Below are positions 1 through 41,109 of a stretch of DNA of 41,109 nucleotides, piece by piece; position 1 is the first letter of the stretch, and the number at the start of each line of letters is the position of its first letter. The notes below the pieces were generated by a model. It was not told where the DNA came from. It was given only the letters and a program-made list of their open reading frames with translations, and did not search any database. The DNA is from Patescibacteria group bacterium (GTDB lineage: Bacteria > Patescibacteriota > Microgenomatia > UBA10105 > UBA927). A program made the position numbers and the translations under genes. The stretch covers positions 1-41,109 of the forward strand of contig JBBTTM010000011.1 in assembly GCA_038064255.1 (NCBI GenBank), in the 5' to 3' direction.

Positions 1-87
1 AAGTAGTCTGTGGTGTGGTTTTTTCCTTTAGGAATAAACCATATCAGAGGTTAATTAAGACCCCTTCGGAGGCCTAAACAAAATTAT

Positions 88-1839
88 ATGATTTTACTCA
101 TTGCATTTGCATTTTTGGCAGGAGTAGTTACTATTCTTTCTCCCTGCATTTTACCGATACTGCCGATTATTCTTTCTTCAACTATTGGTGGTCAAAATAT
201 CGGTAAATCGCGCCCAACGGGAGTAGTTATCGGCTTTATCTTAAGCTTTACTTTCTTCACTCTTTTTCTCTCAACTATAGTCAAATTAAGCGGAATTTCA
301 GCTGATATTCTCAGACTTATTTCTGTAGTAGTCATAGCGGGTTTCGGTGTTTCACTTCTTATTCCCCAGTTTCAAGTATTAGTTGAGAGATTGTTTTCAA
401 AACTGGCAGGATTTATGCCAAGTAGTCAAGGTAGAAACAGCCTGCCTGCTGGCAGGCAGGGTTTTGGCGGTGGTTTACTGATAGGTCTTTCGGTCGGACT
501 TTTGTGGACTCCTTGCGTAGGTCCAATATTGGCGTCAGTTATATCCCTCGCTATTACCGGCACTGTCACTTTTGATGCGTTTCTCATAACCTTGGCATAT
601 GCCCTAGGTACTGCAATTCCTATGTTTCTTATCATGCTTGGTGGACAAAATGCGTTGCGGAGAATTCCTTGGCTTTTTGCAAATACAGCCAATATTCAAA
701 AAGCGTTTGGGGTACTCATGATTCTTACAGCCATTGGGATATTCCTAAATGTTGACCGAAAATTCCAAACATTTATTATAAGCACATTTCCTCAATATGG
801 AGTAGGATTAACCAAGTTTGAAGATAATGAAACAATAAAAAATAAACTAAAAATGATCGGTGGAAACGAGGTAAAAAAAGAAGATATGGGTAAACCAACG
901 TTTAGCTTACCAGAACAGAAAGACCCAAAAGCTCCTGAACTTATTCCAGGCGGGGTATGGTTTAATAGTGACCCGCTCACCCTTGCACAGTTGAAAGGCA
1001 AGGTGATTATTATCGATTTCTGGACGTACACCTGTATCAATTGCCAAAGGACTTTTCCATACTTAAAGAAGTGGTATGAGAAATACAAAGATCAGGGCCT
1101 GGTAATAATTGGTGTGCATTCACCGGAATTTGAATTTGAGAAAAGTGAAAAAAACCTTGCACAAGCAATTAAAGACTTCAAGCTTCCATATCCCATTGTC
1201 CAGGATAATGATTTTGAAACGTGGCGAGCGTATAATAATCATTACTGGCCGGCAAAATATTTTATCGATAAAGACGGAAATATCCGGTATACCCATTTTG
1301 GTGAGGGCGGGTATGATGAGAGCGAGAAATGGATTCAGGAATTATTAAAGGAAACTGGCTCGGTAGATGTGTCAGGAATTATCAAGAATGATCCGGCGGT
1401 ACAGAATTTTGCCCGTACTCCTGAGTCGTACCTTGGGTACGCGAGACTTGATCGATTTTCTTCGCCTGAAAATATATCAGAAAACAAAGAGTCTCTCTAT
1501 ACTGTGCCTTCAGTTCTTTCTGCAAATACATTCGCATATGACGGGAAATGGACTGTCATGAGTGAATATGCAAACCCACAGAAGAACTCACGGTTATTAT
1601 TCAATTTTGATGCTAAAGAAGTTTACCTTGTGATGCGTCCGAAAAAAGATACTGCCAGGATTAAAGTATTGGTAGATGGGAAAGAACAGTATTTTGGAGA
1701 AGATACAAAAGAAGGTAGAGTGACTGTCGATTCAGATAGGCTTTACAAGCTTATCCTTCTCCCCATTCCCGGAAGACACACAATGACTCTTGAGTTTGAA
1801 GATGGAAATGCAGAGCTTTTTGCCTTTACATTTGGTTAG
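88..1839 (+). CDS. DipZ-like fusion protein: CcdA/DsbD-type thiol-disulfide membrane transporter, TlpA/ResA-like thioredoxin domain and a C-terminal beta-rich domain
   Basis: 583-aa ORF. The N-terminal polytopic part has the two Cys-containing helices typical of CcdA/DsbD (LSPCILPILP and LLWTPCVGPIL). The soluble part has a thioredoxin-fold CxxC (WTYTCINCQRT) followed by VIGVHSPEFEFE, as in TlpA/AhpC-TSA proteins. Confidence 0.8.
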   Translation: MILLIAFAFLAGVVTILSPCILPILPIILSSTIGGQNIGKSRPTGVVIGFILSFTFFTLFLSTIVKLSGISADILRLISVVVIAGFGVSLLIPQFQVLVERLFSKLAGFMPSSQGRNSLPAGRQGFGGGLLIGLSVGLLWTPCVGPILASVISLAITGTVTFDAFLITLAYALGTAIPMFLIMLGGQNALRRIPWLFANTANIQKAFGVLMILTAIGIFLNVDRKFQTFIISTFPQYGVGLTKFEDNETIKNKLKMIGGNEVKKEDMGKPTFSLPEQKDPKAPELIPGGVWFNSDPLTLAQLKGKVIIIDFWTYTCINCQRTFPYLKKWYEKYKDQGLVIIGVHSPEFEFEKSEKNLAQAIKDFKLPYPIVQDNDFETWRAYNNHYWPAKYFIDKDGNIRYTHFGEGGYDESEKWIQELLKETGSVDVSGIIKNDPAVQNFARTPESYLGYARLDRFSSPENISENKESLYTVPSVLSANTFAYDGKWTVMSEYANPQKNSRLLFNFDAKEVYLVMRPKKDTARIKVLVDGKEQYFGEDTKEGRVTVDSDRLYKLILLPIPGRHTMTLEFEDGNAELFAFTFG

Positions 1840-1860
1840 TGCCATAGTCTTTCCCCGAGG

Positions 1861-1866
1861 TATAAT
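1861..1866 (+). promoter_or_regulatory. Candidate -10 hexamer (TATAAT) 6 nt upstream of the ATG at 1873; possibly a leaderless or near-leaderless transcript
   Basis: A perfect TATAAT lies at 1861-1866, followed by the spacer acactc and then ATG. There is no Shine-Dalgarno sequence between them and no convincing -35 at 17 bp. Confidence 0.3.
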
Positions 1867-1872
1867 ACACTC

Positions 1873-2307
1873 ATGAGAATTACCGTTTGCGGGAGTATGA
1901 AGTTTTATCAGGAGATGCGGCTTATAAAGGAAAGCATCATCAGGCTCGGGCATACTCCAATTCTTCCAAAAGGTGTAGAAAAAGAAATCCCGATTGAAGC
2001 ACGCGATGATATGTCGATAGATGAAATCGTTGCAGCAAAAATAGAGTACGATTTTATCCGTGAACATTTTCGTAAGATTCAGGACTCGGATGCGATCCTC
2101 GTATTAAATTACAAGAAAAAAGAGATAGAAGGATATATTGGTGGAAATACGTTTCTCGAGATGGGACTCGCATTTTATCTTCAGAAAAAAATATATCTCC
2201 TGCACAACATTCCGGAGATGGAGTATAAGACGGAGATGCATGCGATGCAGCCAATTATATTACGAGGAGATGTAGGAAAAATCAATGAAAACATTGTTGT
2301 TTCATAA
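1873..2307 (+). CDS. Nucleoside 2-deoxyribosyltransferase-like small Rossmann-type protein (tentative)
   Basis: 144-aa ORF. The pattern MRITVCGS ... DSDAILVLN ... GYIGGNTFLEMGLAFYLQKKIYLL resembles the G-x-T-x-x-E-x-G-x-A C-terminal signature of the deoxyribosyltransferase-like fold. This is motif memory only. Confidence 0.4.
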   Translation: MRITVCGSMKFYQEMRLIKESIIRLGHTPILPKGVEKEIPIEARDDMSIDEIVAAKIEYDFIREHFRKIQDSDAILVLNYKKKEIEGYIGGNTFLEMGLAFYLQKKIYLLHNIPEMEYKTEMHAMQPIILRGDVGKINENIVVS

Positions 2308-2355
2308 TAATAGTCGTACTATGCTTGACGGGTTAGCGTGTATGAAGAAAGCATC

Positions 2356-4704
2356 ATGAAAAAACAGAATCTTTTTGCCTATTTTTTCATTTTTCTGATT
2401 GTTGGAATTCTTTTCCATAAATCTATTATTAAAGGATATATACCCTTTCCGGGAGATGTATTATTGTCTTCCTTTAAGCCATGGCAGGTTTCTTCATATG
2501 ATGGGTATGTTGCCGGAAGTATTCCAAATAAAGCGCAGTATCCGGATGTGATCCGCCAGATGTATCCGTGGCGCATTGAAGCTATACGCCAGTGGCAGGA
2601 AGGGAAAGTTCCCCTCTGGAATCCATATAATTTTTCCGGTACTCCGCTTCTTGCAAATTTTCAGTCAGCTGCTATGTATCCTTTGAATAGTATATTCTTA
2701 TTTTTTTCGAAAGTTTGGTCTTGGACGGTTCTCGTCGCGATACAACCGTTGTTTGCACTTTTATTTTCCTATCTTTATTTTCGGTCAATTCGTGTAAGCG
2801 TCCTCGCATCACTTTTTGGTGCGGTATCTTATGGCCTCAGTAATTTTATGACGGTGTGGCTTGAGTACAATACTGTCGGACATATCATGGCATGGTTTCC
2901 TCTACAGTTGTTATCTATAGAAATCATATCGGAAAAAAATAACAGGATTGTATTAGGTTATTCACTTCTTACAGTTTCGGTTTTCTTATCGCTTCTTGCC
3001 GGACATCCACAGGTAGCCTTCTATGCCATTTTTTTTACTACAATGTATGGTTTATTTCGTCTCAAAGGAAGAGAAAGATTATTTACGTATGTCCTAATTT
3101 TATTAGGATTCGGACTCTCTGCAATACAAATAATACCGGGGATTGAACTTATGGGCGTTTCCGCTCGGGCAAATCACTCATATATACAAATGATGAAGGC
3201 AAATCTCATACAACCCTGGCAGACTCTTATGTTGTTTTTCCCAAATCTTTTTGGTAATCCTGTTTCCCGAACATATTGGCTATCAGATACGTACGTAGGC
3301 AAAGTTACATCTATAGGATTGGTGCCATTATTTTTTTTACTTTCGGCAATACGTCTTTGGAAAGTCAGAATAGTACAATTTTTTATCATTGCGACTTTGG
3401 TTATTGGTATCTTTATTACAGTTAACCCGTTCACGTCGTTTTTATATCTATTTCCTCTTCCTTTTATTTCATCCAGCAACCCGACCCTCATGGTATTTTT
3501 ATTTTCTTTTTGTCTTGCAACATTGACATCTTTTGGTATCGATGGATGGAAGAGAGAAACGCATTCCTTGAAAAAGTTGGTGGCTCGTTTTATACAGGTA
3601 TTTATGGGTATTATCGTAATTGCTGCGGTATTTCTTTTGGTTTCGGGACTAAGAACACATGCAGCAGTTGCACTGCGTGCGCTTCTTTATGCGGGTGTAT
3701 TTGCCTTTCTTACATTCGTAGTTTTTTATATTGCAATTCGAAGAAAAAGTTGGATGTCAGGTGTGCTTTGGATACTTCTTCTCATTCATATTGCTGATCT
3801 TTCGTATGCTTTTTTTAAATTCAATCCGTTTGTCCCTTCATCTTATGTTTTTCCTCCGCATGAAATAACTCAGCTCATGGCAGACGGGAAGGAACCCCGG
3901 CGGTTTTGGGGGTATGGTACTGCCGCTATAGATGCAAATCTGGCAACATACTTCCGGGCGTATTCCCCAGATGGATATGATCCGCTTTATCCAAAATGGT
4001 ATGGAGAGTTTATCGGCGCGTCAAAAGACGGGAAGCTTCTTCGTTCTTTTACCAATGATACCCGGTCGGATGCAAGAATTATCTCTGGGTTCGGTGAAAC
4101 GGATTTTCGGGATAATGAGTTTAGAAAACGGATCCTGCGGTCTCTTGGTATTTCCATGATACTAGACAGAGTTGAAAACGGGACAACGGACAAAACATTC
4201 CCTCCAGGAGAATTTGAGCAATCAAAAATATCTGACTGGAGAATCCTAACAGATTTGAAGTCTCCTGCGATAGTGAGAATTGCATCACAGTCAAAAGTCG
4301 GAAAGACCAGAGAAGAATTTGAAAAAATATATTTCCAACCGGATTTTGATGTATCAAAAGATGTGGTATTTCATGATCAGTCACTCCCGGTACTTTCAGG
4401 TTCCGGGAAAATATCGCTCACCGAATACAGATCTGACAGGATTTCAGCATCCACTGAGACTGATGGTACTACCATGATGCTTTCGGCCAGTACATATTAT
4501 CCAGGATGGCGGGCATATATAGACGGAAAGGAAGCACCTCTCCTTCGGGTCAACTGGACGATGAGTGGAGTTATTTTATCTTCGGGGAAACATGATGTAC
4601 TATTGCGTTATGAACCAGATTCGTTTAGATTGGGTCTCTGGGTGAGCGTTCTCTCGTTATTTTTATTTTTCTGCTCACTGATATACAGTAAAAAAATTTC
4701 ATGA
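2356..4704 (+). CDS. YfhO-like polytopic membrane glycosyltransferase
   Basis: Large ORF (track 2338..4704, GTG start; ATG at 2356 gives MKKQNLFAYFF). It has many N-terminal TM helices and a soluble C-terminal domain ending in a final TM helix, which is the YfhO architecture. It is coupled by an ATGA overlap to the next glycosyltransferase. Confidence 0.55.
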   Translation: MKKQNLFAYFFIFLIVGILFHKSIIKGYIPFPGDVLLSSFKPWQVSSYDGYVAGSIPNKAQYPDVIRQMYPWRIEAIRQWQEGKVPLWNPYNFSGTPLLANFQSAAMYPLNSIFLFFSKVWSWTVLVAIQPLFALLFSYLYFRSIRVSVLASLFGAVSYGLSNFMTVWLEYNTVGHIMAWFPLQLLSIEIISEKNNRIVLGYSLLTVSVFLSLLAGHPQVAFYAIFFTTMYGLFRLKGRERLFTYVLILLGFGLSAIQIIPGIELMGVSARANHSYIQMMKANLIQPWQTLMLFFPNLFGNPVSRTYWLSDTYVGKVTSIGLVPLFFLLSAIRLWKVRIVQFFIIATLVIGIFITVNPFTSFLYLFPLPFISSSNPTLMVFLFSFCLATLTSFGIDGWKRETHSLKKLVARFIQVFMGIIVIAAVFLLVSGLRTHAAVALRALLYAGVFAFLTFVVFYIAIRRKSWMSGVLWILLLIHIADLSYAFFKFNPFVPSSYVFPPHEITQLMADGKEPRRFWGYGTAAIDANLATYFRAYSPDGYDPLYPKWYGEFIGASKDGKLLRSFTNDTRSDARIISGFGETDFRDNEFRKRILRSLGISMILDRVENGTTDKTFPPGEFEQSKISDWRILTDLKSPAIVRIASQSKVGKTREEFEKIYFQPDFDVSKDVVFHDQSLPVLSGSGKISLTEYRSDRISASTETDGTTMMLSASTYYPGWRAYIDGKEAPLLRVNWTMSGVILSSGKHDVLLRYEPDSFRLGLWVSVLSLFLFFCSLIYSKKIS

Positions 4705-6356
4705 AATTTTTTCAGAAATTATTATTCATCTGCATTATTTTCCTTGCGTTTATGTTTCGATTTTATCGTCTTGCTGAAATTCCTCCGGGAGTAAATAGAG
4801 ACGAAGCAAGTATCGGGTATACGGCATATTCATTGATGCAAACTGGAAAAGATGAATATGGCAAGTTGTTTCCACTTTCGTTTGAATCTTTTGGAGACTG
4901 GAAACTTCCTCTCTATATATATTCAACGATTCCATTTGTGAAGATATTTGGTATGACTGAGGTTGCTGTTCGTTTGCCTTCGGTGCTTGCAGGCACTCTC
5001 ACAGTTGGCGTGTTGTTTGTGCTGGTGCGTATGCTATTTGGATATACATATCTTGCACTTTTATCTTCATTGATTCTGACATTGAGCCCCTGGCATATTC
5101 ACATTTCTCGGGTAGAATCAGAATCAAATGTTGCGATTTTCTTTGTGACCCTTGGCACAGTGATGTTTCTGAAAGCATTGGCTTCAAGACGATTCATATT
5201 ACTGATGATATCCGGTCTCCTTTTCGTTGCTACATATTATACATACCACGGAAATCATATTTTTACTTCCCTCTATGCTGTAGGAATGCTTATGCTTTAT
5301 CGCAGGGAAGTGTTTAAAATTCCGCAATGGTTTATAGCTGCAGGAATTTCGTTTATTTTTTTGGCTATTATTCTGACATTTACATTATTTAGCGCAAATA
5401 AAACTAAAATCTCTGGAATTGGTATTTTTGGAAATCCGAATGTGGTTCATGAAAAAATGGAACTTCCCCGCCTAGGGCATCAGAATCCGGATTCGTTTTT
5501 TTCAAGAATTATTCACAATAGACCTGTCTATACGATTGTAACTATGGGTCAAAATTACTTGAAATCATACTCTCCTGAATTTTTATTCATTAAGGGCGGC
5601 AATAACCACGCTCACAATATAGAAGGGTATGCGAATATGCATCTGTTTGAAAGCATCTTTGTCTTTCTCGGAGTAGTTTTTGTATTTATGAATATAAAAA
5701 AGAGACAATATATACTTCTTTTATGGTGGTTCATCGTTGCAGGCGTTGCACCAGCAATAACCAAAGACGCACCACATAGCAATCGAATGTTTATTGTGAC
5801 TCCAGCACTTTCAATGATCGTTGCTTTGGGAATGAATTATATTTCAGTATTAATGCATTCGAGATGGAAGCTATTGTTACCGATCGTAGTCACGGCTGCA
5901 TATATAGGATCACTTATGCTCTATGCAGATGCATACACGGTTCATTTTCCTTTAAAAGAAGCACAATATTGGGGTTCGTCATATAAACAATTATCTGCAT
6001 TCTTGAACAAGTCTGAGTATGAAAATAAACAGGTGATTATGACGTCGCCTGAGTCATCGCCCTATATATATCTGCTGTTTTATGGAAATTATAGTCCTGT
6101 AAAATACCAGAGAGAAGCAGCGAGATATTCTCTTTCTCGGGATGGATTCAGAGATGTGTCAGGATTTGGAAGATTCTCTTTTCGACCGATCGACTGGGGA
6201 AGAGACCCTTTTGCTCCAAATACCCTTTTGGTTTCGGATATAAAGGAAGTACCTATGGAATTAATTTCCAATATAAAAACAACCATATTTCTTCCGGACG
6301 GTTCAGCGCAATTTGCAGTCATTGAAGCCCCGATACCCATAGTGTTAAAAAAATGA
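4701..6356 (+). CDS. ArnT/PMT-type (GT39/GT83-like) polyprenyl-phosphate-sugar dependent glycosyltransferase
   Basis: 551-aa polytopic protein. The N-terminal loop NRDEASIGYTAYSLMQTGKDEYGKLFPLSFESFGDWKLPLYIY is typical of the PMT_2/ArnT family. It has a 4-nt overlap with the upstream gene. Confidence 0.7.
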   Translation: MKFFQKLLFICIIFLAFMFRFYRLAEIPPGVNRDEASIGYTAYSLMQTGKDEYGKLFPLSFESFGDWKLPLYIYSTIPFVKIFGMTEVAVRLPSVLAGTLTVGVLFVLVRMLFGYTYLALLSSLILTLSPWHIHISRVESESNVAIFFVTLGTVMFLKALASRRFILLMISGLLFVATYYTYHGNHIFTSLYAVGMLMLYRREVFKIPQWFIAAGISFIFLAIILTFTLFSANKTKISGIGIFGNPNVVHEKMELPRLGHQNPDSFFSRIIHNRPVYTIVTMGQNYLKSYSPEFLFIKGGNNHAHNIEGYANMHLFESIFVFLGVVFVFMNIKKRQYILLLWWFIVAGVAPAITKDAPHSNRMFIVTPALSMIVALGMNYISVLMHSRWKLLLPIVVTAAYIGSLMLYADAYTVHFPLKEAQYWGSSYKQLSAFLNKSEYENKQVIMTSPESSPYIYLLFYGNYSPVKYQREAARYSLSRDGFRDVSGFGRFSFRPIDWGRDPFAPNTLLVSDIKEVPMELISNIKTTIFLPDGSAQFAVIEAPIPIVLKK

Positions 6357-6401
6357 ATTGGTATTTCATACCGGATATTTTTGGTAACATGCAAGGAAGT
6401 A

Positions 6402-6473
6402 GCTTCTGTATTTCAATGGATAGAATATAGCCCTCCGAAGGCTGAGATTGCAGTTCGACTCTGCACAGAAGCG
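6402..6473 (+). tRNA. tRNA-Arg (anticodon CCG)
   Basis: Hand-folded cloverleaf. The acceptor stem pairs gcttctg with cagaagc. The D arm pairs ttc with gaa and has a GG in the loop. The anticodon stem pairs tagcc with ggctg, with loop ctCCGaa. The T arm pairs tgcag with ctgca, with loop ttcgact. The discriminator is g, and CCA is not encoded. Confidence 0.8.
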
Positions 6474-6492
6474 CTAAATAGTTTCGATAAAT

Positions 6493-6562
6493 GAGATTGC
6501 AGTTCCCCGCCTGCAAACGCCTGAGTGCGTAGCGATGGCGGGCAGGGACTCTGCACAGAAGC
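6493..6562 (+). repeat. Direct duplication of the 3' end of tRNA-Arg (variable loop, T arm and acceptor 3' strand), interrupted in the T loop by a 43-nt GC-rich hairpin
   Basis: gagattgcagtt (6493-6504) and actctgcacagaagc (6548-6562) match tRNA positions 6444-6472 and flank ccccgcctgcaaacgcctgagtgcgtagcgatggcgggcaggg. No matching 5' acceptor strand accompanies this second copy. Confidence 0.7.
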
Positions 6563-6564
6563 AC

Positions 6565-7461
6565 ATGGATAAAAAATCAAATTATTCTCTCGGTTCTCTT
6601 GCACTTCTTTCCGCGGGCATAGTCGGCGCGTTTGCGGGATTAGGAGCAAAGATTGCATTGAGGGAGTTACCGCCCTTTACTATTCTTTTTACCAGAATTA
6701 TCATCATGCTCGTCGTTCTTTTTCCGTTTGTTTCCCGGAAACTCTCGGTGTTTAAAACACATTGGAAGTCGCTCCTTCTTCTTGGTCTTTTCTGGTCGGG
6801 AAATGTCGCATTTTTTATTGTCGGCATTCGATATACTACGGTATTATCATCAGGCGTGCTTTATGCCGGTGTTCCGCTTCTGACACTGGTTGAGTCTATG
6901 ATTCTTCTGCATACACGTCCAAAGAGAAACCAAATTATCGGAATATCTCTTGGATTACTCGGTATGGGTATATTATTTATGGATTCGGTAAAGGATTTAT
7001 CCTTTGGATTGTTTCAGGGAAATGTGCTTATATTTATTGCAACATTGTCCTGGTCGCTGTATCTATTATATTCCAAGAAATTAAGTGCGAAGATTGATCC
7101 GATTGTGTTGACGGTTTCTTCCGCAGTCGTTGCAAGCATCATTGTTGGATTACTTATGGTATTGTTTGAAGGATATCTGCCGTTTCTATCCATCGGAAGA
7201 TTGCACTTAGAAACCCAGATGGCGCTTTTATTTTTAGGTCTTGGCATTGGAGTCGGTATGATATTTCTGTATCAATATGGTATAAAATACGGATCTGTTG
7301 TTATGGCAAGTATGATGCTTTATATTGGTACGGTTGTCGGAGGACTCACTGGTATAGTCTTTTTACAAGAGAGTCTTACTCTGAAATTTATTATCGGTTC
7401 CCTATGTATATTAATGGGAGTATACTGGGTAGGAATTTCAAAACAAAGGAGTGAGTCATGA
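6565..7461 (+). CDS. EamA/DMT family permease
   Basis: About 10 TM helices in two EamA-like halves. The track ORF starts at 6535 inside the tRNA-derived repeat, so the ATG at 6565 (MDKKSNYSL) is the more plausible start. Confidence 0.75.
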   Translation: MDKKSNYSLGSLALLSAGIVGAFAGLGAKIALRELPPFTILFTRIIIMLVVLFPFVSRKLSVFKTHWKSLLLLGLFWSGNVAFFIVGIRYTTVLSSGVLYAGVPLLTLVESMILLHTRPKRNQIIGISLGLLGMGILFMDSVKDLSFGLFQGNVLIFIATLSWSLYLLYSKKLSAKIDPIVLTVSSAVVASIIVGLLMVLFEGYLPFLSIGRLHLETQMALLFLGLGIGVGMIFLYQYGIKYGSVVMASMMLYIGTVVGGLTGIVFLQESLTLKFIIGSLCILMGVYWVGISKQRSES

Positions 7462-8267
7462 TAAAATTTATACGTTTAGGTATTGGTATTATTTCTTTAT
7501 TTTCATTATTTTTTGTAATTCGAACTCACATATATGCACACGGCGGTGAAGTTCAGTATGTAAAAATAAACAAACAATATATTCCTGAGAATCCTATTGT
7601 AGGTACTATTACCCCTTCAAAATTTACAGTCGGATCTGAAAGTACCACCTCTGCGTATCTTGTCGGAAAAGAGATGCTTTTTGAAATTGACGAGGAAATC
7701 TTTCCGAATTCATCTCCATCTGTGAGACCGATATTTCAGTGGGATTTTTCAGACGGGGGAGAAAAAGCTGAGGGTTCGTCTGTTCGTCATATCTATAAAA
7801 AACCTGGAACGTATATAGTAAAAATTCTTGCGAAGTTTCAGGGAAAAGAAGATGAATTTAAACAGGTAAATACTGTTCAAATTGATGTTATGCCGGAGGA
7901 AAAATATATTCGTCCACGTGCCCGCATAATAGTAAATGGAAAAGAAGTTGAGAACTCAACGCGGGATGTGGTAACTCTCAGTCCAGGTAGAAACATTCTA
8001 TTTGATGCCTCAAAATCGCTAGGAAATATTAAAACATATGAGTGGGATTTTGGTGATTCAAATGGAGGGAAAACTTCCAGAGTATCTCATAGATATCCGA
8101 GGGATGAATTTTATCCTGTGGCAGTTTTGAGAGTAACAGATGATCTGGGTATTTCAAATGATACATATGTATCTCTCGATATGCCATATGTGAATTTAAA
8201 TATTGTCACTAGGCTTTTTTACAGTGTATATGATTTTATAGTCGGTTCTATATTGAAGTTATACTAA
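7458..8267 (+). CDS. Membrane-anchored or secreted protein with two PKD-like domains
   Basis: N-terminal hydrophobic helix, then two repeats with the PKD signature (WDFSDGG...HIYKKPGTYIVKI and WDFGDSNGG...HRYPRDEFYPVAVLRVTDDLG). ATGA overlap with the upstream permease. Confidence 0.7.
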   Translation: MIKFIRLGIGIISLFSLFFVIRTHIYAHGGEVQYVKINKQYIPENPIVGTITPSKFTVGSESTTSAYLVGKEMLFEIDEEIFPNSSPSVRPIFQWDFSDGGEKAEGSSVRHIYKKPGTYIVKILAKFQGKEDEFKQVNTVQIDVMPEEKYIRPRARIIVNGKEVENSTRDVVTLSPGRNILFDASKSLGNIKTYEWDFGDSNGGKTSRVSHRYPRDEFYPVAVLRVTDDLGISNDTYVSLDMPYVNLNIVTRLFYSVYDFIVGSILKLY

Positions 8268-8317
8268 CTTTTTAGTAGAGCCTAGTTTGTACGATAAATT
8301 CGTTCGGCAGAGTGACT

Positions 8318-8740
8318 TCATACTGAGAGAGAATTTTTACACGAAGAACAGAGGCCGAAAAATTCCAGTGCATGTGTTATCACGGAAAATCCTGTCTCTT
8401 TTTCTATGGATTGTTTTGTTTTTGGATCTAGACAGTCCGAGATATCTTTTACTGTGCCGCACTTGGTACAGACGATATGGTGATGGTGGGGAAGTGCCGC
8501 CAGTTCATATCTGAATTTTCCTTCATGGAGGTCGACTTGGCGGATAATGTGATTATCGAGAAGTATATGGATGATTCTATAGAGTGTCGCCTGGTCTATC
8601 TTGAGATTTTTTATGATCGGAGTATCCTCTATGTCCTGTATAGAGACAGGAGTTTTTTCATGAAAAATATATTCGAGAACAGCCTCGCGCGCCTTCGTTT
8701 TTTTTAAGTTTGCTGTAGACAACGTGAGCGCGACATTCAT
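8318..8740 (-). CDS. Fur-family metalloregulator (Fur/Zur/PerR type)
   Basis: A winged-helix N-terminus (QATLYRIIHILLDNHII) is followed by HHHHIVCTKCGTVKDI ... GLCSSC, giving CxxC...CxxC plus a His cluster typical of Fur. The likely start is the ATG at 8740 (MNVALTL); the track ORF extends to 8773. Confidence 0.75.
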   Translation of the reverse strand: MNVALTLSTANLKKTKAREAVLEYIFHEKTPVSIQDIEDTPIIKNLKIDQATLYRIIHILLDNHIIRQVDLHEGKFRYELAALPHHHHIVCTKCGTVKDISDCLDPKTKQSIEKETGFSVITHALEFFGLCSSCKNSLSV

Positions 8741-8848
8741 AGGAGAGATTATAGCACTCTCGCAGCTTCTCAATAACGCCCATTTAAACTAGTCTGTTTT
8801 TGTTATAAATTTTTTTGGTTTTTTAGTTTTCATATTTTTTGCATCTTT

Positions 8849-8879
8849 TTCGCGATCTACCTGCGGACTTCGTCCGTAC
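8849..8879. repeat. Copy of the GC-rich hairpin repeat (ttcgcgat-N-gcggac-NNN-gtccg)
   Basis: ttcgcgatctacctgcggacttcgtccgtac resembles the two copies at 14198-14237 and 14325-14364. It contains the hairpin gcggac/gtccgt. Confidence 0.5.
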
Positions 8880-8993
8880 TCCGACGCTGAAGCCTTGGCG
8901 TATGATGGCGGAGAACTAACAAAGTTAGAACTTATTTCATGACTGCAATGATTCTCTCAAAGCAATTGAATTATATCCTGTTTTAAAAAATAA

Positions 8994-9689
8994 CTAACTA
9001 ATTTTTCTCAAGTAATTTTGACGATGAAATTTAACGTTTCTTGAATTTGTTGCTAAATCTATAAAAATATTTACTCCGTCAATAACTCCCAAACGATTCC
9101 GGACAATATACGTGATCCCGTTAATTACTGCTATGTGATACGAAGTAATAGCATTATGAAAAATTTCTTTGACTACTTTTTCTATTTCACTTGCGTTTAA
9201 CGTTGTATCTATATCAATTTGAATATGTGGAAGGAAGTAATCGGTTTGTGGGTCATCTGCCTCAACCGGAACGAATTCGAGAAGTGGGTTCTCCCAGACC
9301 TCGGAATTACCTAAGAATAACCATAACCCAAAATCATTCGATTCTTCTTCATACAGGTATTGGTCTGTTTTTCTTGCTAAATCTATTAACCTTTGTCTTT
9401 CAATTTGTTGAGATTTGACTCGATAACCAAAACCAACATGGTTAAGCCTAACAATAGAATTATTACTATCCAAAGCAGTTATAAAATTTTTTAATAAAAT
9501 TAAATCTACTAACCCATCCTTTAATTTGCTTTTTTGATTAAATAAAATCGGAGTTACGTTTCCAATAGGAGTAATTACTTGTGAATCATCAACCGTAACT
9601 GGACAATTACTAGACTCTAAATTTTTACATGAAGATAGGATCTGAAAAATTTCCTCAAGAGTCTGATATAAATTTTTTGTTTTTGCCAT
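8994..9689 (-). CDS. Hypothetical protein (orphan, very AT-rich gene)
   Basis: 231-aa ORF with no motif I can assign. It is visibly more AT-rich than its neighbours. It sits between a weak repeat copy (8896-8939) and the tRNA-fragment repeat at 9717-9744. Confidence 0.5.
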   Translation of the reverse strand: MAKTKNLYQTLEEIFQILSSCKNLESSNCPVTVDDSQVITPIGNVTPILFNQKSKLKDGLVDLILLKNFITALDSNNSIVRLNHVGFGYRVKSQQIERQRLIDLARKTDQYLYEEESNDFGLWLFLGNSEVWENPLLEFVPVEADDPQTDYFLPHIQIDIDTTLNASEIEKVVKEIFHNAITSYHIAVINGITYIVRNRLGVIDGVNIFIDLATNSRNVKFHRQNYLRKIS

Positions 9690-9716
9690 AAACTATAATG
9701 TGGCGTATCAATTTAG

Positions 9717-9744
9717 AATTTAGGTTCGAATCCCGCCTCTTTCA
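9717..9744 (+). repeat. tRNA 3'-end-like fragment (T loop, T-stem 3' strand, acceptor 3' strand); left copy of a degenerate direct repeat
   Basis: aatttaggttcgaatcccgcctctttca contains the canonical GGTTCGAATCC T-loop, but there is no matching 5' half upstream. A degenerate copy lies at 14139-14163. Confidence 0.55.
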
Positions 9745-10050
9745 TTCGCCGTAGTTTTAACGAAGGCAACCTGTCAGGCTGAAGTTATAATATCATGTTT
9801 CTTCAAAAATGCTCTTCCTGAATCAAGTTTTAAATATTTCTCAAAATTGAATGTAGTGTACTTATTGAAAAAAGCGAAATAAGAAATGAGCTTTATTGGT
9901 AATCTTTCTTTTATTGATGGAACATCGCCTTTATTGTGTCTATCTATTCCATCTATAAACATACAAAAGACGACATAACGAAGGCGGAGCATGCTGGTCT
10001 GGAACCTAAGTATCCTTATAACCACTCCTGTCTCAAATATTCGTTAGCCT

Positions 10051-11793
10051 TTATAATCCTTTCTCTTTTAATTCCTCCAGTAATCTGCGTCTGCGCCGGT
10101 AATTCGTTTTTATGTCGTTTACATATGCGAAAAATTCCTTATCCATTCCGATACCCTGCATTATTTTCAAATGGTGTGCTGCTTCCTGATATTTCTGGGT
10201 ATCCGTTTCAACAAGCATTGCATCAATTTTCTTTTTATATTCCGCGAAACATTCGGCCGGATAGTGTTTTTCAATAGCGTTGACCATATCCGGAAAACAA
10301 TCAGCGTCGTGATGCGTTCTAACCAACTTCAGTATCCGGTCTTTTTGATCTTCGTATTTGTATACCTTAAACGCATGAAGGATATCATGTTCTTTCACAG
10401 AATGCGTTTCCATCCTCTGCCAGTACTGTTCCTTTTCCTGTGCTGATCGGTAGAACTTCACCAGCTCCTGATAATCCTTTAACGATCCTGTCAGTAAATG
10501 GATACGCTCCAGATTATTGATAAACGACAGATATTCGTTCGTAGGTGAGTAAACGGTTTTCATAAATTCCCGTATGGTGATTTCTAGATTCTGAACATCT
10601 CTTTCAAGCAACGAATAATCAATCTCGTCACGGGAAGCGAGCTGAGACAATACGTCCCGGGCATACCGGATCACATCGTCCCTTCTACCGACTTTCTGAA
10701 AATACGCCAGCAAATCGGGTGCTAATTCGGGATTTTCATGCAGGGCGCGGATGCTTACCGCTTCAAATTCCCGCATGTTTCCGGTCTGATGATACAGATA
10801 CGCCAGAAGACCGCTATTGGCAGACGACATGTCCTTGTGATCGGACTTCGTAAGGAGATCAATCATCATGCCTGCATCATCGCCGTTCAAATGTATCGTT
10901 TTGATGCTTTTGAATATTTGCTCCTGAAACATGGTGTCGTTCAAAAACACCGAACCAAAAAACCGCAAACCGACGCCCCGTAAGGCAGTATTATCCGTTT
11001 GAACTAATATGGATACGTATCGATCAATGCTTTCCTCTTTAGATGCAATAAACGCATCAGCCAGATCAATATACTCTCCCTTCAAACTGCCCTGCTTTTC
11101 ATCCAGCGCTTCGTATACAGCCTGATAAATTTTCATCGCTTCGGCGGCGTTGCCGTTTTCTTCGTACTGCCGGCCTTCGTCGATGAAATTCGAAACGATA
11201 TCTCCCAACGATGCTCCTTCGTAATAATTTCCGTACCCGTCGGTATCGTAGTAGTCTTCTCCTTCCACATACCACATCTCTAGAAGTTGTCTCATGTCCA
11301 ATCCGTTTAGTACTTTCATAAAACGGCTTGTATACTCCGAAATTCTCACCGGCGTTTCCTGTGGGCCTGCAAGAAATATCTTCAGATCTTCCGCCAGTTC
11401 TGGTTTCCGTTTGAGGAGTTTTAATAAAAAATCCTGAAGATCACCAGACGAACTTTCTAAGAGCAATCGCTTGATTTCGCTTTCATTATGAGAAGCGCCT
11501 GATTTCGGATGAGCAACATTCCGGTCCGAAGCAAACGCCAATATGGCAGCCACAACATGTTTGCATGCACCGCCGAAATCGTACGGGCAACTGCAAGAGT
11601 ACGTAAGTTCGTCATGATCAAAACGCAGCCGCACGCGATACGGCTCATTTCCCGTCACGGTTGCCGTAAATTCCTCTCCGTCTTTCCGTAATGCGCTGAC
11701 CAACCCGTCATCAAAGTATACTTTCCCTTTTTCAAACGAGGAAAAATTCGCCACGGAAAACGCCAGATCTTCGGTAAATGCGATCTTAGCCAT
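10051..11793 (-). CDS. SWIM zinc-finger domain protein with a long helical C-terminal region
   Basis: The N-terminal region has the SWIM signature CxCx(n)CxH (YSCSCPYDFGGACKHVVAAILAF). The remaining ~480 aa look helical-repeat-like and the tail is basic (YRRRRRLLEELKEKGL). Confidence 0.75.
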   Translation of the reverse strand: MAKIAFTEDLAFSVANFSSFEKGKVYFDDGLVSALRKDGEEFTATVTGNEPYRVRLRFDHDELTYSCSCPYDFGGACKHVVAAILAFASDRNVAHPKSGASHNESEIKRLLLESSSGDLQDFLLKLLKRKPELAEDLKIFLAGPQETPVRISEYTSRFMKVLNGLDMRQLLEMWYVEGEDYYDTDGYGNYYEGASLGDIVSNFIDEGRQYEENGNAAEAMKIYQAVYEALDEKQGSLKGEYIDLADAFIASKEESIDRYVSILVQTDNTALRGVGLRFFGSVFLNDTMFQEQIFKSIKTIHLNGDDAGMMIDLLTKSDHKDMSSANSGLLAYLYHQTGNMREFEAVSIRALHENPELAPDLLAYFQKVGRRDDVIRYARDVLSQLASRDEIDYSLLERDVQNLEITIREFMKTVYSPTNEYLSFINNLERIHLLTGSLKDYQELVKFYRSAQEKEQYWQRMETHSVKEHDILHAFKVYKYEDQKDRILKLVRTHHDADCFPDMVNAIEKHYPAECFAEYKKKIDAMLVETDTQKYQEAAHHLKIMQGIGMDKEFFAYVNDIKTNYRRRRRLLEELKEKGL

Positions 11794-12652
11794 AATATTC
11801 TTGGTATTTTTCCGTCGGACAGCGGTCGTCTAAAACCTTGTGAGGGAAATAATTCCAGAAATCCTCGAAGAACCGGGTATTCTCGACAACGACGTTGTAC
11901 CCAATCCCGATTTTCTTCAGGTCAGTATAAAAATCCGCATAGTGACCCCGATAATCTTCCTGATAAAGAAAATCCGCCAGTGTCTCAAATGAAGTGGTAA
12001 ACCCGTATGTGTGTTTCAATTGCGCAAACTGCCTGATCACACTGAGTCGTTTCCGCCGGATTGCCGTTTTCGTAATGTTCTTCTTCTGAGACTGTTTAGC
12101 GGGTGCCAGCACGAGTTGGGCTGCATGCTTTGGAGTGATGCGCTCCTTGTTTTCTTTCCGAAGCATCGTTTTCATCCTCTCGGTATACGTCATCGGGTAA
12201 AACGCAGGGTTACTACCGACAAAATAATACACATCTCCGACCCGCGCTACTCTGTTATAGAACGTACCTTTCCGATTTTCCATCTGCAGGGAGAGTGACC
12301 GCTCCGATACCGTGTACCGTTTTCCGGTAAATATTCCGATAACGGTTACCGATACGCCTGGTACATTACGTTCCACCTCAAATAGATCATAGACCGATGT
12401 CTGGATAATCTGCCGCAGTTCATCCATCAAATTTTCCGGCAACGCGTCCGGATTCTTCAGAAAATACTCCGTGATAACCGTCGTTCCCCCAGGTATCTTA
12501 TAATCGAAAATGAGCCATTCGTTAAACAATGAAGAAATTATTTCCGAATCCGGATTGATGGTATATTTCCCGAAGAATTCACCGGCGGCCTTACGGATGT
12601 CAGCTCCGCTTTTGGGAATATATGCCACTACCATGCCAAATTTAAAATTCAT
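11786..12652 (-). CDS. Hypothetical protein, translationally coupled to the SWIM protein
   Basis: 288-aa ORF whose end overlaps the SWIM gene start by 8 nt. No recognisable catalytic motif. The central linker is basic (KKNITKTAIRRKRL). Confidence 0.6.
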   Translation of the reverse strand: MNFKFGMVVAYIPKSGADIRKAAGEFFGKYTINPDSEIISSLFNEWLIFDYKIPGGTTVITEYFLKNPDALPENLMDELRQIIQTSVYDLFEVERNVPGVSVTVIGIFTGKRYTVSERSLSLQMENRKGTFYNRVARVGDVYYFVGSNPAFYPMTYTERMKTMLRKENKERITPKHAAQLVLAPAKQSQKKNITKTAIRRKRLSVIRQFAQLKHTYGFTTSFETLADFLYQEDYRGHYADFYTDLKKIGIGYNVVVENTRFFEDFWNYFPHKVLDDRCPTEKYQEYYG

Positions 12653-12890
12653 ACTCAGATTCTACCAGATTTATACCTGAAACGTCACAATGGTATAATA
12701 GAGAAAGTATGTACAATTGGAACACGCCAACAAAACACTTGACTACATCACGACAGACAACAATCTGGAAGCTTAATCAACATATCAACTTCGGTTTAAA
12801 TGGGACAAAATTGAATTTTCGTTTAATCCGTAAATATTGGAAGTCTCTTTCTCTTGATCCAAAACGAAAACAGTATCTGCACTATCTCCT

Positions 12891-13550
12891 ATGGGGAAAA
12901 CTATCCTAACACCCATCCAGCGAAAGGCGATCAGTACAATTGCCGCCGACGCGATTGTAAGAAAACATTTTTATCTATCCGGAGGCACAGCGCTTGCAGA
13001 ATACTATCTCCATCATCGGCTTTCCGAGGATTTGGATTTTTTTAGCGAAAACGAAATCGACGTACAATGGCTCAACACACTTTCCGGTAAAATACAATCC
13101 ACCGTTGGGGCATCGAAAAAAGATCTCCAACAAAGTTTTAACAGGAATCTTGCTTTTTTTACTATTGGAAAAACTATTTTAAAAACTGAGTTTACCTATT
13201 TCCCGTTCACGCAGGTCGAAAAACCGATGATAGCTGACAATCTCCATATAGATTCACTCTTAGATATTGCCGTCAACAAATTCTTTACCATCTATCAACA
13301 ACCCGCTAGCCGCCATTTTATCGACTTATTCTGTATCCTCCAATCATCGGGTATTGCGTGGGATAATCTACCAAAACTTGCTCGAATAAAATTCGATACG
13401 GTTATTGACCCACTGCAATTAGGAAGCCAGTTAATAATTGCAAAAAATATTGGACAACTCCCATGTATGATTCTTCCGGTTAAAGAAACAGCATGGAGAT
13501 CATTCTTTCTTGAAAAAGCGAGGTATCTAAAAAAAGAAATTGGTCAATAA
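12891..13550 (+). CDS. AbiEii/AbiGii-type nucleotidyltransferase (toxin-like, DUF1814 family), short form
   Basis: FYLSGGTALAEYYLHHRLSEDLDFF matches the GGTAL...R.S.DlDf nucleotidyltransferase signature of AbiEii-family proteins. No AbiEi-like wHTH antitoxin gene is visible upstream. Confidence 0.65.
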   Translation: MGKTILTPIQRKAISTIAADAIVRKHFYLSGGTALAEYYLHHRLSEDLDFFSENEIDVQWLNTLSGKIQSTVGASKKDLQQSFNRNLAFFTIGKTILKTEFTYFPFTQVEKPMIADNLHIDSLLDIAVNKFFTIYQQPASRHFIDLFCILQSSGIAWDNLPKLARIKFDTVIDPLQLGSQLIIAKNIGQLPCMILPVKETAWRSFFLEKARYLKKEIGQ

Positions 13551-13552
13551 GT

Positions 13553-14146
13553 ATGTATACTATGGACTATAAAACCAAAACATCGCTCATTTTACCTTTT
13601 AAAGGTACATGGATGGTAAGTAATGGCGGTAGAACAGCGGAAACAAATAATCACAATCGTCCTCCTGAACAAGGGCCACAAAACCAACTTTTAGCGTATG
13701 ATTTTAGAATGGAAAGTACAGGAAAAGAAACAAAACTTGAAGAGTTTACAGTATTTGGAAAAGAAGTTTTATCTCCCGGGGACGGAATAATAATCCAAAT
13801 AATTAATGGATCAGTTGACGTACTCCCAGAGGAGCGTGATAGAAGTGTCGGTGTAGGCAATGCAGTAATTATCGATCACCAAAATGGTGAATATAGTTTA
13901 CTTTGTCATTTTAAACACAATTCAATACGAGTAAAAGTTAGTGAAAAAGTAAAACAAGGTGACGTATTAGGTTTATGTGGCAATACAGGAAATACGACTC
14001 AACCTCATATTCATTTTAATCTTCAAGATGGACCGTTGATGCATAAAGCAAATGCATTACCAGTACAATTTAAGAAAATAATTATTGATGGAATAGCAAA
14101 AATAAACGCCGAACTCGTACGAGGGCAGCTAGTGTCCAATATTTAG
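13553..14146 (+). CDS. M23 (LytM-type) metallopeptidase without a signal peptide
   Basis: GLCGNTGNTTQPHIHFNLQDG carries the HxH motif and an upstream AYDF segment fits M23. The N-terminus is not hydrophobic. The start lies 2 nt after the stop of the AbiEii-like gene. Confidence 0.7.
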   Translation: MYTMDYKTKTSLILPFKGTWMVSNGGRTAETNNHNRPPEQGPQNQLLAYDFRMESTGKETKLEEFTVFGKEVLSPGDGIIIQIINGSVDVLPEERDRSVGVGNAVIIDHQNGEYSLLCHFKHNSIRVKVSEKVKQGDVLGLCGNTGNTTQPHIHFNLQDGPLMHKANALPVQFKKIIIDGIAKINAELVRGQLVSNI

Positions 14147-14163
14147 GTTCTAATCCCGTTTCA
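14139..14163 (+). repeat. Degenerate right copy of the tRNA T-loop-like direct repeat
   Basis: atatttaggttctaatcccgtttca compares with aatttaggttcgaatcccgcctctttca at 9717-9744, differing by one substitution in the T-loop and a 4-nt deletion. It overlaps the M23 stop codon. Confidence 0.5.
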
Positions 14164-14197
14164 TGTTAGCCTCAAAGCTAAACAAACTATTGAATTT

Positions 14198-14237
14198 CTC
14201 TCCTTCGCGATATATAGCGGACTGCGTCCGCCGAAGG
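14198..14237. repeat. GC-rich hairpin repeat, copy 1 at the tRNA-Ser flank
   Basis: ctctccttcgcgatatatagcggactgcgtccgccgaagg, with the hairpin gcggac-tgc-gtccgc. Confidence 0.6.
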
Positions 14238-14324
14238 TCGCCCACGAATAACAACCTTTTCTTTACCCTTAGTTATATCTTTCATGAACGAAAGTCGCCG
14301 TCGCTAAAAGTTTTGCGACCGAAT

Positions 14325-14380
14325 CTCTCCTTCGCGATTTATTTGCGGACCGCGTCCGCCGTAGTCCCGCGAAGCGGGAC
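14325..14380. repeat. GC-rich hairpin repeat, copy 2, plus a second hairpin gtcccgc-gaa-gcgggac abutting the tRNA-Ser 3' end
   Basis: ctctccttcgcgatttatttgcggaccgcgtccgccgtag is near-identical in its core to copy 1. The 7-bp hairpin at 14364-14380 may be the tRNA-Ser 3' processing or terminator structure on the minus strand. Confidence 0.6.
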
Positions 14381-14385
14381 GAAGG

Positions 14386-14472
14386 CGGAAGGGGAGGGAT
14401 TTGAACCCTCGGTAACCTTGCGGCTACACGCGCTCTCCAAGCGCGCGCACTAGACCACTATGCGACCCTTCC
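14386..14472 (-). tRNA. tRNA-Ser (anticodon GGA)
   Basis: The reverse complement folds as a cloverleaf. The acceptor stem pairs GGAAGGG with CCCTTCC. The D arm pairs GCA with TGC and has GG in the loop. The anticodon stem pairs CGCGC with GCGCG, with loop TTGGAGA. There is a long variable arm (TGTAGCCGCAAGGTTACC). The T arm pairs GAGGG with CCCTC, with loop TTCAAAT. The discriminator is G. Confidence 0.85.
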
Positions 14473-14588
14473 TGTTGTTAGAGGCGACCATTATCACACC
14501 TCTCCAAGATTCAGGTATTATAGCATTTATTTAGTGAATATTGGCTTCGATATTGCTATGTTTTGATGGATTGGCGTACCATCACATC

Positions 14589-15857
14589 ATGGAAACAGAT
14601 TCTGTAAAGTCATTTGATGTCATTGTCATTGGCGGTGGGGCGGCGGGGATTATGGCGGCGCTTTCGGTAAAGGAGCATCATCCGGATTTTTCTGTAGCCA
14701 TACTTGATCAGACATTTGAACTCGGGCGAAAAATTCTTATAGCCGGTGCCGGAAGAGGGAATGTATCAAATAGTAATCTCATCAACGGGCCGGCTCATTT
14801 CTACCACGGAAATCAGACGCTTATCTCCTCTGTTTTTTCTCAGCTTGGATACAAAGAGATAATGATTTTTTTAGAGAACCTTGGAGTTCCACTCTACGAA
14901 GAAAAAAAGACAGATAAAGGGAAAATATTTCCATATATAGATAATGCAAAGACATTGCGAAATATCCTTCTCGATGAATTGACGAATAAAGGAATTCAGG
15001 TATATTGCAACACTCCGGTTCAGAACGCAGTTAAAACCAATATGGGATGGAAGGTGACATCGAAGGACCAAATTTTTGAATCTTCATATCTCATCCTTTC
15101 AACCGGAGGGAAAACATATCCAGCCTTAGGGTCTGACGGGTCAGGGTACGAGATTGCCCGAAGTGTGGGACATACAATAGTTGAACCAGTTCCTTGTGCG
15201 GTCCCGCTCGTATCAAAAAATCAATTATCACAACTTCTTCAGGGTGAAAAGATGGTTATGAAAGCGACTGCGTTTCTGGATGGAAAACAAGTTTCAGAAT
15301 CTGTCGGAGATGTCATGTTTACACAGTATGGTTTTTCCGGTCCTGCAATGCTTGATGTAAGTTATGAGATTTCAGTTCGGATAAATAGAGAGAAAAAGTC
15401 AGGAGCATCGCTTCGTCTTTCTTTTTTCCCTAGGCTCTCTAGAGAAGAGGTATCGGAAGAATTGAAAAAACGAAAAGAAAAGCATCCTTCATATATTGTC
15501 TCCCATCTCCTCTGGGGACTTCTCACAGAAAAAATATCAAACGCTATTTGTGTCATCGCTGGGATATCATCTGAGAGAAAGGCGAGCGAGATGACAGAGA
15601 AAGAAATGAATATTCTTGTAAGCACGCTTACATCGTTTGAATCTGAAGTCACGGGTACGCGCGGATGGAACGAGGCAGAATTTACTGCCGGAGGGGTAGA
15701 CGGAGCAGGGGTTGATAAAAAAACGCTTGAATCAGAAAAGATAAAATCTTTATATTTTGCGGGCGAAGTGCTTGACGTAGACGGCATGGTCGGTGGCTAC
15801 AATCTTTCCTGGGCGTGGGCTTCGGGATGGGTAGCTGGCCAATTAGGCAAGAAATAA
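14589..15857 (+). CDS. HI0933/BaiN-like FAD-dependent flavoprotein
   Basis: An FAD dinucleotide fold (FDVIVIGGGAAGIMAA) is followed by ILIAGAGRGNVSN and a C-terminal FAGEVLDVDGMVGGYNLSWAWASG, all characteristic of the HI0933-like family. The ATG at 14589 is preferred over the TTG at 14541. Confidence 0.75.
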   Translation: METDSVKSFDVIVIGGGAAGIMAALSVKEHHPDFSVAILDQTFELGRKILIAGAGRGNVSNSNLINGPAHFYHGNQTLISSVFSQLGYKEIMIFLENLGVPLYEEKKTDKGKIFPYIDNAKTLRNILLDELTNKGIQVYCNTPVQNAVKTNMGWKVTSKDQIFESSYLILSTGGKTYPALGSDGSGYEIARSVGHTIVEPVPCAVPLVSKNQLSQLLQGEKMVMKATAFLDGKQVSESVGDVMFTQYGFSGPAMLDVSYEISVRINREKKSGASLRLSFFPRLSREEVSEELKKRKEKHPSYIVSHLLWGLLTEKISNAICVIAGISSERKASEMTEKEMNILVSTLTSFESEVTGTRGWNEAEFTAGGVDGAGVDKKTLESEKIKSLYFAGEVLDVDGMVGGYNLSWAWASGWVAGQLGKK

Positions 15858-15860
15858 GAC

Positions 15861-15900
15861 GTATCTTGCAACATCTTGAAGTATCTTGCAACATCTTGCA
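15861..15900 (+). repeat. Tandem 2 x 20-bp repeat (four ~10-bp ATCTTGCAAC-like units) upstream of the Fic gene; candidate operator or promoter element
   Basis: gtatcttgcaacatcttgaa followed by gtatcttgcaacatcttgca; the two units are identical over their first 18 nt. Confidence 0.6.
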
Positions 15901-15921
15901 ATTTGGGATACAGTTGGCTCA

Positions 15922-16899
15922 ATGAAATTTCCACCAATATATATCATATCCACAAAAGCAAGGGAATGTGTCGAGAAATTGAATGCTCATAAATCTTCGT
16001 TTGCCTTACAGAATATAGACCCCTCAGTGCTGATTCACTTACGACGTAAAACGCTTTTAAAAAGTTCTCTCTATTCTGCCCGGATAGAAGGAAATCCATT
16101 AACTCTAGAAGAAATATCTGTTCATGATTCTGATACGGATATTCATATACAGGAAGTCGGAAATCTCGTATCTTCCTATGAAAAATTACCATCAACATTT
16201 ACTCAAGAGATGAACGTTACCCTCTTAAAACAATTCCATAGGTGGATTCTTTCAGGAATAAGTTCTGGTGCCGGTTATTTTAGAAATGAAGAATCTGCAA
16301 TTTTTAATCAAGCAGGAATTGCCGTGTATCTTTCCCCTGCTCCATTTCATGTACCAAGTCTCACCACTGAACTATGTTCATATATTGCATGCTCAAGAGA
16401 TCCGGCTCCGATTACGGCCGCGGTAGCGCATATATGGTTTGAAAAAATTCATCCGTTTCTAGATGGAAATGGAAGAGTAGGCCGGCTGTTATCATCTTGG
16501 ATTCTTTCTCATGGAGGATACGATTTTTCAGGACTTGTATCATTTGAAGAGTATTTAGAGAGTCATAGGAGTGAATATTATTCTGCTCTTGGAAAAGAAA
16601 CACAGGATGTGAGTCTCTTTATAGATTTTTACCTGGAAGCGCTTCACGAGCAAGTTGTAAAAAGTTTTTCAAATATATCAATTGATACTTTAGTTCAAAC
16701 AAATGATCTTCTGCCCAGAAGAGAAGAGATATATAAAACTATTTGTGACCACGGCGTAGTATCATTTGATTTTATCAGGCGTAGATTTCTACGGATTTCC
16801 GAGCGAACATTGCACTATGATGTACAACAACTCATAAAAGAAAAGTATATAACAAAAATAGGGTCAACTCGAGGTGTGTTATATAAAAGAAGGAAGTAA
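15922..16899 (+). CDS. Fic-family protein (AMPylase type) with an N-terminal auto-inhibitory motif and a C-terminal wHTH-like domain
   Basis: Fic core motif HPFLDGNGRVGRLL. Upstream, SARIEGN fits the (S/T)xxxE(G/N) inhibitory helix. The ATG at 15922 (MKFPPIYI) is preferred over the TTG at 15886, which lies inside the tandem repeat. Confidence 0.85.
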   Translation: MKFPPIYIISTKARECVEKLNAHKSSFALQNIDPSVLIHLRRKTLLKSSLYSARIEGNPLTLEEISVHDSDTDIHIQEVGNLVSSYEKLPSTFTQEMNVTLLKQFHRWILSGISSGAGYFRNEESAIFNQAGIAVYLSPAPFHVPSLTTELCSYIACSRDPAPITAAVAHIWFEKIHPFLDGNGRVGRLLSSWILSHGGYDFSGLVSFEEYLESHRSEYYSALGKETQDVSLFIDFYLEALHEQVVKSFSNISIDTLVQTNDLLPRREEIYKTICDHGVVSFDFIRRRFLRISERTLHYDVQQLIKEKYITKIGSTRGVLYKRRK

Positions 16900-16916
16900 A
16901 TATATATAATAACTCC

Positions 16917-17789
16917 ATGGGTGCGATACTTTCAGGTTTTATAACTTATATTGGGTGGGGAACTGGTGATATATTTGGAGCTACAGCTGCCCGAAAAGTT
17001 GGTGCTGCAACGACAACACTTTGGGCTATTCTCATTGGCATGGCGTTGTTATCTTTATATATCCCTTTTGCATTATCAGAGCTTCAGGGCGTTACCATGC
17101 CGATCGTAATTTTATCGCTTGCCCTTGGAAGCCTATTTATACTTGGAAATATCCTTATAAATGAAGCGTTGATACTTTCGAGTGTTTCCCTTATCGGTGC
17201 AATACTATCTCTTATCCCTATTTTAACTCTCGTTTTATCTCTTTTATTTTTTCATGATACAGTGAGTCCTCTCCAGTGGGTGATAATAGGCGTTGTGCTT
17301 ATAGGTGTATTTCTCTGTACTGTTAATTTTGATGATATTAAAAAGGGGAACGGCATTCGCGACAAGGGCGTGATCTTAAGCATTATTTCAGTGCTCATGG
17401 TTGCGGTGTATTTTACGGCTTTACGGCTCCCTATGGGAAAAGTTGGATGGTTCTGGCCAGTATATATAGGATATTTTTCTTTTCCGATATTTTTTATTTA
17501 TGCTCGGATAAGAAATATCTCATTTGAATCTCCATTTAAAAAAAATGCTTTTCTTCCGATACTGTTTTCTGCATTGAGTCTTCGAACTGCTGAAATATCA
17601 TTTAATATTGGGTTAAACTTATACGGTTCTACGATCATAGCGCCGATTGCCGGTGCGTATCCATCGCTTTTTCTCATCCTATCGTTTATATTTTTCCATG
17701 ATCCTTTAAGTATTCAACAGAGGATTGGGATTTTTATTACGATTGCAGGTGTAGTGGTATTTAGTTTGCTTCCGTTATTTACAGGGTAA
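16917..17789 (+). CDS. EamA/DMT-like permease
   Basis: 290-aa polytopic membrane protein (about 9-10 TM) with a two-half EamA-like organisation. Confidence 0.6.
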   Translation: MGAILSGFITYIGWGTGDIFGATAARKVGAATTTLWAILIGMALLSLYIPFALSELQGVTMPIVILSLALGSLFILGNILINEALILSSVSLIGAILSLIPILTLVLSLLFFHDTVSPLQWVIIGVVLIGVFLCTVNFDDIKKGNGIRDKGVILSIISVLMVAVYFTALRLPMGKVGWFWPVYIGYFSFPIFFIYARIRNISFESPFKKNAFLPILFSALSLRTAEISFNIGLNLYGSTIIAPIAGAYPSLFLILSFIFFHDPLSIQQRIGIFITIAGVVVFSLLPLFTG

Positions 17790-17793
17790 TTCT

Positions 17794-18264
17794 ATGATTA
17801 CGTGTGCATTTGAAGACGGGCATCCGGCAAAATTACGTCACATAGTGACTCATGCGTTAGTGGAAAAAGACGGATGTTTACTGTTGGGAAAGCGTCGGAT
17901 AGATATGCTTGAGGGCGGGAAGTGGGGACTGCCTGGAGGATTTCTTGATCGAGACGAGACACTCGAACAGTGTGTGCTTCGGGAAGTACTTGAAGAGACG
18001 GGGTGGAAGGCAAAAGTACTCTCATTATTTCGCATAAACTCAAGTCCAAATCGTCCCAAAGAAGATAGACAAAATGTCGCAGTAGATTTTATCGTTTCAC
18101 CTTTAGAAAAAATTGGAAATGAAGATAGCGAGTCTACGAAAGTGGAATGGATAGCGATAGATAAACTCTGGGATCTGGATCTTTTTGCCTTCGATCACGG
18201 CGAATCGATAAAAAAGTATTTAGAATACCGCAAGAAACACGTTCCTCTTCCTATTTTTTCATAA
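17794..18264 (+). CDS. NUDIX hydrolase
   Basis: Nudix box GGFLDRDETLEQCVLREVLEETG (GX5EX7REUXEEXGU). Confidence 0.85.
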   Translation: MITCAFEDGHPAKLRHIVTHALVEKDGCLLLGKRRIDMLEGGKWGLPGGFLDRDETLEQCVLREVLEETGWKAKVLSLFRINSSPNRPKEDRQNVAVDFIVSPLEKIGNEDSESTKVEWIAIDKLWDLDLFAFDHGESIKKYLEYRKKHVPLPIFS

Positions 18265-18288
18265 TTATTTATTTGTTTATTTGCTCGC

Positions 18289-18313
18289 CTCGCTTGCGCA
18301 CTGGCGAAGCGGG
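18289..18313 (+). terminator. Candidate hairpin downstream of the NUDIX gene
   Basis: ctcgctt pairs with aagcggg (7 bp with one G-U pair, 11-nt loop), followed by the T-rich tagtatttgttatt. It shares gcgaagcggg with the hairpin at 14364-14380. Confidence 0.3.
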
Positions 18314-18365
18314 TAGTATTTGTTATTGGTAGTATTAACCTATATTGTGCTATTCTCCTACTGCT

Positions 18366-20237
18366 ATGGGTGATATAGACGAAGTGAAATCAAGGATCGA
18401 TATAATAGACTTTATAGGGAGTCGTGTGAAGTTGTCGAAAGCCGGGAGAAACTTTAAGGGTTTGTGTCCGTTTCATAGCGAAAAATCTCCATCATTTATG
18501 GTCTCCCCGGACCGTCAGGTGTTTCACTGTTTCGGGTGTGGGAAAGGGGGATCGGCGATAGATTTTCTCATGGAACTTGAGCATCTCGAGTTTTCAGAAG
18601 CACTCATAGAGCTTGCAGAAAAAACGGGTGTGACACTTGAACATAAAGCGAGCACCACCGAAAGCGGAAAGCTCAAAGAGCAGATATATAGCGCAAATCA
18701 TCTTGCAGGTGAATATTTTCAATATCTTCTTTTGTCTCATAGTCTTGGAAAAAACGCACGGGAGTATCTTAAAAATCGGGGAGTATCGGAAAAAATTATC
18801 AAAACATTCGGGCTTGGTTACAGTCCAAATAGTTGGGATGGAGTGCTTTCGTACCTCCGAAAGAAAGGATACGACGAGAAATTGCTTGAAACTGCCGGAC
18901 TTGTAGTAAAAAGCGACCGTGGCGGGTGGTACGACAGATTTCGGGGTCGGGTCATGTTTACATTAAAAGACCACAGAGGAAATGTCGCTGGATTTTCCGG
19001 TCGAATCCTCCCCCCTTCGCATTTCGTCTCGCTTCGATCCGAAGGATCTCACTCTACTCAAGCTACGGAGGGGCAGGCGCAACCAAAATATATCAATACC
19101 AATGAAACGCCGGTGTATAACAAGAGTTCGATACTGTACGCGTTGGATATTACAAAAGATGCAATTGCAAAGGCAGGGGAAGCAGTCATCATGGAAGGAG
19201 AATTTGACGTTATCTCTTCGTTTCAGGCGGGGATAAGTAATGTCGTCGCCATAAAAGGTTCCGCGCTTACAGAGGGACATGTTCACCTTCTAAAACGCTA
19301 TACTGAGCGGATCATTCTTTGCCTTGACAGTGATTTTGCCGGAGACAAGGCAAGCCGTAGGGGGATAGAGATAGCGGAAAAAGCGGGATTAGATATCCGG
19401 GTCGCACAGGTCGTAGATGGGAAAGATCCGGATGATGTAGCGCGGAGTGAACCGCATCTTTTAAAAAAAGCAATAACAGAGGCACTGCCGATATACGATT
19501 ATATTATGGCTTCAGTGTTAAAGCGTCACGATCTTTCTTCTGCTTTCGGAAAGAAAAAAGCGAGTGAGGAAATTTTGCCATTTTTTGTACGGATAGAAAA
19601 TCCGATAGTTCTTGGACATTATATAAAAAAAGCAAGTGAACTTCTTGGTATATCGGAATCTGCGATATCAGAAGGATTACGACAGGTGGCGCGAAAAGTT
19701 GCTATACCTACGGGGACGAGTATAGATCAGAATGTGTTACAAAAACAGTCACGCGGAAGGGATGAGATGGTTGAAGTATATGTATTGGCACTTCTCTTTC
19801 AGGGAAAAACTCTAGAACTATATGAAGAATTATCGGAGATTCTATCACCAAATGATTTTACGTATCCTGCAGTAAAACGGGTACTTGAAACATTGAGTAT
19901 TTTTTTGGTGACTCGAAAAAGCCAGCCATTTTTTTTGAAAGATTTTCTTGAGACTGTGCCTGTTGAGCTTATGCCAACGATAGACGAGGTGCTTTTGTAT
20001 GATACATCGTCATTCGCAGAAAATGATGAACTGAGTGCACGTGAGTGGATGAAATCACTCCGTCAATTGCGCCTTCTCGTGCTTCGGAGAAAAATCAGAT
20101 ATCTCAATACAACCATACAAAAACGGTCACACGAAACGGACACAACAGTATTTGATCCGTCTACAGAGACTTTACAGGAAGAGCTCAATACTTCCATAGT
20201 CCTACTTTCAGTTCTGGAAAAATCAGCCTCGCTTTGA
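18366..20237 (+). CDS. dnaG: DNA primase
   Basis: Zinc-ribbon CPFHSEKSPSFMVSPDRQVFHCFGCGKGG, a Toprim domain (VIMEGEFDVISSFQAGI ... LCLDSDFAGDKA) and the PKYINTNET motif. The ATG at 18366 is the preferred start. Confidence 0.9.
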   Translation: MGDIDEVKSRIDIIDFIGSRVKLSKAGRNFKGLCPFHSEKSPSFMVSPDRQVFHCFGCGKGGSAIDFLMELEHLEFSEALIELAEKTGVTLEHKASTTESGKLKEQIYSANHLAGEYFQYLLLSHSLGKNAREYLKNRGVSEKIIKTFGLGYSPNSWDGVLSYLRKKGYDEKLLETAGLVVKSDRGGWYDRFRGRVMFTLKDHRGNVAGFSGRILPPSHFVSLRSEGSHSTQATEGQAQPKYINTNETPVYNKSSILYALDITKDAIAKAGEAVIMEGEFDVISSFQAGISNVVAIKGSALTEGHVHLLKRYTERIILCLDSDFAGDKASRRGIEIAEKAGLDIRVAQVVDGKDPDDVARSEPHLLKKAITEALPIYDYIMASVLKRHDLSSAFGKKKASEEILPFFVRIENPIVLGHYIKKASELLGISESAISEGLRQVARKVAIPTGTSIDQNVLQKQSRGRDEMVEVYVLALLFQGKTLELYEELSEILSPNDFTYPAVKRVLETLSIFLVTRKSQPFFLKDFLETVPVELMPTIDEVLLYDTSSFAENDELSAREWMKSLRQLRLLVLRRKIRYLNTTIQKRSHETDTTVFDPSTETLQEELNTSIVLLSVLEKSASL

Positions 20238-20329
20238 TATAATAAAGAAATGCTCAAGCGAAATCATTTGTTTTCTGATCGATAAAGTTGGTTTTCTCCT
20301 TTATTCGTGAGAATGCAAAGGTTTACGGT

Positions 20330-21415
20330 ATGAAACAAAAAGTACTGACAACATCAGCAGATCTGCTTCGTGAAGGAAAAGAAAACGGGTTTGTAACCCA
20401 GGACGATATCCTCGCGCTTTATCCAAAACCGGAAGAACACATAAAGGAACTAGATAAGCTCTACGATGCCCTAATAAGGGACGGTGTAGATGTGTTTGAA
20501 ACGATGACACAGGATGTAGAGAAGGAAGCTGCGAAAAGCATACAGGATTTGGAAAAAGAGATAGAAGCGTTGGCACGGGCAAGTGCTGAAAACGTATCTG
20601 ATCCCGTCCGTATGTACCTGAAGGAAATCGGTCGTATCCCACTTCTGACTTTTGCCGATGAAATGTCTCTTGCAAAGCGGTATGAAAAAGGAGACAAAAA
20701 GGCGAAGAAAAAACTGACAGAGTCTAATCTTCGACTTGTGGTTTCTATAGCGAAAAAATATATTGGACGGGGGATGAGTCTCCTTGACCTTATCCAAGAG
20801 GGAAACCAGGGACTTATCCGGGCAGTCGAAAAATATGATTGGCGAAAAGGATTTAAATTTTCTACCTACGCCACGTGGTGGATCCGTCAGGCCATCACAC
20901 GCGCGATAGCAGATCAGGCGAGGACCATCCGTATTCCTGTGCACATGGTAGAAACGATCAATCGATTTATTCGCGCATCGCGGCGACTCATGCAGGATTT
21001 GGGCCGCGAGCCGACCCCTGAGGAGATTGCAAAGGTCATGGAGGTAGATGTCACGAAAGTGCGTGAGATTATGAAGGTGTCTCAGGAACCCACGTCCCTT
21101 GAGACTCCTGTCGGAGATGAAGAAGATAGTCATCTCGGAGATTTTATTTCAGATCCGGGTCCGTCTCCGTATGATCAAACATCGAGACAGTTACTCAAAG
21201 AACACATGGAAGAAGTGCTCGCTACACTTTCTGATCGTGAGAAAAAAGTGTTGATCTTGCGGTTTGGCCTTGAAGACGGGCGTCCGCGGACGCTTGAGGA
21301 AGTGGGCGCACAGTTTGGCGTCACCCGTGAGCGCATCCGACAGATTGAGGCGAAGGCACTACGAAAACTTCGACACCCAAGTCGAAGTAAGAAATTAAAA
21401 GATTACCTGGAATAA
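20330..21415 (+). CDS. rpoD: Primary-type RNA polymerase sigma-70 factor
   Basis: Region 2 ([54 protein letters not shown]) and region 4 ([30 protein letters not shown]). It lies immediately downstream of dnaG. The ATG at 20330 is the preferred start. Confidence 0.9.
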
Positions 21416-21430
21416 TTTTACGGTGTGGAA

Positions 21431-22105
21431 TTAGCTATTTGGAGCAACACCATAGATGGTAATACGTGTTCCCGGATTTTCCACAGTTGCGTTTACTCCC
21501 CATCCGCTTCCAACAGGAGTAGCCCAATTAAATATCTGTTCTGCTTCTGATGTTTTCATATTTACGCACCCATGACTCATGGGGTGACCAAAGTTATTGT
21601 GCCAGTATGTACCGTGAAGTCCAAATCCTCGGGAACGGGGTATCTGGTCATTTGCAAAAAACATAGTGTACGGTACATTTGGAAGATCATAATATGTTCC
21701 AAGCGCGCTGTTGCCGCCTCTCATACGGGTATATTTTAGTTTCACCCAGATGCGGAAATCTCCTGTTGGTGTTTTTCCCCAAAGGCCGGAAGATATGAGA
21801 AAGTCATACACTTTTCGACCTCCCTCAAATGCATAGAGCCGTTGATTGGTGAGATCGACTTCAATCCGTTTTTCTTCTGACGATGATCCGAGAACATTGG
21901 CAAAGGCAAAATGAGACGGAAGAAATGAAGATACAACAGTATGTTCATGAAATTCGCCGTTTTCAAATGTTGGGTCATAGAGACCAGTCAGAGTTTTCTC
22001 ATCGATTTGTGTCTGGGGGGATGCGGCGTACGGAAGGATGTCTTTGCCTATGAATACACCCAGAAGGAGTACTACTATCGAGATCATCAATGTCATACGA
22101 CTCAT
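21431..22105 (-). CDS. L,D-transpeptidase (YkuD domain), membrane-anchored
   Basis: The catalytic signature GLHGTYWHNNFGHPMSHGCVNM contains the conserved His and Cys. There is an N-terminal TM helix. The likely start is MSRMTLMISIV; the track ORF extends to 22177. Confidence 0.8.
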   Translation of the reverse strand: MSRMTLMISIVVLLLGVFIGKDILPYAASPQTQIDEKTLTGLYDPTFENGEFHEHTVVSSFLPSHFAFANVLGSSSEEKRIEVDLTNQRLYAFEGGRKVYDFLISSGLWGKTPTGDFRIWVKLKYTRMRGGNSALGTYYDLPNVPYTMFFANDQIPRSRGFGLHGTYWHNNFGHPMSHGCVNMKTSEAEQIFNWATPVGSGWGVNATVENPGTRITIYGVAPNS

Positions 22106-22192
22106 GAATCTATCGTAGGACCAGAGGAGACTTAAACGCAAGAGGTATTTCATCTCTTGAAGAGGGATATAAAACACTGTAGTCTTGTACTT

Positions 22193-22507
22193 ATGAAAGT
22201 ATTTTTAGTAAGCATTGTTGTTCTTTTCATCTTGGGTGCAGGAGGGGTATTTTTTCTTTCGATGCAATCAAAATCTCCAGGAGAATCTACCGGTACCGTA
22301 TTCAAAACTGAAGCGGTAGTAAAAGTTGGTACTATCCAACCGGGAAATGGAGATGATTACAACCATTTACTTTTTAGCGAAGGCAAGACTATCGGAATTA
22401 CCTCATATACGATAAAGCTTGATCAGTTTGTCGGAAAAAAAGTTGAGGTAAAAGGACAGTATTCAGGGACGACTTTTTACGTGGACTCCATCGCTCCAGT
22501 AGAATAG
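22193..22507 (+). CDS. Small membrane-anchored hypothetical protein
   Basis: ATG at 22193 (MKVFLVSIVVLFILGAGGVFF), one TM helix and then an ~80-aa beta-rich domain. No motif recognised. Confidence 0.5.
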   Translation: MKVFLVSIVVLFILGAGGVFFLSMQSKSPGESTGTVFKTEAVVKVGTIQPGNGDDYNHLLFSEGKTIGITSYTIKLDQFVGKKVEVKGQYSGTTFYVDSIAPVE

Positions 22508-22515
22508 ATATATCT

Positions 22516-23412
22516 ATGCCGTGGTATTTTTTCGCATTTCTTACGCCAGCGTTTTATAGCATTAATAATATAGTTGATAAATTTCTCCTGGAAAAGCGGA
22601 TAAAAGATCCGTTTACTCTTACGGCACTTTCAGGATTCGTGACTGGATTAATTGGAGTAATTCTAGGATTTTTTACGGGGTTTCAACAAATCGGAGTGCT
22701 TCAGATTTCATTGTTGGTGTTTTCGGGAGTTCTCCTAATATTTTATCTTATACCGTATTTTGAGGCCATTAAGTTCGACGATGCCTCTCGCGTAATCCCA
22801 TTGTTTCAATTTATACCTGTTTTTACTTAAATTCTTTCCGCAGTATTTTTAAAGGAAGCATTGAGTGCCAAACAGGTGTTTGGTTTGGTGTTGGTCGTGG
22901 GGGCTGGGATTTTGATTTCGATCAAGAAGATTGAAGGATCTATATTTTTTCCCAGAAAATCATTCTGGCTTATGATTCTATCTAGTTTCATGTACGGTTC
23001 GATTGCAGTTCTGTTTCGTTTTGTTTCCAGAGATACCAATTTTTGGGCGGCTGTATCGTATCAGTACATAGGTACGGGGCTTGGTGGCGTGCTATTGATA
23101 TTGTTTCCCCGAGTACGACATGGGTTTGCTGTACGATTAATAGAGATAAAAAAATCCATACGGGTCATCGTAATTAGTCACTCTCTTGGATTGCTGGCTC
23201 AGTTATCAGAATCTATTGCTGTCACCATGGTTGCCGTACCCCTGGTTCATATCATCTGGAGTATTCAACCTGTTATTGTATTGATACTTGGAACTCTGTT
23301 AACAGTCTGGTTTCCGCATATTATAAAAGAAGATATCAAAAAAGCTGTTGTAGCTCATAAATTAGTATCAGTAGCTCTGATGTTTTGTGGTCTTTTTCTC
23401 GTATACTTTTAA
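22516..23412 (+). pseudogene. EamA/DMT permease interrupted by a single in-frame TAA (22828-22830)
   Basis: The track ORFs 22516..22830 and 22861..23412 are in the same frame. Reading through the TAA gives ...PLFQFIPVFT*ILSAVFLKEALSAKQVFGLVLVVGAGILIS..., a continuous EamA helix motif. Confidence 0.7.
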
Positions 23413-23461
23413 GTGAGTTTTTGGTCATATAGGGTGCGCCGTCTTATGGTATACTTACATT

Positions 23462-23935
23462 GTGCATAAACCTATTTATGCAAGCGGATTTCTTTACCAC
23501 CCAGCTACCCACCAAATTCTCTTGCAACAAACTATAGTACCAGACGCTCCACCGTCTCCGTTGGATATGTTTTGCGGCATGAGTAAAGAAGGAGAGGATG
23601 AAAAAGCTGCGTTTGCCCGCATGATGCTTGAAACTTTTCGCATAGAGCTAAAAGAAAAACATATTTTCCCTGTATATGATTATGTTACAAACGATTCCAG
23701 TCATAGGAATATATATGTTTTTTATGGGCAAATTAGAAAACTTGAAGAATTTACTCCCAAACACGGTAAAATTTATTCGTGGCTTACGTTTAAGCAAATG
23801 ATAAAACTTTCTATATTGGATCAGGCAAAACAAGACCTCATGGTTTCAGAGCGGGTGATTCATGCGGCAGAGAGAACAAAAGCGGCGATTCATGTAGCTC
23901 CCACACATATACAGTTCCCCAAGTTGTTTCATTAA
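23462..23935 (+). CDS. Hypothetical protein (possibly a degenerate NUDIX-like fold)
   Basis: 157-aa ORF with a GTG start and no intact Nudix box. Weak resemblance only. Confidence 0.35.
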   Translation: MHKPIYASGFLYHPATHQILLQQTIVPDAPPSPLDMFCGMSKEGEDEKAAFARMMLETFRIELKEKHIFPVYDYVTNDSSHRNIYVFYGQIRKLEEFTPKHGKIYSWLTFKQMIKLSILDQAKQDLMVSERVIHAAERTKAAIHVAPTHIQFPKLFH

Positions 23936-23962
23936 TCTTTCTAGCGTGCGGATATTGTTGTG

Positions 23963-24601
23963 TTAATAACCGAGATTTTCTTTGACGAAGACTATAGTAA
24001 TTCTTCCCGGTGTTCCTTCTTTATTTATGATCAGGATTTTGTTCACTGAGCTTCCCGGTACTCCATACGCTTTTTTTGCCCGTTCACTTTCGAGGGGGAG
24101 AGTATATTCATATATTCGTTTCATTCCTTCATCAATATTTTTTACAATTTTTTGCGTCCCAACTACCAATATAACTTTGAGCGCACCATACGCGTACGCG
24201 GGAAGTTGACTGCCTGTATTTGACGCAATGAGTATATGACCATCTTCGGTGACAGCATGGACGCTTCCTATTGCAATATTTGGCGTTGCACCCATGCGAT
24301 TCATTTCCTGAGCCTGGGTGTTTCGATCCATAGCATAGAGCTTGTCTCGTACGGGCATATAGTTTCCGTCTTTTCTATTTATTTCTTGAGTTATTCCGGC
24401 GCTATCAAGCGTCGCCGATGTCATGGTCATGACTTCACTTTTTGGCGGAAGAAGCTCAAGGGTTTTTGCTTTAGCCGTCTCTTTATTTTCTGTAACCTGT
24501 ACATCAATCCCATTTGCTATTAATGCCGCAGCAGTAGTCTTTAGAGTTTTTTCATCAGCAAGATTGTCCCAGGTATTCATATGATTTTTCCTTTCAGGCA
24601 T
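23963..24601 (-). CDS. LUD-domain (DUF162, LutC/YkgG-like) protein
   Basis: The ~210-aa size and pattern (W..L......T..AL.ANG ... SATLDSAGI ... GSVHAVTEDGHILIASNTGSQL ... VILVVGTQKIVKNIDEGMKRI) match stand-alone LUD-domain proteins. It overlaps the ArsR gene by 8 nt. Confidence 0.55.
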   Translation of the reverse strand: MPERKNHMNTWDNLADEKTLKTTAAALIANGIDVQVTENKETAKAKTLELLPPKSEVMTMTSATLDSAGITQEINRKDGNYMPVRDKLYAMDRNTQAQEMNRMGATPNIAIGSVHAVTEDGHILIASNTGSQLPAYAYGALKVILVVGTQKIVKNIDEGMKRIYEYTLPLESERAKKAYGVPGSSVNKILIINKEGTPGRITIVFVKENLGY

Positions 24602-24872
24602 TATGTGCCACTATTTTTTGTATATTTATGCCTACCGTTTTCAAAAATTGACTGTTGATACTGTAAATATGGCTTGAACCTTCTTTTCGTGCGCTTAAAA
24701 TATTAGCAGAGATGAGCTTATTAAAATGGTGTGAAAGAGTAGGCTGAGAGAGGGAAAAACTACCTGCTAACTCCTGGCAAGAAAGTTCTTTTTTATGAGA
24801 AAGACGACGGAGAATGTCTACTCTTGTTTCGTCTGCTAGCGCTTTGAAAATATTAACGATGCGCTTATTCAT
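24594..24872 (-). CDS. ArsR/SmtB-family transcriptional regulator
   Basis: IFKALADETRVDILRRL ... ELSCQELAGSFSLSQPTLSHHFNKL is the classic ArsR wHTH signature. Confidence 0.85.
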   Translation of the reverse strand: MNKRIVNIFKALADETRVDILRRLSHKKELSCQELAGSFSLSQPTLSHHFNKLISANILSARKEGSSHIYSINSQFLKTVGINIQKIVAHNA

Positions 24873-24989
24873 ATTTAATTATTGAAATATTTGAATATAT
24901 AAATATTATAATGTCTGGTAGCTCTGACGTCAAGAGTTATATCGTTTCGTATATTGTTTGGGATAAACCTATTTTAGGTAGGAACGAGA

Positions 24990-26216
24990 TTATCCTACTA
25001 CCTGAAATCCATTGTCGATTGTCGGGAGAATGCTGTCTATTATTTCGATTTCCAGATTAAACGTTTTATAGAGTTTTCGTACCGGTGTTCCAAGGAGTCC
25101 GGTGTAACAATCTTTCTGAAATTTTTCAGGAGCCTTGTCACAGGAATAAATTTGTTCGTAGATTTTTTCTCTCATCACCGGAAAATTTTTGGCATTTATG
25201 TCTCTTCCTGCAAATTCAGAATCTATGAATAACCCTATCCCGCCCCCTACACCGAGGTAACAATGTTTCTCGAGGTCCGGTCTGCCGATTGTTTTTGCGA
25301 TGTCACTACAGACAGATATACCTTCTTCATATTTTTTTGACAGGAATTTTGTCGAAGCGTTGTTTATACCGATTCTGTATACCAGAAATGAATAGCAGTC
25401 TCCCTTGTGTGATTCATCCGTCCCGCTGCATTCAGCGACGGATTGTTTGTATCCATCCGCTGAAAATTCTGAAAATAAAAAGAGATTATGTCCTATGCCG
25501 GTATAGCAGTACGCAAGTTCAGATTCCGGCACAAGCTTTTTACAGTCTTCAAAGGGAGCGTTGAGATCAGGATTTTTATTCGTGACATACGAGTATGTTT
25601 TTTTCGGTGCAAGCTGAAATGTGTTTTCTGTTATCGGATCTATGACACCCAGTATAGATGACGTGTATTTATCATGAAGTACGTGTCCCACTTCGTGTGC
25701 ACATTGATGTCTCATATCATCCGGACAACTTGGATAGAATTTTTCAAGTGTAGGATTTTCAAAGTTTGCTTCGAGAGCCGTCCGTTTAAAGAGTCCCATG
25801 ATGCATCCGCTGGTGCAGGATGCGCTGCACATTTTTATTTTTGTATCCAGATCCTGGTCACTGGTTGTTGCGATGAAATCTCCGACCGAATGATAAAACG
25901 AGTGACAGTTCGTTCCGAATACAGCATATGAAATATTCGGAGTGTCTTTTTGGAGGTCTTCGAACACCAATCCTTTTTCGTTTTATATAGCCGAGAGGAG
26001 TCCCTGAATATTATTTTTATAATACGATTCGATCGTATTTCTATAACAGGAAAAACGTGCGTTTGAAGGGGCACGGTTGCATGTTTCAATTTCTTTTCCG
26101 AAACTTTTTTTTACCGAGTTTCCATAAAGCGTAATGGCGGAGGCAACTAAAGCGAAAAATATTAATAAAAAAAGCAATGTTCTTTTTGAGGAAAAAATAT
26201 TTTTGGGGACATTCAT
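24990..26216 (-). pseudogene. Cys-rich secreted or anchored protein with an HExxH motif, interrupted by a single in-frame TAA (25983-25985)
   Basis: The track ORFs 25983..26216 (signal/TM: LLFLLIFFALVASAITL) and 24990..25970 are in the same frame. Read-through gives ...IQGLLSAI*NEKGLVFEDLQKD.... The body has CAHEVGHVLH plus repeated C-Y-x-G-x-G-like units. Confidence 0.55.
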
Positions 26217-26261
26217 ATCGTTATTTAACTATATACTTATGCGCTTTGCAATGACAATAAA

Positions 26262-27119
26262 TTATATGTGTATAATCAGAATCCCAGTGAATGCGAGAAG
26301 TATTCCAACAATTTTTCGATACATATTTTCTCTTTCTTTCAAAAGAATAATACTCAACATTATGACCCAAAGCGCTTTTGTTTCAAAGATAGGATTTATC
26401 AAGCTAATCTGATCGCTTATCTGATATGCCTTGAATAATGTATAGAAACTTAAACCCGCAAAGATCGCGGACCAGATGATCCGTCTTGCACGTTTATTCA
26501 CTACAAAATATCGAAGATCCGATATCTTTCTACGAAAGAATATGAGAAGTGCTATGGAAGGTAATCCAAAGGATAATACCTGGTAGAAAAGAGTTGGCAA
26601 AAAATGCAATAAATATTTGTCAGTCATATACGCTCCTGCGTAGAATGTTCCGGATAAAAGACCCAGTGTATGATACTTGGTCCATCTCTTGGTTCCTTTG
26701 TATCGAAATGCGATGAGTATCCCCAGTATGATCATGGATACACCTAGCAATTTATAGAAGGTAAAGGTTTCTCCTAAAAATAGTACCGCGCCGGAGAGTA
26801 CCCAGAGAGGAGTCGCACTTTCAAGGAACACGATCTCGCTTATTGGCACATGTTTCATGGAGGTAAAAAATCCCCACATCGCAACGGCGTAAAGACTTGT
26901 CATGAGGATAAGTACCATTACAACATTAAAAGTAAATATCTGAGGGTTTAGTGATTCGGAAAAAAATGCAAAGGGGAGTGTGAGTGCTGCGACGAGTAAT
27001 CCAAATGCTCCGGCAAATACTCCGCCATGGACTTTGTCATCACTGACGACGAGTTTTTGGATTATATTGGCTATTGCCATGAGGATCGGAGCAGCGAAAG
27101 CGTACGGAAGATAGTTCAT
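26262..27119 (-). CDS. EamA/DMT family permease
   Basis: 285-aa protein with 10 TM helices and a typical EamA end motif (LLKERENMYRKIVGILLAFTGILII). Confidence 0.75.
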   Translation of the reverse strand: MNYLPYAFAAPILMAIANIIQKLVVSDDKVHGGVFAGAFGLLVAALTLPFAFFSESLNPQIFTFNVVMVLILMTSLYAVAMWGFFTSMKHVPISEIVFLESATPLWVLSGAVLFLGETFTFYKLLGVSMIILGILIAFRYKGTKRWTKYHTLGLLSGTFYAGAYMTDKYLLHFLPTLFYQVLSFGLPSIALLIFFRRKISDLRYFVVNKRARRIIWSAIFAGLSFYTLFKAYQISDQISLINPIFETKALWVIMLSIILLKERENMYRKIVGILLAFTGILIIHI

Positions 27120-27126
27120 ACGTTGA

Positions 27127-27576
27127 TTATGTAGAATTGTTTTTTTGAAGATAATTAGTTTCGATCGCCTGGTCTACAGTTTTTCTGCTCCAACCGACGT
27201 GGAGAAGATTCTCTATAATTTGATTCTTGGATAGGTTTGCTTTTTTCGCCTGAGAAATATATTGTTGAAGTTGCGGATTGAATATGGGTATGATTTCTGA
27301 GTTGGATTTATTAATTATTTTGATGAAAGATTCGTATATTATTAATTCAGCGTAACCAGTGAACATCATTAGACCAAATAGAATGCATCCTCCAACACCT
27401 GCTGTACAGATTATGAGTATTGGCAAAAGAGAAATTATTTGACTTTTATCGATATAGGAATCAAGTATTCCAAGTAGAATAAATGTTATTAAACCTAATA
27501 TAAAGGCAATTATATTCCGCTTTTTTTTCGATTCCTTTGTTGAAGTTACAGTTTGTTGTCCCATACAATTCTCCAA
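27127..27576 (-). CDS. Small membrane protein with a soluble helical C-terminal domain
   Basis: 149 aa: a basic N-terminus, 2-3 TM helices, then the tail SKNQIIENLLHVGWSRKTVDQAIE. No family assigned. Confidence 0.5.
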   Translation of the reverse strand: MENCMGQQTVTSTKESKKKRNIIAFILGLITFILLGILDSYIDKSQIISLLPILIICTAGVGGCILFGLMMFTGYAELIIYESFIKIINKSNSEIIPIFNPQLQQYISQAKKANLSKNQIIENLLHVGWSRKTVDQAIETNYLQKNNST

Positions 27577-28625
27577 TATCTGATAACTGATATAGCGAGG
27601 ATCACATATATTGGTATAGCCAGAGCTACTTCTATGGGAATATGTGACAGAGGTGTTTTAAATCCGGAAAAGTTTTGTACGACGGATGAAGTAAACCATC
27701 TCATGCCAGAATTTATGGCAACTCCCTCGATCTGATAAAAGATAAAGCTCCCGGTTATGACATATAGAATGAAATGAGTTAGCGTATCTAATTTTGACGC
27801 TACGAAGTCTACGGCACCGGTAGTGAGTACGATTGTAAAAATCCAGAGAGATATCCGAAGAACATTTATATCTCTATAGATATACGTCCACTCTGGTAAT
27901 CCTTTTGTTACAACGAGCGGGGATATGATAATTTCAAGCAGAAATATCCAAAATGCTGCAGTGAGTAGATTTCTTAGAGTTATTTTATGATGTCCTGGAA
28001 CCAGGAGAGCAGGCGATAGGATGAGAACCCAAAATTTATAAAAACTTATGACAATGCCTGCGAATACCGGGAGATAGAAAAGTATTTCCATTGGAAGTGA
28101 GCCTACCATGCCAAATGAAGTCGAGATTATTTCAGGTGCAAAATATCGGATTCTAAGTGTCGATAAGAGAATTTCGAATACGATTCCAAGAATTAATATG
28201 GGAGGGATATAGATGATAAACCTCTGATGCTCTTTTGTATTTTTAAGTTTTTGATCTATTTGAGTAGTAATAAGGAGAAGAAGTGTGCTCCAGAATAACG
28301 TTATGACCCAGCTTACATCCATATAGATATATCCAAACATACCGAGATGATGTATGTTCCACATCGGAGCGGTAAAAAGCTGGAATAATATAACTCCAGT
28401 ACTCATGATAAAAAATCGTTTGAGAAAGTCAGCAAAGTTTTTCCTAAGATACAGCATATTAAGTACAAAAAAAATTATTACCACAGCAATAAATCCTGTA
28501 CTCATAGGGGTGAGAGTTTTATCGATCTGAGAAACTCCTGGGATGTTGCTACATTTCGGTATTTTTGCACAGAGTTCTAAAAAGAGATTCATACAGATAT
28601 TACGAACACTGACAACTATGGTCAC
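27546..28625 (-). CDS. Polytopic membrane protein of unknown function (apparent internal duplication)
   Basis: 359 aa, about 10 TM helices. Two similar segments carry aromatic W/Y motifs (TAPMWNIHHLGMFGYIYMD and KGLPEWTYIYRD). It overlaps both neighbouring genes, so it looks operonic. Confidence 0.55.
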   Translation of the reverse strand: MTIVVSVRNICMNLFLELCAKIPKCSNIPGVSQIDKTLTPMSTGFIAVVIIFFVLNMLYLRKNFADFLKRFFIMSTGVILFQLFTAPMWNIHHLGMFGYIYMDVSWVITLFWSTLLLLITTQIDQKLKNTKEHQRFIIYIPPILILGIVFEILLSTLRIRYFAPEIISTSFGMVGSLPMEILFYLPVFAGIVISFYKFWVLILSPALLVPGHHKITLRNLLTAAFWIFLLEIIISPLVVTKGLPEWTYIYRDINVLRISLWIFTIVLTTGAVDFVASKLDTLTHFILYVITGSFIFYQIEGVAINSGMRWFTSSVVQNFSGFKTPLSHIPIEVALAIPIYVILAISVIRYWRIVWDNKL

Positions 28626-29766
28626 TCACGTCTTTGCTGTTTCTGGTAGTGCTATCTTTTATTTTACACCCTCCCCACTTAGAAGATGCAAATTGTTCAT
28701 GTGAAGTCATTCGTTCCCACACTTTATACAAAGGTTCATCCAGAACATTTCCAAATATTGCATGGTTAAAATCACAGGACATCATCTCCCCATACGGGGA
28801 TATATAACAGTAACTCGCTCCGCACGAACAACCCACGCTTCTGTGGCTTGTAACGTATGCATAGACTAATATTCCGGGATACGTGAGATTTTCATTGTAC
28901 TGTTTCACATGCCTTATCATGTCTTCTACCCAATCGTGATTATCTATGAGGTCTTTTCTTTTTTTATATCTTCCTGTTGGCATGGCGTCAAAGACGATAA
29001 CTTCATGAACACCGAGGGTTTTTGCAAGCTCGATGATTTTGTCCAGTTCTCCTGATCTATAGCTTTCAGGGGTCATAGTCGTTGAAATACCGACTGACAT
29101 ACCGGTTTTTTTCGCTTCGAGGATTCCCTGAATAGCTTTATCATATAGTCCTTTAGATTTGCGGAAAAAATCGTGTTTCGCAGGATTGGCTGCATCTATA
29201 CTGACATACACTCCGTCGAGTCCATTTTGACGAAGAATATGTGCCATTTTTTTCAGAAGTGATCCGTTTGTAAAAAGAGCTGTAGAGCTCGTGGTTTTAT
29301 CGACACAGTTTATAATTTCCGGAAGATCTTCCCGAAGGAGCGGTTCTCCGCCGACAAAATTTATCATAGAAACCCCTAGTTCCTGAGCTTCTTTGATTAT
29401 CTGCTTGGCTTGATCCAGTGTAACTGTTTTTTTCTTTGGATTGTGTACTCCCTGGAAAAAACTACAATGTTCGCACGCAGCGTCACATGTATCGTTTACG
29501 GCAAAACTCATCAGATTAGGCATATTTTTATTCTGTACAGTTCGGTAAAAACTTCGTGCAACAAGATGTGCCATGGGTTTACTAAATACCGCGGGTGTTG
29601 ACAGGGAGTAGACAGGGTACCCGTCGCGGTAATGAATCACTTTTTCGTGGTTGAGATATATTTTATAAAAAAGTTTGATGTAGTCATAAGTGTAAGGAAT
29701 CGATTGTTTCGCGATAAAATATCGAAGCTTAATCGCAGAAATAATTTTATGAAATACGTTTGTCAT
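28600..29766 (-). CDS. Radical SAM enzyme with a C-terminal SPASM/twitch-like Cys cluster
   Basis: CxxxCxxC motif (NDTCDAACEHCSF), a GGEPLL glycine-rich SAM motif, and C-terminal GCSCGASYCYISPYGEMMSCDF ... GGCKIKD. Confidence 0.8.
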   Translation of the reverse strand: MTNVFHKIISAIKLRYFIAKQSIPYTYDYIKLFYKIYLNHEKVIHYRDGYPVYSLSTPAVFSKPMAHLVARSFYRTVQNKNMPNLMSFAVNDTCDAACEHCSFFQGVHNPKKKTVTLDQAKQIIKEAQELGVSMINFVGGEPLLREDLPEIINCVDKTTSSTALFTNGSLLKKMAHILRQNGLDGVYVSIDAANPAKHDFFRKSKGLYDKAIQGILEAKKTGMSVGISTTMTPESYRSGELDKIIELAKTLGVHEVIVFDAMPTGRYKKRKDLIDNHDWVEDMIRHVKQYNENLTYPGILVYAYVTSHRSVGCSCGASYCYISPYGEMMSCDFNHAIFGNVLDEPLYKVWERMTSHEQFASSKWGGCKIKDSTTRNSKDVSDHSCQCS

Positions 29767-29841
29767 ACTTTTGAGCGGGAAAACGACTGTGACAATCAGA
29801 TAGTATCATACAATGTAAGGGTGGAGTAATATGGTACCGAT

Positions 29842-30687
29842 ATGAAATGGATCCTATATTTTCGGGAACGATTTCCCATGCATTTGTTGCTTCTTTTTTG
29901 TTTTCTCTCAGTAAGGAGTATTTATTTTGACTTGGTACGTCCAAGAGAATTATTCGCGCTTACAATATTGTATCTCTTGTTTTTTTTATACCTCAGAATT
30001 CTAGATGAGTTTAAGGATTTTCGCTACGACAAGACACATCATAAAGATCGTCCGCTACAGCGGGGATTAGTTTCAAAAAAAGATTTGCTGATTCTTCTTT
30101 TCGTAACATTTTTAAGTATGGTAGCTTGTGTGTTTTTCCTGGGAGGTATATGGGTTTTTGCAGTGTTTGTCTTTTTGTATACACTCTGTATGTTCAAGGA
30201 GTTTTTTTGCCACGACTGGTTAAAAAAGCATATAGTCATATATTTGGTAAGTCACGAGATTGTGTTTGTGCCGCTCTGGATATATATATTTTCAGTCGTA
30301 ATGGGGGGATATCAATTCATACTTGATGCAAGCCATGTTTTTTTACTTATATATATGATTTTACCGGTTGTCATTATGGAAATTGGAAGAAAGATGGTGC
30401 ATAGAGTAAGTCACAAGGGTATCCAAACGAGTGATACATATGCGTATGAGTGGGGAGAAGGACAGGCCATATTTGTATTTTCCGCATTATTTATTGTCGG
30501 CGGAGTCATAGGTTGGAATACAGGGTTAATACGATCGAGTGGAATAATATTCATTTTTTCTTTTGGTGTATTTTGTTTAGTTATGCTGTACCAAAATCTA
30601 AAAGTTTTCGTAAAAAATTACTTATTATTTACATTCTTCGGAACGTTATTGCTTCCATGTATGTTGCTTTTTTTTCGCTATGATTAA
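29842..30687 (+). CDS. UbiA-superfamily prenyltransferase-like membrane protein
   Basis: 281 aa, about 8 TM helices. The first Asp-rich motif is LDEFKDFRYD, followed by DRPLQRGLVS (RPLxxG), as in UbiA/DGGGP-synthase-type enzymes. The second Asp motif is degenerate (SDTYAYEWGEG). Confidence 0.55.
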   Translation: MKWILYFRERFPMHLLLLFCFLSVRSIYFDLVRPRELFALTILYLLFFLYLRILDEFKDFRYDKTHHKDRPLQRGLVSKKDLLILLFVTFLSMVACVFFLGGIWVFAVFVFLYTLCMFKEFFCHDWLKKHIVIYLVSHEIVFVPLWIYIFSVVMGGYQFILDASHVFLLIYMILPVVIMEIGRKMVHRVSHKGIQTSDTYAYEWGEGQAIFVFSALFIVGGVIGWNTGLIRSSGIIFIFSFGVFCLVMLYQNLKVFVKNYLLFTFFGTLLLPCMLLFFRYD

Positions 30688-32359
30688 ATATACGATCTGG
30701 GATAAAACAAATATCGGAGAAAATTATCCGGGAATTACCAGCCCTCTCACATATTCATTTGTGAGACGCTCATATCAGGCTGTATATAAAAATTTTTGTC
30801 TTCGCATAGGAGTAAGTCCTACTGAAATTCGGGAAAAAAATTATATTTTTGAAAATCTGGTAGGGCATATACACGGCCAGTTGTATTATAATCTGCGCTC
30901 TTGGTATGAATTGTTGTCCTTTCTCCCCGGAGAAAGACAGACCAGCACTTGGTTTGACACGATGCTTGATCCGGTTGTTCGTCGATCAATTCATGAAATA
31001 ACGGATAGAAAATATTCATTTCCCTTTCGGATATACCGTATATATATAGGTGTTCGTTTTGCAATCCTCAGTGTTTTATTCCCGATTCTAAGAAGAGAAT
31101 TTGATAGAAAAAGTTCTGTTTTGTTTTCTTCCGGATATTCTGCACATTTTTCACAGATGATTGATCAGGAATTAATCGGATGGTTTAGAGTCTTAGAAGA
31201 TCGTTTTTTGTCTGTATGGGCAATACCCATAATAAATGATTTCCGTCTCATGGTGTCATACGGAATGTTGGTTCAAGCTTCTCGGTTATGGGTGTCTGAT
31301 CCAGATGAAGTGTTGCGTCGATTGTCTACGTATAAAAGTATGCCCATCAGCGTTATCATCCTTCGTGATTCACAGCATATAGCAAACATGATACGAGAAA
31401 CTCCTCTCTATTTCAGTTTATTTCAAAAGACCGATGCGACAGAAGTTTGGAAAAAATTGTCACACCCATCATTCAGAGATCTAAAGTATTTGATAGATGC
31501 TTATCTTGAACAGTATGGAGACCGTATGGCAAATGAATTAAAGCTTGAAGAGCCAAGTTTTCAGGAAAATCCGATCCGCTTTATAGAACTTTTAAAAAGA
31601 TATGCCAAAAATAAGAAAATAATCCAAAAGGACCGGACTCTTTTTTCTGAAACATCAAAACATTGGTGGCAACGCTTAATCTTATATTCACTGACTCGGT
31701 ATGTGTCTGACGCTATGCATCAGAGGGAATTATTCCGGTTGAGACGGTTACAGGCGTTTAGAGTTGCAAAAAATGTTTATCTTGAATGTGCACGTAGATT
31801 TGTAAACCGGAAAAAATTACATACATCTCAGGATATTTTTTTTCTGACTCATGATGAGATTATGGACAGTGCTCTTCATCCTTCCCTGGCTGGCTCGTTA
31901 TTTTCTCTTGTTCAAAAAAGAAAACATATTCAGTCTGAATATGCAAAATATATACTCCCACAATTGGTTCTGACTGACTCTTCAGGGACTATTGTCAGAC
32001 AAAAAGTTCAATCTAAGATAAGCGTAAAGAAGAATAGAAATTTATCAGGAAAGCCGGCTTCAGCGGGGACTAGGGAAGGAGAAGTTGTCGTTATGGATAC
32101 GCTTGACACGAAAACAGATATAGCTGGGAAGATATTAATTACTAAAACTACAGACCCAGGGTGGACTATATTGTTTCCACTACTTTCCGGAGTGATAACT
32201 CAGTATGGGGGCATGCTGTCTCATGCTGCTATAGTCGCGCGGGAGCTTGAGATACCATGCATAGTCGGAGTGTCGGGAGTGACGGAATTATTAAAATCTG
32301 GTGATAGAATTTTCATGAATGGTACTACGGGAGAGATCCACCGGCTAGAAAAAGTATGA
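30680..32359 (+). CDS. PEP-utilizing-enzyme swivel (phosphohistidine) domain protein with a rifampin-phosphotransferase-like central domain and no ATP-grasp domain
   Basis: The C-terminus ILITKTTDPGWTILFPLLSGVITQYGGMLSHAAIVARELEIPCIVGV is the mobile His domain. The N-terminus NIGENYPGITSPLTYSF ... GQLYYNLRSWYELLSFLPG resembles the substrate-binding domain of PpsA/RPH-like proteins. Confidence 0.65.
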   Translation: MIKYTIWDKTNIGENYPGITSPLTYSFVRRSYQAVYKNFCLRIGVSPTEIREKNYIFENLVGHIHGQLYYNLRSWYELLSFLPGERQTSTWFDTMLDPVVRRSIHEITDRKYSFPFRIYRIYIGVRFAILSVLFPILRREFDRKSSVLFSSGYSAHFSQMIDQELIGWFRVLEDRFLSVWAIPIINDFRLMVSYGMLVQASRLWVSDPDEVLRRLSTYKSMPISVIILRDSQHIANMIRETPLYFSLFQKTDATEVWKKLSHPSFRDLKYLIDAYLEQYGDRMANELKLEEPSFQENPIRFIELLKRYAKNKKIIQKDRTLFSETSKHWWQRLILYSLTRYVSDAMHQRELFRLRRLQAFRVAKNVYLECARRFVNRKKLHTSQDIFFLTHDEIMDSALHPSLAGSLFSLVQKRKHIQSEYAKYILPQLVLTDSSGTIVRQKVQSKISVKKNRNLSGKPASAGTREGEVVVMDTLDTKTDIAGKILITKTTDPGWTILFPLLSGVITQYGGMLSHAAIVARELEIPCIVGVSGVTELLKSGDRIFMNGTTGEIHRLEKV

Positions 32360-32949
32360 AATATTTTCGATTACTTCGTATAGCAGATGGGATAAGCATG
32401 ATCTCTCTCGTATTTGCATTCAATAGTATTTCTAAAATTTATGAGGGTTCGGCGAAATGGTCTATACTTTATTTTCTCATAGCGTTTTTATTTGATCTTT
32501 TGGATGGATATGTCTCAAGGAGATTTCAGATGGGCGGTGAGCTGGGTAGAATTATAGACTCTATAGTAGATTTTTTTACGTATTGTATTTTTTCAGCATA
32601 TTTTATCGTCCGATTTATAAATCCTAATCAATTTATTGGGTATGTGTGTGCGAGTTTCATAGTAGTTCTTGGTGCAATACGGCTTTCGAGATTTGTAAAA
32701 GTTGGCGTTTTGAAAGATTCATCAGGTTTATATTATCGTGGAATTACTGTTGTTCATGTGGCCCTGCTCATTGTTCTTTCATATCTTATTCCAATGTTTA
32801 GATCTGGAATTCCGGCAATCCTAGTGCAACTTGCAATTATTCTTTTTTCAGTTGGTATGTTGTCACAATATAAAAGCAGAAAAGTATCATCTGGGATATT
32901 AGCATTCGGCATAATAATTATTTTTGTGACAGTGTTAGTAACTTTTTAA
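32356..32949 (+). CDS. CDP-alcohol phosphatidyltransferase (PssA / archaetidylserine-synthase-size class)
   Basis: FDLLDGYVSRRFQMGGELGRIIDSIVD matches D-G-x2-(A/S)-R-x8-G-x3-D-x3-D. 197 aa, about 6 TM helices. Confidence 0.8.
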   Translation: MKYFRLLRIADGISMISLVFAFNSISKIYEGSAKWSILYFLIAFLFDLLDGYVSRRFQMGGELGRIIDSIVDFFTYCIFSAYFIVRFINPNQFIGYVCASFIVVLGAIRLSRFVKVGVLKDSSGLYYRGITVVHVALLIVLSYLIPMFRSGIPAILVQLAIILFSVGMLSQYKSRKVSSGILAFGIIIIFVTVLVTF

Positions 32950-32954
32950 TCGGT

Positions 32955-33446
32955 ATGAAGATGATTTATTCTACAAAAAGTAAAATACCGTCTCATGTTT
33001 TGTCAGAACATATATATACATCAATACAAAATGAAAAAATTTTAACAAACCGAAATAGAGAATATATTCAAACTTTTTTAAAAAAGAATTGTATATATAT
33101 GGCATTTGACGCGAACAATACAACAAAACCTATCGGATTTATATTTAGTCATGAAATAACTAATGGTATTGTAGAGCTGCAGAGTTTGTGGGTGGATCCG
33201 CTATGTCGAAAACGTGGAATTGCCAAGAGACTCATTGCCGATGCAACGCAAAATAGACAGAAGAAGTATGTAACCGCGCTCGTACAGCCATTTTTATCAT
33301 CAGTATTCTTAGAACAAGGGTTTAAAAAGGTAGATATTTATATTACACCTTTAGGTATATTACTTAGATATCTATTAAGAAAGTCTTTGTTTGATATTTT
33401 AAATTTTAGTCGGAAATCAGAGAGTGCTTTATATATAAAAATATGA
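32955..33446 (+). CDS. GNAT-family N-acetyltransferase
   Basis: Motif A LQSLWVDPLCRKRGIAKRLI, followed by FLEQGFKKV. Confidence 0.7.
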   Translation: MKMIYSTKSKIPSHVLSEHIYTSIQNEKILTNRNREYIQTFLKKNCIYMAFDANNTTKPIGFIFSHEITNGIVELQSLWVDPLCRKRGIAKRLIADATQNRQKKYVTALVQPFLSSVFLEQGFKKVDIYITPLGILLRYLLRKSLFDILNFSRKSESALYIKI

Positions 33447-34030
33447 TTGCAATCATAATAATCGGAATCGTCATATATTTGTTGCTCTTACTTGAGTGGA
33501 TATACCGCAGCGGATTTATACATGCAGAATATTCGCGAAAGATAGCGCATGTATTAGCATGCTGCATTGCAGCGGCAGCTTCCCAGATTCTGAGTCGGGA
33601 TGTATTTATATACATAAATATATTATTCGTTGTTATATTTCTGTATATACGGTGGAAAAAAATATTAGTAAGTATAGAAGGTGTGGATCGGTTCACGTAT
33701 GGTAGCGTTTGTTTACCACTTGGATTTATAGTTATAGGAATTTTTTTATACAGCAGAGTATATGAGATGCTGATTGGACTTGCTATTGTCGGTATTGCTG
33801 ATACGTGTGCAGGATTTGTACGATATAGATTTAAACTTCCAAAAAGCAGCTGGATTGCTTTTGTTATAGTATGGGTTTGTTCTTTTGCTACTTCCCGATT
33901 CATATTCGGAAATATCCAGTCACTGCTCATTGCAAGCTTGGTGTCTATGGCTGAAGTTCTATCCGGGTATGGAACCGACAATCTGACGATACCTCTCGTG
34001 TATGCTTTGTTAGTTTATTTTTTTAAATGA
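33443..34030 (+). CDS. CTP-dependent polyprenol/phytol/dolichol-kinase-like membrane protein (CdsA superfamily)
   Basis: 195 aa, about 6 TM helices, with SRKIAHVL, IVGIADTCAGFVRYRF and AEVLSGYGTDNLTIPL, resembling kinase-type members of the cytidylyltransferase family. Confidence 0.5.
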   Translation: MIAIIIIGIVIYLLLLLEWIYRSGFIHAEYSRKIAHVLACCIAAAASQILSRDVFIYINILFVVIFLYIRWKKILVSIEGVDRFTYGSVCLPLGFIVIGIFLYSRVYEMLIGLAIVGIADTCAGFVRYRFKLPKSSWIAFVIVWVCSFATSRFIFGNIQSLLIASLVSMAEVLSGYGTDNLTIPLVYALLVYFFK

Positions 34031-34551
34031 AGGGAAACCATAAGCATATCTGTAGCTTGATGGAGAAATATTCCCACGAAAACGGCAACCAAAATACTTT
34101 GTAGAGAAAAAGTAAATATAAAATAATACATGACTCCGACAGAGAATAATCCATCTGTCGTATCTATAATTCTGGTCAGTATTTGATAGGGTTTTTTTGG
34201 GGGATGCGATCCGGGAGGAATACCGAACCGCCGTTTTACAAAACTGTTCGGCAATTCTCCGATGTGATAGGCGCATCCGACGAGGGCAAAACGAAAAACA
34301 ATTTGCATTGGGCTCATGACTGAAGGATAAAAAATTGCATAGACTATGTATCCCCAAAATGCAGTTGATACCGACATCACCAATGGACCTCGTAACGTTT
34401 TATTTTTACCGAAGATAGGTTTTCCGAATAAAGTACATCCACCATCAAGAGGAATATTTAGTATATAGGAAAGTGAACTTTTTAAGAAGAAAATAAAAGT
34501 GATACCTCCGAGAAAAACAGGAATCACCATGGTAAAAATTTCATGTATCAC
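34015..34551 (-). CDS. CDP-archaeol synthase (CarS, DUF46)-like protein
   Basis: IPLDGGCTLFGKPIFGKNKTLRGPL and GELPNSFVKRRFGIPPGS ... IIDTTD align by eye with the two conserved CarS blocks (P-I-D-x-G ... G-K-x-I-L-G-x-x-K-T-x-R-G, and G-D-L-x-x-S-F-I-K-R-R-x-G ... D-Q). 178 aa, about 5 TM helices. Confidence 0.65.
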   Translation of the reverse strand: MIHEIFTMVIPVFLGGITFIFFLKSSLSYILNIPLDGGCTLFGKPIFGKNKTLRGPLVMSVSTAFWGYIVYAIFYPSVMSPMQIVFRFALVGCAYHIGELPNSFVKRRFGIPPGSHPPKKPYQILTRIIDTTDGLFSVGVMYYFIFTFSLQSILVAVFVGIFLHQATDMLMVSLHLKK

Positions 34552-34600
34552 AAATCCATACTACCATGTGAATAGTGAGATATGAAGAAGAGAGGATGTA

Positions 34601-35125
34601 TTAGTCTCCGCATTCTACGCTTTTTTTTGACTGAGTCTCGATATATTCCCGTGTCACTTTTTGATCGAGAAGTTTTTCGTCGTTCTCTCCGACAAAGACG
34701 ACGAGACTATCATCTGGACGGATAGGAATTTTTTGGAAATCTGATACTTTTTCCCCGTTTATATACCCTGCAGTTTTGGCATAGTCCATCGGAAATTTTA
34801 TGTTGGTAAAGAGATCCTGCCAGAATGCGTCCCGCGCTTCTATATGTACCAAGTCTCCGACATTATCGTGGAGATGCGCTTTTTCTAATTGGATATTTTC
34901 ACTGTTTGTATCTTCTTTACCGTTTGTAAGACAGGGTTTTAGGAACATAAACTTGGTATCCGAAAAATCCAGTTTTTTGTTTTGATCAAATACGACAAAA
35001 CCTGCATGGTAGTGGATTTTTTCCGCTGGAATTGGTTTTGCAGTTGGAAGCAGTTTCTTTGCACCAAAAACACCAAGGAAAAGAACGCTTATTGAAAAGA
35101 TAAACAGCAGCTTTGTTTTATTCAT
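34601..35125 (-). CDS. Secreted or anchored hypothetical protein (His-rich motifs)
   Basis: Signal/TM sequence (LLFIFSISVLFLGVFGA), then HYHAGFVVF and AHLHDNVGDLVHIE. A C-terminal paralogue remnant lies at 36575-36693. Confidence 0.55.
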   Translation of the reverse strand: MNKTKLLFIFSISVLFLGVFGAKKLLPTAKPIPAEKIHYHAGFVVFDQNKKLDFSDTKFMFLKPCLTNGKEDTNSENIQLEKAHLHDNVGDLVHIEARDAFWQDLFTNIKFPMDYAKTAGYINGEKVSDFQKIPIRPDDSLVVFVGENDEKLLDQKVTREYIETQSKKSVECGD

Positions 35126-35215
35126 GTATCGCTTTTTTTATCCTCAATATGAGAGTTGAGTCATTATATCAAAAAGAGTGGGTTTGTTATTCAGGGGTAT
35201 TTTTGTTAGTATAAA

Positions 35216-35345
35216 TGTGCATCAAGAGTGGCGGAGATATTCCGCCCGGCAACCGAGACTTTATACAAAGAACACGGTGCTAAAAATCTTAAGAGGATTG
35301 ATGTGGTATGAATCGTTCTTACGGTTCATACAAAAATATATTTGT
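35216..35345 (+). ncRNA. SAM riboswitch-like leader (SAM-I core with a shortened P2; SAM-I/IV-like) controlling metK
   Basis: The sequence catcaagagtggcggagatattccgcccggcaacc ... acggtgctaa ... aatcttaagaggattgatg carries the conserved AUCAAGAG, GGCAACC and GGUGCUAA blocks. P1 pairs catc(aa) with (tt)gatg. Confidence 0.55.
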
Positions 35346-35375
35346 ACTCCTCTTAAGTTTGAGAGGAGTTTTTTT
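35346..35375 (+). terminator. Intrinsic terminator (expression platform of the SAM leader)
   Basis: The 8-bp stem pairs actcctct with agaggagt, with an 8-nt loop and a T run running into the metK ATG. The 5' arm tcctcttaag (35348-35357) is perfectly complementary to cttaagagga (35288-35297) in the aptamer 3' side, which is anti-terminator logic. Confidence 0.6.
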
Positions 35376-36488
35376 ATGCAAAAAGATTTTATTTTTACCT
35401 CAGAATCAGTCTGTGCAGGGCACCCGGATAAAATTTGCGATCAGATTTCCGATGCGATAGTCGATGCGGTATTGAGCATTGATCCCTATGGCAGAGTTGC
35501 TATTGAGACATTGGTAAGTGAAAATCAGGTGGTCATTGCGGGCGAGGTGACCTCCGAAAAAAAAGTGAACTATGAAAAAATAGCCAGACGGGAAATAAAA
35601 CGGCTCGGGTACACAGAACCATTGTATCGGTTTACTGACAATTCACCGGTATATGTAAACGTTCATGAACAATCTTGTGAAATTGCACAGGGTGTAGATG
35701 AGGCCGGGGCAGGGGATCAGGGGATGATGTTTGGGTATGCCACAGATGAATCGACGAATTTCATGCCGCTACCCATAGAGCTTGCTCACTGCTTGGCGAT
35801 GCGTCTGGATGAGGTACGGGAATCTGGTCTGCTTTCATATCTTAGACCCGACGGGAAGACACAGGTGAGCATACGGTATAAAAATAATAAACCCGCAGAA
35901 GTGACAAGCGTAGTCATAGCGGTTCCTCATAGTGAAAAAGTAAAACTTCATCAAGTTAAATCAGATGTATTTCAAAGTGTGGTTCATTGGGTATTAGATA
36001 CATATGGGTTTACTTTTTTTGCGAAAGACTTGGTAGTAAACGGTACCGGAGTGTGGCATATCGGCGGACCTGCATCAGACACGGGTGTGACAGGACGAAA
36101 GATTGTTGTAGATACATACGGAGGCTTCGCGCGAGTAGGCGGCGGGGCTTTTTCCGGGAAAGACCCGACGAAAGTTGACCGATCCGGCGCGTATGCCGCG
36201 CGTTTTATAGCTAAAAACATTGTGGCCCATGGGTTGGCGAAAAAAGCTGAGGTGAGACTTGCGTATGTCATAGGGGTCAAAAAACCTCTGATGCAGGAGG
36301 TAGAAACGTTTGGTACAGAAACGGTTTCTTTTAAGATACTGCGCGAGTTTGTTTCACGGCTTATTGATACGTCGGTATCCGGCATTATAAAAAAGCTTGA
36401 TCTTAGAAAGCCGCAATATTTAACTACGGCCGCGTATGGCCACTTTGGCAGAGAGGGATTTAATTGGGAAAAAATTGAGAAAAATTGA
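35376..36488 (+). CDS. metK: S-adenosylmethionine synthetase
   Basis: FTSESVCAGHPDKICDQISDAIVDAVL, GAGDQGMMFGYA and GGGAFSGKDPTKVDRSGAYAARF are canonical MetK blocks. The start at ATG 35376 gives 370 aa; the track ORF starts upstream inside the leader. Confidence 0.9.
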   Translation: MQKDFIFTSESVCAGHPDKICDQISDAIVDAVLSIDPYGRVAIETLVSENQVVIAGEVTSEKKVNYEKIARREIKRLGYTEPLYRFTDNSPVYVNVHEQSCEIAQGVDEAGAGDQGMMFGYATDESTNFMPLPIELAHCLAMRLDEVRESGLLSYLRPDGKTQVSIRYKNNKPAEVTSVVIAVPHSEKVKLHQVKSDVFQSVVHWVLDTYGFTFFAKDLVVNGTGVWHIGGPASDTGVTGRKIVVDTYGGFARVGGGAFSGKDPTKVDRSGAYAARFIAKNIVAHGLAKKAEVRLAYVIGVKKPLMQEVETFGTETVSFKILREFVSRLIDTSVSGIIKKLDLRKPQYLTTAAYGHFGREGFNWEKIEKN

Positions 36489-36574
36489 GAGAGGGAGCTT
36501 GTTGAGATGAATACAAAGAACGGAGAAGTTTTGTTTCATCATGAGATCACCAATCAATGGATCTGGCGAAAATA

Positions 36575-36693
36575 TTAATCTTTACATTCCGAACTCTTTT
36601 TTGATTGCGTCTCTCTATATTCCCGTGTTAGTGTTTGATCAAGTAATTTTTCATTATACTTTCCGATAAAGACAACGAGGCTGTCATATCTTG
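36575..36693 (-). pseudogene. C-terminal remnant of a paralogue of the 34601..35125 gene
   Basis: The minus-strand translation PRYDSLVVFIGKYNEKLLDQTLTREYRETQSKKSSECKD* compares with RPDDSLVVFVGENDEKLLDQKVTREYIETQSKKSVECGD* in the intact gene. The DNA similarity is visible directly, and the upstream part is lost. Confidence 0.7.
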
Positions 36694-36732
36694 GAGTTTC
36701 CAGATTTAAATAAGAGAAGTATACTGTATCTC

Positions 36733-37944
36733 ATGACCTCATTAAACCGCGAAGAACGACATCTTATCGCTATCCAAGGACTGTATTTTTTTGCGGGCGG
36801 GCTTGCATCCATATTCGTCACGATTTTTTTGTTCGCACATAGCGATCTGCGAACCACGATTTTTTTTCAGTTCTGGACATTTAGTTCTACTTTGTTTTTT
36901 TTCGAACTTTCAGGATGGTCCTTGCGAAAATTTTCATCCGGTGCACATATGAAACTCAGTGTCGCTACCAGCGCACTTTTTTATTTGCTTCTTTTTATCC
37001 TGCAGGATCGGACAATACGTTATCTCATCCCGCTCGCTTTACTCAATGGGTTTGGGATAGGGATTTACTGGGCTGCATATAATCTCAATCAATATATCTT
37101 TTCGAATGAAGCAAAGCGAGAGCAGTATTTTGGCTATTCGAGCGCCTTGGTGAACATGCTGAGCGCCGTAGCGCCGTTTTTAGGCGGTGTGATTATTTTC
37201 ATCGGAAGTAGCCTCTGGTATGGGGCAAGCGCCGGATATGCGATATTATTTTTCCTCGTATTTTTATTGCGTGCATTCATGATATTTTTCATCGGTAAAT
37301 TACCAAGTCATGAGATGCCATTGTTTTCGTATCGGCACATGTTTACCAAACACAGATCAAGGAGATGGACGTTGGTTTTGTGGCAACATATCTTGTTTGG
37401 GATGTATGATATCGCATTAGGCACGGTGACCGGTGTTTTGTTTTATCTCATCTTGAAAGAGGAAGTCTGGGTTGGGGCTGTGCAGACAGTCGGATATATA
37501 CTGGGAACAGTTGGTGGAGTAACCTGCGCAAAGCTATTAGAAAAGCAACATAGGTATTTTTGGGTAGGGGCTATCGGGCTGTCAGCGGCACTCGTTGTGT
37601 TTGCCCTCTTTCAAAATCCGGTTGGGCTTTGGATATTTGTCATCATTTCAGGATTTACCGGTCCGTTTCTTAATACATGGATTTCGAGTCTGTGGTTTCA
37701 GACTATGGATACCATCGCAGATCATTTTCGGAATAAATATCATTTATTATTGGAGCGCGATATGGCGTTAGGCCTGAGCCGGATAGTCAGCTTAGCCTTC
37801 CTTTATATATATCTTTCCTATGGAGACCAAGTAGCACTTGCCAAAGAATGGCTTTATTTTTTACCCATATTACCCCTTGGAATCGGCATATTGCTGCATA
37901 TGAGCGGATCACCAGAGAAGAAGCACCTCTCGAAGGGTATGTAG
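36733..37944 (+). CDS. MFS-type transporter
   Basis: About 12 TM helices in two halves, with a central basic loop (FTKHRSRRW). The ATG at 36733 is preferred over the TTG at 36691. Confidence 0.6.
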   Translation: MTSLNREERHLIAIQGLYFFAGGLASIFVTIFLFAHSDLRTTIFFQFWTFSSTLFFFELSGWSLRKFSSGAHMKLSVATSALFYLLLFILQDRTIRYLIPLALLNGFGIGIYWAAYNLNQYIFSNEAKREQYFGYSSALVNMLSAVAPFLGGVIIFIGSSLWYGASAGYAILFFLVFLLRAFMIFFIGKLPSHEMPLFSYRHMFTKHRSRRWTLVLWQHILFGMYDIALGTVTGVLFYLILKEEVWVGAVQTVGYILGTVGGVTCAKLLEKQHRYFWVGAIGLSAALVVFALFQNPVGLWIFVIISGFTGPFLNTWISSLWFQTMDTIADHFRNKYHLLLERDMALGLSRIVSLAFLYIYLSYGDQVALAKEWLYFLPILPLGIGILLHMSGSPEKKHLSKGM

Positions 37945-37973
37945 CAGTCCATGGAGTATCTATCTAAGAAAGG

Positions 37974-37991
37974 AAACGGTCTTTACCGTTT
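37974..37991 (+). terminator. Weak candidate hairpin after the MFS gene
   Basis: aaacggt-cttt-accgttt forms a 7-bp stem, with no extended T run after it. Confidence 0.3.
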
Positions 37992-38033
37992 GCGCGGTGA
38001 TTAAAAGTTGCAGGAACGGAGTACAATATATAC

Positions 38034-38417
38034 ATGACAGGATTTGTAGGAAACATAGAGCAGGTAACGCGTGCAAATACAAACTTCAGGCAGGTGCTTT
38101 TTACCTCACAGCACGCACAGCTTGTCGTTATGTGTCTCCAGTCAAGTGAGGATATTGGGCTTGAGGTACATGAAATCGTTGATCAATTTATTCGTATTGA
38201 AGTTGGAGCGGGAAAAGCAATTCTCAATGGGGAAGAACATACCATAAAAGATGGTGATGTCTTAATGGTTCCTGCAGGTGTTAAGCACAATGTGATCAAT
38301 ACGTCTTCAGAATATCCGCTCAAACTTTACACAGTATATTCACCTCCGCATCATAAGGATGGGACAATCCATATATCTAAATTAGACGCAGAAAAGGATT
38401 CCTCGGATCATATATAG
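38034..38417 (+). CDS. Cupin-domain protein
   Basis: GLEVHEIVDQFIRIEVGAGKAILNGEEHTIKDGDVLMVPAGVKHNVINTS matches the two cupin motifs. Confidence 0.75.
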   Translation: MTGFVGNIEQVTRANTNFRQVLFTSQHAQLVVMCLQSSEDIGLEVHEIVDQFIRIEVGAGKAILNGEEHTIKDGDVLMVPAGVKHNVINTSSEYPLKLYTVYSPPHHKDGTIHISKLDAEKDSSDHI

Positions 38418-38435
38418 TGTTGGCGTAATTCAGTG

Positions 38436-39074
38436 TTAAATTTTGTGTTTCCAGATATTTAGAAAATCGTCAGATGATCCGACACGGGCGCAGAGGCAGG
38501 GGAATGTGAAATCTAATAATAATTTTTGAATTTTCTGTCTGTTTTCTGAATCTGTGGTTTCGACGAGGTCTTTTAGAACGACAAAGTTATACCCCATGGA
38601 AAATCCGCTCATAACGGATGAAAGGACACACCCGTCGGAAAATATACCTGTCGTGACTAAGTATTTTATTCCTCGTTTATTGAGTTCGCTTATGAATTCT
38701 TTATTGGAGAAAACGTCATTGGTGTTTTTCGTAATGACAGTATCAGTAGGTATAGGGGATAGAGCGTAGAATTTTTCTGCAAACCCAGATTGGTCTGCGG
38801 TGTAGTATATGACTCGCTCATCCTCATAGAGTTCGTTTATGTTTTTCTTTACAAATTCCTTCTGCCAGGGAACGGTATTTGTAAGAAACACGTTTGTGTT
38901 TACTGTTTTTCTGTATGTATGTATAAACGCTTCCAGTTTCGGAACCATGGTTCTGATTTTAGAAAATGTGATATTCCATTTTTTTATTTCGCATGATTCA
39001 TCTGCACACGAGTTGATGACGTCTATCACAAGTAACCCAGTATTTTTAGAATTCATCCCTTTAAACAGAAGCAT
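38436..39074 (-). CDS. Isochorismatase-family cysteine hydrolase
   Basis: GLLVIDVINS (catalytic Asp region) and TTGIFSDGCVLSSVMSG (catalytic Cys). Confidence 0.7.
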   Translation of the reverse strand: MLLFKGMNSKNTGLLVIDVINSCADESCEIKKWNITFSKIRTMVPKLEAFIHTYRKTVNTNVFLTNTVPWQKEFVKKNINELYEDERVIYYTADQSGFAEKFYALSPIPTDTVITKNTNDVFSNKEFISELNKRGIKYLVTTGIFSDGCVLSSVMSGFSMGYNFVVLKDLVETTDSENRQKIQKLLLDFTFPCLCARVGSSDDFLNIWKHKI

Positions 39075-39153
39075 GAGTCTATAGTACCAAATTATGCATT
39101 ATTTTTTATACTCATTTTTTCTGATAGCCATACATGAGTGATACAATCACTGT

Positions 39154-39576
39154 ATGTCTTGGTTATCGTATGCGCTTTTATCTGCTTTTTTTGCCTCCCT
39201 TACAGCTATCTTAGCAAAGATCGGTATAAAAGGAGTTGATTCAAATATTGCTACCGCGATACGCACAGTCGTCATTCTTCTGTTTGCCTGGAGTATCGTC
39301 CTGTACCAAGGCACATTCAAACAACTTCAGTCACTTTCCAGATTTTCGCTGGTATTTCTTATTCTCTCCGGGATTGCGACCGGATTATCCTGGCTTTTTT
39401 ATTTCCGGGCACTCCAGCTTGGCAAAGCGTCTGAGGTCGCACCGATCGATAAACTGAGCCTCATTTTCACGATAATTTTAGCGGCTTTGATATTAAAAGA
39501 AAAAGTGACTATAAGCACGTTTATAGGCGGAATTCTTATGGTTGCAGGTGCGCTATGCATCGGGTGGGGAAAATAG
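39154..39576 (+). CDS. Single-EamA-domain small permease
   Basis: 140 aa, 4-5 TM helices, ending in the EamA-type LKEKVTISTFIGGILMVAGALCI. Confidence 0.7.
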   Translation: MSWLSYALLSAFFASLTAILAKIGIKGVDSNIATAIRTVVILLFAWSIVLYQGTFKQLQSLSRFSLVFLILSGIATGLSWLFYFRALQLGKASEVAPIDKLSLIFTIILAALILKEKVTISTFIGGILMVAGALCIGWGK

Positions 39577-39602
39577 AAGCGAAATAATTGGATGCGTGCG
39601 GT

Positions 39603-40208
39603 TTATTTCTCGTAAACAGAGAGCTCGACATAAAAATCTACCGCAGGAAATACATCAAGATATTCCACTGTTCCGGGTTTGCGGTTTTCTCTGGTAAAAA
39701 CAAGCGGAAAAGAGTCAGTCACATAATGAGGAGTACCTGAATCTTTTTTTGGGACTCGCGGAAGCTTTTTCCAGCTTGCATCCATACTATTTACAAATAG
39801 GGCTGCTGATGTGTCTTTAAATTGATTCGCATTATCGATATGATTTGTGTATTCAACCCCAATTGATGACCAGGCAGTTTTCTCTTCAAATGTATAGGAG
39901 AAAGAACAAGTAGCAATGTCAGAGTATTTTAGTTTTTCAGGCATCATTTTTCTCGTGTACAGTGTTGGGCCGGTCCTGATGGGATCTGATTTTTTCTTAT
40001 AGGTAAACGGCGGACCAGGGATTTTGACAAGTTCTTTATTGCAGTACGACATCTTCCAGTCAGGATCGGTTTTATCAACTCCGGTAACTAATTTTTGAAG
40101 AAATGGGATTTTGTTATACGAGATGGATAAACCACCACCAGTCATTACGAGTACGACAAGGATAAAAACAGCTAATGAAGGAAACATGCGGACAGCTTTG
40201 CTCTTCAT
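39603..40208 (-). CDS. Membrane-anchored or secreted hypothetical protein
   Basis: 201 aa with an N-terminal hydrophobic helix (FPSLAVFILVVLVMTGG). No motif recognised. Confidence 0.5.
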   Translation of the reverse strand: MKSKAVRMFPSLAVFILVVLVMTGGGLSISYNKIPFLQKLVTGVDKTDPDWKMSYCNKELVKIPGPPFTYKKKSDPIRTGPTLYTRKMMPEKLKYSDIATCSFSYTFEEKTAWSSIGVEYTNHIDNANQFKDTSAALFVNSMDASWKKLPRVPKKDSGTPHYVTDSFPLVFTRENRKPGTVEYLDVFPAVDFYVELSVYEK

Positions 40209-40406
40209 GCTAATAGTGTAACAGAAAAGATTTATCCTGCAAAAGTCAAACTTCTGAAAAAAATACAGGATATTCGTCCAAGGCAGTTTAGAAAAGGATT
40301 AGAACGAGAGGGAACAATTACCCATTTGTATGTATGAATAGAATTGTATTATAAGATTTTTTTCGGGTGATATTCGAACGTATAATTTCGTGACATAATA
40401 ATAGGT

Positions 40407-41109
40407 ATGGGTTTCCACCAGCAACTTCGATTTCCAAAATTTCAGCTTACTCTGATATTATTGCTGCTAGTTTTTTCTACTTTATTGAATTTTTCTGTAT
40501 TCACGGTCACGAGAATTATCATTCTTTCAGTTTTGTATACCATCGGTTTAGATCTTTTATTTAACTACTTTCGAAAGCAGACAGTCTATACGCCGTATGC
40601 AGCTCTTGTGACCGGACTTATCTTCGGCCTTACCATACATCCATATCTCCCATGGTATGGCATTTTTCTCATTTCTCTCATCGCGATGGGAACAAAGCAT
40701 TTTTTACGGTTTTCCAACCGTCACATTTTTAATCCTGCTGCCATCGGATTAGTTTTTGGAAATATATTTCTTCTCAGCACTGTGAGTTGGTGGGGAGTAT
40801 CGTTTCAAGTTTTACAATTATCATGGTACAATTTTTTTGTTTTTTTTATTCTTTTACTTCCTCTCTACGTTTCTTGCATTCGAATGAAACGATGCGGAAG
40901 CGTATGTGCATTCTTGTTTGTCTATGCAGCGTTACGTTTCTTCCTCCACACTGTCTCGCCGATTACGTCTCTGGTAGATCCGACAGTTCTCTTTTTTGCC
41001 TTAGTTATGCTTCCGGAACCTATGACTTCACCAGTAAAGAAATTCCGGCAGATACTCTATGGAGCATTTGTTGCCATTGCCTCATTCGTATATTTTTATC
41101 TTCCGTTTA
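40407..41109 (+). CDS. RnfD/NqrB-like membrane protein (partial; runs off the window end)
   Basis: The frame is open from ATG 40407 to the end of the window and is absent from the ORF track because it has no stop. It contains HIFNPAAIGLVFG and MLPEPMTSP, typical of the RnfD/NqrB family. A TATAAT lies at about 40381. Confidence 0.55.
   Translation, partial: MGFHQQLRFPKFQLTLILLLLVFSTLLNFSVFTVTRIIILSVLYTIGLDLLFNYFRKQTVYTPYAALVTGLIFGLTIHPYLPWYGIFLISLIAMGTKHFLRFSNRHIFNPAAIGLVFGNIFLLSTVSWWGVSFQVLQLSWYNFFVFFILLLPLYVSCIRMKRCGSVCAFLFVYAALRFFLHTVSPITSLVDPTVLFFALVMLPEPMTSPVKKFRQILYGAFVAIASFVYFYLPF

Follow-up and report, generated by a model that had tools for sequence, protein, structure and literature searches.

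In a groundwater genome of the Gottesmanbacteria (CPR, 1.22 Mb), about 4.4 kb of accessory, defense-type genes adjoin the 3' end of tRNA-Ser; this block is a real but ordinary tRNA-linked genomic islet without integrase. The islet is horizontally acquired, next to tRNA-Ser(GGA), and is probably a relic; it would by now be immobile or need a trans-acting recombinase. The window, i.e., the whole stretch of DNA analyzed, spans 41,109 nt of contig JBBTTM010000011.1. The original prediction of a tRNA-linked, horizontally acquired islet lacking an integrase stands, but its boundaries and mechanism need correction: the two T-loop-like repeats taken as its ends are copies of a family-wide pseudo-tRNA-Ser motif rather than islet junctions. 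The interval between Fur and the tRNA is organized as follows:

8318-8773, minus strand: Fur gene, conserved chromosomal flank (90% amino acid identity to the congener G001)
8994-9689, minus strand: AT-rich orphan gene, 231 aa (GC 31.5%, 0.6th percentile)
9774-9954, minus strand: 3' two-thirds of a small GIY-YIG gene, a pseudogene without its 5' part; ancestral flank together with the left T-loop-like copy
10051-12652, minus strand: cargo 1, a two-gene cassette encoding a 288-aa protein (11786-12652) and a 580-aa SWIM zinc-finger protein (10051-11793)
12668-13550, plus strand: cargo 2, an AbiE-type pair with a 66-aa AbiEi-like protein (12709-12909) and AbiEii (12891-13550; AbiEii in Pfam and PADLOC)
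13553-14146, plus strand: cargo 3, an M23 peptidase (Pfam PF01551; NCBIfam M23 families below cut-offs) whose stop codon lies inside the right T-loop-like copy
14190-14383, no strand assigned: type-B tRNA-Ser trailer, present twice (R4, 14190-14250; R5, 14311-14383), with hairpins GCGGAC/GTCCGC and CGTAG-hairpin-CGAAGG
14384-14472, minus strand: intact tRNA-Ser(GGA), 3' end facing the islet (ARAGORN; Rfam RF00005, 55 bits)

Trailer and cargo begin at position 14383, directly adjoining the tRNA gene, and this content is absent or different in close relatives. The Fur-to-tRNA-Ser synteny comparison proposed originally showed that G001, of the same genus, keeps both flanks (Fur and HI0933, the latter at 79%) but has other genes between Fur and tRNA-Ser, namely a methyltransferase and an AbiE pair that is only 31% identical. 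Pfam domains revealed no integrase, transposase or excisionase inside or beside the segment (ORFs of 6.5-15.9 kb), which agrees with the integrase-less state first noted. The three PF00589 genes of the genome are all on other contigs, and the surroundings of the motif in 20 relatives contain no such recombinase gene either. The layout is stable, being unchanged in near-identical contigs of three further assemblies. Exact-protein look-ups returned only such contigs and no empty site in a close (>95% identical) relative, so that insertion is deduced from other genera; a contig with an 85%-identical HI0933 has a broken tRNA-Ser and ends too soon.

The cargo was described as accessory-type from the outset, and its distribution among relatives is patchy. 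The SWIM protein matches the Pfam SWIM domain and its N-terminus matches PADLOC PDC-S62 (1.3e-22). The SWIM pair occurs in one of the 81 family genomes (absent from 80 relatives). Metagenome contigs carry it in other contexts, with Fic and toxin-antitoxin genes as neighbors; the DNA identity is 78-79% and extends exactly from ORF to ORF. The AbiE pair is 84% (amino acids) and 79% (DNA) identical to that of G013, a member of another genus in which it lies between the motif and tRNA-Ser(GGA), against only 31% to that of G001. By comparison, the housekeeping gene HI0933 is 57% identical to its G013 counterpart. The M23 peptidase has no homologue in the relatives' loci compared. The three cassettes abut, with no repeats and no motif between them. 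These comparisons show that the cargo is mosaic and horizontally exchanged.

Composition does not single out the segment as a whole: the windowed check that had been proposed gave 41.4% GC (39th percentile), and tetranucleotide usage was also not distinctive. The SWIM pair is GC-richer, as had been noticed by eye, but only mildly (44.6%, 84th percentile), and blocks of the segment deviate in opposite directions (31.5%, 44.6% and 37.2%). The islet would probably escape composition-based detection.

The two T-loop-like copies were reported as direct repeats at 9717-9744 and 14139-14163, and we recovered both on the plus strand:

9718-9745, plus strand: left T-loop-like copy (TL), pseudo-tRNA-Ser 3' half, G-variant (TTCGAAT)
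9746-9767, plus strand: 22-nt GTAG/CGAAG hairpin element (TCGCCGTAGTTTTAACGAAGGC), an insert within the motif that G006 shares at the equivalent position
14141-14163, plus strand: right T-loop-like copy (TR), pseudo-tRNA-Ser 3' half, T-variant (TTCTAAT), convergent with tRNA-Ser as usual

Their best local alignment (9718-9745 against 14141-14164) has 23/24 identities with one mismatch and one 4-nt gap. In the shuffled-sequence test suggested with the prediction, the similarity exceeded chance (score 35 vs 19.0 ± 2.1, maximum 27, in 300 shuffles). The 18-mer core, 17/18 between the copies, occurs at these two sites only in the 1.22-Mb genome when up to two mismatches are allowed, and dinucleotide shuffles yield 0.025 such pairs per 7 kb. 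However, a 17/18 direct pair is present in about one-third of the real 7-kb windows of the genome, often as a duplicated tRNA end, so the shuffle test alone overstates significance; blastn-short gives the 18-mer E = 1.3 genome-wide. What settles the significance of the pair is its homology to the family-wide motif.

This motif, TTAGGTTCKAATCCCG, was found in 24 of 81 family genomes (reversed control: zero), spread over 17 of 35 genera and beside tRNA-Ser genes of all isoacceptors. It is typically inverted relative to the tRNA, i.e., convergent to it, about 95 nt downstream, and mostly single copy, with sometimes three or four copies. TTAGGTTCKAATCCCG can be aligned to the 3' half of genuine tRNA-Ser genes, and the repeats match genuine tRNA-Ser 3' ends that are followed by TTTCA and the same hairpin, which bears out the proposed derivation from a tRNA 3' half. 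The T-loop-like repeats are not decay products peculiar to this genome. The search for an intact tRNA with the repeat's 3' end, proposed with the prediction, was unsuccessful: GGTTCGAATCCCGCCTCTTTCA matched none of the 45 tRNAs of the genome, and neither the exact 21-mer nor an intact tRNA with that exact 3' end was present in 185,579 species genomes or IMG/VR. Maintenance of the motif as a complement of the neighboring tRNA was rejected, the motif being constant while adjacent T-arms vary. A dif/Xer site was also rejected by inspection, given no likeness to dif consensus sequences, the presence in only 24/81 genomes and the occasional three or four copies.

The left copy is contiguous with the truncated GIY-YIG gene. 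Residues 25-81 of this remnant are 75-83% identical to GIY-YIG ORFs of G016, G006 and G003 (PF01541 in G003), whereas its first 24 residues show no homology; the first 23 or so codons of the gene are missing. TL, hairpin and remnant together are 80.6% identical to G006 over 216 nt, and G006 has the order tRNA-Ser(GGA), trailer, intact GIY-YIG, hairpin, motif. The GIY-YIG gene adjoins tRNA-Ser(GGA) in other genera, with the same contiguity, so that TL belongs to the old flank, as part of an ancestral tRNA-Ser/GIY-YIG/motif module. TR overlaps the M23 stop codon (TAG, 14144-14146) and is part of a different trailer variant, now abutting the tRNA. TL is closer to G006 than to TR, and TR is closer to G056 (78.7% over 108 nt) than to TL. 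These relationships argue against the claim that the copies bracket the islet as the duplicated target of one integration.

A better-supported pair of candidate junctions came from a 29-nt query made of the tRNA-Ser(GGA) end plus trailer of G003:

14379-14407, minus strand: proximal junction repeat, last 24 nt of tRNA-Ser and first 5 trailer nt (GGTTCAAATCCCTCCCCTTCCGCC followed by TTCGT), 25/29 to the query
9978-10006, minus strand: distal junction repeat (stub), decayed tRNA-Ser 3' end (GGTTCCAGACCAGCATGCTCCGCC followed by TTCGT), 22/29 to the query

Only the stub and the tRNA itself, 4.4 kb apart, matched at 22/29 or better among 2.43 million positions; the chance expectation of the stub in the junction interval is about 1e-4, and nhmmer ranked it third in the window. 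With the SWIM stop codon on one side and the truncated GIY-YIG gene on the other, the stub falls inside a 96-nt junction whose limits were fixed on independent grounds: GIY-YIG homology stops at about 9954, and the SWIM cassette has its edge at 10051. It would represent a decayed distal direct repeat of the tRNA 3' segment, on moderate evidence: its junction status derives from one 29-nt match, and it is only 20/29 to the resident tRNA end. The recurrence of the 11-mer acgaaggcgga, already noticed, is real (9978-9988, part of the stub) and was the most informative item of the prediction. Apart from this 11-mer, the 9771-9977 spacer has no significant homology to the right-hand trailer.

A possible older layer adjoins Fur:

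8837-8975, no strand assigned: third trailer copy R1 (8837-8912), ending GGCGGAG (tRNA-Ser terminus), and a conserved block (8908-8975)

R1 aligns with R5 (8837-8912 vs 14311-14389; score 40 vs null maximum 29, z about 9), and the alignment extends into the tRNA terminus. The weak third copy described at 8897-8939 is part of this longer repeat. The conserved block is also at element ends in G003, G053 and G056. The orphan gene has no match in Pfam, PADLOC or NCBIfam and no homologue in the relatives' loci compared; it is possibly the cargo of an older accretion.

Together, these data suggest that the Fur-to-tRNA-Ser(GGA) interval is probably an insertion hot spot filled by accretion. The ancestral layout, still found in G006, G003 and related genera, would comprise tRNA-Ser(GGA), a short trailer, the small GIY-YIG gene and the inverted pseudo-tRNA-Ser 3' half. 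In this lineage, about 4.4 kb of foreign DNA may have recombined in a Campbell-like manner into the tRNA 3' end. The intact tRNA would then have gained the incomer's own trailer (R5/R4) and motif copy (TR), with the cargo beyond TR (M23, AbiE pair and SWIM/PDC-S62-like pair). The displaced original 3' end would survive as the decayed stub 9978-10006, which a deletion would have joined to the truncated GIY-YIG gene and to TL, the old copy of the motif. A previous round of such accretion may have left the orphan gene, which has the R1 trailer and stub beside Fur as its boundary. We infer both the order of events and the recombination at the tRNA end. The cassettes abut without repeats, and several events, or homology-facilitated illegitimate recombination after DNA uptake, could produce this picture.

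The latter possibility can be taken further, with no site-specific event at all: the block would have entered by natural transformation and then recombined, by homology or by homology-facilitated illegitimate recombination, with tRNA-Ser and its trailer as anchor, the repeats being paralogous tRNA-Ser-trailer pieces of donor and recipient. The lack of recombinases in the segment and around the motif in the 20 relatives fits this scenario, and trailer and motif modules common to genera and tRNA-Ser isoacceptors would offer the homology. A truncated gene makes the left junction untidy, and the cassette edges are sharp, ORF-to-ORF. Yet a direct-orientation tRNA-end stub at the far junction is what a single-crossover circle predicts, not a double-crossover replacement, and we consider this scenario unlikely.

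That TL and TR are att repeats of one integration, the islet being exactly the sequence between them, is rather doubtful. Both are direct repeats above chance that bracket accessory genes, and direct motif pairs also surround gene blocks of 1-2.6 kb in G003, G044 and G056. On the other hand, the copies are distinct variants (TL has G in the loop and carries the 22-nt hairpin, TR has T and lacks it) and are closer to copies of other genera, TL is contiguous with the ancestral GIY-YIG module, and the GIY-YIG break falls 210 nt inside the supposed islet. Moreover, tRNA-Ser loci of 24 of the 81 genomes conserve the motif as a single-copy feature, and it is inverted relative to the tRNA. Chance similarity in an ancestral gene order could appeal to the E-value of the 18-mer and to the frequency of comparable pairs in real windows, but it is contradicted by the family-wide conservation of the motif with its zero reversed control, by the extension of both copies into homology with modules of other genera, and by cargo that is absent or replaced in relatives; we regard it as highly improbable.

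CIME-type elements of the Streptococcus thermophilus ICESt1/ICESt3 family are integrase-less remnants formed by accretion. Like these and other tRNA-linked islands, the islet lies at a tRNA 3' end with a partial tRNA-end direct repeat at its far side, and its accessory/defense cargo is patchy in relatives, with successive units stacked in tandem. Unlike them, it has no integrase nearby or beside the motif in relatives, its repeat is decayed (20-22/29), the incomer would bring a complete tRNA-Ser trailer together with a pseudo-tRNA half of its own, and mobility is only putative. Hundreds of genomic islands were predicted by composition (IslandViewer) in 125 aquifer genomes of Patescibacteria (PMC12455944). 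The present islet resembles these in its groundwater CPR genome, small size, defense-related cargo and exchange mostly among Patescibacteria; the word tRNA has no occurrence in the text of that study, where tRNA-Ser junctions and the motif are not described. In phage T4, a cluster of tRNA genes contains SegB, a free-standing GIY-YIG homing endonuclease (PMC2330249). Here too, a tRNA gene has a small GIY-YIG gene as its immediate neighbor, and the module is more conserved across genera (75-83% in amino acids) than housekeeping genes (57%). Unlike SegB, the relatives' proteins are known from sequence, are about 80 aa long and carry the nuclease domain only (PF01541), with no DNA-binding domain beside it, and the copy in the window is a truncated pseudogene.

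The islet adds another small case to the known tRNA-linked islands; its main interest is as an illustration of how CPR/Patescibacteria stack defense cassettes at a tRNA gene without an integrase of their own, in islets that can go unseen by composition-based detectors. The conserved pseudo-tRNA motif and the cross-phylum 22-nt hairpin are less ordinary by-products. The pseudo-tRNA-Ser half marks sites of variable cargo: its distance to tRNA-Ser is about 95 nt when empty, 350-410 nt with GIY-YIG only, and elsewhere 644 nt, 1.2-1.3 kb, 1.6 kb (AbiE, G013) and 4.65 kb (the window). A speculative and rather improbable reading is that the tRNA-Ser 3' end and the convergent half (TTAGGTTCTAATCCCGCCCCCTGTCAGCC) form a dedicated Gottesmanbacteria landing pad without cis-encoded recombinase, comparable to attC or dif-module cassette systems but based on tRNA mimicry. 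Cassettes (GIY-YIG, AbiE, the p288/SWIM pair and metabolic genes) would be inserted, duplicated and exchanged between genera by a host-encoded or trans-acting enzyme recognizing tRNA-Ser-like DNA. If the motif or the hairpin were the recognition site of a recombination or transposition enzyme, this would suggest an undescribed gene-moving route in these reduced genomes. The motif-to-tRNA-end module was also compared with MITEs: the elements of G003, G056 and G053 have inverted TAGGTTCTAA ends, with no clear target-site duplication.

Within the genome, the type-B trailer family is confined to this locus (nhmmer), where R4 and R5 share 38 nt at 89%; it is homologous to tRNA-Ser trailers of G006 and G056. 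A structured ncRNA or attC-like hairpin is unsupported for the trailer, with no conserved structure on either strand and no covarying pairs. Integrons and CALINs have imperfect attC hairpins with conserved cores between cassettes; here the motif is conserved in sequence, not in structure. Rfam returned two tRNAs and a SAM riboswitch on the window and nothing on the module in four relatives.

The resemblance of 9746-9767 to 14356-14388, pointed out originally, is real: each belongs to a dispersed hairpin family that has 20 or more members in the genome (21 strict-pattern matches; a loose pattern gives 7-14 in shuffles). Twenty-nine genome contigs, from many phyla, and 81 metagenome contigs contain the exact 22-mer, which is identical from Patescibacteria to Deltaproteobacteria, Planctomycetes and Bacteroidota. 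Comparable repeats are the REP elements and REPINs, which RAYT (Y1) transposases mobilize, and the palindromic elements of Rickettsia. As in REPs, the CGTAG-hairpin-CGAAGG family has GTAG beside a hairpin and many dispersed intergenic copies, and the genome encodes four Y1_Tnp genes (PF01797 above cut-off). Unlike REP/REPINs, the hairpin units are smaller (22-60 nt), and unlike genome-specific REPs the 22-mer is identical across phyla; mobilization by RAYT is only putative. One copy of the family lies in frame inside dnaG, and many are intergenic.

The assembly comprises 1.22 Mb in 140 contigs (42% GC), and its nearest relatives carry the name Candidatus Gottesmanbacteria (Patescibacteria/CPR). 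The window is one complete contig of 41,109 bp, whose features around tRNA-Ser(GGA) are as follows.

Features of the window in gene order
6402-6474, + strand: tRNA-Arg(CCG)
between tRNA-Arg(CCG) and PKD, no coordinates given: EamA
between EamA and Fur, no coordinates given: PKD
8318-8773, - strand: Fur
8994-9689, - strand: orphan gene, 231 aa
9717-9744, + strand: left repeat
9774-10025, - strand: small ORF
10051-11793, - strand: SWIM protein, 580 aa
11786-12652, - strand: 288-aa protein
12709-13550, + strand: 66-aa protein and AbiEii
13553-14146, + strand: M23 peptidase
14139-14163, + strand: right repeat
14384-14472, - strand: tRNA-Ser(GGA)
beyond tRNA-Ser(GGA), no coordinates given: HI0933-like flavoprotein

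Elsewhere in the window, a SAM-I/IV riboswitch was detected at 35214-35347 with a score exceeding the Rfam gathering threshold.

The two direct repeats of the original prediction are present; their alignment spans 28 columns and contains a single mismatch and a single 4-nt gap. Their alignment score is 35 (300 shuffles: 19.0 ± 2.1, maximum 27), the 18-mer core is found genome-wide at these two sites only when up to two mismatches are allowed, and 0.025 pairs are expected per 7 kb based on dinucleotide shuffles. These shuffle tests overstate the significance of the repeat, because a direct pair matching at 17 of 18 positions is present in about one third of the real 7-kb windows of the genome (N runs left out) and several of these background pairs are tRNA 3' ends repeated 60-200 nt downstream of their own tRNA. 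We consider homology beyond the window to be the deciding evidence on these repeats.

A profile built from the two copies identified a third copy of the motif on another contig of the same genome (C94, 2414-2440), in convergent orientation to tRNA-Ser(CGA) at a distance of 95 nt downstream. Across the family, TTAGGTTCKAATCCCG (at most one mismatch) was found in 24 of the 81 genomes, representing 17 of 35 genera, and the reversed control pattern yielded zero matches. The motif is convergent to tRNA-Ser in nearly all the fetched loci (anticodons GGA, TGA, CGA and GCT), with a spacing most commonly of 93-105 nt. The alignment across genera presents a conserved trailer with a sharp end at the motif (consensus TTAGGTTCTAATCCCGCCCCCTGTCAGCC); no conserved secondary structure was detected on either strand, and Rfam returned nothing at the motif or trailer. 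The motif, a pseudo-tRNA-Ser 3' half, was observed beside two trailer types, which are common to different genera and isoacceptors (C94 and family loci L015-L050). Maintenance of the motif as the complement of its own tRNA was ruled out, since the motif remains constant while the T-arms of the adjoining tRNAs vary.

The repeats had been interpreted as tRNA 3' fragments, and this holds for the left copy, because it aligns with real tRNA-Ser genes of other Patescibacteria, each followed by TTTCA and an identical 22-nt hairpin. In this alignment the left copy corresponds to the 3' half of tRNA-Ser, from which a short stretch is deleted. The proposed search for an intact source tRNA with the exact 3' end of the left copy identified none in the genome itself, in 185,579 species genomes or in IMG/VR.

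The two copies differ in sequence and in surroundings: the left one presents TTCGAAT and the 22-nt hairpin, whereas the right one presents TTCTAAT without hairpin. Together with the next 216 nt, the left copy is 80.6% identical to a genome of another genus (G006), in which tRNA-Ser(GGA) is followed by the trailer, an intact GIY-YIG gene (80 aa), the hairpin and the motif. The small ORF (9774-10025) matches the GIY-YIG proteins of relatives at 75-83% from residue 25 onward only, which indicates that the gene of the window is truncated at ~9955; its homologue in G003 is PF01541. Over 108 nt, a module of G056 shares 78.7% identity with the right copy plus the trailer repeat R4 (14190-14250), and R5 (14311-14383), which abuts the tRNA, shows homology to the trailer of tRNA-Ser(TGA) in G006 (score 76; null maximum 25). 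In view of these matches, the left copy is part of the old flank and the right copy part of a second trailer module.

The proposal of a decayed islet at tRNA-Ser is retained for the relic islet and its tRNA-derived repeats but not for its junctions: the T-loop-like repeats are paralogues, both derived from one conserved motif. A stub at 9978-10006 and the 3' end of the tRNA are better supported as boundaries. This stub, GGTTCCAGACCAGCATGCTCCGCC followed by TTCGT on the tRNA's strand, is located between the end of the GIY-YIG homology (~9954) and the edge of the SWIM cassette (10051). The tRNA-Ser(GGA) end of G003 with five trailer bases was used as an outside query with a threshold of 22/29, which was reached at 2 of 2.43 million genome positions: the real tRNA end (25/29) and the stub (chance expectation in the 96-nt interval, ~1e-4). 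With a profile made from the tRNA-Ser 3' halves of the family, the stub ranked third in the window, below the tRNA and the left motif, and degenerate remains of the GIY-YIG start directly follow it. Stub and tRNA end form a direct repeat with a spacing of 4,401 bp, the arrangement expected when a circle integrates into the 3' end of a tRNA. The 11-mer recurrence that the original prediction mentioned in passing is real and constitutes the core of this repeat.

The cargo is foreign and mosaic. The SWIM pair is present in 1 of 81 family genomes, its DNA homology ends exactly at the ORF edges, and its homologues elsewhere (35 proteins, every one paired with a 288-291-aa partner) are found in different contexts, beside Fic and toxin-antitoxin genes. 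The N-terminus of the SWIM protein matches the PADLOC defence candidate PDC-S62. The AbiE pair is 84% identical (amino acids) to that of G013, a genome of another genus where it sits between the motif and tRNA-Ser(GGA), whereas the HI0933 proteins are only 57% identical; the AbiEii of the congener G001 is 31% identical and in reversed orientation. A comparable case is G044, where two direct copies of the motif enclose a p288 homologue (35% identity) that neighbours a GIY-YIG gene. The segment as a whole is average in GC and tetranucleotide usage, and is heterogeneous when taken block by block. A near-identical contig from Hainich (L012) differs abruptly from the window by 22 substitutions and a 9-nt insertion at the 5' end of the 288-aa gene (12489-12595), pointing to a boundary of recombination or to a second allele within the population.

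The distances from tRNA-Ser to the motif form a series, with ~95 nt, 350-410 nt where GIY-YIG alone is present, 644 nt, 1.2-1.3 kb and 1.6 kb in the family and 4.65 kb in the window. Three genomes (G003, G044 and G056) harbor two or three direct motif copies with 1-2.6 kb of assorted genes between them. No tyrosine recombinase was found near any motif in 20 genomes or within the window, and no empty site was obtained from a close relative. Near-identical contigs of three other assemblies present the same layout, and the islet is therefore stable in the sampled population. Genomic islands have already been documented in Patescibacteria (PMC12455944), of which this islet is one more case, and phage T4 SegB (PMC2330249) is an earlier example of a GIY-YIG gene next to tRNA genes.

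In a relative's contig with an 85%-identical HI0933 (L013, 1-130), tRNA-Ser(GGA) is reduced to its first 13 nt, adjacent to HI0933 and followed by unrelated GC hairpins, indicating that the tRNA is a breakpoint in that relative. Within the genome itself, contig C135 (10269-10415 and 12336-12815) contains a GIY-YIG paralogue directly upstream of tRNA-Ile(TAT), whose 3' end recurs downstream, as well as a tyrosine recombinase and a tRNA-Met with duplicated 3' end. Another GIY-YIG paralogue is found at C136:4764-4913.

A further unit lies beside Fur, where the trailer repeat R1 (8837-8912) aligns with R5 up to the tRNA terminus GGCGGA (score 40; null maximum 29); within the genome, the R family is restricted to this locus. 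G003, G053 and G056 also carry the adjoining block 8908-8975 at the ends of elements, and the orphan gene is very AT-rich (31.5% GC; 0.6th percentile). With lower confidence, R1, this block and the orphan gene suggest an older round of accretion. In the congener (L006, 7650-9113), PKD and Fur are separated by an extra 487-aa ORF without Pfam match. The window lacks this ORF, which makes the far side of Fur variable as well.

The segment tcgccgtag-tttta-acgaaggc (9746-9767) had been reported to recur near tRNA-Ser. The similarity is real, but the segment is a member of a dispersed hairpin family, CGTAG-(loop or hairpin)-CGAAGG, of which the genome contains at least 20 copies. The 22-mer itself (TCGCCGTAGTTTTAACGAAGGC) was found letter-identical in 29 genome contigs and 81 metagenome contigs, frequently directly downstream of tRNA-Ser genes, and its hosts include Patescibacteria, Deltaproteobacteria (five copies in one chromosome), Berkiella, Pirellulales, Verrucomicrobiia, Chitinophagaceae and others. 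A REP-like origin of the family is plausible, because the genome holds four Y1_Tnp (RAYT-like) genes. The 3-4 nt flanking the 22-mer look complementary by eye (window and loci L056-L165). One element of the family is inserted in frame in dnaG (18345-20237) at 19011-19067 on the - strand, and contributes ~24 residues (PPSHFVSLRSEGSHSTQATEGQAQ) between conserved blocks. At tRNA-Arg(CCG) (6402-6562), the last ~31 nt are repeated after 10 nt, and the T-loop of this second 3' copy is split by a GC-rich hairpin of ~41 nt (CCCGCC...GGCGGG). This second hairpin family is also present on contigs C36, C63, C70, C86 and C135, the copy on C135 being located within the repeated tRNA-Ile 3' fragments.

Follow-up and report, generated by a model that had tools for sequence, protein, structure and literature searches.

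What does a radical SAM enzyme act on when its gene forms a compact operon with genes for membrane proteins and is divergently paired with genes of prenyl transfer and phospholipid synthesis? This question is raised by a 41,109-nucleotide stretch of Patescibacteria DNA (hereafter, the window), for which an earlier note had described a radical SAM/SPASM enzyme in a four-gene operon and had put forward a membrane lipid as its substrate. Comparative analysis of this locus leads us to favor, at a rough probability of 60% and by sequence comparison, a reading in which a conserved gene triad and its neighbors constitute a tailoring module that would act within the membrane on the isoprenoid hydrocarbon portion of a polar lipid. 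A lipid is preferred over a peptide as the substrate because of the cyclase-related membrane partner of the enzyme and the prenyltransferase and head-group genes that usually adjoin it.

All four minus-strand ORFs listed in the earlier note are present in the window (Table 1), and the spacing that it gave, overlaps of 26 and 31 nt followed by a 7-nt gap, is reproduced with the longest ORFs. The longest ORF of the larger membrane protein spans 27546-28625 (359 aa); the ATG at 28592 is the start supported by its homologues and by gene calling (P0121/P0122, 348 aa, both with MNLFLE at the N-terminus), and it turns the 26-nt overlap with the radical SAM gene into a 7-nt gap. In the case of the small membrane protein, a GGAG is located 7 nt 5' of the ATG at 27564, and a start at this codon would leave an overlap of 19 nt with the preceding gene. 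The four genes are tightly packed whichever starts are chosen, and the intergenic region separating them from the divergent UbiA gene contains no ORF of at least 20 aa of its own.

Table 1. Features of the window around the radical SAM gene.
Feature	Position	Strand	Remarks
EamA/DMT permease gene	26262-27119	-	285 aa; 7 nt 3' of the small-protein gene
Small 2-TM protein gene	27127-27576	-	149 aa in the longest ORF; 145-149 aa depending on the start
10-TM membrane protein gene	27546-28592	-	348 aa from the ATG at 28592
Radical SAM gene	28600-29766	-	388 aa
Intergenic region, radical SAM gene to UbiA gene	29767-29841	divergent	75 nt
UbiA-family prenyltransferase	29842-30687	+	281 aa; divergent from the triad; base module
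Rph-like PEP-utilizing enzyme	30680-32359	+	559 aa; 8-nt overlap with the UbiA gene
CDP-alcohol phosphatidyltransferase	32356-32949	+	197 aa
GNAT acetyltransferase	32955-33446	+	163 aa
Membrane protein without family assignment	33443-34030	+	195 aa; conserved in the base module
CarS-like (CDP-archaeol-synthase-fold) membrane protein	34015-34551	-	178 aa; convergent with the base module

The conserved unit is a triad composed of the radical SAM enzyme, a 10-TM protein of ~345 aa and a 2-TM protein of ~130-170 aa, the genes of which retain this order wherever a locus is long enough (the window, L001, L003, L005, L008, L042, L044, L045, L046, L047, L048, L049 and L065/L066). Among 401 Patescibacteria genomes sampled, 4 carry it, and it is also present in Verrucomicrobia and in numerous cyanobacteria. 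Conservation of the entire four-gene block, which the earlier note had proposed to check, did not hold. The EamA permease (a profile match of 76.6 bits) stands beside the triad in the window only; none of the other loci has it, not even the closest relative, L047 (75% identity), and by this comparison it is a lineage-specific addition to the operon. The pairing of the two larger triad proteins is strict, the membrane protein being present in 6/6 genomes with the radical SAM enzyme and in 0/3 genomes that carry only the neighboring prenyl/lipid genes (base module). Even in a divergent version (L063), where the membrane gene is split into two half-size genes (182 and 172 aa), it accompanies a radical SAM enzyme that is 39% identical and has the same N-terminal domain, with a divergent PPDK_N gene adjacent.

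The radical SAM part of the earlier assignment is well founded: the enzyme matches Radical_SAM (PF04055) at 83 bits (Pfam cut-off 29.5), and its CxxxCxxC cluster motif, CDAACEHC (C94/C98/C101), is invariant in 13 homologues. The SPASM part has to be cut down to a single auxiliary cluster. Beyond CxxxCxxC only four cysteines (C313, C315, C331 and C367) are invariant in the family, the terminal CQC of the window enzyme not being conserved, and this set indicates one auxiliary Fe-S cluster in a twitch-like or partial SPASM domain. The Pfam SPASM match is marginal (24.1 bits vs. a cut-off of 21.5), and of the seven-cysteine motif that defines the SPASM subgroup and its two auxiliary [4Fe-4S] clusters (CX9-15GX4C, gap, CX2CX5CX3C, gap, C) the enzyme family keeps the first element (C315-x10-G-x4-C331) plus C313 and C367, while the CX2CX5CX3C block is missing. 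Members of this family (~385 aa) are ~60% identical across phyla, with the cyanobacterial enzymes forming a separate clade, and they start with a conserved domain of ~85 aa that matches neither RRE/PqqD nor any other known fold.

No curated family is matched by the enzyme above its cut-off. The closest matches (NirJ2, AhbD, BlsE, MoaA) come from among heme/cofactor enzymes and nucleoside decarboxylases and include no lipid enzyme; NirJ2 (4e-39) and AhbD (1.3e-38) are the best among the curated families, the decarboxylase BlsE is the nearest solved relative, and this group gives the top sequence and structure scores for the SAM core together with a twitch/SPASM-type C-terminus. Such matches would suit a prenylated cofactor (quinone- or tetrapyrrole-like), with the enzyme acting on its polar part as a decarboxylase of the AhbD/NirJ/BlsE type or a cyclase of the MoaA type, and UbiA adding the tail; prenylation of quinone and tetrapyrrole precursors is a known activity of the UbiA family, and the UbiA protein of L008 has weak chlorophyll-synthase matches. 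We nevertheless consider a cofactor quite improbable, as the NirJ2/AhbD-type scores are far under the family cut-offs (135 bits vs. 500, approximately one-quarter) and reflect the generic core only. In addition, the known enzymes occur in another genomic context, without the N-terminal domain of the window enzyme and without membrane partners, and the cluster, which contains phospholipid-type genes (those for the CDP-alcohol transferase and the CarS-like protein in CPR, DUF3419 in cyanobacteria), has no genes for the synthesis of ring precursors linked to it.

The radical SAM enzymes known to form C-C bonds or rings at unactivated carbons of membrane isoprenoid tails (Tes/GDGT-MAS, Gms, GrsA/GrsB) provide a functional parallel, the archaeal lipid-tail enzymes likewise operating without a peptide precursor. 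The Tes/GrsA-like classification envisaged in the earlier note was, however, not borne out. GDGT-MAS is detectable as a relative, yet at 23% identity and through the radical SAM core only: the similarity is limited to residues 83-291 (E 7.7e-8), where a true Tes would align over its whole length of ~500 aa, and we have rejected this identity. In a Foldseek comparison, GDGT-MAS (PDB 7TOL) ranked 32 with a TM-score of 0.36 on the target and 228/493 columns aligned. Identity with Gms was also rejected: by its published description (PMC11186832), Gms exceeds 420 aa, has an N-terminal domain of six helices and carries two auxiliary clusters in its SPASM domain, whereas the window enzyme has 388 aa and one auxiliary cysteine set. 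An auxiliary cluster is also carried by Tes and is probably missing from GrsA/GrsB (PMC11186832); the four-cysteine site differs from the GrsA/B layout in a comparison made by published description only. The window family measures ~385 aa and has exactly one four-cysteine auxiliary site and an 85-aa N-terminal domain of its own. Neither Tes nor Gms nor GrsA/GrsB is known to require a lycopene-cyclase-like membrane partner. A bacterial parallel, adenosylhopane synthase HpnH, acts on a membrane isoprenoid at its terminal double bond, but its match is weak (1e-18, 67 bits vs. a cut-off of 225), its domain layout is different, and the cluster contains no hopanoid genes (shc, hpn).

Since peptide maturation is common among SPASM/twitch enzymes, the third member of the triad deserves attention as a possible substrate. 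As had been claimed, it is a small membrane protein with a soluble tail: two TM helices and a variable linker precede a conserved C-terminal helical domain of ~45 aa with the motif Y..A...G.S..I...L...GW. The enzyme could modify this domain (invariant Tyr, Gly-Trp) at the membrane, recognizing it through its N-terminal 85 aa; the small protein is always co-encoded, its tail motif is conserved, the tail domain is present twice in the L044 homologue, and SuiB and SkfB are among the structural neighbors of the enzyme. Modification of a protein or peptide is, however, very improbable in our estimation. Conservation of the small protein reaches only ~25%, against ~60% for the enzyme, and the latter has one auxiliary cluster vs. 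two typical of SPASM peptide maturases. It belongs to no peptide-maturase family, scoring far below the cut-offs of all NCBIfam maturase models, and the hallmarks of RiPP maturases, a co-encoded precursor and an RRE/PqqD-like element, were not found for it. The earlier failure to see a plausible precursor ORF in the window is upheld by a survey of the small ORFs of 11 loci (2547 in all), in which the conserved ones proved to be shadows inside large genes, none being free-standing or of a leader/core type. Moreover, a peptide substrate leaves unexplained both the strict pairing with a lycopene-cyclase-like protein and the link with prenyl genes.

The lipid-tailoring reading gains from the nature of that membrane partner, which, as a side observation, no database annotates. 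The previously noted ~10 TM helices and internal repeat are confirmed by an AF2 model (pLDDT 77, pTM 0.81) and by the duplication of a ~150-aa unit (hhalign of the N-half vs. the C-half: 99.7%, E 2.6e-26, 142 columns). Across the whole source genome the best match to PF18916 is the ORF of this protein, and sub-threshold matches over nearly the full length were obtained for six family members (16.7 bits for the window protein and 16.5-21.3 for five others; gathering cut-off 27 bits). In hhalign against the true Lycopene_cyc alignment, the N-half reached 91.6% (E 8e-7) and the C-half 48% (E 2e-4), with the probability of controls (reversed and 20 column-shuffled) at or below 0.4%. Each half is thus a remote homologue of the lycopene-cyclase domain. 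A PxE motif is invariant in both halves (P166-E168 and P318-E320) and aligns to the PLEE of the cyclases; the position following it is occupied by I, V, G or A, never by the E or D of PxE(E/D), the reported catalytic motif of the CrtYc/Yd class (PMC12016392; bioRxiv 10.1101/367102).

The cyclases of PF18916 (CrtYc/CrtYd, CrtYe/Yf) are small polytopic proteins of two homologous units, either fused or split into two genes, in which a catalytic PxE inside a TM helix acts on the terminal isoprene unit of the chain; in C50-carotenoid clusters, CrtYc/Yd-type cyclases pair with a UbiA-family lycopene elongase, CrtEb. The 10-TM family shares with CrtYc/Yd the existence of both fused and split (L063) forms and the PxE in both halves. 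It differs in its scores (16-21 bits against the cut-off of 27), in the missing second acidic residue and in having ~5 helices per unit vs. three in the lycopene-cyclase unit, the extra two being N-terminal to the aligned part in the AF2 model and the alignment. Carotenoid cyclases have nothing that corresponds to the obligatory radical SAM partner, and none of the loci examined contains the carotenoid genes crtB or crtI.

Adjacency to prenyltransferase and lipid genes, which the earlier note had proposed to check, is kept across genomes: UbiA and the Rph-like gene adjoin the triad in 10 of 13 informative loci from three phyla, mostly in a co-directional and often overlapping arrangement. Of 401 Patescibacteria genomes, 4 have the radical SAM enzyme and 7 the Rph-like gene, the latter being present in 4/4 of the former (hypergeometric p ~3e-8). 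The CPR Rph-like enzyme comprises a substrate domain and a swivel-His domain without the ATP-grasp domain, a point against the tailoring reading. The head-group genes vary by phylum. CPR loci contain the CDP-alcohol transferase (best sub-threshold matches: archaetidylserine synthase and PssA), the CarS-like gene, the 195-aa protein and GNAT, and the Verrucomicrobia locus also has an HMG-CoA reductase gene; in cyanobacterial loci, a GNAT-like gene occurs with DUF3419, a betaine-lipid-synthase-type domain (PMC10685587). The source genome has one polyprenyl-diphosphate synthase, in favor of this reading, and a GGGP synthase was not found in it, which counts against it. Conserved lipid-gene adjacency, combined with the lack of a maturase family and of a precursor ORF, provides comparative support for a lipid rather than a peptide substrate.

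The association is not absolute: in L045, L046 and L049 the triad occurs without a UbiA or Rph-like gene within 9 kb (in L045 a homologue of the 195-aa membrane protein is directly upstream), and G011/L060 has the base module but no triad. From the three solitary triads it follows that the substrate need not be a product of the neighboring genes, and the triad might act on a general isoprenoid (undecaprenyl or another polyprenyl phosphate, a quinone tail, a hopanoid or a carotenoid), adjacency merely reflecting a shared precursor pool. The triad-bearing phyla, moreover, have few isoprenoid lipids in common except polyprenyl phosphates. We regard this explanation as unlikely in view of the frequency and compactness of the adjacency in three phyla, the strict co-occurrence with the Rph-like gene in Patescibacteria and the retention of a PPDK_N gene next to the split version, L063.

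For a dedicated tailoring module, we infer the identity of the substrate, all chemical steps and contact among the three triad proteins as follows. The UbiA-family enzyme would transfer a prenyl chain supplied by the polyprenyl-diphosphate synthase; the Rph-like enzyme, the 195-aa membrane protein and the CarS-like enzyme may phosphorylate or CTP-activate the lipid, whereupon the CDP-alcohol transferase would add a serine-like head group to be acylated by GNAT. Two membrane-embedded PxE glutamates of the 10-TM protein could serve as general acids on a terminal C=C of the chain and, in the manner of CrtYc/Yd cyclases, cyclize or hydrate it. Docking via its highly conserved N-terminal domain and/or the 2-TM adaptor, the radical SAM enzyme would abstract a hydrogen atom from this chain, at a carbon that is not activated; ring closure, C-C bond formation or an oxidation may then be completed with the help of its single auxiliary cluster. 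EamA would be an addition of local importance, perhaps with a role in export or flipping.

Lipid-tail radical SAM enzymes (Tes, GrsA/B, Gms, Mss, HpnH) are recent discoveries that explain membrane adaptations and geochemical biomarkers, and CPR bacteria are generally assumed to scavenge membrane lipids rather than make them. The radical SAM family described here is, as judged by its sequences, separate and highly conserved, with an obligatory membrane partner. A more specific proposal, tentative and at present rather doubtful, is that of a new bacterial pathway to an isoprenoid-tailed, amino-acid-headed membrane lipid, the tail of which would be ring-closed or cross-linked by a new two-component catalyst, the cyclase-like protein together with the radical SAM enzyme and its single auxiliary cluster. 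If true, some CPR bacteria would synthesize and tailor an isoprenoid polar lipid themselves, and a related lipid that has so far escaped detection would be produced by many cyanobacteria. The tailoring reading, if it holds, would provide a new lipid class or biomarker source as well as a new enzyme pairing, that of an acid-catalyzed cyclase fold with a radical enzyme. The cluster is present in complete genomes of cultured Synechococcus (CP060396.1), which makes its function experimentally accessible.

Gene maps read or rebuilt for 16 loci revealed a constant order of three genes, encoding a radical SAM enzyme, a membrane protein of ~345 aa (ten TM helices) and a 2-TM protein of ~130–170 aa, and the triad is complete wherever a contig extends far enough. 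All four minus-strand ORFs described in the earlier note as one operon lie exactly at the positions it gave, and with the longest ORFs their junctions (overlaps of 26 and 31 nt, then a 7-nt gap) are the same as well. The conserved unit, nevertheless, is smaller than the four-gene block proposed there: the EamA permease adjoins the triad in the window only and was therefore rejected as a core component. In L047, the locus of the closest relative (a 75% identical enzyme in the same divergent layout), a signal peptidase takes the place of EamA.

Coordinates of the genes and other features discussed in the text
Feature	Record	Coordinates	Strand	Size or remark
Radical SAM gene	window	28600-29766	-	388 aa
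Polytopic (10-TM) membrane protein gene	window	27546-28625	-	359 aa as longest ORF
Small membrane protein gene	window	27127-27576	-	149 aa
EamA permease gene	window	26262-27119	-	285 aa
Signal/anchor-like ORF	window	25983-26216	-	77 aa
Cys-rich HExxH ORF	window	24990-25970	-	326 aa
Second EamA-like gene	window	22516-22830 + 22861-23412	+	two adjoining ORFs
Rph-like gene	window	30680-32359	+	
SAM-I/IV riboswitch	window	35214-35347	+	46.6 bits (cut-off 41.1)
ORF preceded by the riboswitch	window	35178-36488		
Second lycopene-cyclase-domain-like ORF	G000 (own genome), contig C19 (L012 1-819)	1-819	+	at least 272 aa, open at contig end
Broken Rph-like gene	L043 (G166:C22)	12591-14336		Patescibacteria genome; single in-frame TAA, read as two ORFs
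Cyanobacterial cluster	L065/L066	14273-19020 (region with DUF3419)		
Cyanobacterial cluster	L005	14752-17158 (region with DUF3419)		
Divergent version	L063	2232-4511		

The start codons of two of these genes, for the 10-TM and the small protein, probably differ from the longest-ORF choice. Because the homologues and the called gene (P0121/P0122) begin with MNLFLE, the start of the 10-TM protein is placed at the ATG at 28592, 7 nt past the radical SAM stop; in the small gene, GGAG stands 7 nt 5' of an ATG at 27564. The tight packing of the minus-strand genes is unaffected by these choices. The radical SAM gene and the divergent UbiA gene are separated by just 75 nt, and a promoter and terminator scan returned sites no more numerous than chance.

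The 10-TM protein has no Pfam or NCBIfam family, and all of its public copies are named "hypothetical protein". Clustered at 50% identity, its small family amounts to 120 clusters among 1.84 billion representatives, and it includes half-size proteins matching the N-half only or the C-half only, the two halves being homologous to each other (hhalign 99.7%, E 2.6e-26). In a Foldseek comparison with the PDB, a reasonable AF2 model (pLDDT 77, pTM 0.81) had no match (best E 0.77), and a profile search of PDB sequences was likewise empty. Sub-threshold matches to PF18916 (Lycopene_cyc) extend over almost the full length of six family members, and the best PF18916 match in the whole own genome is the 10-TM ORF. 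True PF18916 proteins were gathered from other genomes, and the profile of their aligned domains was compared with each half by hhalign, yielding a probability of 91.6% for the N-half (E 8e-7, 110 columns) and 48% for the C-half (E 2e-4), with one reversed and 20 column-shuffled control alignments at ≤0.4%. The invariant PxE of the family aligns to the PLEE of the cyclases. For the CrtYc/Yd cyclases, heterodimeric or fused and built of a three-helix unit, PxE(E/D) is the reported catalytic signature (PMC12016392; bioRxiv 10.1101/367102). The 10-TM family retains PxE in both halves, lacks the second acid of the motif, and has about five helices in each unit. By these sequence comparisons, the 10-TM protein is a remote relative of the lycopene-cyclase fold but falls outside the Pfam family itself.

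The own genome encodes another lycopene-cyclase-domain-like ORF, apart from this one, on contig C19; it ends ...RIPVEEAIFFF...YEFFDDDGR, has a PF18916 score of 13.6 bits and is similar to the true PF18916 protein of another locus (L032). PF18916 proteins over the cut-off are found in 16/201 small genomes (one sample), and the organisms of those genomes are not known to make carotenoids. Nothing relevant to lycopene cyclases in candidate-phyla-radiation (CPR) bacteria came up in the searchable literature.

For the radical SAM enzyme, Pfam yields a Radical_SAM domain (83 bits) and a marginal SPASM match (24.1 bits vs. a cut-off of 21.5), and none of the 74 matching NCBIfam models comes near its own cut-off, the top scores being those of NirJ2 (135 bits) and AhbD (133 bits), against a cut-off of 500 for each. 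Among solved proteins, BlsE, MoaA and PqqE are the closest in sequence, whereas the lipid enzyme GDGT-MAS/Tes gives a core-only match (E 7.7e-8); Foldseek with the AF2 model (pLDDT 69) agrees with this picture, finding generic twitch/SPASM relatives only, with BlsE, SuiB, SkfB, MoaA and viperin in the lead and GDGT-MAS at rank 32. Across 13 aligned homologues of several phyla, seven Cys residues are invariant (C94/C98/C101 plus C313, C315, C331 and C367), which points to one auxiliary cluster instead of the two of a full SPASM domain; the latter was rejected, as the C-terminus has four invariant Cys only. The CQC with which the window protein ends is not kept among homologues. The first ~85 residues form a separate domain, better conserved than the remainder (70% mean column identity), with no match in Pfam or PDB. 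Gms is described as longer than 420 aa with two auxiliary clusters and GrsA/B as probably having none (PMC11186832), and the window enzyme fits neither layout as described there. Its kinship with Tes, Gms and GrsA appears not to go beyond the superfamily, Gms and GrsA being set apart by these published descriptions.

Neighbours of the triad by type of locus
Type	Number of loci	Loci	Neighbouring genes
CPR type	6	window, L047, L042, L043, L003, L048	UbiA, Rph-like enzyme, CDP-alcohol transferase, GNAT, ~195-aa membrane protein, convergent CarS-like gene
Cyanobacteria	3	L001, L005, L065/L066	UbiA, full-length Rph-like enzyme; then DUF3419 + GNAT-like gene in L005 and L065/L066
Verrucomicrobia	1	L008	UbiA, Rph-like enzyme, HMG-CoA reductase
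Triad alone	3	L045, L046, L049	no such neighbours within 9 kb

Proteins of the betaine-lipid synthase BTA1 type are annotated as DUF3419 (PMC10685587), and comparison of the CPR head-group genes with the cyanobacterial DUF3419 suggests a constant core flanked by two non-homologous routes to an amino-acid-type lipid head group. The Rph-like gene occurs in 7/401 Patescibacteria genomes, including all four with the radical SAM gene (p ~3e-8, hypergeometric). The 10-TM protein was found in all six radical-SAM genomes tested, two of which have the genes parted by contig breaks, and in none of three genomes with the base module (the CPR-type neighbours) only; G011 (L060) is a genome with the base module and no triad. 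Of the loci with the triad alone, L045 carries, immediately upstream, a homologue of the 195-aa protein. Alternatives in which the triad acts on a general cellular isoprenoid, or on a prenylated cofactor, are ranked lower than a polar lipid.

Overall, the best-supported reading, to which we would give a probability of roughly 0.6 on sequence grounds, is that the triad, as a unit bound to the membrane, tailors the isoprenoid portion of a polar lipid. The membrane-lipid substrate suggested in the earlier note is supported by the comparisons across genomes that it proposed, with amendments on three points: the place of EamA outside the core, the single auxiliary cluster and the distance from Tes, Gms and GrsA. 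In the own genome, the adjoining base module would make the polar lipid that the triad tailors: the cyclase-like 10-TM protein, if it works as the relatives of its fold do, would donate a proton to a terminal double bond, leading to cyclisation or hydration, and an unactivated carbon of that chain would be the target of the radical SAM enzyme. A prenyl donor is available, since this genome (1.22 Mb, 96.6% complete) encodes one trans-polyprenyl-diphosphate synthase; no GGGP synthase (PcrB/GGGPS) is present in it, for which reason the classical archaeal DGGGP/ether-lipid route for the UbiA enzyme was rejected. Radical SAM enzymes tailoring lipids are known, and the obligatory lycopene-cyclase-like partner is new here; no description of this gene combination was found in the searchable literature.

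The absence of a visible precursor peptide, as first noticed from the sequence of the window, was borne out both there, where the short gaps between genes contain no small ORF that looks plausible, and across 11 loci. An all-against-all comparison of 2547 ORFs of 20–120 aa from these loci revealed no conserved free-standing small ORF: each multi-locus cluster was an alternative-frame shadow within the gene for the radical SAM enzyme, the membrane protein or the Rph-like enzyme. If a protein is the substrate, the 2-TM protein, with its weakly conserved tail domain and invariant Tyr and Gly-Trp, is the only conceivable one; its modification by the co-encoded radical SAM enzyme is a minor alternative to lipid tailoring.

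A protein search with the radical SAM enzyme returned 743 matches, the best 120 of which are all 58–75% identical over the full length; they belong to Patescibacteria (Woykebacteria and others) and to many cyanobacteria. Scanning genomes brought in a Verrucomicrobia MAG as well, and the gene is present in 4/401 Patescibacteria genomes of an even sample. Among cyanobacteria, a cultured Synechococcus has the cluster (record CP060396.1). In a maximum-likelihood tree, cyanobacterial sequences form one clade (support 96/99) and all others a second, poorly resolved one. Recent cyanobacteria-to-CPR transfer as a cause of the ~60% identity was rejected on this separation, and the high identity is taken to reflect constraint. 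One record, L007 (CAYMOO010000058.1), is titled 'uncultured Gammaproteobacteria' and has a CPR-type CarS-like neighbour; its public label is probably wrong.

Several further features vary between loci. The Rph-like enzyme, a PEP-utilising protein with a swivel histidine, has no ATP-grasp (PPDK_N) domain in any CPR-type locus (552–577 aa), and it is full-length in cyanobacteria and Verrucomicrobia (888–981 aa); the sole PPDK_N protein of the own genome is an ordinary 776-aa ORF on contig C69. In the cyanobacterial clusters, DUF3419 and the GNAT-like gene are followed by a 1336-aa hydantoinase/caprolactamase-like protein or an AMP-binding enzyme, and these genes stand where the CPR version has the CDP-alcohol transferase, CarS-like gene and 195-aa protein. 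The divergent version in L063 has the 10-TM protein split into two half-size genes (182 + 172 aa). Next come two membrane proteins of ~100 aa each and a radical SAM enzyme of 39% identity with the same N-terminal domain, and a divergent PPDK_N gene adjoins this group.

Within the window, the riboswitch is ~5.4 kb from the SAM-consuming enzyme, an adjacency not seen in other loci. The 77-aa ORF lies directly downstream of EamA, with the Cys-rich ORF close after it; this pair is not kept beside the triad elsewhere. The second EamA-like gene of the window is on the opposite strand.

Follow-up and report, generated by a model that had tools for sequence, protein, structure and literature searches.

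Nine conserved genes on a groundwater Patescibacteria contig, classed by NCBI as part of a MAG, form one cassette (27127–34551; coordinates refer to the window, the whole 41,109-nucleotide stretch analysed). It represents the Patescibacteria form of a bacterial lipid operon that is widespread but uncharacterised, not an imported archaeal pathway. Our best reading, drawn from sequence comparison, is that these bacterial genes encode an assembly line for a prenyl-lipid, which would carry a CDP-activated, serine-type, N-acylated head group. Family assignments, synteny and the swapping of modules between related loci are the direct results of the analysis, and a literature search found no paper on such a system.

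Gene content and conservation

The seven genes of the preliminary description are real and lie where it placed them, including the divergent radical SAM gene (Table 1), while the conserved unit runs further left, to 27127, and adds two membrane proteins. The plus-strand junctions between the UbiA-like, PEP-utilising, CDP-alcohol transferase, GNAT and TM195 genes overlap or abut (-8, -4, +5 and -4 bp), the first being the 8-bp overlap of the UbiA-like and Rph-like genes. The 3' ends of the TM195 and CarS-like genes overlap convergently by 16 bp, an arrangement kept in loci L012, L013, L016 and L020. At least five divergent lineages, with identities of 35-72%, preserve the gene order; they are represented by L011 (72% identity to the window cassette), L012, L013-15, L016 and L020 (Candidatus Woykebacteria), so the clustering is not accidental. 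The radical SAM gene diverges from the UbiA-like operon across a region presumed to be the shared promoter region of both operons; we keep to a presumption because a promoter consensus scan gave no enrichment over shuffles.

Table 1. Features of the cassette, in order of position in the window
Feature	Coordinates	Strand	Basis
P149, small membrane protein, third gene of the radical SAM module	27127..27576	-	homologues adjoin radical SAM and TM359 genes
TM359, polytopic membrane protein, two internal repeats	27546..28625	-	alignment
Radical SAM/SPASM enzyme	28600..29766	-	Pfam Radical_SAM 83 bits, SPASM 24.1 bits
75-bp divergent intergenic region, radical SAM versus UbiA-like operons	29767..29841	.	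gene coordinates
UbiA-superfamily membrane prenyltransferase-like protein	29842..30687	+	Pfam UbiA, PRK13592
Rph-like (rifampin-phosphotransferase-type) PEP-utilising protein	30680..32359	+	swivel domain 86 bits
CDP-alcohol phosphatidyltransferase, PssA/archaetidylserine-synthase type	32356..32949	+	Pfam CDP-OH_P_transf 45.6 bits
Small GNAT acyltransferase, 163 aa	32955..33446	+	Pfam Acetyltransf_10/1/7
TM195, CTP-transferase (CdsA/dolichol-phytol kinase) superfamily membrane protein	33443..34030	+	family profile, hhalign
CarS-like CTP:lipid-phosphate cytidylyltransferase-family protein, bacterial clade, 178 aa	34015..34551	-	Pfam CarS-like

The predicted lipid enzymes

The UbiA-like protein scores 35.3 bits on Pfam UbiA (gathering score 34.2) and 59.9 bits on NCBIfam PRK13592. 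Its clade, with about 1,100 50%-identity clusters and at least 246 bacterial species, is marked by the motifs YFRERFP, RILDEFKDFxxD...RPxxRG, EIGRK..R and DTY..WG. The AF2 model (pLDDT 93.2) has MjDGGGPS 6M31, ApUbiA and UBIAD1 as top Foldseek matches. Against the PDB, the family profile finds one significant match, DGGGPS (E 7e-6), with chlorophyll synthase second; both are O-prenyltransferases. In keeping with the preliminary description, the protein falls outside the quinone and haem clades, and its sole significant solved relative is the archaeal DGGGP synthase. Motif 1 is kept (D55, E56, D59, D63). The second Asp-rich motif of DGGGPS (motif 3), which defines canonical prenyl-diphosphate binding, is absent from the clade, with E180, R183, K184 and R188 in its place. 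Moreover, the window protein has no match to the NCBI DGGGP synthase model PRK12883 at E<=0.01, and a Brevibacillus family member reaches only 29 bits on it (cut-off 353). The family is scattered over many phyla, and close relatives of the window protein (>140 bits) amount to about a dozen 90%-identity clusters among 5.8 billion.

The Rph-like protein consists of a central region for substrate binding plus a phosphohistidine swivel domain, and matches positions 321-892 of NF004881 (312 bits). Its best PDB match is Rph 5HV2 (E 7e-28), the catalytic His is kept (GGMLSH515) and an Rph_4th domain is on record. Because the ATP-grasp domain has been lost and a six-frame search of the 41 kb window found no ATP-grasp partner, the kinase role of this copy is uncertain. 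The swivel protein, earlier regarded as a tailoring extra, is not one: no other partner of the UbiA-like gene is as well conserved, and it follows that gene in 76 of 87 related loci.

TM195 (195 aa) carries the motifs SRKIAH, IADTCAGF, E171 and GTDNLTIP; in 68 related loci, proteins of ~445 aa have an N-terminal domain homologous to it. The window sequence alone has no Pfam match, none was found in the PDB, and a single-sequence AF2 model reaches pLDDT 54, too low to be used. Within its family, 4 of 25 members match PF01148 (best E 1e-4), and hhalign relates it to canonical CdsA (probability 75%, E 2.5e-5). The earlier assignment to the CdsA/polyprenol-kinase superfamily therefore holds at family level; motif resemblance leads us to take the protein, tentatively, for a kinase and not a cytidylyltransferase.

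CarS profiles do recognise the 178-aa protein, as proposed: Pfam CarS-like gives 30.7 bits (gathering score 22), whereas on the archaeal CarS equivalog NF003114 it reaches 49 bits where the cut-off is 148. The catalytic motifs are kept, NKTLRG, GELPNSFVKRRF and IDTTDG aligning to GDGKTIEG, GDMAGSFVKRR and LDQLD of ApCarS. An NJ tree splits 18 named archaeal CarS proteins from the bacterial clade that includes the window protein (bootstrap 83/100). CarS-like and CDP-alcohol transferase genes lie side by side or within one cluster in the window and in L007-9, L012-16, L020 and L090. Distant members of the clade were operon-fused to an Rph-like dikinase in all four contexts checked, and since none of the four has a CDP-alcohol transferase beside it, cytidylyltransferase activity of the clade is an assumption.

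The CDP-alcohol transferase keeps the motif D47xxD50G...G...D68xxxD72, and its earlier family-level identification as PssA/archaetidylserine-synthase-like stands. Its best NCBIfam models, archaetidylserine synthase (65.7 bits) and pssA (54.8 bits), are both under cut-off, and its best PDB match is MjPSS (5e-5). The catalytic and serine-site residues of MjPSS are retained (equivalents of D41/D44/D62/D66, S63 and R101/R104), with Arg in place of A59. In L090, a phosphatidylserine decarboxylase gene follows the homologue. The GNAT has the acyl-CoA motif RKRGIA (residues 85-90), and its orthologues occupy the same position only in L011-L016 and L020.

The radical SAM module

The radical SAM enzyme has CxxxCxxC at residues 94-101. 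Its best solved relatives are the BlsE decarboxylase (5e-18), MoaA and PqqE, GDGT-MAS giving only 7.7e-8, and all NCBIfam matches lie far under their cut-offs. TM359 (359 aa) and P149 accompany this gene at every locus having it, and TM359 occurs only beside it. An alignment of TM359 (A4) reveals a tandem duplication with 43 invariant columns, and the repeats bear the motifs FE..T.PMW, W.Y.Y.D.SW, PLE and PIE..YY.P.F...I.FYKYW; beyond a faint Pfam Lycopene_cyc match in 1 of 10 members (E 0.037), nothing hints at a family. P149 (149 aa) has no Pfam or NCBIfam match, and its homologues adjoin radical SAM and TM359 genes in 14 loci (cyanobacteria, CPR-type contigs).

A bacterial cluster family with interchangeable head-group modules

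The core of the family is a UbiA-like protein, an Rph-like dikinase and a CTP-transferase-superfamily membrane protein, a triad that recurs in three architectures; 68 loci carry a TM195 domain, and an HMG-CoA reductase gene lies directly upstream in 42. The head-group module is interchangeable, being either BtaA-like or CarS/CdsA plus PssA-like, with or without Psd. For example, a BtaA-like (DUF3419) gene replaces CarS and the CDP-alcohol transferase in 57 of 87 related loci, and canonical CdsA stands in place of the CarS-like gene in L019. Given how often the module is BtaA-like, the window belongs to a bacterial cluster family, of which it is one head-group variant, and was not imported from archaea. 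L007-L009 hold a minimal four-gene module of HMG-CoA reductase, TM195 homologue, CarS-like protein and CDP-alcohol transferase without a UbiA or Rph gene. Genes that recur near related clusters encode PlsC-type acyltransferases (L007, L020, L099-L102) and MMPL/sterol-sensing-domain transporters (6 loci), and accessory enzymes of related clusters include AMP-binding, GNAT, methyltransferase, desaturase and radical SAM proteins. Thioester-reductase genes (L013 and L020), AMP-binding enzymes and one AMP-binding::UbiA-like fusion hint that the lipid alcohol may derive from a reduced activated acid and not from a salvaged prenol.

Proposed pathway and alternatives

Tentatively, and with chances a little short of even, we propose that the cassette builds a membrane lipid with an isoprenoid (prenyl-ether) chain and a head group added via a CDP-activated intermediate; we infer every substrate, the order of the first two steps and the roles in the last two. 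TM195 (dolichol/phytol-kinase-like) and the Rph-like protein would mono- or diphosphorylate a free lipid alcohol, probably of isoprenoid type. The UbiA-like enzyme would then move the prenyl group onto an acceptor of glycerol-phosphate or lyso-lipid type, at a hydroxyl, yielding a phosphatidate analogue that the CarS-like protein may convert with CTP to a CDP-lipid. Subsequently, the PssA-like transferase would exchange CMP for L-serine, the GNAT could acylate the head-group amine, and the radical SAM-TM359-P149 module might alter the hydrocarbon chain. UbiA-family enzymes use phytyl diphosphate in an analogous scheme. There, phytol is recycled to phytyl diphosphate by phytol kinase VTE5 and phytyl-phosphate kinase VTE6 (PMC4737080), a possible precedent for a first step feeding a UbiA-type enzyme. 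No polyprenyl synthase, GGGPS or glycerol-phosphate enzyme was detected in the window.

A glycerol-free phospholipid or activated carrier is an unlikely product, though one to which we give some weight. The CarS-like enzyme would turn a phosphorylated alcohol (polyprenol or reduced acid) into a CDP-alcohol (lipid-P-P-cytidine), from which the PssA-like enzyme would make lipid-phospho-serine or which the UbiA-like enzyme would accept as an unconventional donor (CDP/CMP leaving). The four-gene module of L007-L009, the triad in three architectures and the invariant Arg/Lys replacing the second Mg2+/diphosphate motif of the UbiA-like clade speak for it. However, we know of no case in which a CarS/CdsA enzyme uses a non-glycerol lipid phosphate or a UbiA enzyme a nucleotide-linked donor, and the PlsC-type, CdsA or Psd genes of related loci point to glycerolipids. 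Slightly less likely again is that an accessory, horizontally mobile gene cluster makes a non-bulk, specialised lipid or a metabolite resembling meroterpenoids (signalling, protective or antagonistic). This would suit the patchy distribution of close relatives, the scatter of the UbiA-like family through many phyla, the accessory enzymes and the involvement of Rph-family PigC and RedH in pigment biosynthesis (NCBIfam names), yet CDP-activation with a PssA-like enzyme (with or without Psd), the BtaA-like alternative and MMPL/SSD exporters are membrane-lipid traits.

More doubtful still is a true archaeal diether route, in which the UbiA-like protein is a DGGGP synthase acting on GGGP, CarS yields CDP-archaeol and the transferase archaetidylserine, with G1P dehydrogenase, GGGP synthase and GGPP synthase elsewhere in the genome. 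The preliminary description saw a near-complete late archaeal-type pathway; its enzyme families, CarS call and co-localisation stood, but its completeness was overstated. DGGGPS as nearest solved relative, the Pfam CarS score and the archaetidylserine synthase model as best NCBIfam match all favour such a route, and DGGGPS and GGGPS homologues occur in other bacteria, one Parcubacteria genome included (PMC7852524; PMC6431249). Against it stand the low equivalog score and separate bacterial clade of the CarS-like protein, the missing motif 3 and poor PRK12883 scores of the UbiA-like family, an obligate Rph-like partner and TM195 for which the archaeal route has no place, and the coupling of the same core to BtaA-like genes. 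GGGP synthase and G1P dehydrogenase are, as first noted, not seen: a Pfam scan of the window's larger ORFs, seven of which matched no Pfam family, found neither, nor do they appear among the annotated recurrent neighbour families of related loci. Finally, chance juxtaposition of unrelated membrane-enzyme genes could draw on nothing but weak single profile scores (UbiA, TM195); it is refuted by the synteny, as order, overlaps and even the convergent TM195/CarS overlap persist in divergent lineages, and hardly merits consideration.

Relation to known systems

The cassette holds at one locus the three superfamilies of the archaeal DGGGP synthase, CarS and archaetidylserine synthase route, with DGGGPS as nearest solved structure, CarS motifs kept and a PssA/ASS-type transferase. 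It departs from that route in its bacterial-clade CarS-like protein under the equivalog cut-off, its UbiA-like enzyme without motif 3, and its obligate Rph-like partner, polyprenol-kinase-like protein, GNAT and radical SAM module. Bacterial archaeal-type prenyl-ether chemistry, as proposed for the cassette, is found in Bacillus, where PcrB forms a heptaprenylglyceryl-phosphate that is later acetylated, and in the GGGPS/DGGGPS pairs of the FCB group (Cloacimonadota). The later acetylation of the Bacillus lipid would be a further likeness, whereas the window shows no GGGPS/PcrB. In Cloacimonadota MAGs, CarS was reported as not detected (PMC7852524); no Rph-like kinase is described there, and the UbiA clade differs.

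Like the bacterial CdsA, PssA and Psd route, the cassette would CDP-activate a lipid phosphate and then transfer serine, and related clusters have canonical CdsA (L019) or an added Psd (L090). Unlike it, the cassette has a CarS-family enzyme for CdsA and a GNAT for the decarboxylase after the transferase, and is tied to a UbiA-like enzyme, not to acyltransferases alone. Salvage through VTE5/VTE6 and then HPT/ChlG similarly combines a CTP-transferase-superfamily membrane kinase, a second kinase and a UbiA-family transferase, chlorophyll synthase being the second-best PDB match, but the second kinase here would be an Rph-type His-swivel dikinase that lost its ATP-grasp domain in the window. With Rph, PigC and RedH, the cassette protein shares the central substrate-binding and C-terminal phosphohistidine swivel domains and the catalytic His; in contrast, its gene is genetically coupled, by overlap, to those of membrane lipid enzymes, and the window copy is without ATP-grasp. 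Lastly, the likeness to BtaA (DUF3419) betaine-lipid synthase clusters is that a BtaA-like gene fills the head-group slot of most cassette relatives, which implies a diacylglycerol-like lipid alcohol as common intermediate, whereas the window has the CDP route in place of a BtaA-like gene.

Organization and conservation of the cassette

The cassette at 27127-34551 encodes nine proteins (see table), several of which a preliminary description had read as a near-complete late archaeal-type ether-lipid cluster; ORF listing and profile searches found every gene it named. On the plus strand, neighbouring genes overlap or almost abut, suggesting a single translationally coupled operon. Relatives' contigs, reached via homologues of the UbiA-like and CarS-like proteins, carry the same genes in the same order, at 72% identity in locus L011, at about 35-40% in L012, L013-15 and L016, and again in L020, a Candidatus Woykebacteria MAG. 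The convergent 3' overlap between the CarS-like gene and that of TM195, a 195-aa membrane protein, is likewise kept in relatives. The gene set is thus real and conserved, but its originally proposed extent (28600-34551) was too small: since the radical SAM gene is always accompanied by the genes for the membrane proteins TM359 and P149, the conserved unit begins at 27127. P174 (an ORF at 34601-35125) and an EamA-family transporter gene (26262-27119) were excluded, as they, like metK, are not conserved neighbours.

Genes of the conserved cassette, with window positions, strand and basis of assignment
Feature	Position	Strand	Basis
P149 membrane protein	27127-27576	-	conserved radical SAM neighbour
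TM359 membrane protein	27546-28625	-	conserved radical SAM neighbour; internal tandem duplication
Radical SAM/SPASM enzyme	28600-29766	-	ORF listing and profile searches
UbiA-like protein	29842-30687	+	Pfam UbiA 35.3 bits (gathering score 34.2); NCBIfam PRK13592 59.9 bits
PEP-utiliser (Rph-like) protein	30680-32359	+	ORF listing and profile searches
CDP-alcohol phosphatidyltransferase	32356-32949	+	motif D47xxD50G...G...D68xxxD72
GNAT	32955-33446	+	ORF listing and profile searches
TM195, 195-aa membrane protein	33443-34030	+	ORF listing
CarS-like gene, convergent	34015-34551	-	Pfam CarS-like (PF01864) 30.7 bits, above gathering score 22

The contig is bacterial, encoding DnaG, RpoD, an L,D-transpeptidase and an M23 peptidase; it originates from Hainich groundwater well H52, and NCBI labels its proteins 'Patescibacteria group bacterium'. 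Base composition does not indicate recent transfer of the cluster, and promoter and terminator scans gave no enrichment over shuffles. As the preliminary description had said of the window, a Pfam scan of its larger ORFs yielded no match to the GGGP synthase or G1P dehydrogenase families; seven ORFs had no family at all.

Several features of the surroundings were also recorded. The stretch 35214-35376 contains a SAM-I/IV riboswitch (Rfam 46.6 bits), after it a terminator-like hairpin (35346-35369), and then the metK ATG at about 35376, so that the 436-aa ORF starting at 35178 is over-extended. In L017/L018, metK is the last gene of the related operon, and SAM-using enzymes are encoded in each cluster (radical SAM or the BtaA-like DUF3419 protein). 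Four EamA-family transporter genes lie within 41 kb (6535-7461, 16917-17789, 26262-27119 and 39154-39576), the third being the next gene downstream of P149, in the same orientation, and not conserved with the cluster. In two CPR-type relatives, L013 (9244-10413) and L020 (14713-16417), the CarS-like gene has a co-directional thioester-reductase gene (NAD_binding_4 / TIGR01746) as neighbour, in L020 together with a PlsC-type acyltransferase; both are absent from the window. A GC-richer island (10051-13550; about 44%) with negative GC skew may be of mobile or foreign origin; its minus-strand genes, one of 580 aa with a SWIM zinc finger and one of 288 aa, lie next to an AbiEii toxin gene (12891-13550). 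Positions 15886-16899 encode a Fic/DOC family protein. Finally, 2338-6356 encodes a YfhO-family membrane protein and, after a 4-bp overlap, a PMT/ArnT-type glycosyltransferase; both families use polyprenyl-phosphate-linked sugars, indicating that the organism handles polyprenyl lipids.

Proposed CDP activation and head-group transfer

The CarS-like protein (ORF of 178 aa; 171 aa from start M8 in its database form) aligns with the CTP/Mg2+ loop motifs of the solved enzyme ApCarS (5GUF), GDGKTIEG, GDMAGSFVKRR and LDQLD corresponding to NKTLRG, GELPNSFVKRRF (D to E) and IDTTDG. On NF003114, the NCBI archaeal CarS equivalog, it scores 49 bits, below the cut-off of 148, and a neighbour-joining (NJ) tree with 18 named archaeal CarS proteins groups every bacterial CarS-like sequence in a single clade separate from the archaea (bootstrap 83/100). 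Its proposed identity as a CDP-archaeol synthase therefore agrees with the Pfam score and the loop motifs, but not with the equivalog cut-off or with any branching among archaeal CarS.

Four more distant members of this clade (P0012, P0027, P0033 and P0032; loci L099-L102) all lie in a second conserved operon, together with a full-length Rph-like gene, a short UbiA-like gene (motifs YWRERYP and FRIxDDLxD), a SAM methyltransferase and a PlsC acyltransferase. In three of these loci the Rph-like gene has a 4-bp overlap with the CarS-like gene, an FA desaturase gene lies upstream in two, an AMP-binding gene follows downstream barring the contig end, and none of the four has a CDP-alcohol transferase beside the CarS-like gene. 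P0004, a peat-metagenome relative, belongs to a minimal module of HMG-CoA reductase, TM195 homologue, CarS-like protein and CDP-alcohol transferase. The bacterial CarS clade is thus genomically tied to Rph-like dikinases and UbiA-like proteins, and its putative cytidylyltransferase role is best supported where a CDP-alcohol transferase adjoins, as in the window.

The CDP-alcohol transferase of the window carries the full family signature (D47 LL D50 G ... G ... D68 SIV D72; PF01066 45.6 bits vs 22), and its nearest solved relative is the M. jannaschii PS synthase (MjPSS). It keeps counterparts of the four catalytic Asp residues of MjPSS and, among the serine-site and Arg-network residues, of S63, R101 and R104 (GAIRLSRF in the window protein); A59 is replaced by Arg. 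Scores remain below the curated pssA / archaetidylserine synthase cut-offs (65.7 vs 240, 57 vs 200 and 54.8 vs 107 bits). A serine head group is supported by locus L090 (Clostridia), which encodes, in this order, CarS-like, Rph-like, CDP-alcohol transferase, phosphatidylserine decarboxylase, UbiA-like and Rph-like proteins, the decarboxylase being the telling neighbour.

TM195 by itself matches no Pfam family, and four of the 25 members of its family match PF01148, at E>=1e-4. Comparison by hhalign with the canonical CdsA of locus L019 gave a probability of 75% (E 2.5e-5) over the ADAxAALIG...KSxEGS region, and comparison with the CarS-like family was not significant. The family profile found no match in the PDB, and a single-sequence AF2 model reached pLDDT 54. 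The TM195 motifs RKxxH and E...G.DNLxIP may be akin to those of phytol/dolichol kinases.

The UbiA-like, Rph-like and radical SAM proteins

A phmmer search of solved structures returned no match for the UbiA-like protein. With a profile of its family, the UbiA-like clade to which the window protein belongs, the PDB search recovered the DGGGP synthase MjDGGGPS (6M31) over its full length at E 7e-6, with chlorophyll synthase next (E 0.02); quinone and haem prenyltransferases did not appear. The AF2 model (30 homologues; pLDDT 93.2) shows the all-helical UbiA membrane fold, and the best Foldseek matches were MjDGGGPS 6M31 (probability 1.0, TM 0.59), ApUbiA, UBIAD1 and AfUbiA, with 4OD4 at TM 0.67. 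Residues N62, D63, D66 and D70 of the first Asp-rich motif of MjDGGGPS have assigned roles (PMC9385802); the motif (N62 D63 xx D66 xxx D70) is kept as D55 E56 xx D59 xxx D63 and is family-invariant. The second Asp-rich motif, motif 3 (D180 xx D183 xxx D187), is absent from the family: the profile alignment places K184 and R188 opposite D180 and D183, and E180, R183, K184 and R188 are family-invariant.

The NCBIfam model for DGGGP synthase, PRK12883, gave no match to the window protein at E<=0.01 and 29 bits, against a cut-off of 353, for the Brevibacillus member. Both score best on PRK13592, an unnamed 'prenyltransferase'; the window protein's only other NCBIfam match is PRK12884 (26.4 bits vs 269), also an unnamed 'prenyltransferase' model. 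A DGGGP synthase identity has the fold and the first Asp motif on its side and, against it, the second Asp motif, the PRK12883 score and the lack of a GGGPS or G1PDH match among the window's larger ORFs and the recurrent annotated neighbour families. The protein is a candidate DGGGPS-like O-prenyltransferase rather than an orthologue of DGGGPS. Exhaustive searching also revealed P0215 (815 aa), a natural AMP-binding (acyl-CoA-ligase-like) :: UbiA-like fusion, which suggests that acid activation is functionally linked directly to the UbiA-like step. In the UbiA-like NJ tree, CDP-type clusters occupy long basal branches; the groupings have bootstrap values of about 0, so the tree supports no conclusion on origin.

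The Rph-like protein (PEP-utilizers 86 bits; Rph_4th on record) retains the phosphohistidine swivel domain and the central substrate-binding domain, and its catalytic His, H515 in GGMLSH, aligns to the Rph catalytic loop. Its N-terminal ATP-grasp domain (PPDK_N) is missing, the match beginning at model position 321, and an ATP-grasp profile run over all six frames found no separate partner in the window. The window shares this truncation with L011-15 and L020; L016 and all loci outside the Patescibacteria (CPR) encode full-length forms.

The radical SAM enzyme is of the generic SPASM type. Kinship with the archaeal tetraether/ring radical SAM enzymes (Tes/GDGT-MAS, Grs) was rejected, the similarity being generic, with GDGT-MAS 7TOL (34.8 bits) scoring below BlsE, MoaA and PqqE. 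The duplicated halves of TM359 repeat PLE/PIE...YY.P.F...I.FYKYW motifs (alignment A4) reminiscent of heterodimeric (CrtYc/d-type) lycopene-cyclase domains; the sole support for this likeness is a Pfam match in one of ten members (E 0.037), and an NCBIfam search of TM359 members for the link gave no match.

A family of related clusters across bacteria

When one genome was scanned for each GTDB species, UbiA-like relatives turned up in at least 246 species, with carriers among the Acidobacteriota, Planctomycetota, Verrucomicrobiota, Cyanobacteria (Calothrix, Microseira, Spirulina), Burkholderiales and Woeseiaceae, as well as Brevibacillus laterosporus; an exhaustive profile search yielded 1,105 representatives at 50% identity (E<=1e-30). 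Neighbour genes were clustered across 87 loci (L012-L098). In 76 of these, the gene after the UbiA-like one is Rph-like, normally a full-length version (about 890 aa) that includes the PPDK_N ATP-grasp domain. Proteins of ~445 aa whose N-terminal half is a TM195-type domain are encoded in 68, HMG-CoA reductase is the immediate upstream neighbour in 42, and GNAT-like and AMP-binding genes are the usual downstream neighbours. A DUF3419 gene is found in 57/87, this being the betaine-lipid-synthase BtaA/BTA1 domain (PMC10685587). PlsC-type acyltransferases recur in related loci, MMPL / sterol-sensing-domain transporters appear in six, and neither GGGP synthase nor G1P dehydrogenase is among the recurrent annotated neighbour families of the 87.

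The radical SAM-TM359-P149 module is confined to cyanobacterial and CPR-type loci and never co-occurs with HMG-CoA reductase (0 of 87); cyanobacterial loci with the module also lack the TM195-type gene. The radical SAM and HMG-CoA reductase modules may be different routes to the same intermediate. A CDP-type head-group module is present in only eight loci, namely six of CPR type, with CDP-alcohol transferase, small GNAT and CarS-like genes, L090, and L019 (Spirochaetia), where a canonical CdsA (PF01148, 165 bits) takes the place of the CarS-like gene. From this gene content, the window carries a variant of a bacterial family of lipid clusters, with the head-group module swapped.

Proposed pathway and alternatives

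Our best explanation, held at a little under an even chance, is that the cassette is an assembly line for a prenyl-lipid with a CDP-attached head group. TM195 and the Rph-like protein would phosphorylate a lipid alcohol, probably an isoprenoid, which the DGGGPS-like enzyme would ether-link to a glycerol-phosphate-type acceptor. The best supported of the proposed steps are CDP activation of the lipid phosphate by the CarS-like enzyme, transfer of a head group, most likely serine, by the PssA-like enzyme, and N-acylation by the GNAT. Against this reading stand the ATP-grasp domain missing from the Rph-like protein, motif 3 missing from the UbiA-like protein, and the thioester reductases (L013, L020), HMG-CoA reductase and AMP-binding enzymes of related clusters, which might mean that the alcohol is made by reducing an activated acid.

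A glycerol-free or CDP-alcohol carrier lipid is unlikely as the product, a specialised metabolite is slightly less likely still, and the strict archaeal diether route is the least credible of these three. Chance juxtaposition can practically be dismissed against the conserved gene order.

Beyond the prenyl-lipid assembly line itself, we tentatively entertain, with less confidence, a broader proposal: the UbiA-like protein, the Rph-like dikinase and a CTP-transferase-family membrane protein (TM195 or the bacterial CarS clade) might constitute an undescribed, widespread bacterial pathway. Here, a phosphohistidine dikinase would phosphorylate lipid or isoprenoid alcohols, a DGGGPS-like enzyme whose diphosphate site is altered would form the ether link, and amino acids would cap the product (serine via CDP, homoserine via the BtaA-like protein), giving Patescibacteria with the bacterial CarS lineage a self-contained prenyl-ether phospholipid route.

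Significance and parallels

Patescibacteria are generally regarded as lacking lipid biosynthesis and depending on hosts for lipids. If the cassette CTP-activates a lipid phosphate and adds a serine-type head group and a prenyl chain, some of them would have membrane-lipid chemistry of their own; if the triad pathway holds, archaeal-like prenyl-ether phospholipids would come from cells thought incapable of making lipids. The cassette enzymes are members of known superfamilies, and the triad may turn out to be a new pathway by itself. The analysis brings to light an extensive set of bacterial enzymes without a described function (UbiA-like protein, bacterial CarS clade and dedicated Rph-like dikinases). 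This system employs relatives of two hallmark archaeal lipid enzymes and is relevant to the 'lipid divide' debate; the Rph dikinase family would gain a physiological, non-antibiotic role.

The literature searched, which took in few subscription journals, contained no description of this gene cluster, and one may exist elsewhere. Homologues of GGGPS and DGGGPS were reported by Villanueva et al. from FCB-group bacteria and one Parcubacteria genome; in the Cloacimonetes MAGs of that study, CarS is stated to have gone undetected (PMC7852524). DGGGPS homologues proved widespread in Bacteria in the work of Coleman et al., whose text uses neither 'CarS' nor 'CDP-archaeol' (PMC6431249). Cultured carriers exist (Brevibacillus laterosporus, Calothrix, Microseira and Spirulina), making the question directly testable. 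Phytyl diphosphate is a substrate of UbiA-type transferases. The putative TM195, Rph-like and DGGGPS-like steps parallel phytol salvage, in which the kinases VTE5 and VTE6 lead to phytyl diphosphate (PMC4737080).

Follow-up and report, generated by a model that had tools for sequence, protein, structure and literature searches.

The CarS-like gene and its cluster

The window analysed here is a stretch of 41,109 nucleotides whose host is bacterial (Patescibacteria; candidate-phyla-radiation, CPR). It contains a six-gene cluster in which a plus-strand operon begins with a UbiA gene (29842-30687) and a CarS-like gene lies tail to tail with a gene for a 195-aa protein, K195. The features of the cluster are as follows.

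29842..30687, plus strand: UbiA-family prenyltransferase, 281 aa (PF01040 35.3 bits, gathering score 34.2), with the Asp-rich motif DEFKDFRYD at 30004-30030
30680..32359, plus strand: Rph-like PEP-utilizer dikinase, 559 aa, truncated (PF00391 86 bits), with GGMLSHAAI at 32207-32233
32356..32949, plus strand: CDP-alcohol phosphatidyltransferase, 197 aa (PF01066 45.6 bits, gathering score 22), with motif DGYVSRRFQMGGELGRIIDSIVD at 32503-32571
32955..33446, plus strand: GNAT acetyltransferase, 163 aa (Pfam Acetyltransf_10/_1)
33443..34030, plus strand: K195, a 195-aa multi-pass membrane protein ('hypothetical protein' in GenBank)
34015..34030: 3'-3' overlap of the CarS-like gene and the K195 gene, 16 nt
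34015..34551, minus strand: CarS-like gene of the bacterial clade, 178 aa from GTG 34551, a predicted CTP:lipid-phosphate cytidylyltransferase
34387..34452, minus strand: motif PLDGGCTLFGKPIFGKNKTLRG, P-x-D ... G-x-x-K-T-x-x-G, common to archaeal CarS, with the bacterial form NKTLRG
34222..34260, minus strand: motif GELPNSFVKRRFG, the bacterial-clade version of the archaeal G-D-x3-S-F-x-K-R-R-x-G
34153..34167, minus strand: motif IDTTD, a D-x-x-D pair aligned with LDQLD of Aeropyrum CarS

The open reading frame that a first-pass annotation had reported at 34015-34551 is real, with a GTG start on the minus strand. Other gene callers begin the CarS-like protein at ATG 34530, which gives 171 aa; no clear Shine-Dalgarno sequence was found at either start. 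The motifs listed in that annotation are all present, except that the spacer in PLDGGCTLFGKPIFGKNKTLRG is four residues long and not five. The protein already carries the GenBank name 'MAG: CDP-archaeol synthase [Patescibacteria group bacterium]'.

We observed that all 26 invariant columns of the family alignment are retained in the window protein (26/26), and that an identical protein is encoded on six independent contigs from groundwater samples. Together with a confident full-length structural model and the synteny of the cluster with a distant CPR genome, these findings argue against the reading frame being what is left of a transferred gene that is decaying or has lost its function. Such a remnant would fit with the state of the neighbouring dikinase, which has lost one domain and is split in two in a sister contig, but we regard this explanation as scarcely credible.

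The window dikinase keeps the substrate-binding part and the swivel-His domain and is missing the ATP-grasp N-domain. Its alignments to NCBIfam models begin at about model position 320, with scores that stay well short of all equivalog cut-offs; the protein can be aligned to residues 295-859 of an 864-aa Moranbacteria orthologue, and its best PDB matches are 5HV2 and 5FBS. Lacking the ATP-grasp domain, this copy may be inactive.

For the UbiA family profile, the best solved relative is the DGGGP synthase 6M31 (E 6.5e-9), matched over nearly the full length. The DGYVSRRFQMGGELGRIIDSIVD segment of the CDP-alcohol phosphatidyltransferase satisfies the D-G-x2-A/S-R-x8-G-x3-D-x3-D motif of these enzymes. 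Its best NCBIfam matches are archaetidylserine synthase and then PssA, both below cut-off, and the score on the archaetidylserine synthase model (66 bits against a cut-off of 240) is barely above that for PssA. The same transferase family is followed by a phosphatidylserine decarboxylase in 17 other loci; this decarboxylase is absent from the window. We predict that the transferase consumes a CDP-lipid and is probably specific for serine. The GNAT protein is 30% identical (E 3e-15) to the product of the gene at the same place in a Moranbacteria locus (L014), with which the whole cluster (UbiA, dikinase, CDP-alcohol phosphatidyltransferase, GNAT, K195 and CarS-like) is syntenic gene for gene at 30-37% identity. 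Pfam searches found no acyltransferase or acyl-activating gene in the window cluster, and no GGGP synthase or G1P dehydrogenase was found among the scanned open reading frames of the 41-kb window. A canonical CdsA may be encoded elsewhere in the genome.

Family, fold and clade of the CarS-like protein

The HMM search against PF01864 that the first-pass annotation had proposed gave a significant match (30.7 bits against a gathering score of 22, E 3.8e-7), with an alignment spanning model positions 29-171 of 175. A profile of the CarS-like protein and its relatives matches the CarS crystal structure 5GUF (E 2e-9), and the columns that align with this Aeropyrum pernix enzyme (ApCarS) comprise P-x-D, GxxKTxxG, G[DE]xxxSFxKRRxG, DxxD, H and K. 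The core residues P-x-D, GxxKT, SFxKRR and DxxD are conserved in both the archaeal and the bacterial clades as well as in the window protein. The AlphaFold model (pLDDT 90.5, pTM 0.84) consists of five long helices at residues 2-24, 47-67, 74-101, 113-139 and 143-166. When this model was searched with Foldseek, 5GUF was the top and only significant match (E 5e-4, probability 1.00, TM-score 0.62/0.66), and the CdsA structures 4Q2E and 4Q2G came next (probability 0.8, TM-score 0.3-0.4). The CdsA family model PF01148 fell below threshold (20.9 bits against a gathering score of 24), and this sub-threshold match is limited to residues 50-111, a region that includes GELPNSFVKRRFG. Sequence, profile and fold all place the window gene in the CarS-like family as a genuine member.

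The first-pass annotation had recognised a CarS among lipid genes, which is borne out at the level of the family, but had also called it the archaeal signature enzyme, which its scores, its separate clade and its own gene context do not support. Against the NCBIfam CarS equivalog model NF003114 (EC 2.7.7.67) the window protein scored 49 bits, short of the cut-off of 148, and against an HMM of 119 archaeal CarS it scored 53 bits, where archaeal sequences score about 190. In the phylogeny with archaeal CarS that had been suggested, here a neighbour-joining (NJ) analysis, the window protein falls outside the archaeal set and inside a bacterial clade with bootstrap support of 91/100. The split from the archaeal set, one side of which comprises 119 archaeal sequences and none of the bacterial type, was recovered in 100/100 replicates in what are distance trees of sequence sets gathered from two seeds.

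The 80 best species-level relatives of the window protein are all from bacteria. Clustering at 50% identity leaves 783 representatives of the clade, which is present in at least 285 species-level genomes; among its carriers are CPR bacteria, Chloroflexi, Planctomycetota, Acidobacteriota, Gemmatimonadota, and cultured gut and rumen Lachnospiraceae and Bacteroides. Among cultured isolates, the cluster is found in Butyrivibrio sp. XPD2006, Oribacterium spp. and Arhodomonas sp. AD133. A metagenome scan with the window protein returned mainly archaeal-type CarS, which served as a control set and not as relatives, and a search of a plasmid collection found no CarS-like relative. The first-pass annotation had held that uncharacterised bacterial proteins unrelated to CarS, if they were the best homologues, would speak against its assignment; the best homologues are indeed uncharacterised bacterial proteins, yet they are related to CarS. 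As judged from these sequence comparisons, the window gene belongs to a widespread bacterial sister clade of the archaeal CDP-archaeol synthases.

Recent acquisition from archaea was also considered, and is ruled out by the clade structure; the GC content of the cluster (0.36) is similar to that of the window (0.35-0.45).

These results bear on whether the gene encodes a true CDP-archaeol synthase that acts on DGGGP made by the neighbouring UbiA enzyme, so that this CPR bacterium would make archaeal-type diether phospholipids. Family membership and fold are consistent with this, as are the archaeal DGGGP synthase 6M31 as the best solved relative of the cluster UbiA family and the archaetidylserine synthase models as the best match of the transferase. 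Moreover, the combination of UbiA, CarS-like and serine transferase genes (with a decarboxylase in other phyla) mirrors the archaeal series DGGGPS-CarS-ASS-ASD (PMC9385802). However, the protein failed the equivalog model, it sits in a separate clade with other motif variants and without the archaeal PAYxAN, the window holds neither a GGGP synthase nor a G1P dehydrogenase, and the archaetidylserine synthase matches are far below cut-off. In addition, the fusions with PlsC and DgkA and the near-constant kinase partners presented below would be unexpected if the substrate already bore the phosphate of G1P. On balance we consider a true CDP-archaeol synthase improbable.

Gene context, the convergent partner and a predicted function

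Across 80 bacterial loci, 74 contain at least one kinase-type family (Rph-like dikinase in 67, DgkA in 19, K195 in 9), and a kinase-type gene or PlsC lies within 300 nt of the CarS-like gene in 69. A UbiA-like prenyltransferase is present in 61/80 loci and a CDP-alcohol phosphatidyltransferase in 43/80, the latter often followed by a phosphatidylserine decarboxylase. DgkA is directly upstream of the CarS-like gene in 19 loci; the clusters often include genes for PlsC, acyl-AMP ligase and fatty-acid desaturase, and methyltransferase and GNAT genes are further partners. Beside 43 archaeal-type CarS genes, each from a contig of 8 kb or longer, none of the kinase families was found, and neither was UbiA. 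The CarS-like domain is also found fused to other proteins: the 13 longest proteins among the top 150 relatives include fusions with PlsC (7), K195 (3) and DgkA (1). The evidence on the lipid points two ways: fusion with PlsC and DgkA indicates acyl-glycerol lipids, whereas UbiA and HMG-CoA reductase indicate isoprenoids.

The acyl-glycerol side of this evidence would fit an enzyme that stands in for CdsA, converting phosphatidic acid to CDP-diacylglycerol and thereby turning scavenged DAG or lysolipids into the cell's own phospholipids. Phosphatidic acid would come from DAG through the partner kinase or from acylation, and UbiA and the dikinase would be unrelated passengers. PlsC and DgkA, the fusion partners, are both producers of phosphatidic acid; the position of DgkA directly upstream, the common presence of PlsC, acyl-AMP ligase and desaturase genes, and the weak PF01148 signal (20.9 bits) point the same way. 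Yeast Dgk1, a member of the cytidylyltransferase superfamily that phosphorylates DAG in a CTP-dependent manner, also provides a precedent (PMC2459266). However, the fixed positions of UbiA-like genes in 61/80 loci argue that they are not passengers, and in the window cluster neither an acyltransferase gene nor one for acyl activation was found. The Lachnospiraceae and Bacteroides that carry the cluster are expected to hold a canonical CdsA too, which counts against a stand-in and in favour of a specialised lipid. Furthermore, purified archaeal CarS discriminates against phosphatidic acid, so the fold is not by default that of a phosphatidic acid enzyme (PMC9385802). We regard a CdsA stand-in as possible but doubtful.

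As some relatives adjoin acyl-AMP ligase, ACP-reductase and PlsC genes, we considered the Myxococcus elb ether-lipid operon as an identity for the cluster. It was ruled out: ElbB belongs to the HAD-like phosphohydrolases, ElbD has several domains, and genes of the CarS-like, UbiA and dikinase types are all absent from elb (PMC9131029).

The protein encoded opposite the CarS-like gene, K195, had been labelled 'polyprenol-kinase-like', a name that no library or fold search supports. Nine members of the K195 family had no Pfam or NCBIfam match even at E values up to 10, family profiles had no match in the PDB, the AlphaFold model (pLDDT 78) had no Foldseek match, and hhalign of K195 against the CarS-like profile gave a probability of 0.3%. 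Members of the family do contain strings that we take to be typical of CTP-dependent prenol and DAG kinases (R-K-x-x-H, G-x-A-D-x-x-A-x-x-x-G, K-S-x-E-G-S and G-x-D-N-L-x-x-P), and the K-S-x-E-G-S string is present in Chloroflexi and fusion members. Natural K195-CarS-like fusions occur in three proteins (P0158, P0196 and P0141), and as the two are fused in other organisms, K195 is a real functional partner of the CarS-like enzyme. Convergent adjacency of the two genes is also seen in Moranbacteria, Chloroflexi and Dormibacteraceae. We treat K195 as a putative lipid kinase. It is found as well in clusters that have no CarS-like gene, beside a BtaA-like DUF3419 protein, so it may act earlier, in building the lipid core.

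The 16-nt overlap of the two genes, reported in the first-pass annotation, is exact: the TGA of the K195 gene lies at 34028-34030 and the TAA of the CarS-like gene at 34015-34017 in plus-strand coordinates. This is the only overlap among the six convergent pairs of the window, the other pairs being separated by 15-50 nt, and no terminator-like site was found in the overlap region. Tail-to-tail overlap recurs in 7/8 convergent CarS-like/K195 pairs from three phyla (6, 11, 16, 18, 70, 70 and 70 nt). Its uniqueness in the window, its recurrence and the missing terminator-like site could suggest that the overlap itself is functional, with transcription collision or antisense pairing making expression of the two lipid genes mutually exclusive. 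This idea fits poorly with the fusion of the two proteins in other organisms, where they are co-expressed; together with the co-directional genes of one locus (L050), the fusions argue for joint and not alternative expression. RNA structure in the overlap region is nothing unusual (z-scores of 0.02 and -0.55). Compact genomes are expected to contain short 3' overlaps, and the length of this one is not conserved. We consider a functional overlap very improbable, and antisense regulation is unlikely to be its point.

The reading that we favour, and hold to be probable, is that the window gene encodes a kinase-coupled CTP:lipid-phosphate cytidylyltransferase of the PF01864 bacterial clade, which feeds the neighbouring head-group transferase. 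From the observed family, fold, core residues, clade, context and fusions, we infer the reaction and the order of steps that follow, the role of K195 and the nature of the lipid. CarS and CdsA perform the same transfer of CTP onto a lipid phosphate (PMC9385802, PMC4244643), and the CarS-like protein would be an integral-membrane cytidylyltransferase of five helices that shares the catalytic core of CarS and CdsA. Whereas in archaea the phosphate arrives with glycerol-1-phosphate, here the lipid phosphate would be supplied by an enzyme that installs it and is encoded next door or fused; for the window cluster this would be K195 and/or the Rph-like dikinase. The CarS-like enzyme would then convert this membrane lipid monophosphate and CTP to a CDP-activated lipid and pyrophosphate, after which the CDP-alcohol phosphatidyltransferase (32356-32949) would put a head-group alcohol, probably serine, in place of CMP, with GNAT as a possible modifier of the head group. 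The presence of UbiA suggests one or more isoprenoid chains on the lipid; the substrate of the CarS-like enzyme is possibly prenylated.

A broader proposal, which we offer as speculative and rather unlikely, is that this cluster allows many bacteria to make and activate a glycerophospholipid that contains isoprenoids and is archaeal-like or hybrid, by a kinase-dependent route independent of G1P. This route would depart from the archaeal one: a DGGGPS-like UbiA enzyme would prenylate a non-phosphorylated acceptor, and the Rph-like dikinase, DgkA or K195 would then add the phosphate. The CarS-like enzyme would produce the CDP-lipid, and a serine transferase, with or without a decarboxylase, would complete the head group.

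CarS has been treated as archaeal, with the lipid divide maintained by CarS and CdsA between them, and the specificity of archaeal CarS for DGGGP has been described (PMC9385802, PMC4244643). Studies of archaeal lipid genes in bacteria report CarS as missing; for example, it was undetected in Cloacimonetes genomes (PMC7852524). Within the searchable literature, we found no relevant paper on bacterial CarS, on PF01864/DUF46 or on this combination of genes, and no assay of a clade member. The present analysis reveals a large bacterial sister clade with its own conserved operon logic and Rosetta-stone fusions, for which we found no describing paper in that literature. Activation of a prenylated or in some other way unusual lipid by the clade, if true, would define a new class of bacterial membrane lipids, and would give CPR bacteria, for which the source of lipids is a standing question, a way to make their own head-grouped lipids. 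A kinase-dependent, G1P-independent route, if true, would be a widespread bridge across the lipid divide, whereas an alternative CDP-DAG synthase would be a modest finding. As cultured isolates carry the cluster, the question can be tested directly.

Comparison with known systems

The window protein resembles archaeal CarS (ApCarS, 5GUF, and Archaeoglobus fulgidus AfCarS) in its PF01864 domain, its predicted five-helix fold and its conserved core. The chemistry is presumably the same, CTP and a lipid phosphate yielding a CDP-lipid and PPi, with a CDP-alcohol phosphatidyltransferase next in the pathway. The two differ in sequence (about 21-25% identity), in the archaeal motif variants PAYxAN, DGRRxLGDGKT and LLDQLDF, which the window protein lacks, and in the kinase or acyltransferase partners and fusions of the bacterial clade, which are missing beside archaeal CarS genes. 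CdsA (Thermotoga maritima 4Q2E/4Q2G, PF01148) belongs to the same superfamily and catalyses the same type of reaction, but has about 260-270 aa, in comparison to about 170-190 aa and five helices for the CarS-like proteins.

The partner enzymes also have known counterparts. CTP-dependent lipid kinases are small multi-pass membrane proteins that phosphorylate DAG or prenols (PMC2459266; bioRxiv 10.1101/2023.07.17.549440). K195 is similar in this form to yeast Dgk1, the dolichol kinase Sec59, the phytol kinase VTE5 and prenol kinases, with no detected tie in sequence or fold. The cluster dikinase shares the Rph_4th and PEP-utilizers swivel-His domains with rifampin phosphotransferase (Rph), and its best solved relatives are 5HV1-3 and 5FBS-U, which we take to be the Listeria enzyme. 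Listeria rifampin phosphotransferase phosphorylates a hydroxyl on a hydrophobic molecule. Unlike Rph, the window dikinase is without the ATP-grasp domain.

The closest parallel to the cluster as a whole is the archaeal head-group module of DGGGP synthase, CarS, archaetidylserine synthase and archaetidylserine decarboxylase, as the same four families occur in one operon in bacterial clusters. Unlike the archaeal module, the bacterial clusters bring in further, obligatory partners (Rph-like dikinase, DgkA or K195), and neither GGGP synthase nor G1P dehydrogenase was seen. These extra partners point to a different, possibly hybrid, lipid core that would be phosphorylated by a kinase.

Family, fold and phylogenetic position of the CarS-like protein

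The CarS-like gene and its motifs occupy the following positions:
34015-34551 (-), CarS-like ORF, GTG start, 178 aa (other gene callers start at ATG 34530, giving 171 aa)
34387-34452 (-), motif PLDGGCTLFGKPIFGKNKTLRG of the CarS-like ORF
34222-34260 (-), motif GELPNSFVKRRFG of the CarS-like ORF
34153-34167 (-), motif IDTTD of the CarS-like ORF

All of the CarS motifs named in the first-pass annotation are present in this ORF, with the correction that the spacer in PLDGGCTLFGKPIFGKNKTLRG is four residues long rather than five. Judged by sequence, the encoded protein (MEK7591858.1, 'MAG: CDP-archaeol synthase [Patescibacteria group bacterium]' in GenBank) is a member of the CarS family PF01864, as had been anticipated; the Pfam match spans nearly the full model (30.7 bits; gathering score 22; E = 3.8e-7). 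By score, the protein falls short of the CdsA family (Pfam PF01148, 20.9 bits, sub-threshold). As a single-sequence query, the protein barely detected Aeropyrum CarS (5GUF), the only solved CarS (E = 0.094); a profile built from it together with 20 relatives matched 5GUF (E = 2e-9), and P-x-D, GxxKTxxG, SFxKRR, DxxD, H and K coincide in the alignment. The AlphaFold model (pLDDT 90.5, pTM 0.84) has five long helices, and its sole significant Foldseek match was 5GUF (probability 1.00, TM-score 0.62/0.66), followed by CdsA (4Q2E/4Q2G).

The first-pass annotation had described CarS as an archaeal signature enzyme; scores and trees do not support that identity for this protein. The protein scored 49 bits on the NCBIfam CarS equivalog model (cut-off 148) and 53 bits on an archaeal CarS HMM, on which archaeal sequences reach ~190. 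An unbiased search with phmmer across 1.84 billion cluster representatives returned 783 relatives at E ≤ 1e-3 and 293 at E ≤ 1e-10. When 119 archaeal CarS (collected with the Aeropyrum seed, ApCarS) were aligned with 162 full-length relatives of the window protein, a neighbor-joining tree parted the sets cleanly (119 to 0), with the window protein in the second; bootstrapping of a subsample gave 91/100 for this bacterial-type clade and 100/100 for its split from the archaeal set. By score and phylogeny, the window protein falls outside CDP-archaeol synthase proper.

Scanning one genome per GTDB species with clade-specific peptide patterns, by which archaeal CarS are not retrievable, yielded 285 relatives, the best 80 of which are all bacterial; the phmmer ranking and trees are free of this bias. 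The closest of these 80 is from a Moranbacteria (CPR) genome, followed by Myxococcota, Chloroflexi, Planctomycetota, Acidobacteriota, Gemmatimonadota, Bacteroidota, Lachnospiraceae and Oscillospiraceae, and the cultured carriers among them include Butyrivibrio sp. XPD2006, Oribacterium spp. and Arhodomonas sp. AD133. The host of the window is itself a bacterium, with DnaG primase, RpoD, MetK (bacterial type, behind a SAM-I/IV riboswitch), L,D-transpeptidase and M23 peptidase genes; an identical CarS-like gene occurs on Hainich groundwater contigs and in assembly GCA_964363025.1.

We also observed an 'intermediate' CarS group (120-163 bits on the archaeal HMM, 100-131 on the bacterial HMM) that branches between the archaeal and bacterial-type clades. 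Its genes, on metagenome contigs L095, L103-L105, L109, L112, L135, L137, L138, L140, L149, L156 and L164, neighbor PlsC acyltransferase, tandem CDP-OH transferase, ~500-aa radical SAM and DAGK_cat kinase genes.

The window cluster and the convergent K195 gene

Five genes form a cluster with the CarS-like gene:
29842-30687 (+), UbiA, first gene of the operon
30680-32359 (+), Rph-like dikinase
32356-32949 (+), CDP-alcohol phosphatidyltransferase
32955-33446 (+), GNAT
33443-34030 (+), K195 (195-aa membrane-protein family), tail to tail with the CarS-like gene

All six genes recur in a Moranbacteria locus (L014) with order and orientation kept, at 30-37% identity each. The transferase has the canonical motif, and its top models, archaetidylserine synthase and PssA, score far below cut-off. 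The window dikinase aligns only with residues 295-859 of its 864-aa Moranbacteria orthologue and therefore lacks the ATP-grasp domain, with the swivel histidine kept (GGMLSHAAI). The loci concerned are the window, L014 (10242-12836) and L002; the missing N-domain (~290 aa) is present in the Moranbacteria copy and in the full-length copies (median ~840 aa) of most other bacterial loci, and on a sister groundwater contig the dikinase is split (364 + 194 aa). The window gene may be decaying, or its product may be charged in trans.

The CarS-like gene is immediately preceded on its own strand, across a 49-nt gap, by 34601-35125 (-), whose 174-aa product has a hydrophobic segment at its N-terminus and matches no family; this gene is present on sister contigs and absent from the Moranbacteria cluster. 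The two genes probably form one transcription unit, read from a promoter-like site at 35190-35163 (-) that lies ahead of the 174-aa gene. On the other side, a radical SAM/SPASM gene at 28600-29766 (-) diverges from the UbiA operon across 75 nt, beside two genes whose products have no family match (27546-28625 (-) and 27127-27576 (-)); as radical SAM homologues lie near the CarS-like gene in only 3/80 other loci, its link to the lipid cluster is doubtful.

The 16-nt overlap reported earlier was confirmed: the K195 gene ends within the CarS-like 3' end (34015-34030), the only overlap among six convergent pairs in the window (other gaps, 15-50 nt). Because stop codons fix 3' ends, overlaps are comparable across loci, and the spacing (minus = overlap) is -16 nt in the window, -18 in L014, -11 in L016, -6 in L024, -70 in L045, L054 and L083, and +33 in L025; tail-to-tail overlap is thus recurring and no quirk of the window contig. 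Within 34015-34030 we found neither a terminator-like site nor unusual RNA folding. Being fused elsewhere, the two genes are unlikely to be regulated as alternatives.

K195, a 'hypothetical protein' in GenBank, had no match in Pfam, NCBIfam or the PDB, its model (pLDDT 78) had none by Foldseek, and hhalign found none to the CarS-like profile, leaving the previous 'polyprenol-kinase-like' label unsupported by any of these. Its invariant strings (R-K-x-x-H, V-x-R-x-T-x-G-E, G-x-x-D-x-x-x-G and Y-G-x-D-N-L-x-x-P, plus K-S-x-E-G-S in Chloroflexi and fusion members) presumably resemble those of CTP-dependent prenol/DAG kinases. Such kinases are a documented class (PMC2459266; bioRxiv 10.1101/2023.07.17.549440).

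Of the 13 longest proteins among the top 150 relatives, seven are fusions of the CarS-like domain with PlsC acyltransferase, three with K195 and one with DgkA. In the K195 fusion P0158, K195 spans residues 3-203 (E = 3e-39) and the CarS-like domain 212-400; the others are P0196 and P0141. These fusions, together with convergent adjacency conserved in three phyla, link K195 functionally to the CarS-like enzyme. K195 is also encoded in clusters that lack a CarS-like gene and are made up of UbiA, full-length Rph-like dikinase, DUF3419, a K195-containing protein and an AMP-binding enzyme/AMP ligase (L011, L012, L013 and L174, the last being plasmid NZ_CP121116.1 of cultured Roseinatronobacter sp. 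S2, 126273-136689), so K195 may act in lipid-core synthesis. We take the DUF3419 protein to be BtaA-like, of betaine-lipid synthesis; these clusters may represent a version of the same lipid pathway that does without phosphate.

Elsewhere in the window we noted the following:
88-1839 (+), DsbD-transmembrane/thioredoxin fusion protein
2338-4704 (+) and 4701-6356 (+), two adjacent large membrane proteins, matching the YfhO and PMT (dolichyl-phosphate-mannose-protein mannosyltransferase) families
12891-13550 (+), AbiEii-type toxin nucleotidyltransferase
15886-16899 (+), Fic-domain protein
35214-35347 (+), SAM-I/IV riboswitch (RF01725, 46.6 bits; gathering score 41.1)
35346-35369, terminator-like hairpin and T-run after the riboswitch, directly before the metK ATG
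35376-36488 (+), metK, bacterial type, 370 aa (the GTG start at 35178 in the ORF list is spurious)

YfhO/PMT-type enzymes draw on sugars linked to polyprenyl phosphate, and the cell would thus need polyprenyl phosphate for this purpose too. The AbiEii-type, Fic and DsbD/thioredoxin genes are ordinary accessory genes, unrelated to the CarS-like finding.

Gene context across bacterial loci

ORFs were called in 80 bacterial loci and clustered, and clusters were named by Pfam and re-counted by family HMMs.

Loci (n = 80) with each family within 8 kb of the CarS-like gene
Rph-like PEP-utilizer dikinase: 67
DgkA: 19
K195: 9
At least one of these three: 74
Kinase-type gene or PlsC within 300 nt: 69
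UbiA-like prenyltransferase: 61
CDP-alcohol phosphatidyltransferase: 43
Acyl-AMP ligase: 34
Fatty-acid-desaturase-like: 32
Methyltransferase: 32
PlsC: 30
ACP-reductase: 23
GNAT-containing protein: 21
Phosphatidylserine decarboxylase (PSD): 17
HMG-CoA reductase (HMGR) fused to an APH-type kinase domain (clustering count): 7

Several gene orders recur among the loci:
Gut Firmicutes and Bacteroidota: DgkA > CarS-like > CDP-OH transferase > PSD > UbiA > dikinase > (AMP ligase) > GNAT
Planctomycetota/Acidobacteriota/Gemmatimonadota: CDP-OH transferase > desaturase > CarS-like > dikinase > short UbiA-like > methyltransferase > PlsC > AMP ligase > ACP-reductase
Deltaproteobacteria: HMGR > dikinase > UbiA > CDP-OH transferase > PSD > CarS-like
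Chloroflexi and Dormibacteraceae: CDP-OH transferase > CarS-like, convergent with K195

In Chloroflexi loci L016, L024, L025 and L054 (~7050-7870 each), the CarS-like gene is immediately preceded by one encoding the CDP-alcohol phosphatidyltransferase motif DWLDGPIARRLGTSELGATLDIEADS, which clustered apart from other CDP-OH transferases. The result is a minimal three-gene set of transferase, CarS-like gene and convergent K195.

As a control, 43 archaeal-type CarS loci of at least 8 kb contained none of the dikinase, DgkA, K195 and UbiA families, and had a CDP-OH transferase in only four and PlsC in three. The bacterial-type clade has its own conserved gene context.

Proposed chemistry and comparison with archaeal CarS

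As a PF01864 member, the CarS-like enzyme is predicted to work like CarS or CdsA. PlsC and DgkA yield lipid monophosphates, the substrate class of those enzymes, and K195 would have the same role. A partner enzyme (K195 and/or dikinase in the window; DgkA, dikinase or PlsC elsewhere) would turn a lipid alcohol or lysolipid into a lipid monophosphate, which the CarS-like enzyme would convert with CTP to a CDP-lipid; the CDP-alcohol phosphatidyltransferase would then swap CMP for serine or another alcohol, and the GNAT may modify the head group. We consider this general chemistry probable.

The lipid itself draws mixed signs. UbiA speaks for an isoprenoid chain, as does HMG-CoA reductase in some phyla, and the best solved relative of the UbiA family is archaeal DGGGP synthase (6M31, E = 6.5e-9, nearly full length), with chlorophyll synthase a close second on a shorter stretch; an archaeol-type DGGGP substrate is nonetheless quite improbable for a protein outside the archaeal set. 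PlsC, AMP ligase and DgkA argue for acyl-glycerol chemistry, and plain phosphatidic acid, at odds with the isoprenoid signs, is an unlikely substrate, if less so than DGGGP. A hybrid lipid, which is speculative, would reconcile both sets of signs. Cultured carriers of the cluster make the lipid question testable.

CarS has been treated as archaeal (PMC4244643, PMC9385802), and a survey of bacteria for archaeal lipid genes did not detect it (PMC7852524); the literature we searched, with incomplete coverage, held no description of the bacterial clade or its cluster. Bacterial-type and archaeal CarS have their catalytic-core motifs in common, whereas archaeal CarS carry their own variants PAYxAN, DGRRxLGDGKT, GDxxGSF and LLDQLDF, and the bacterial-type clade carries NKTLRG, GELPNSFVKRR and DxxDS.
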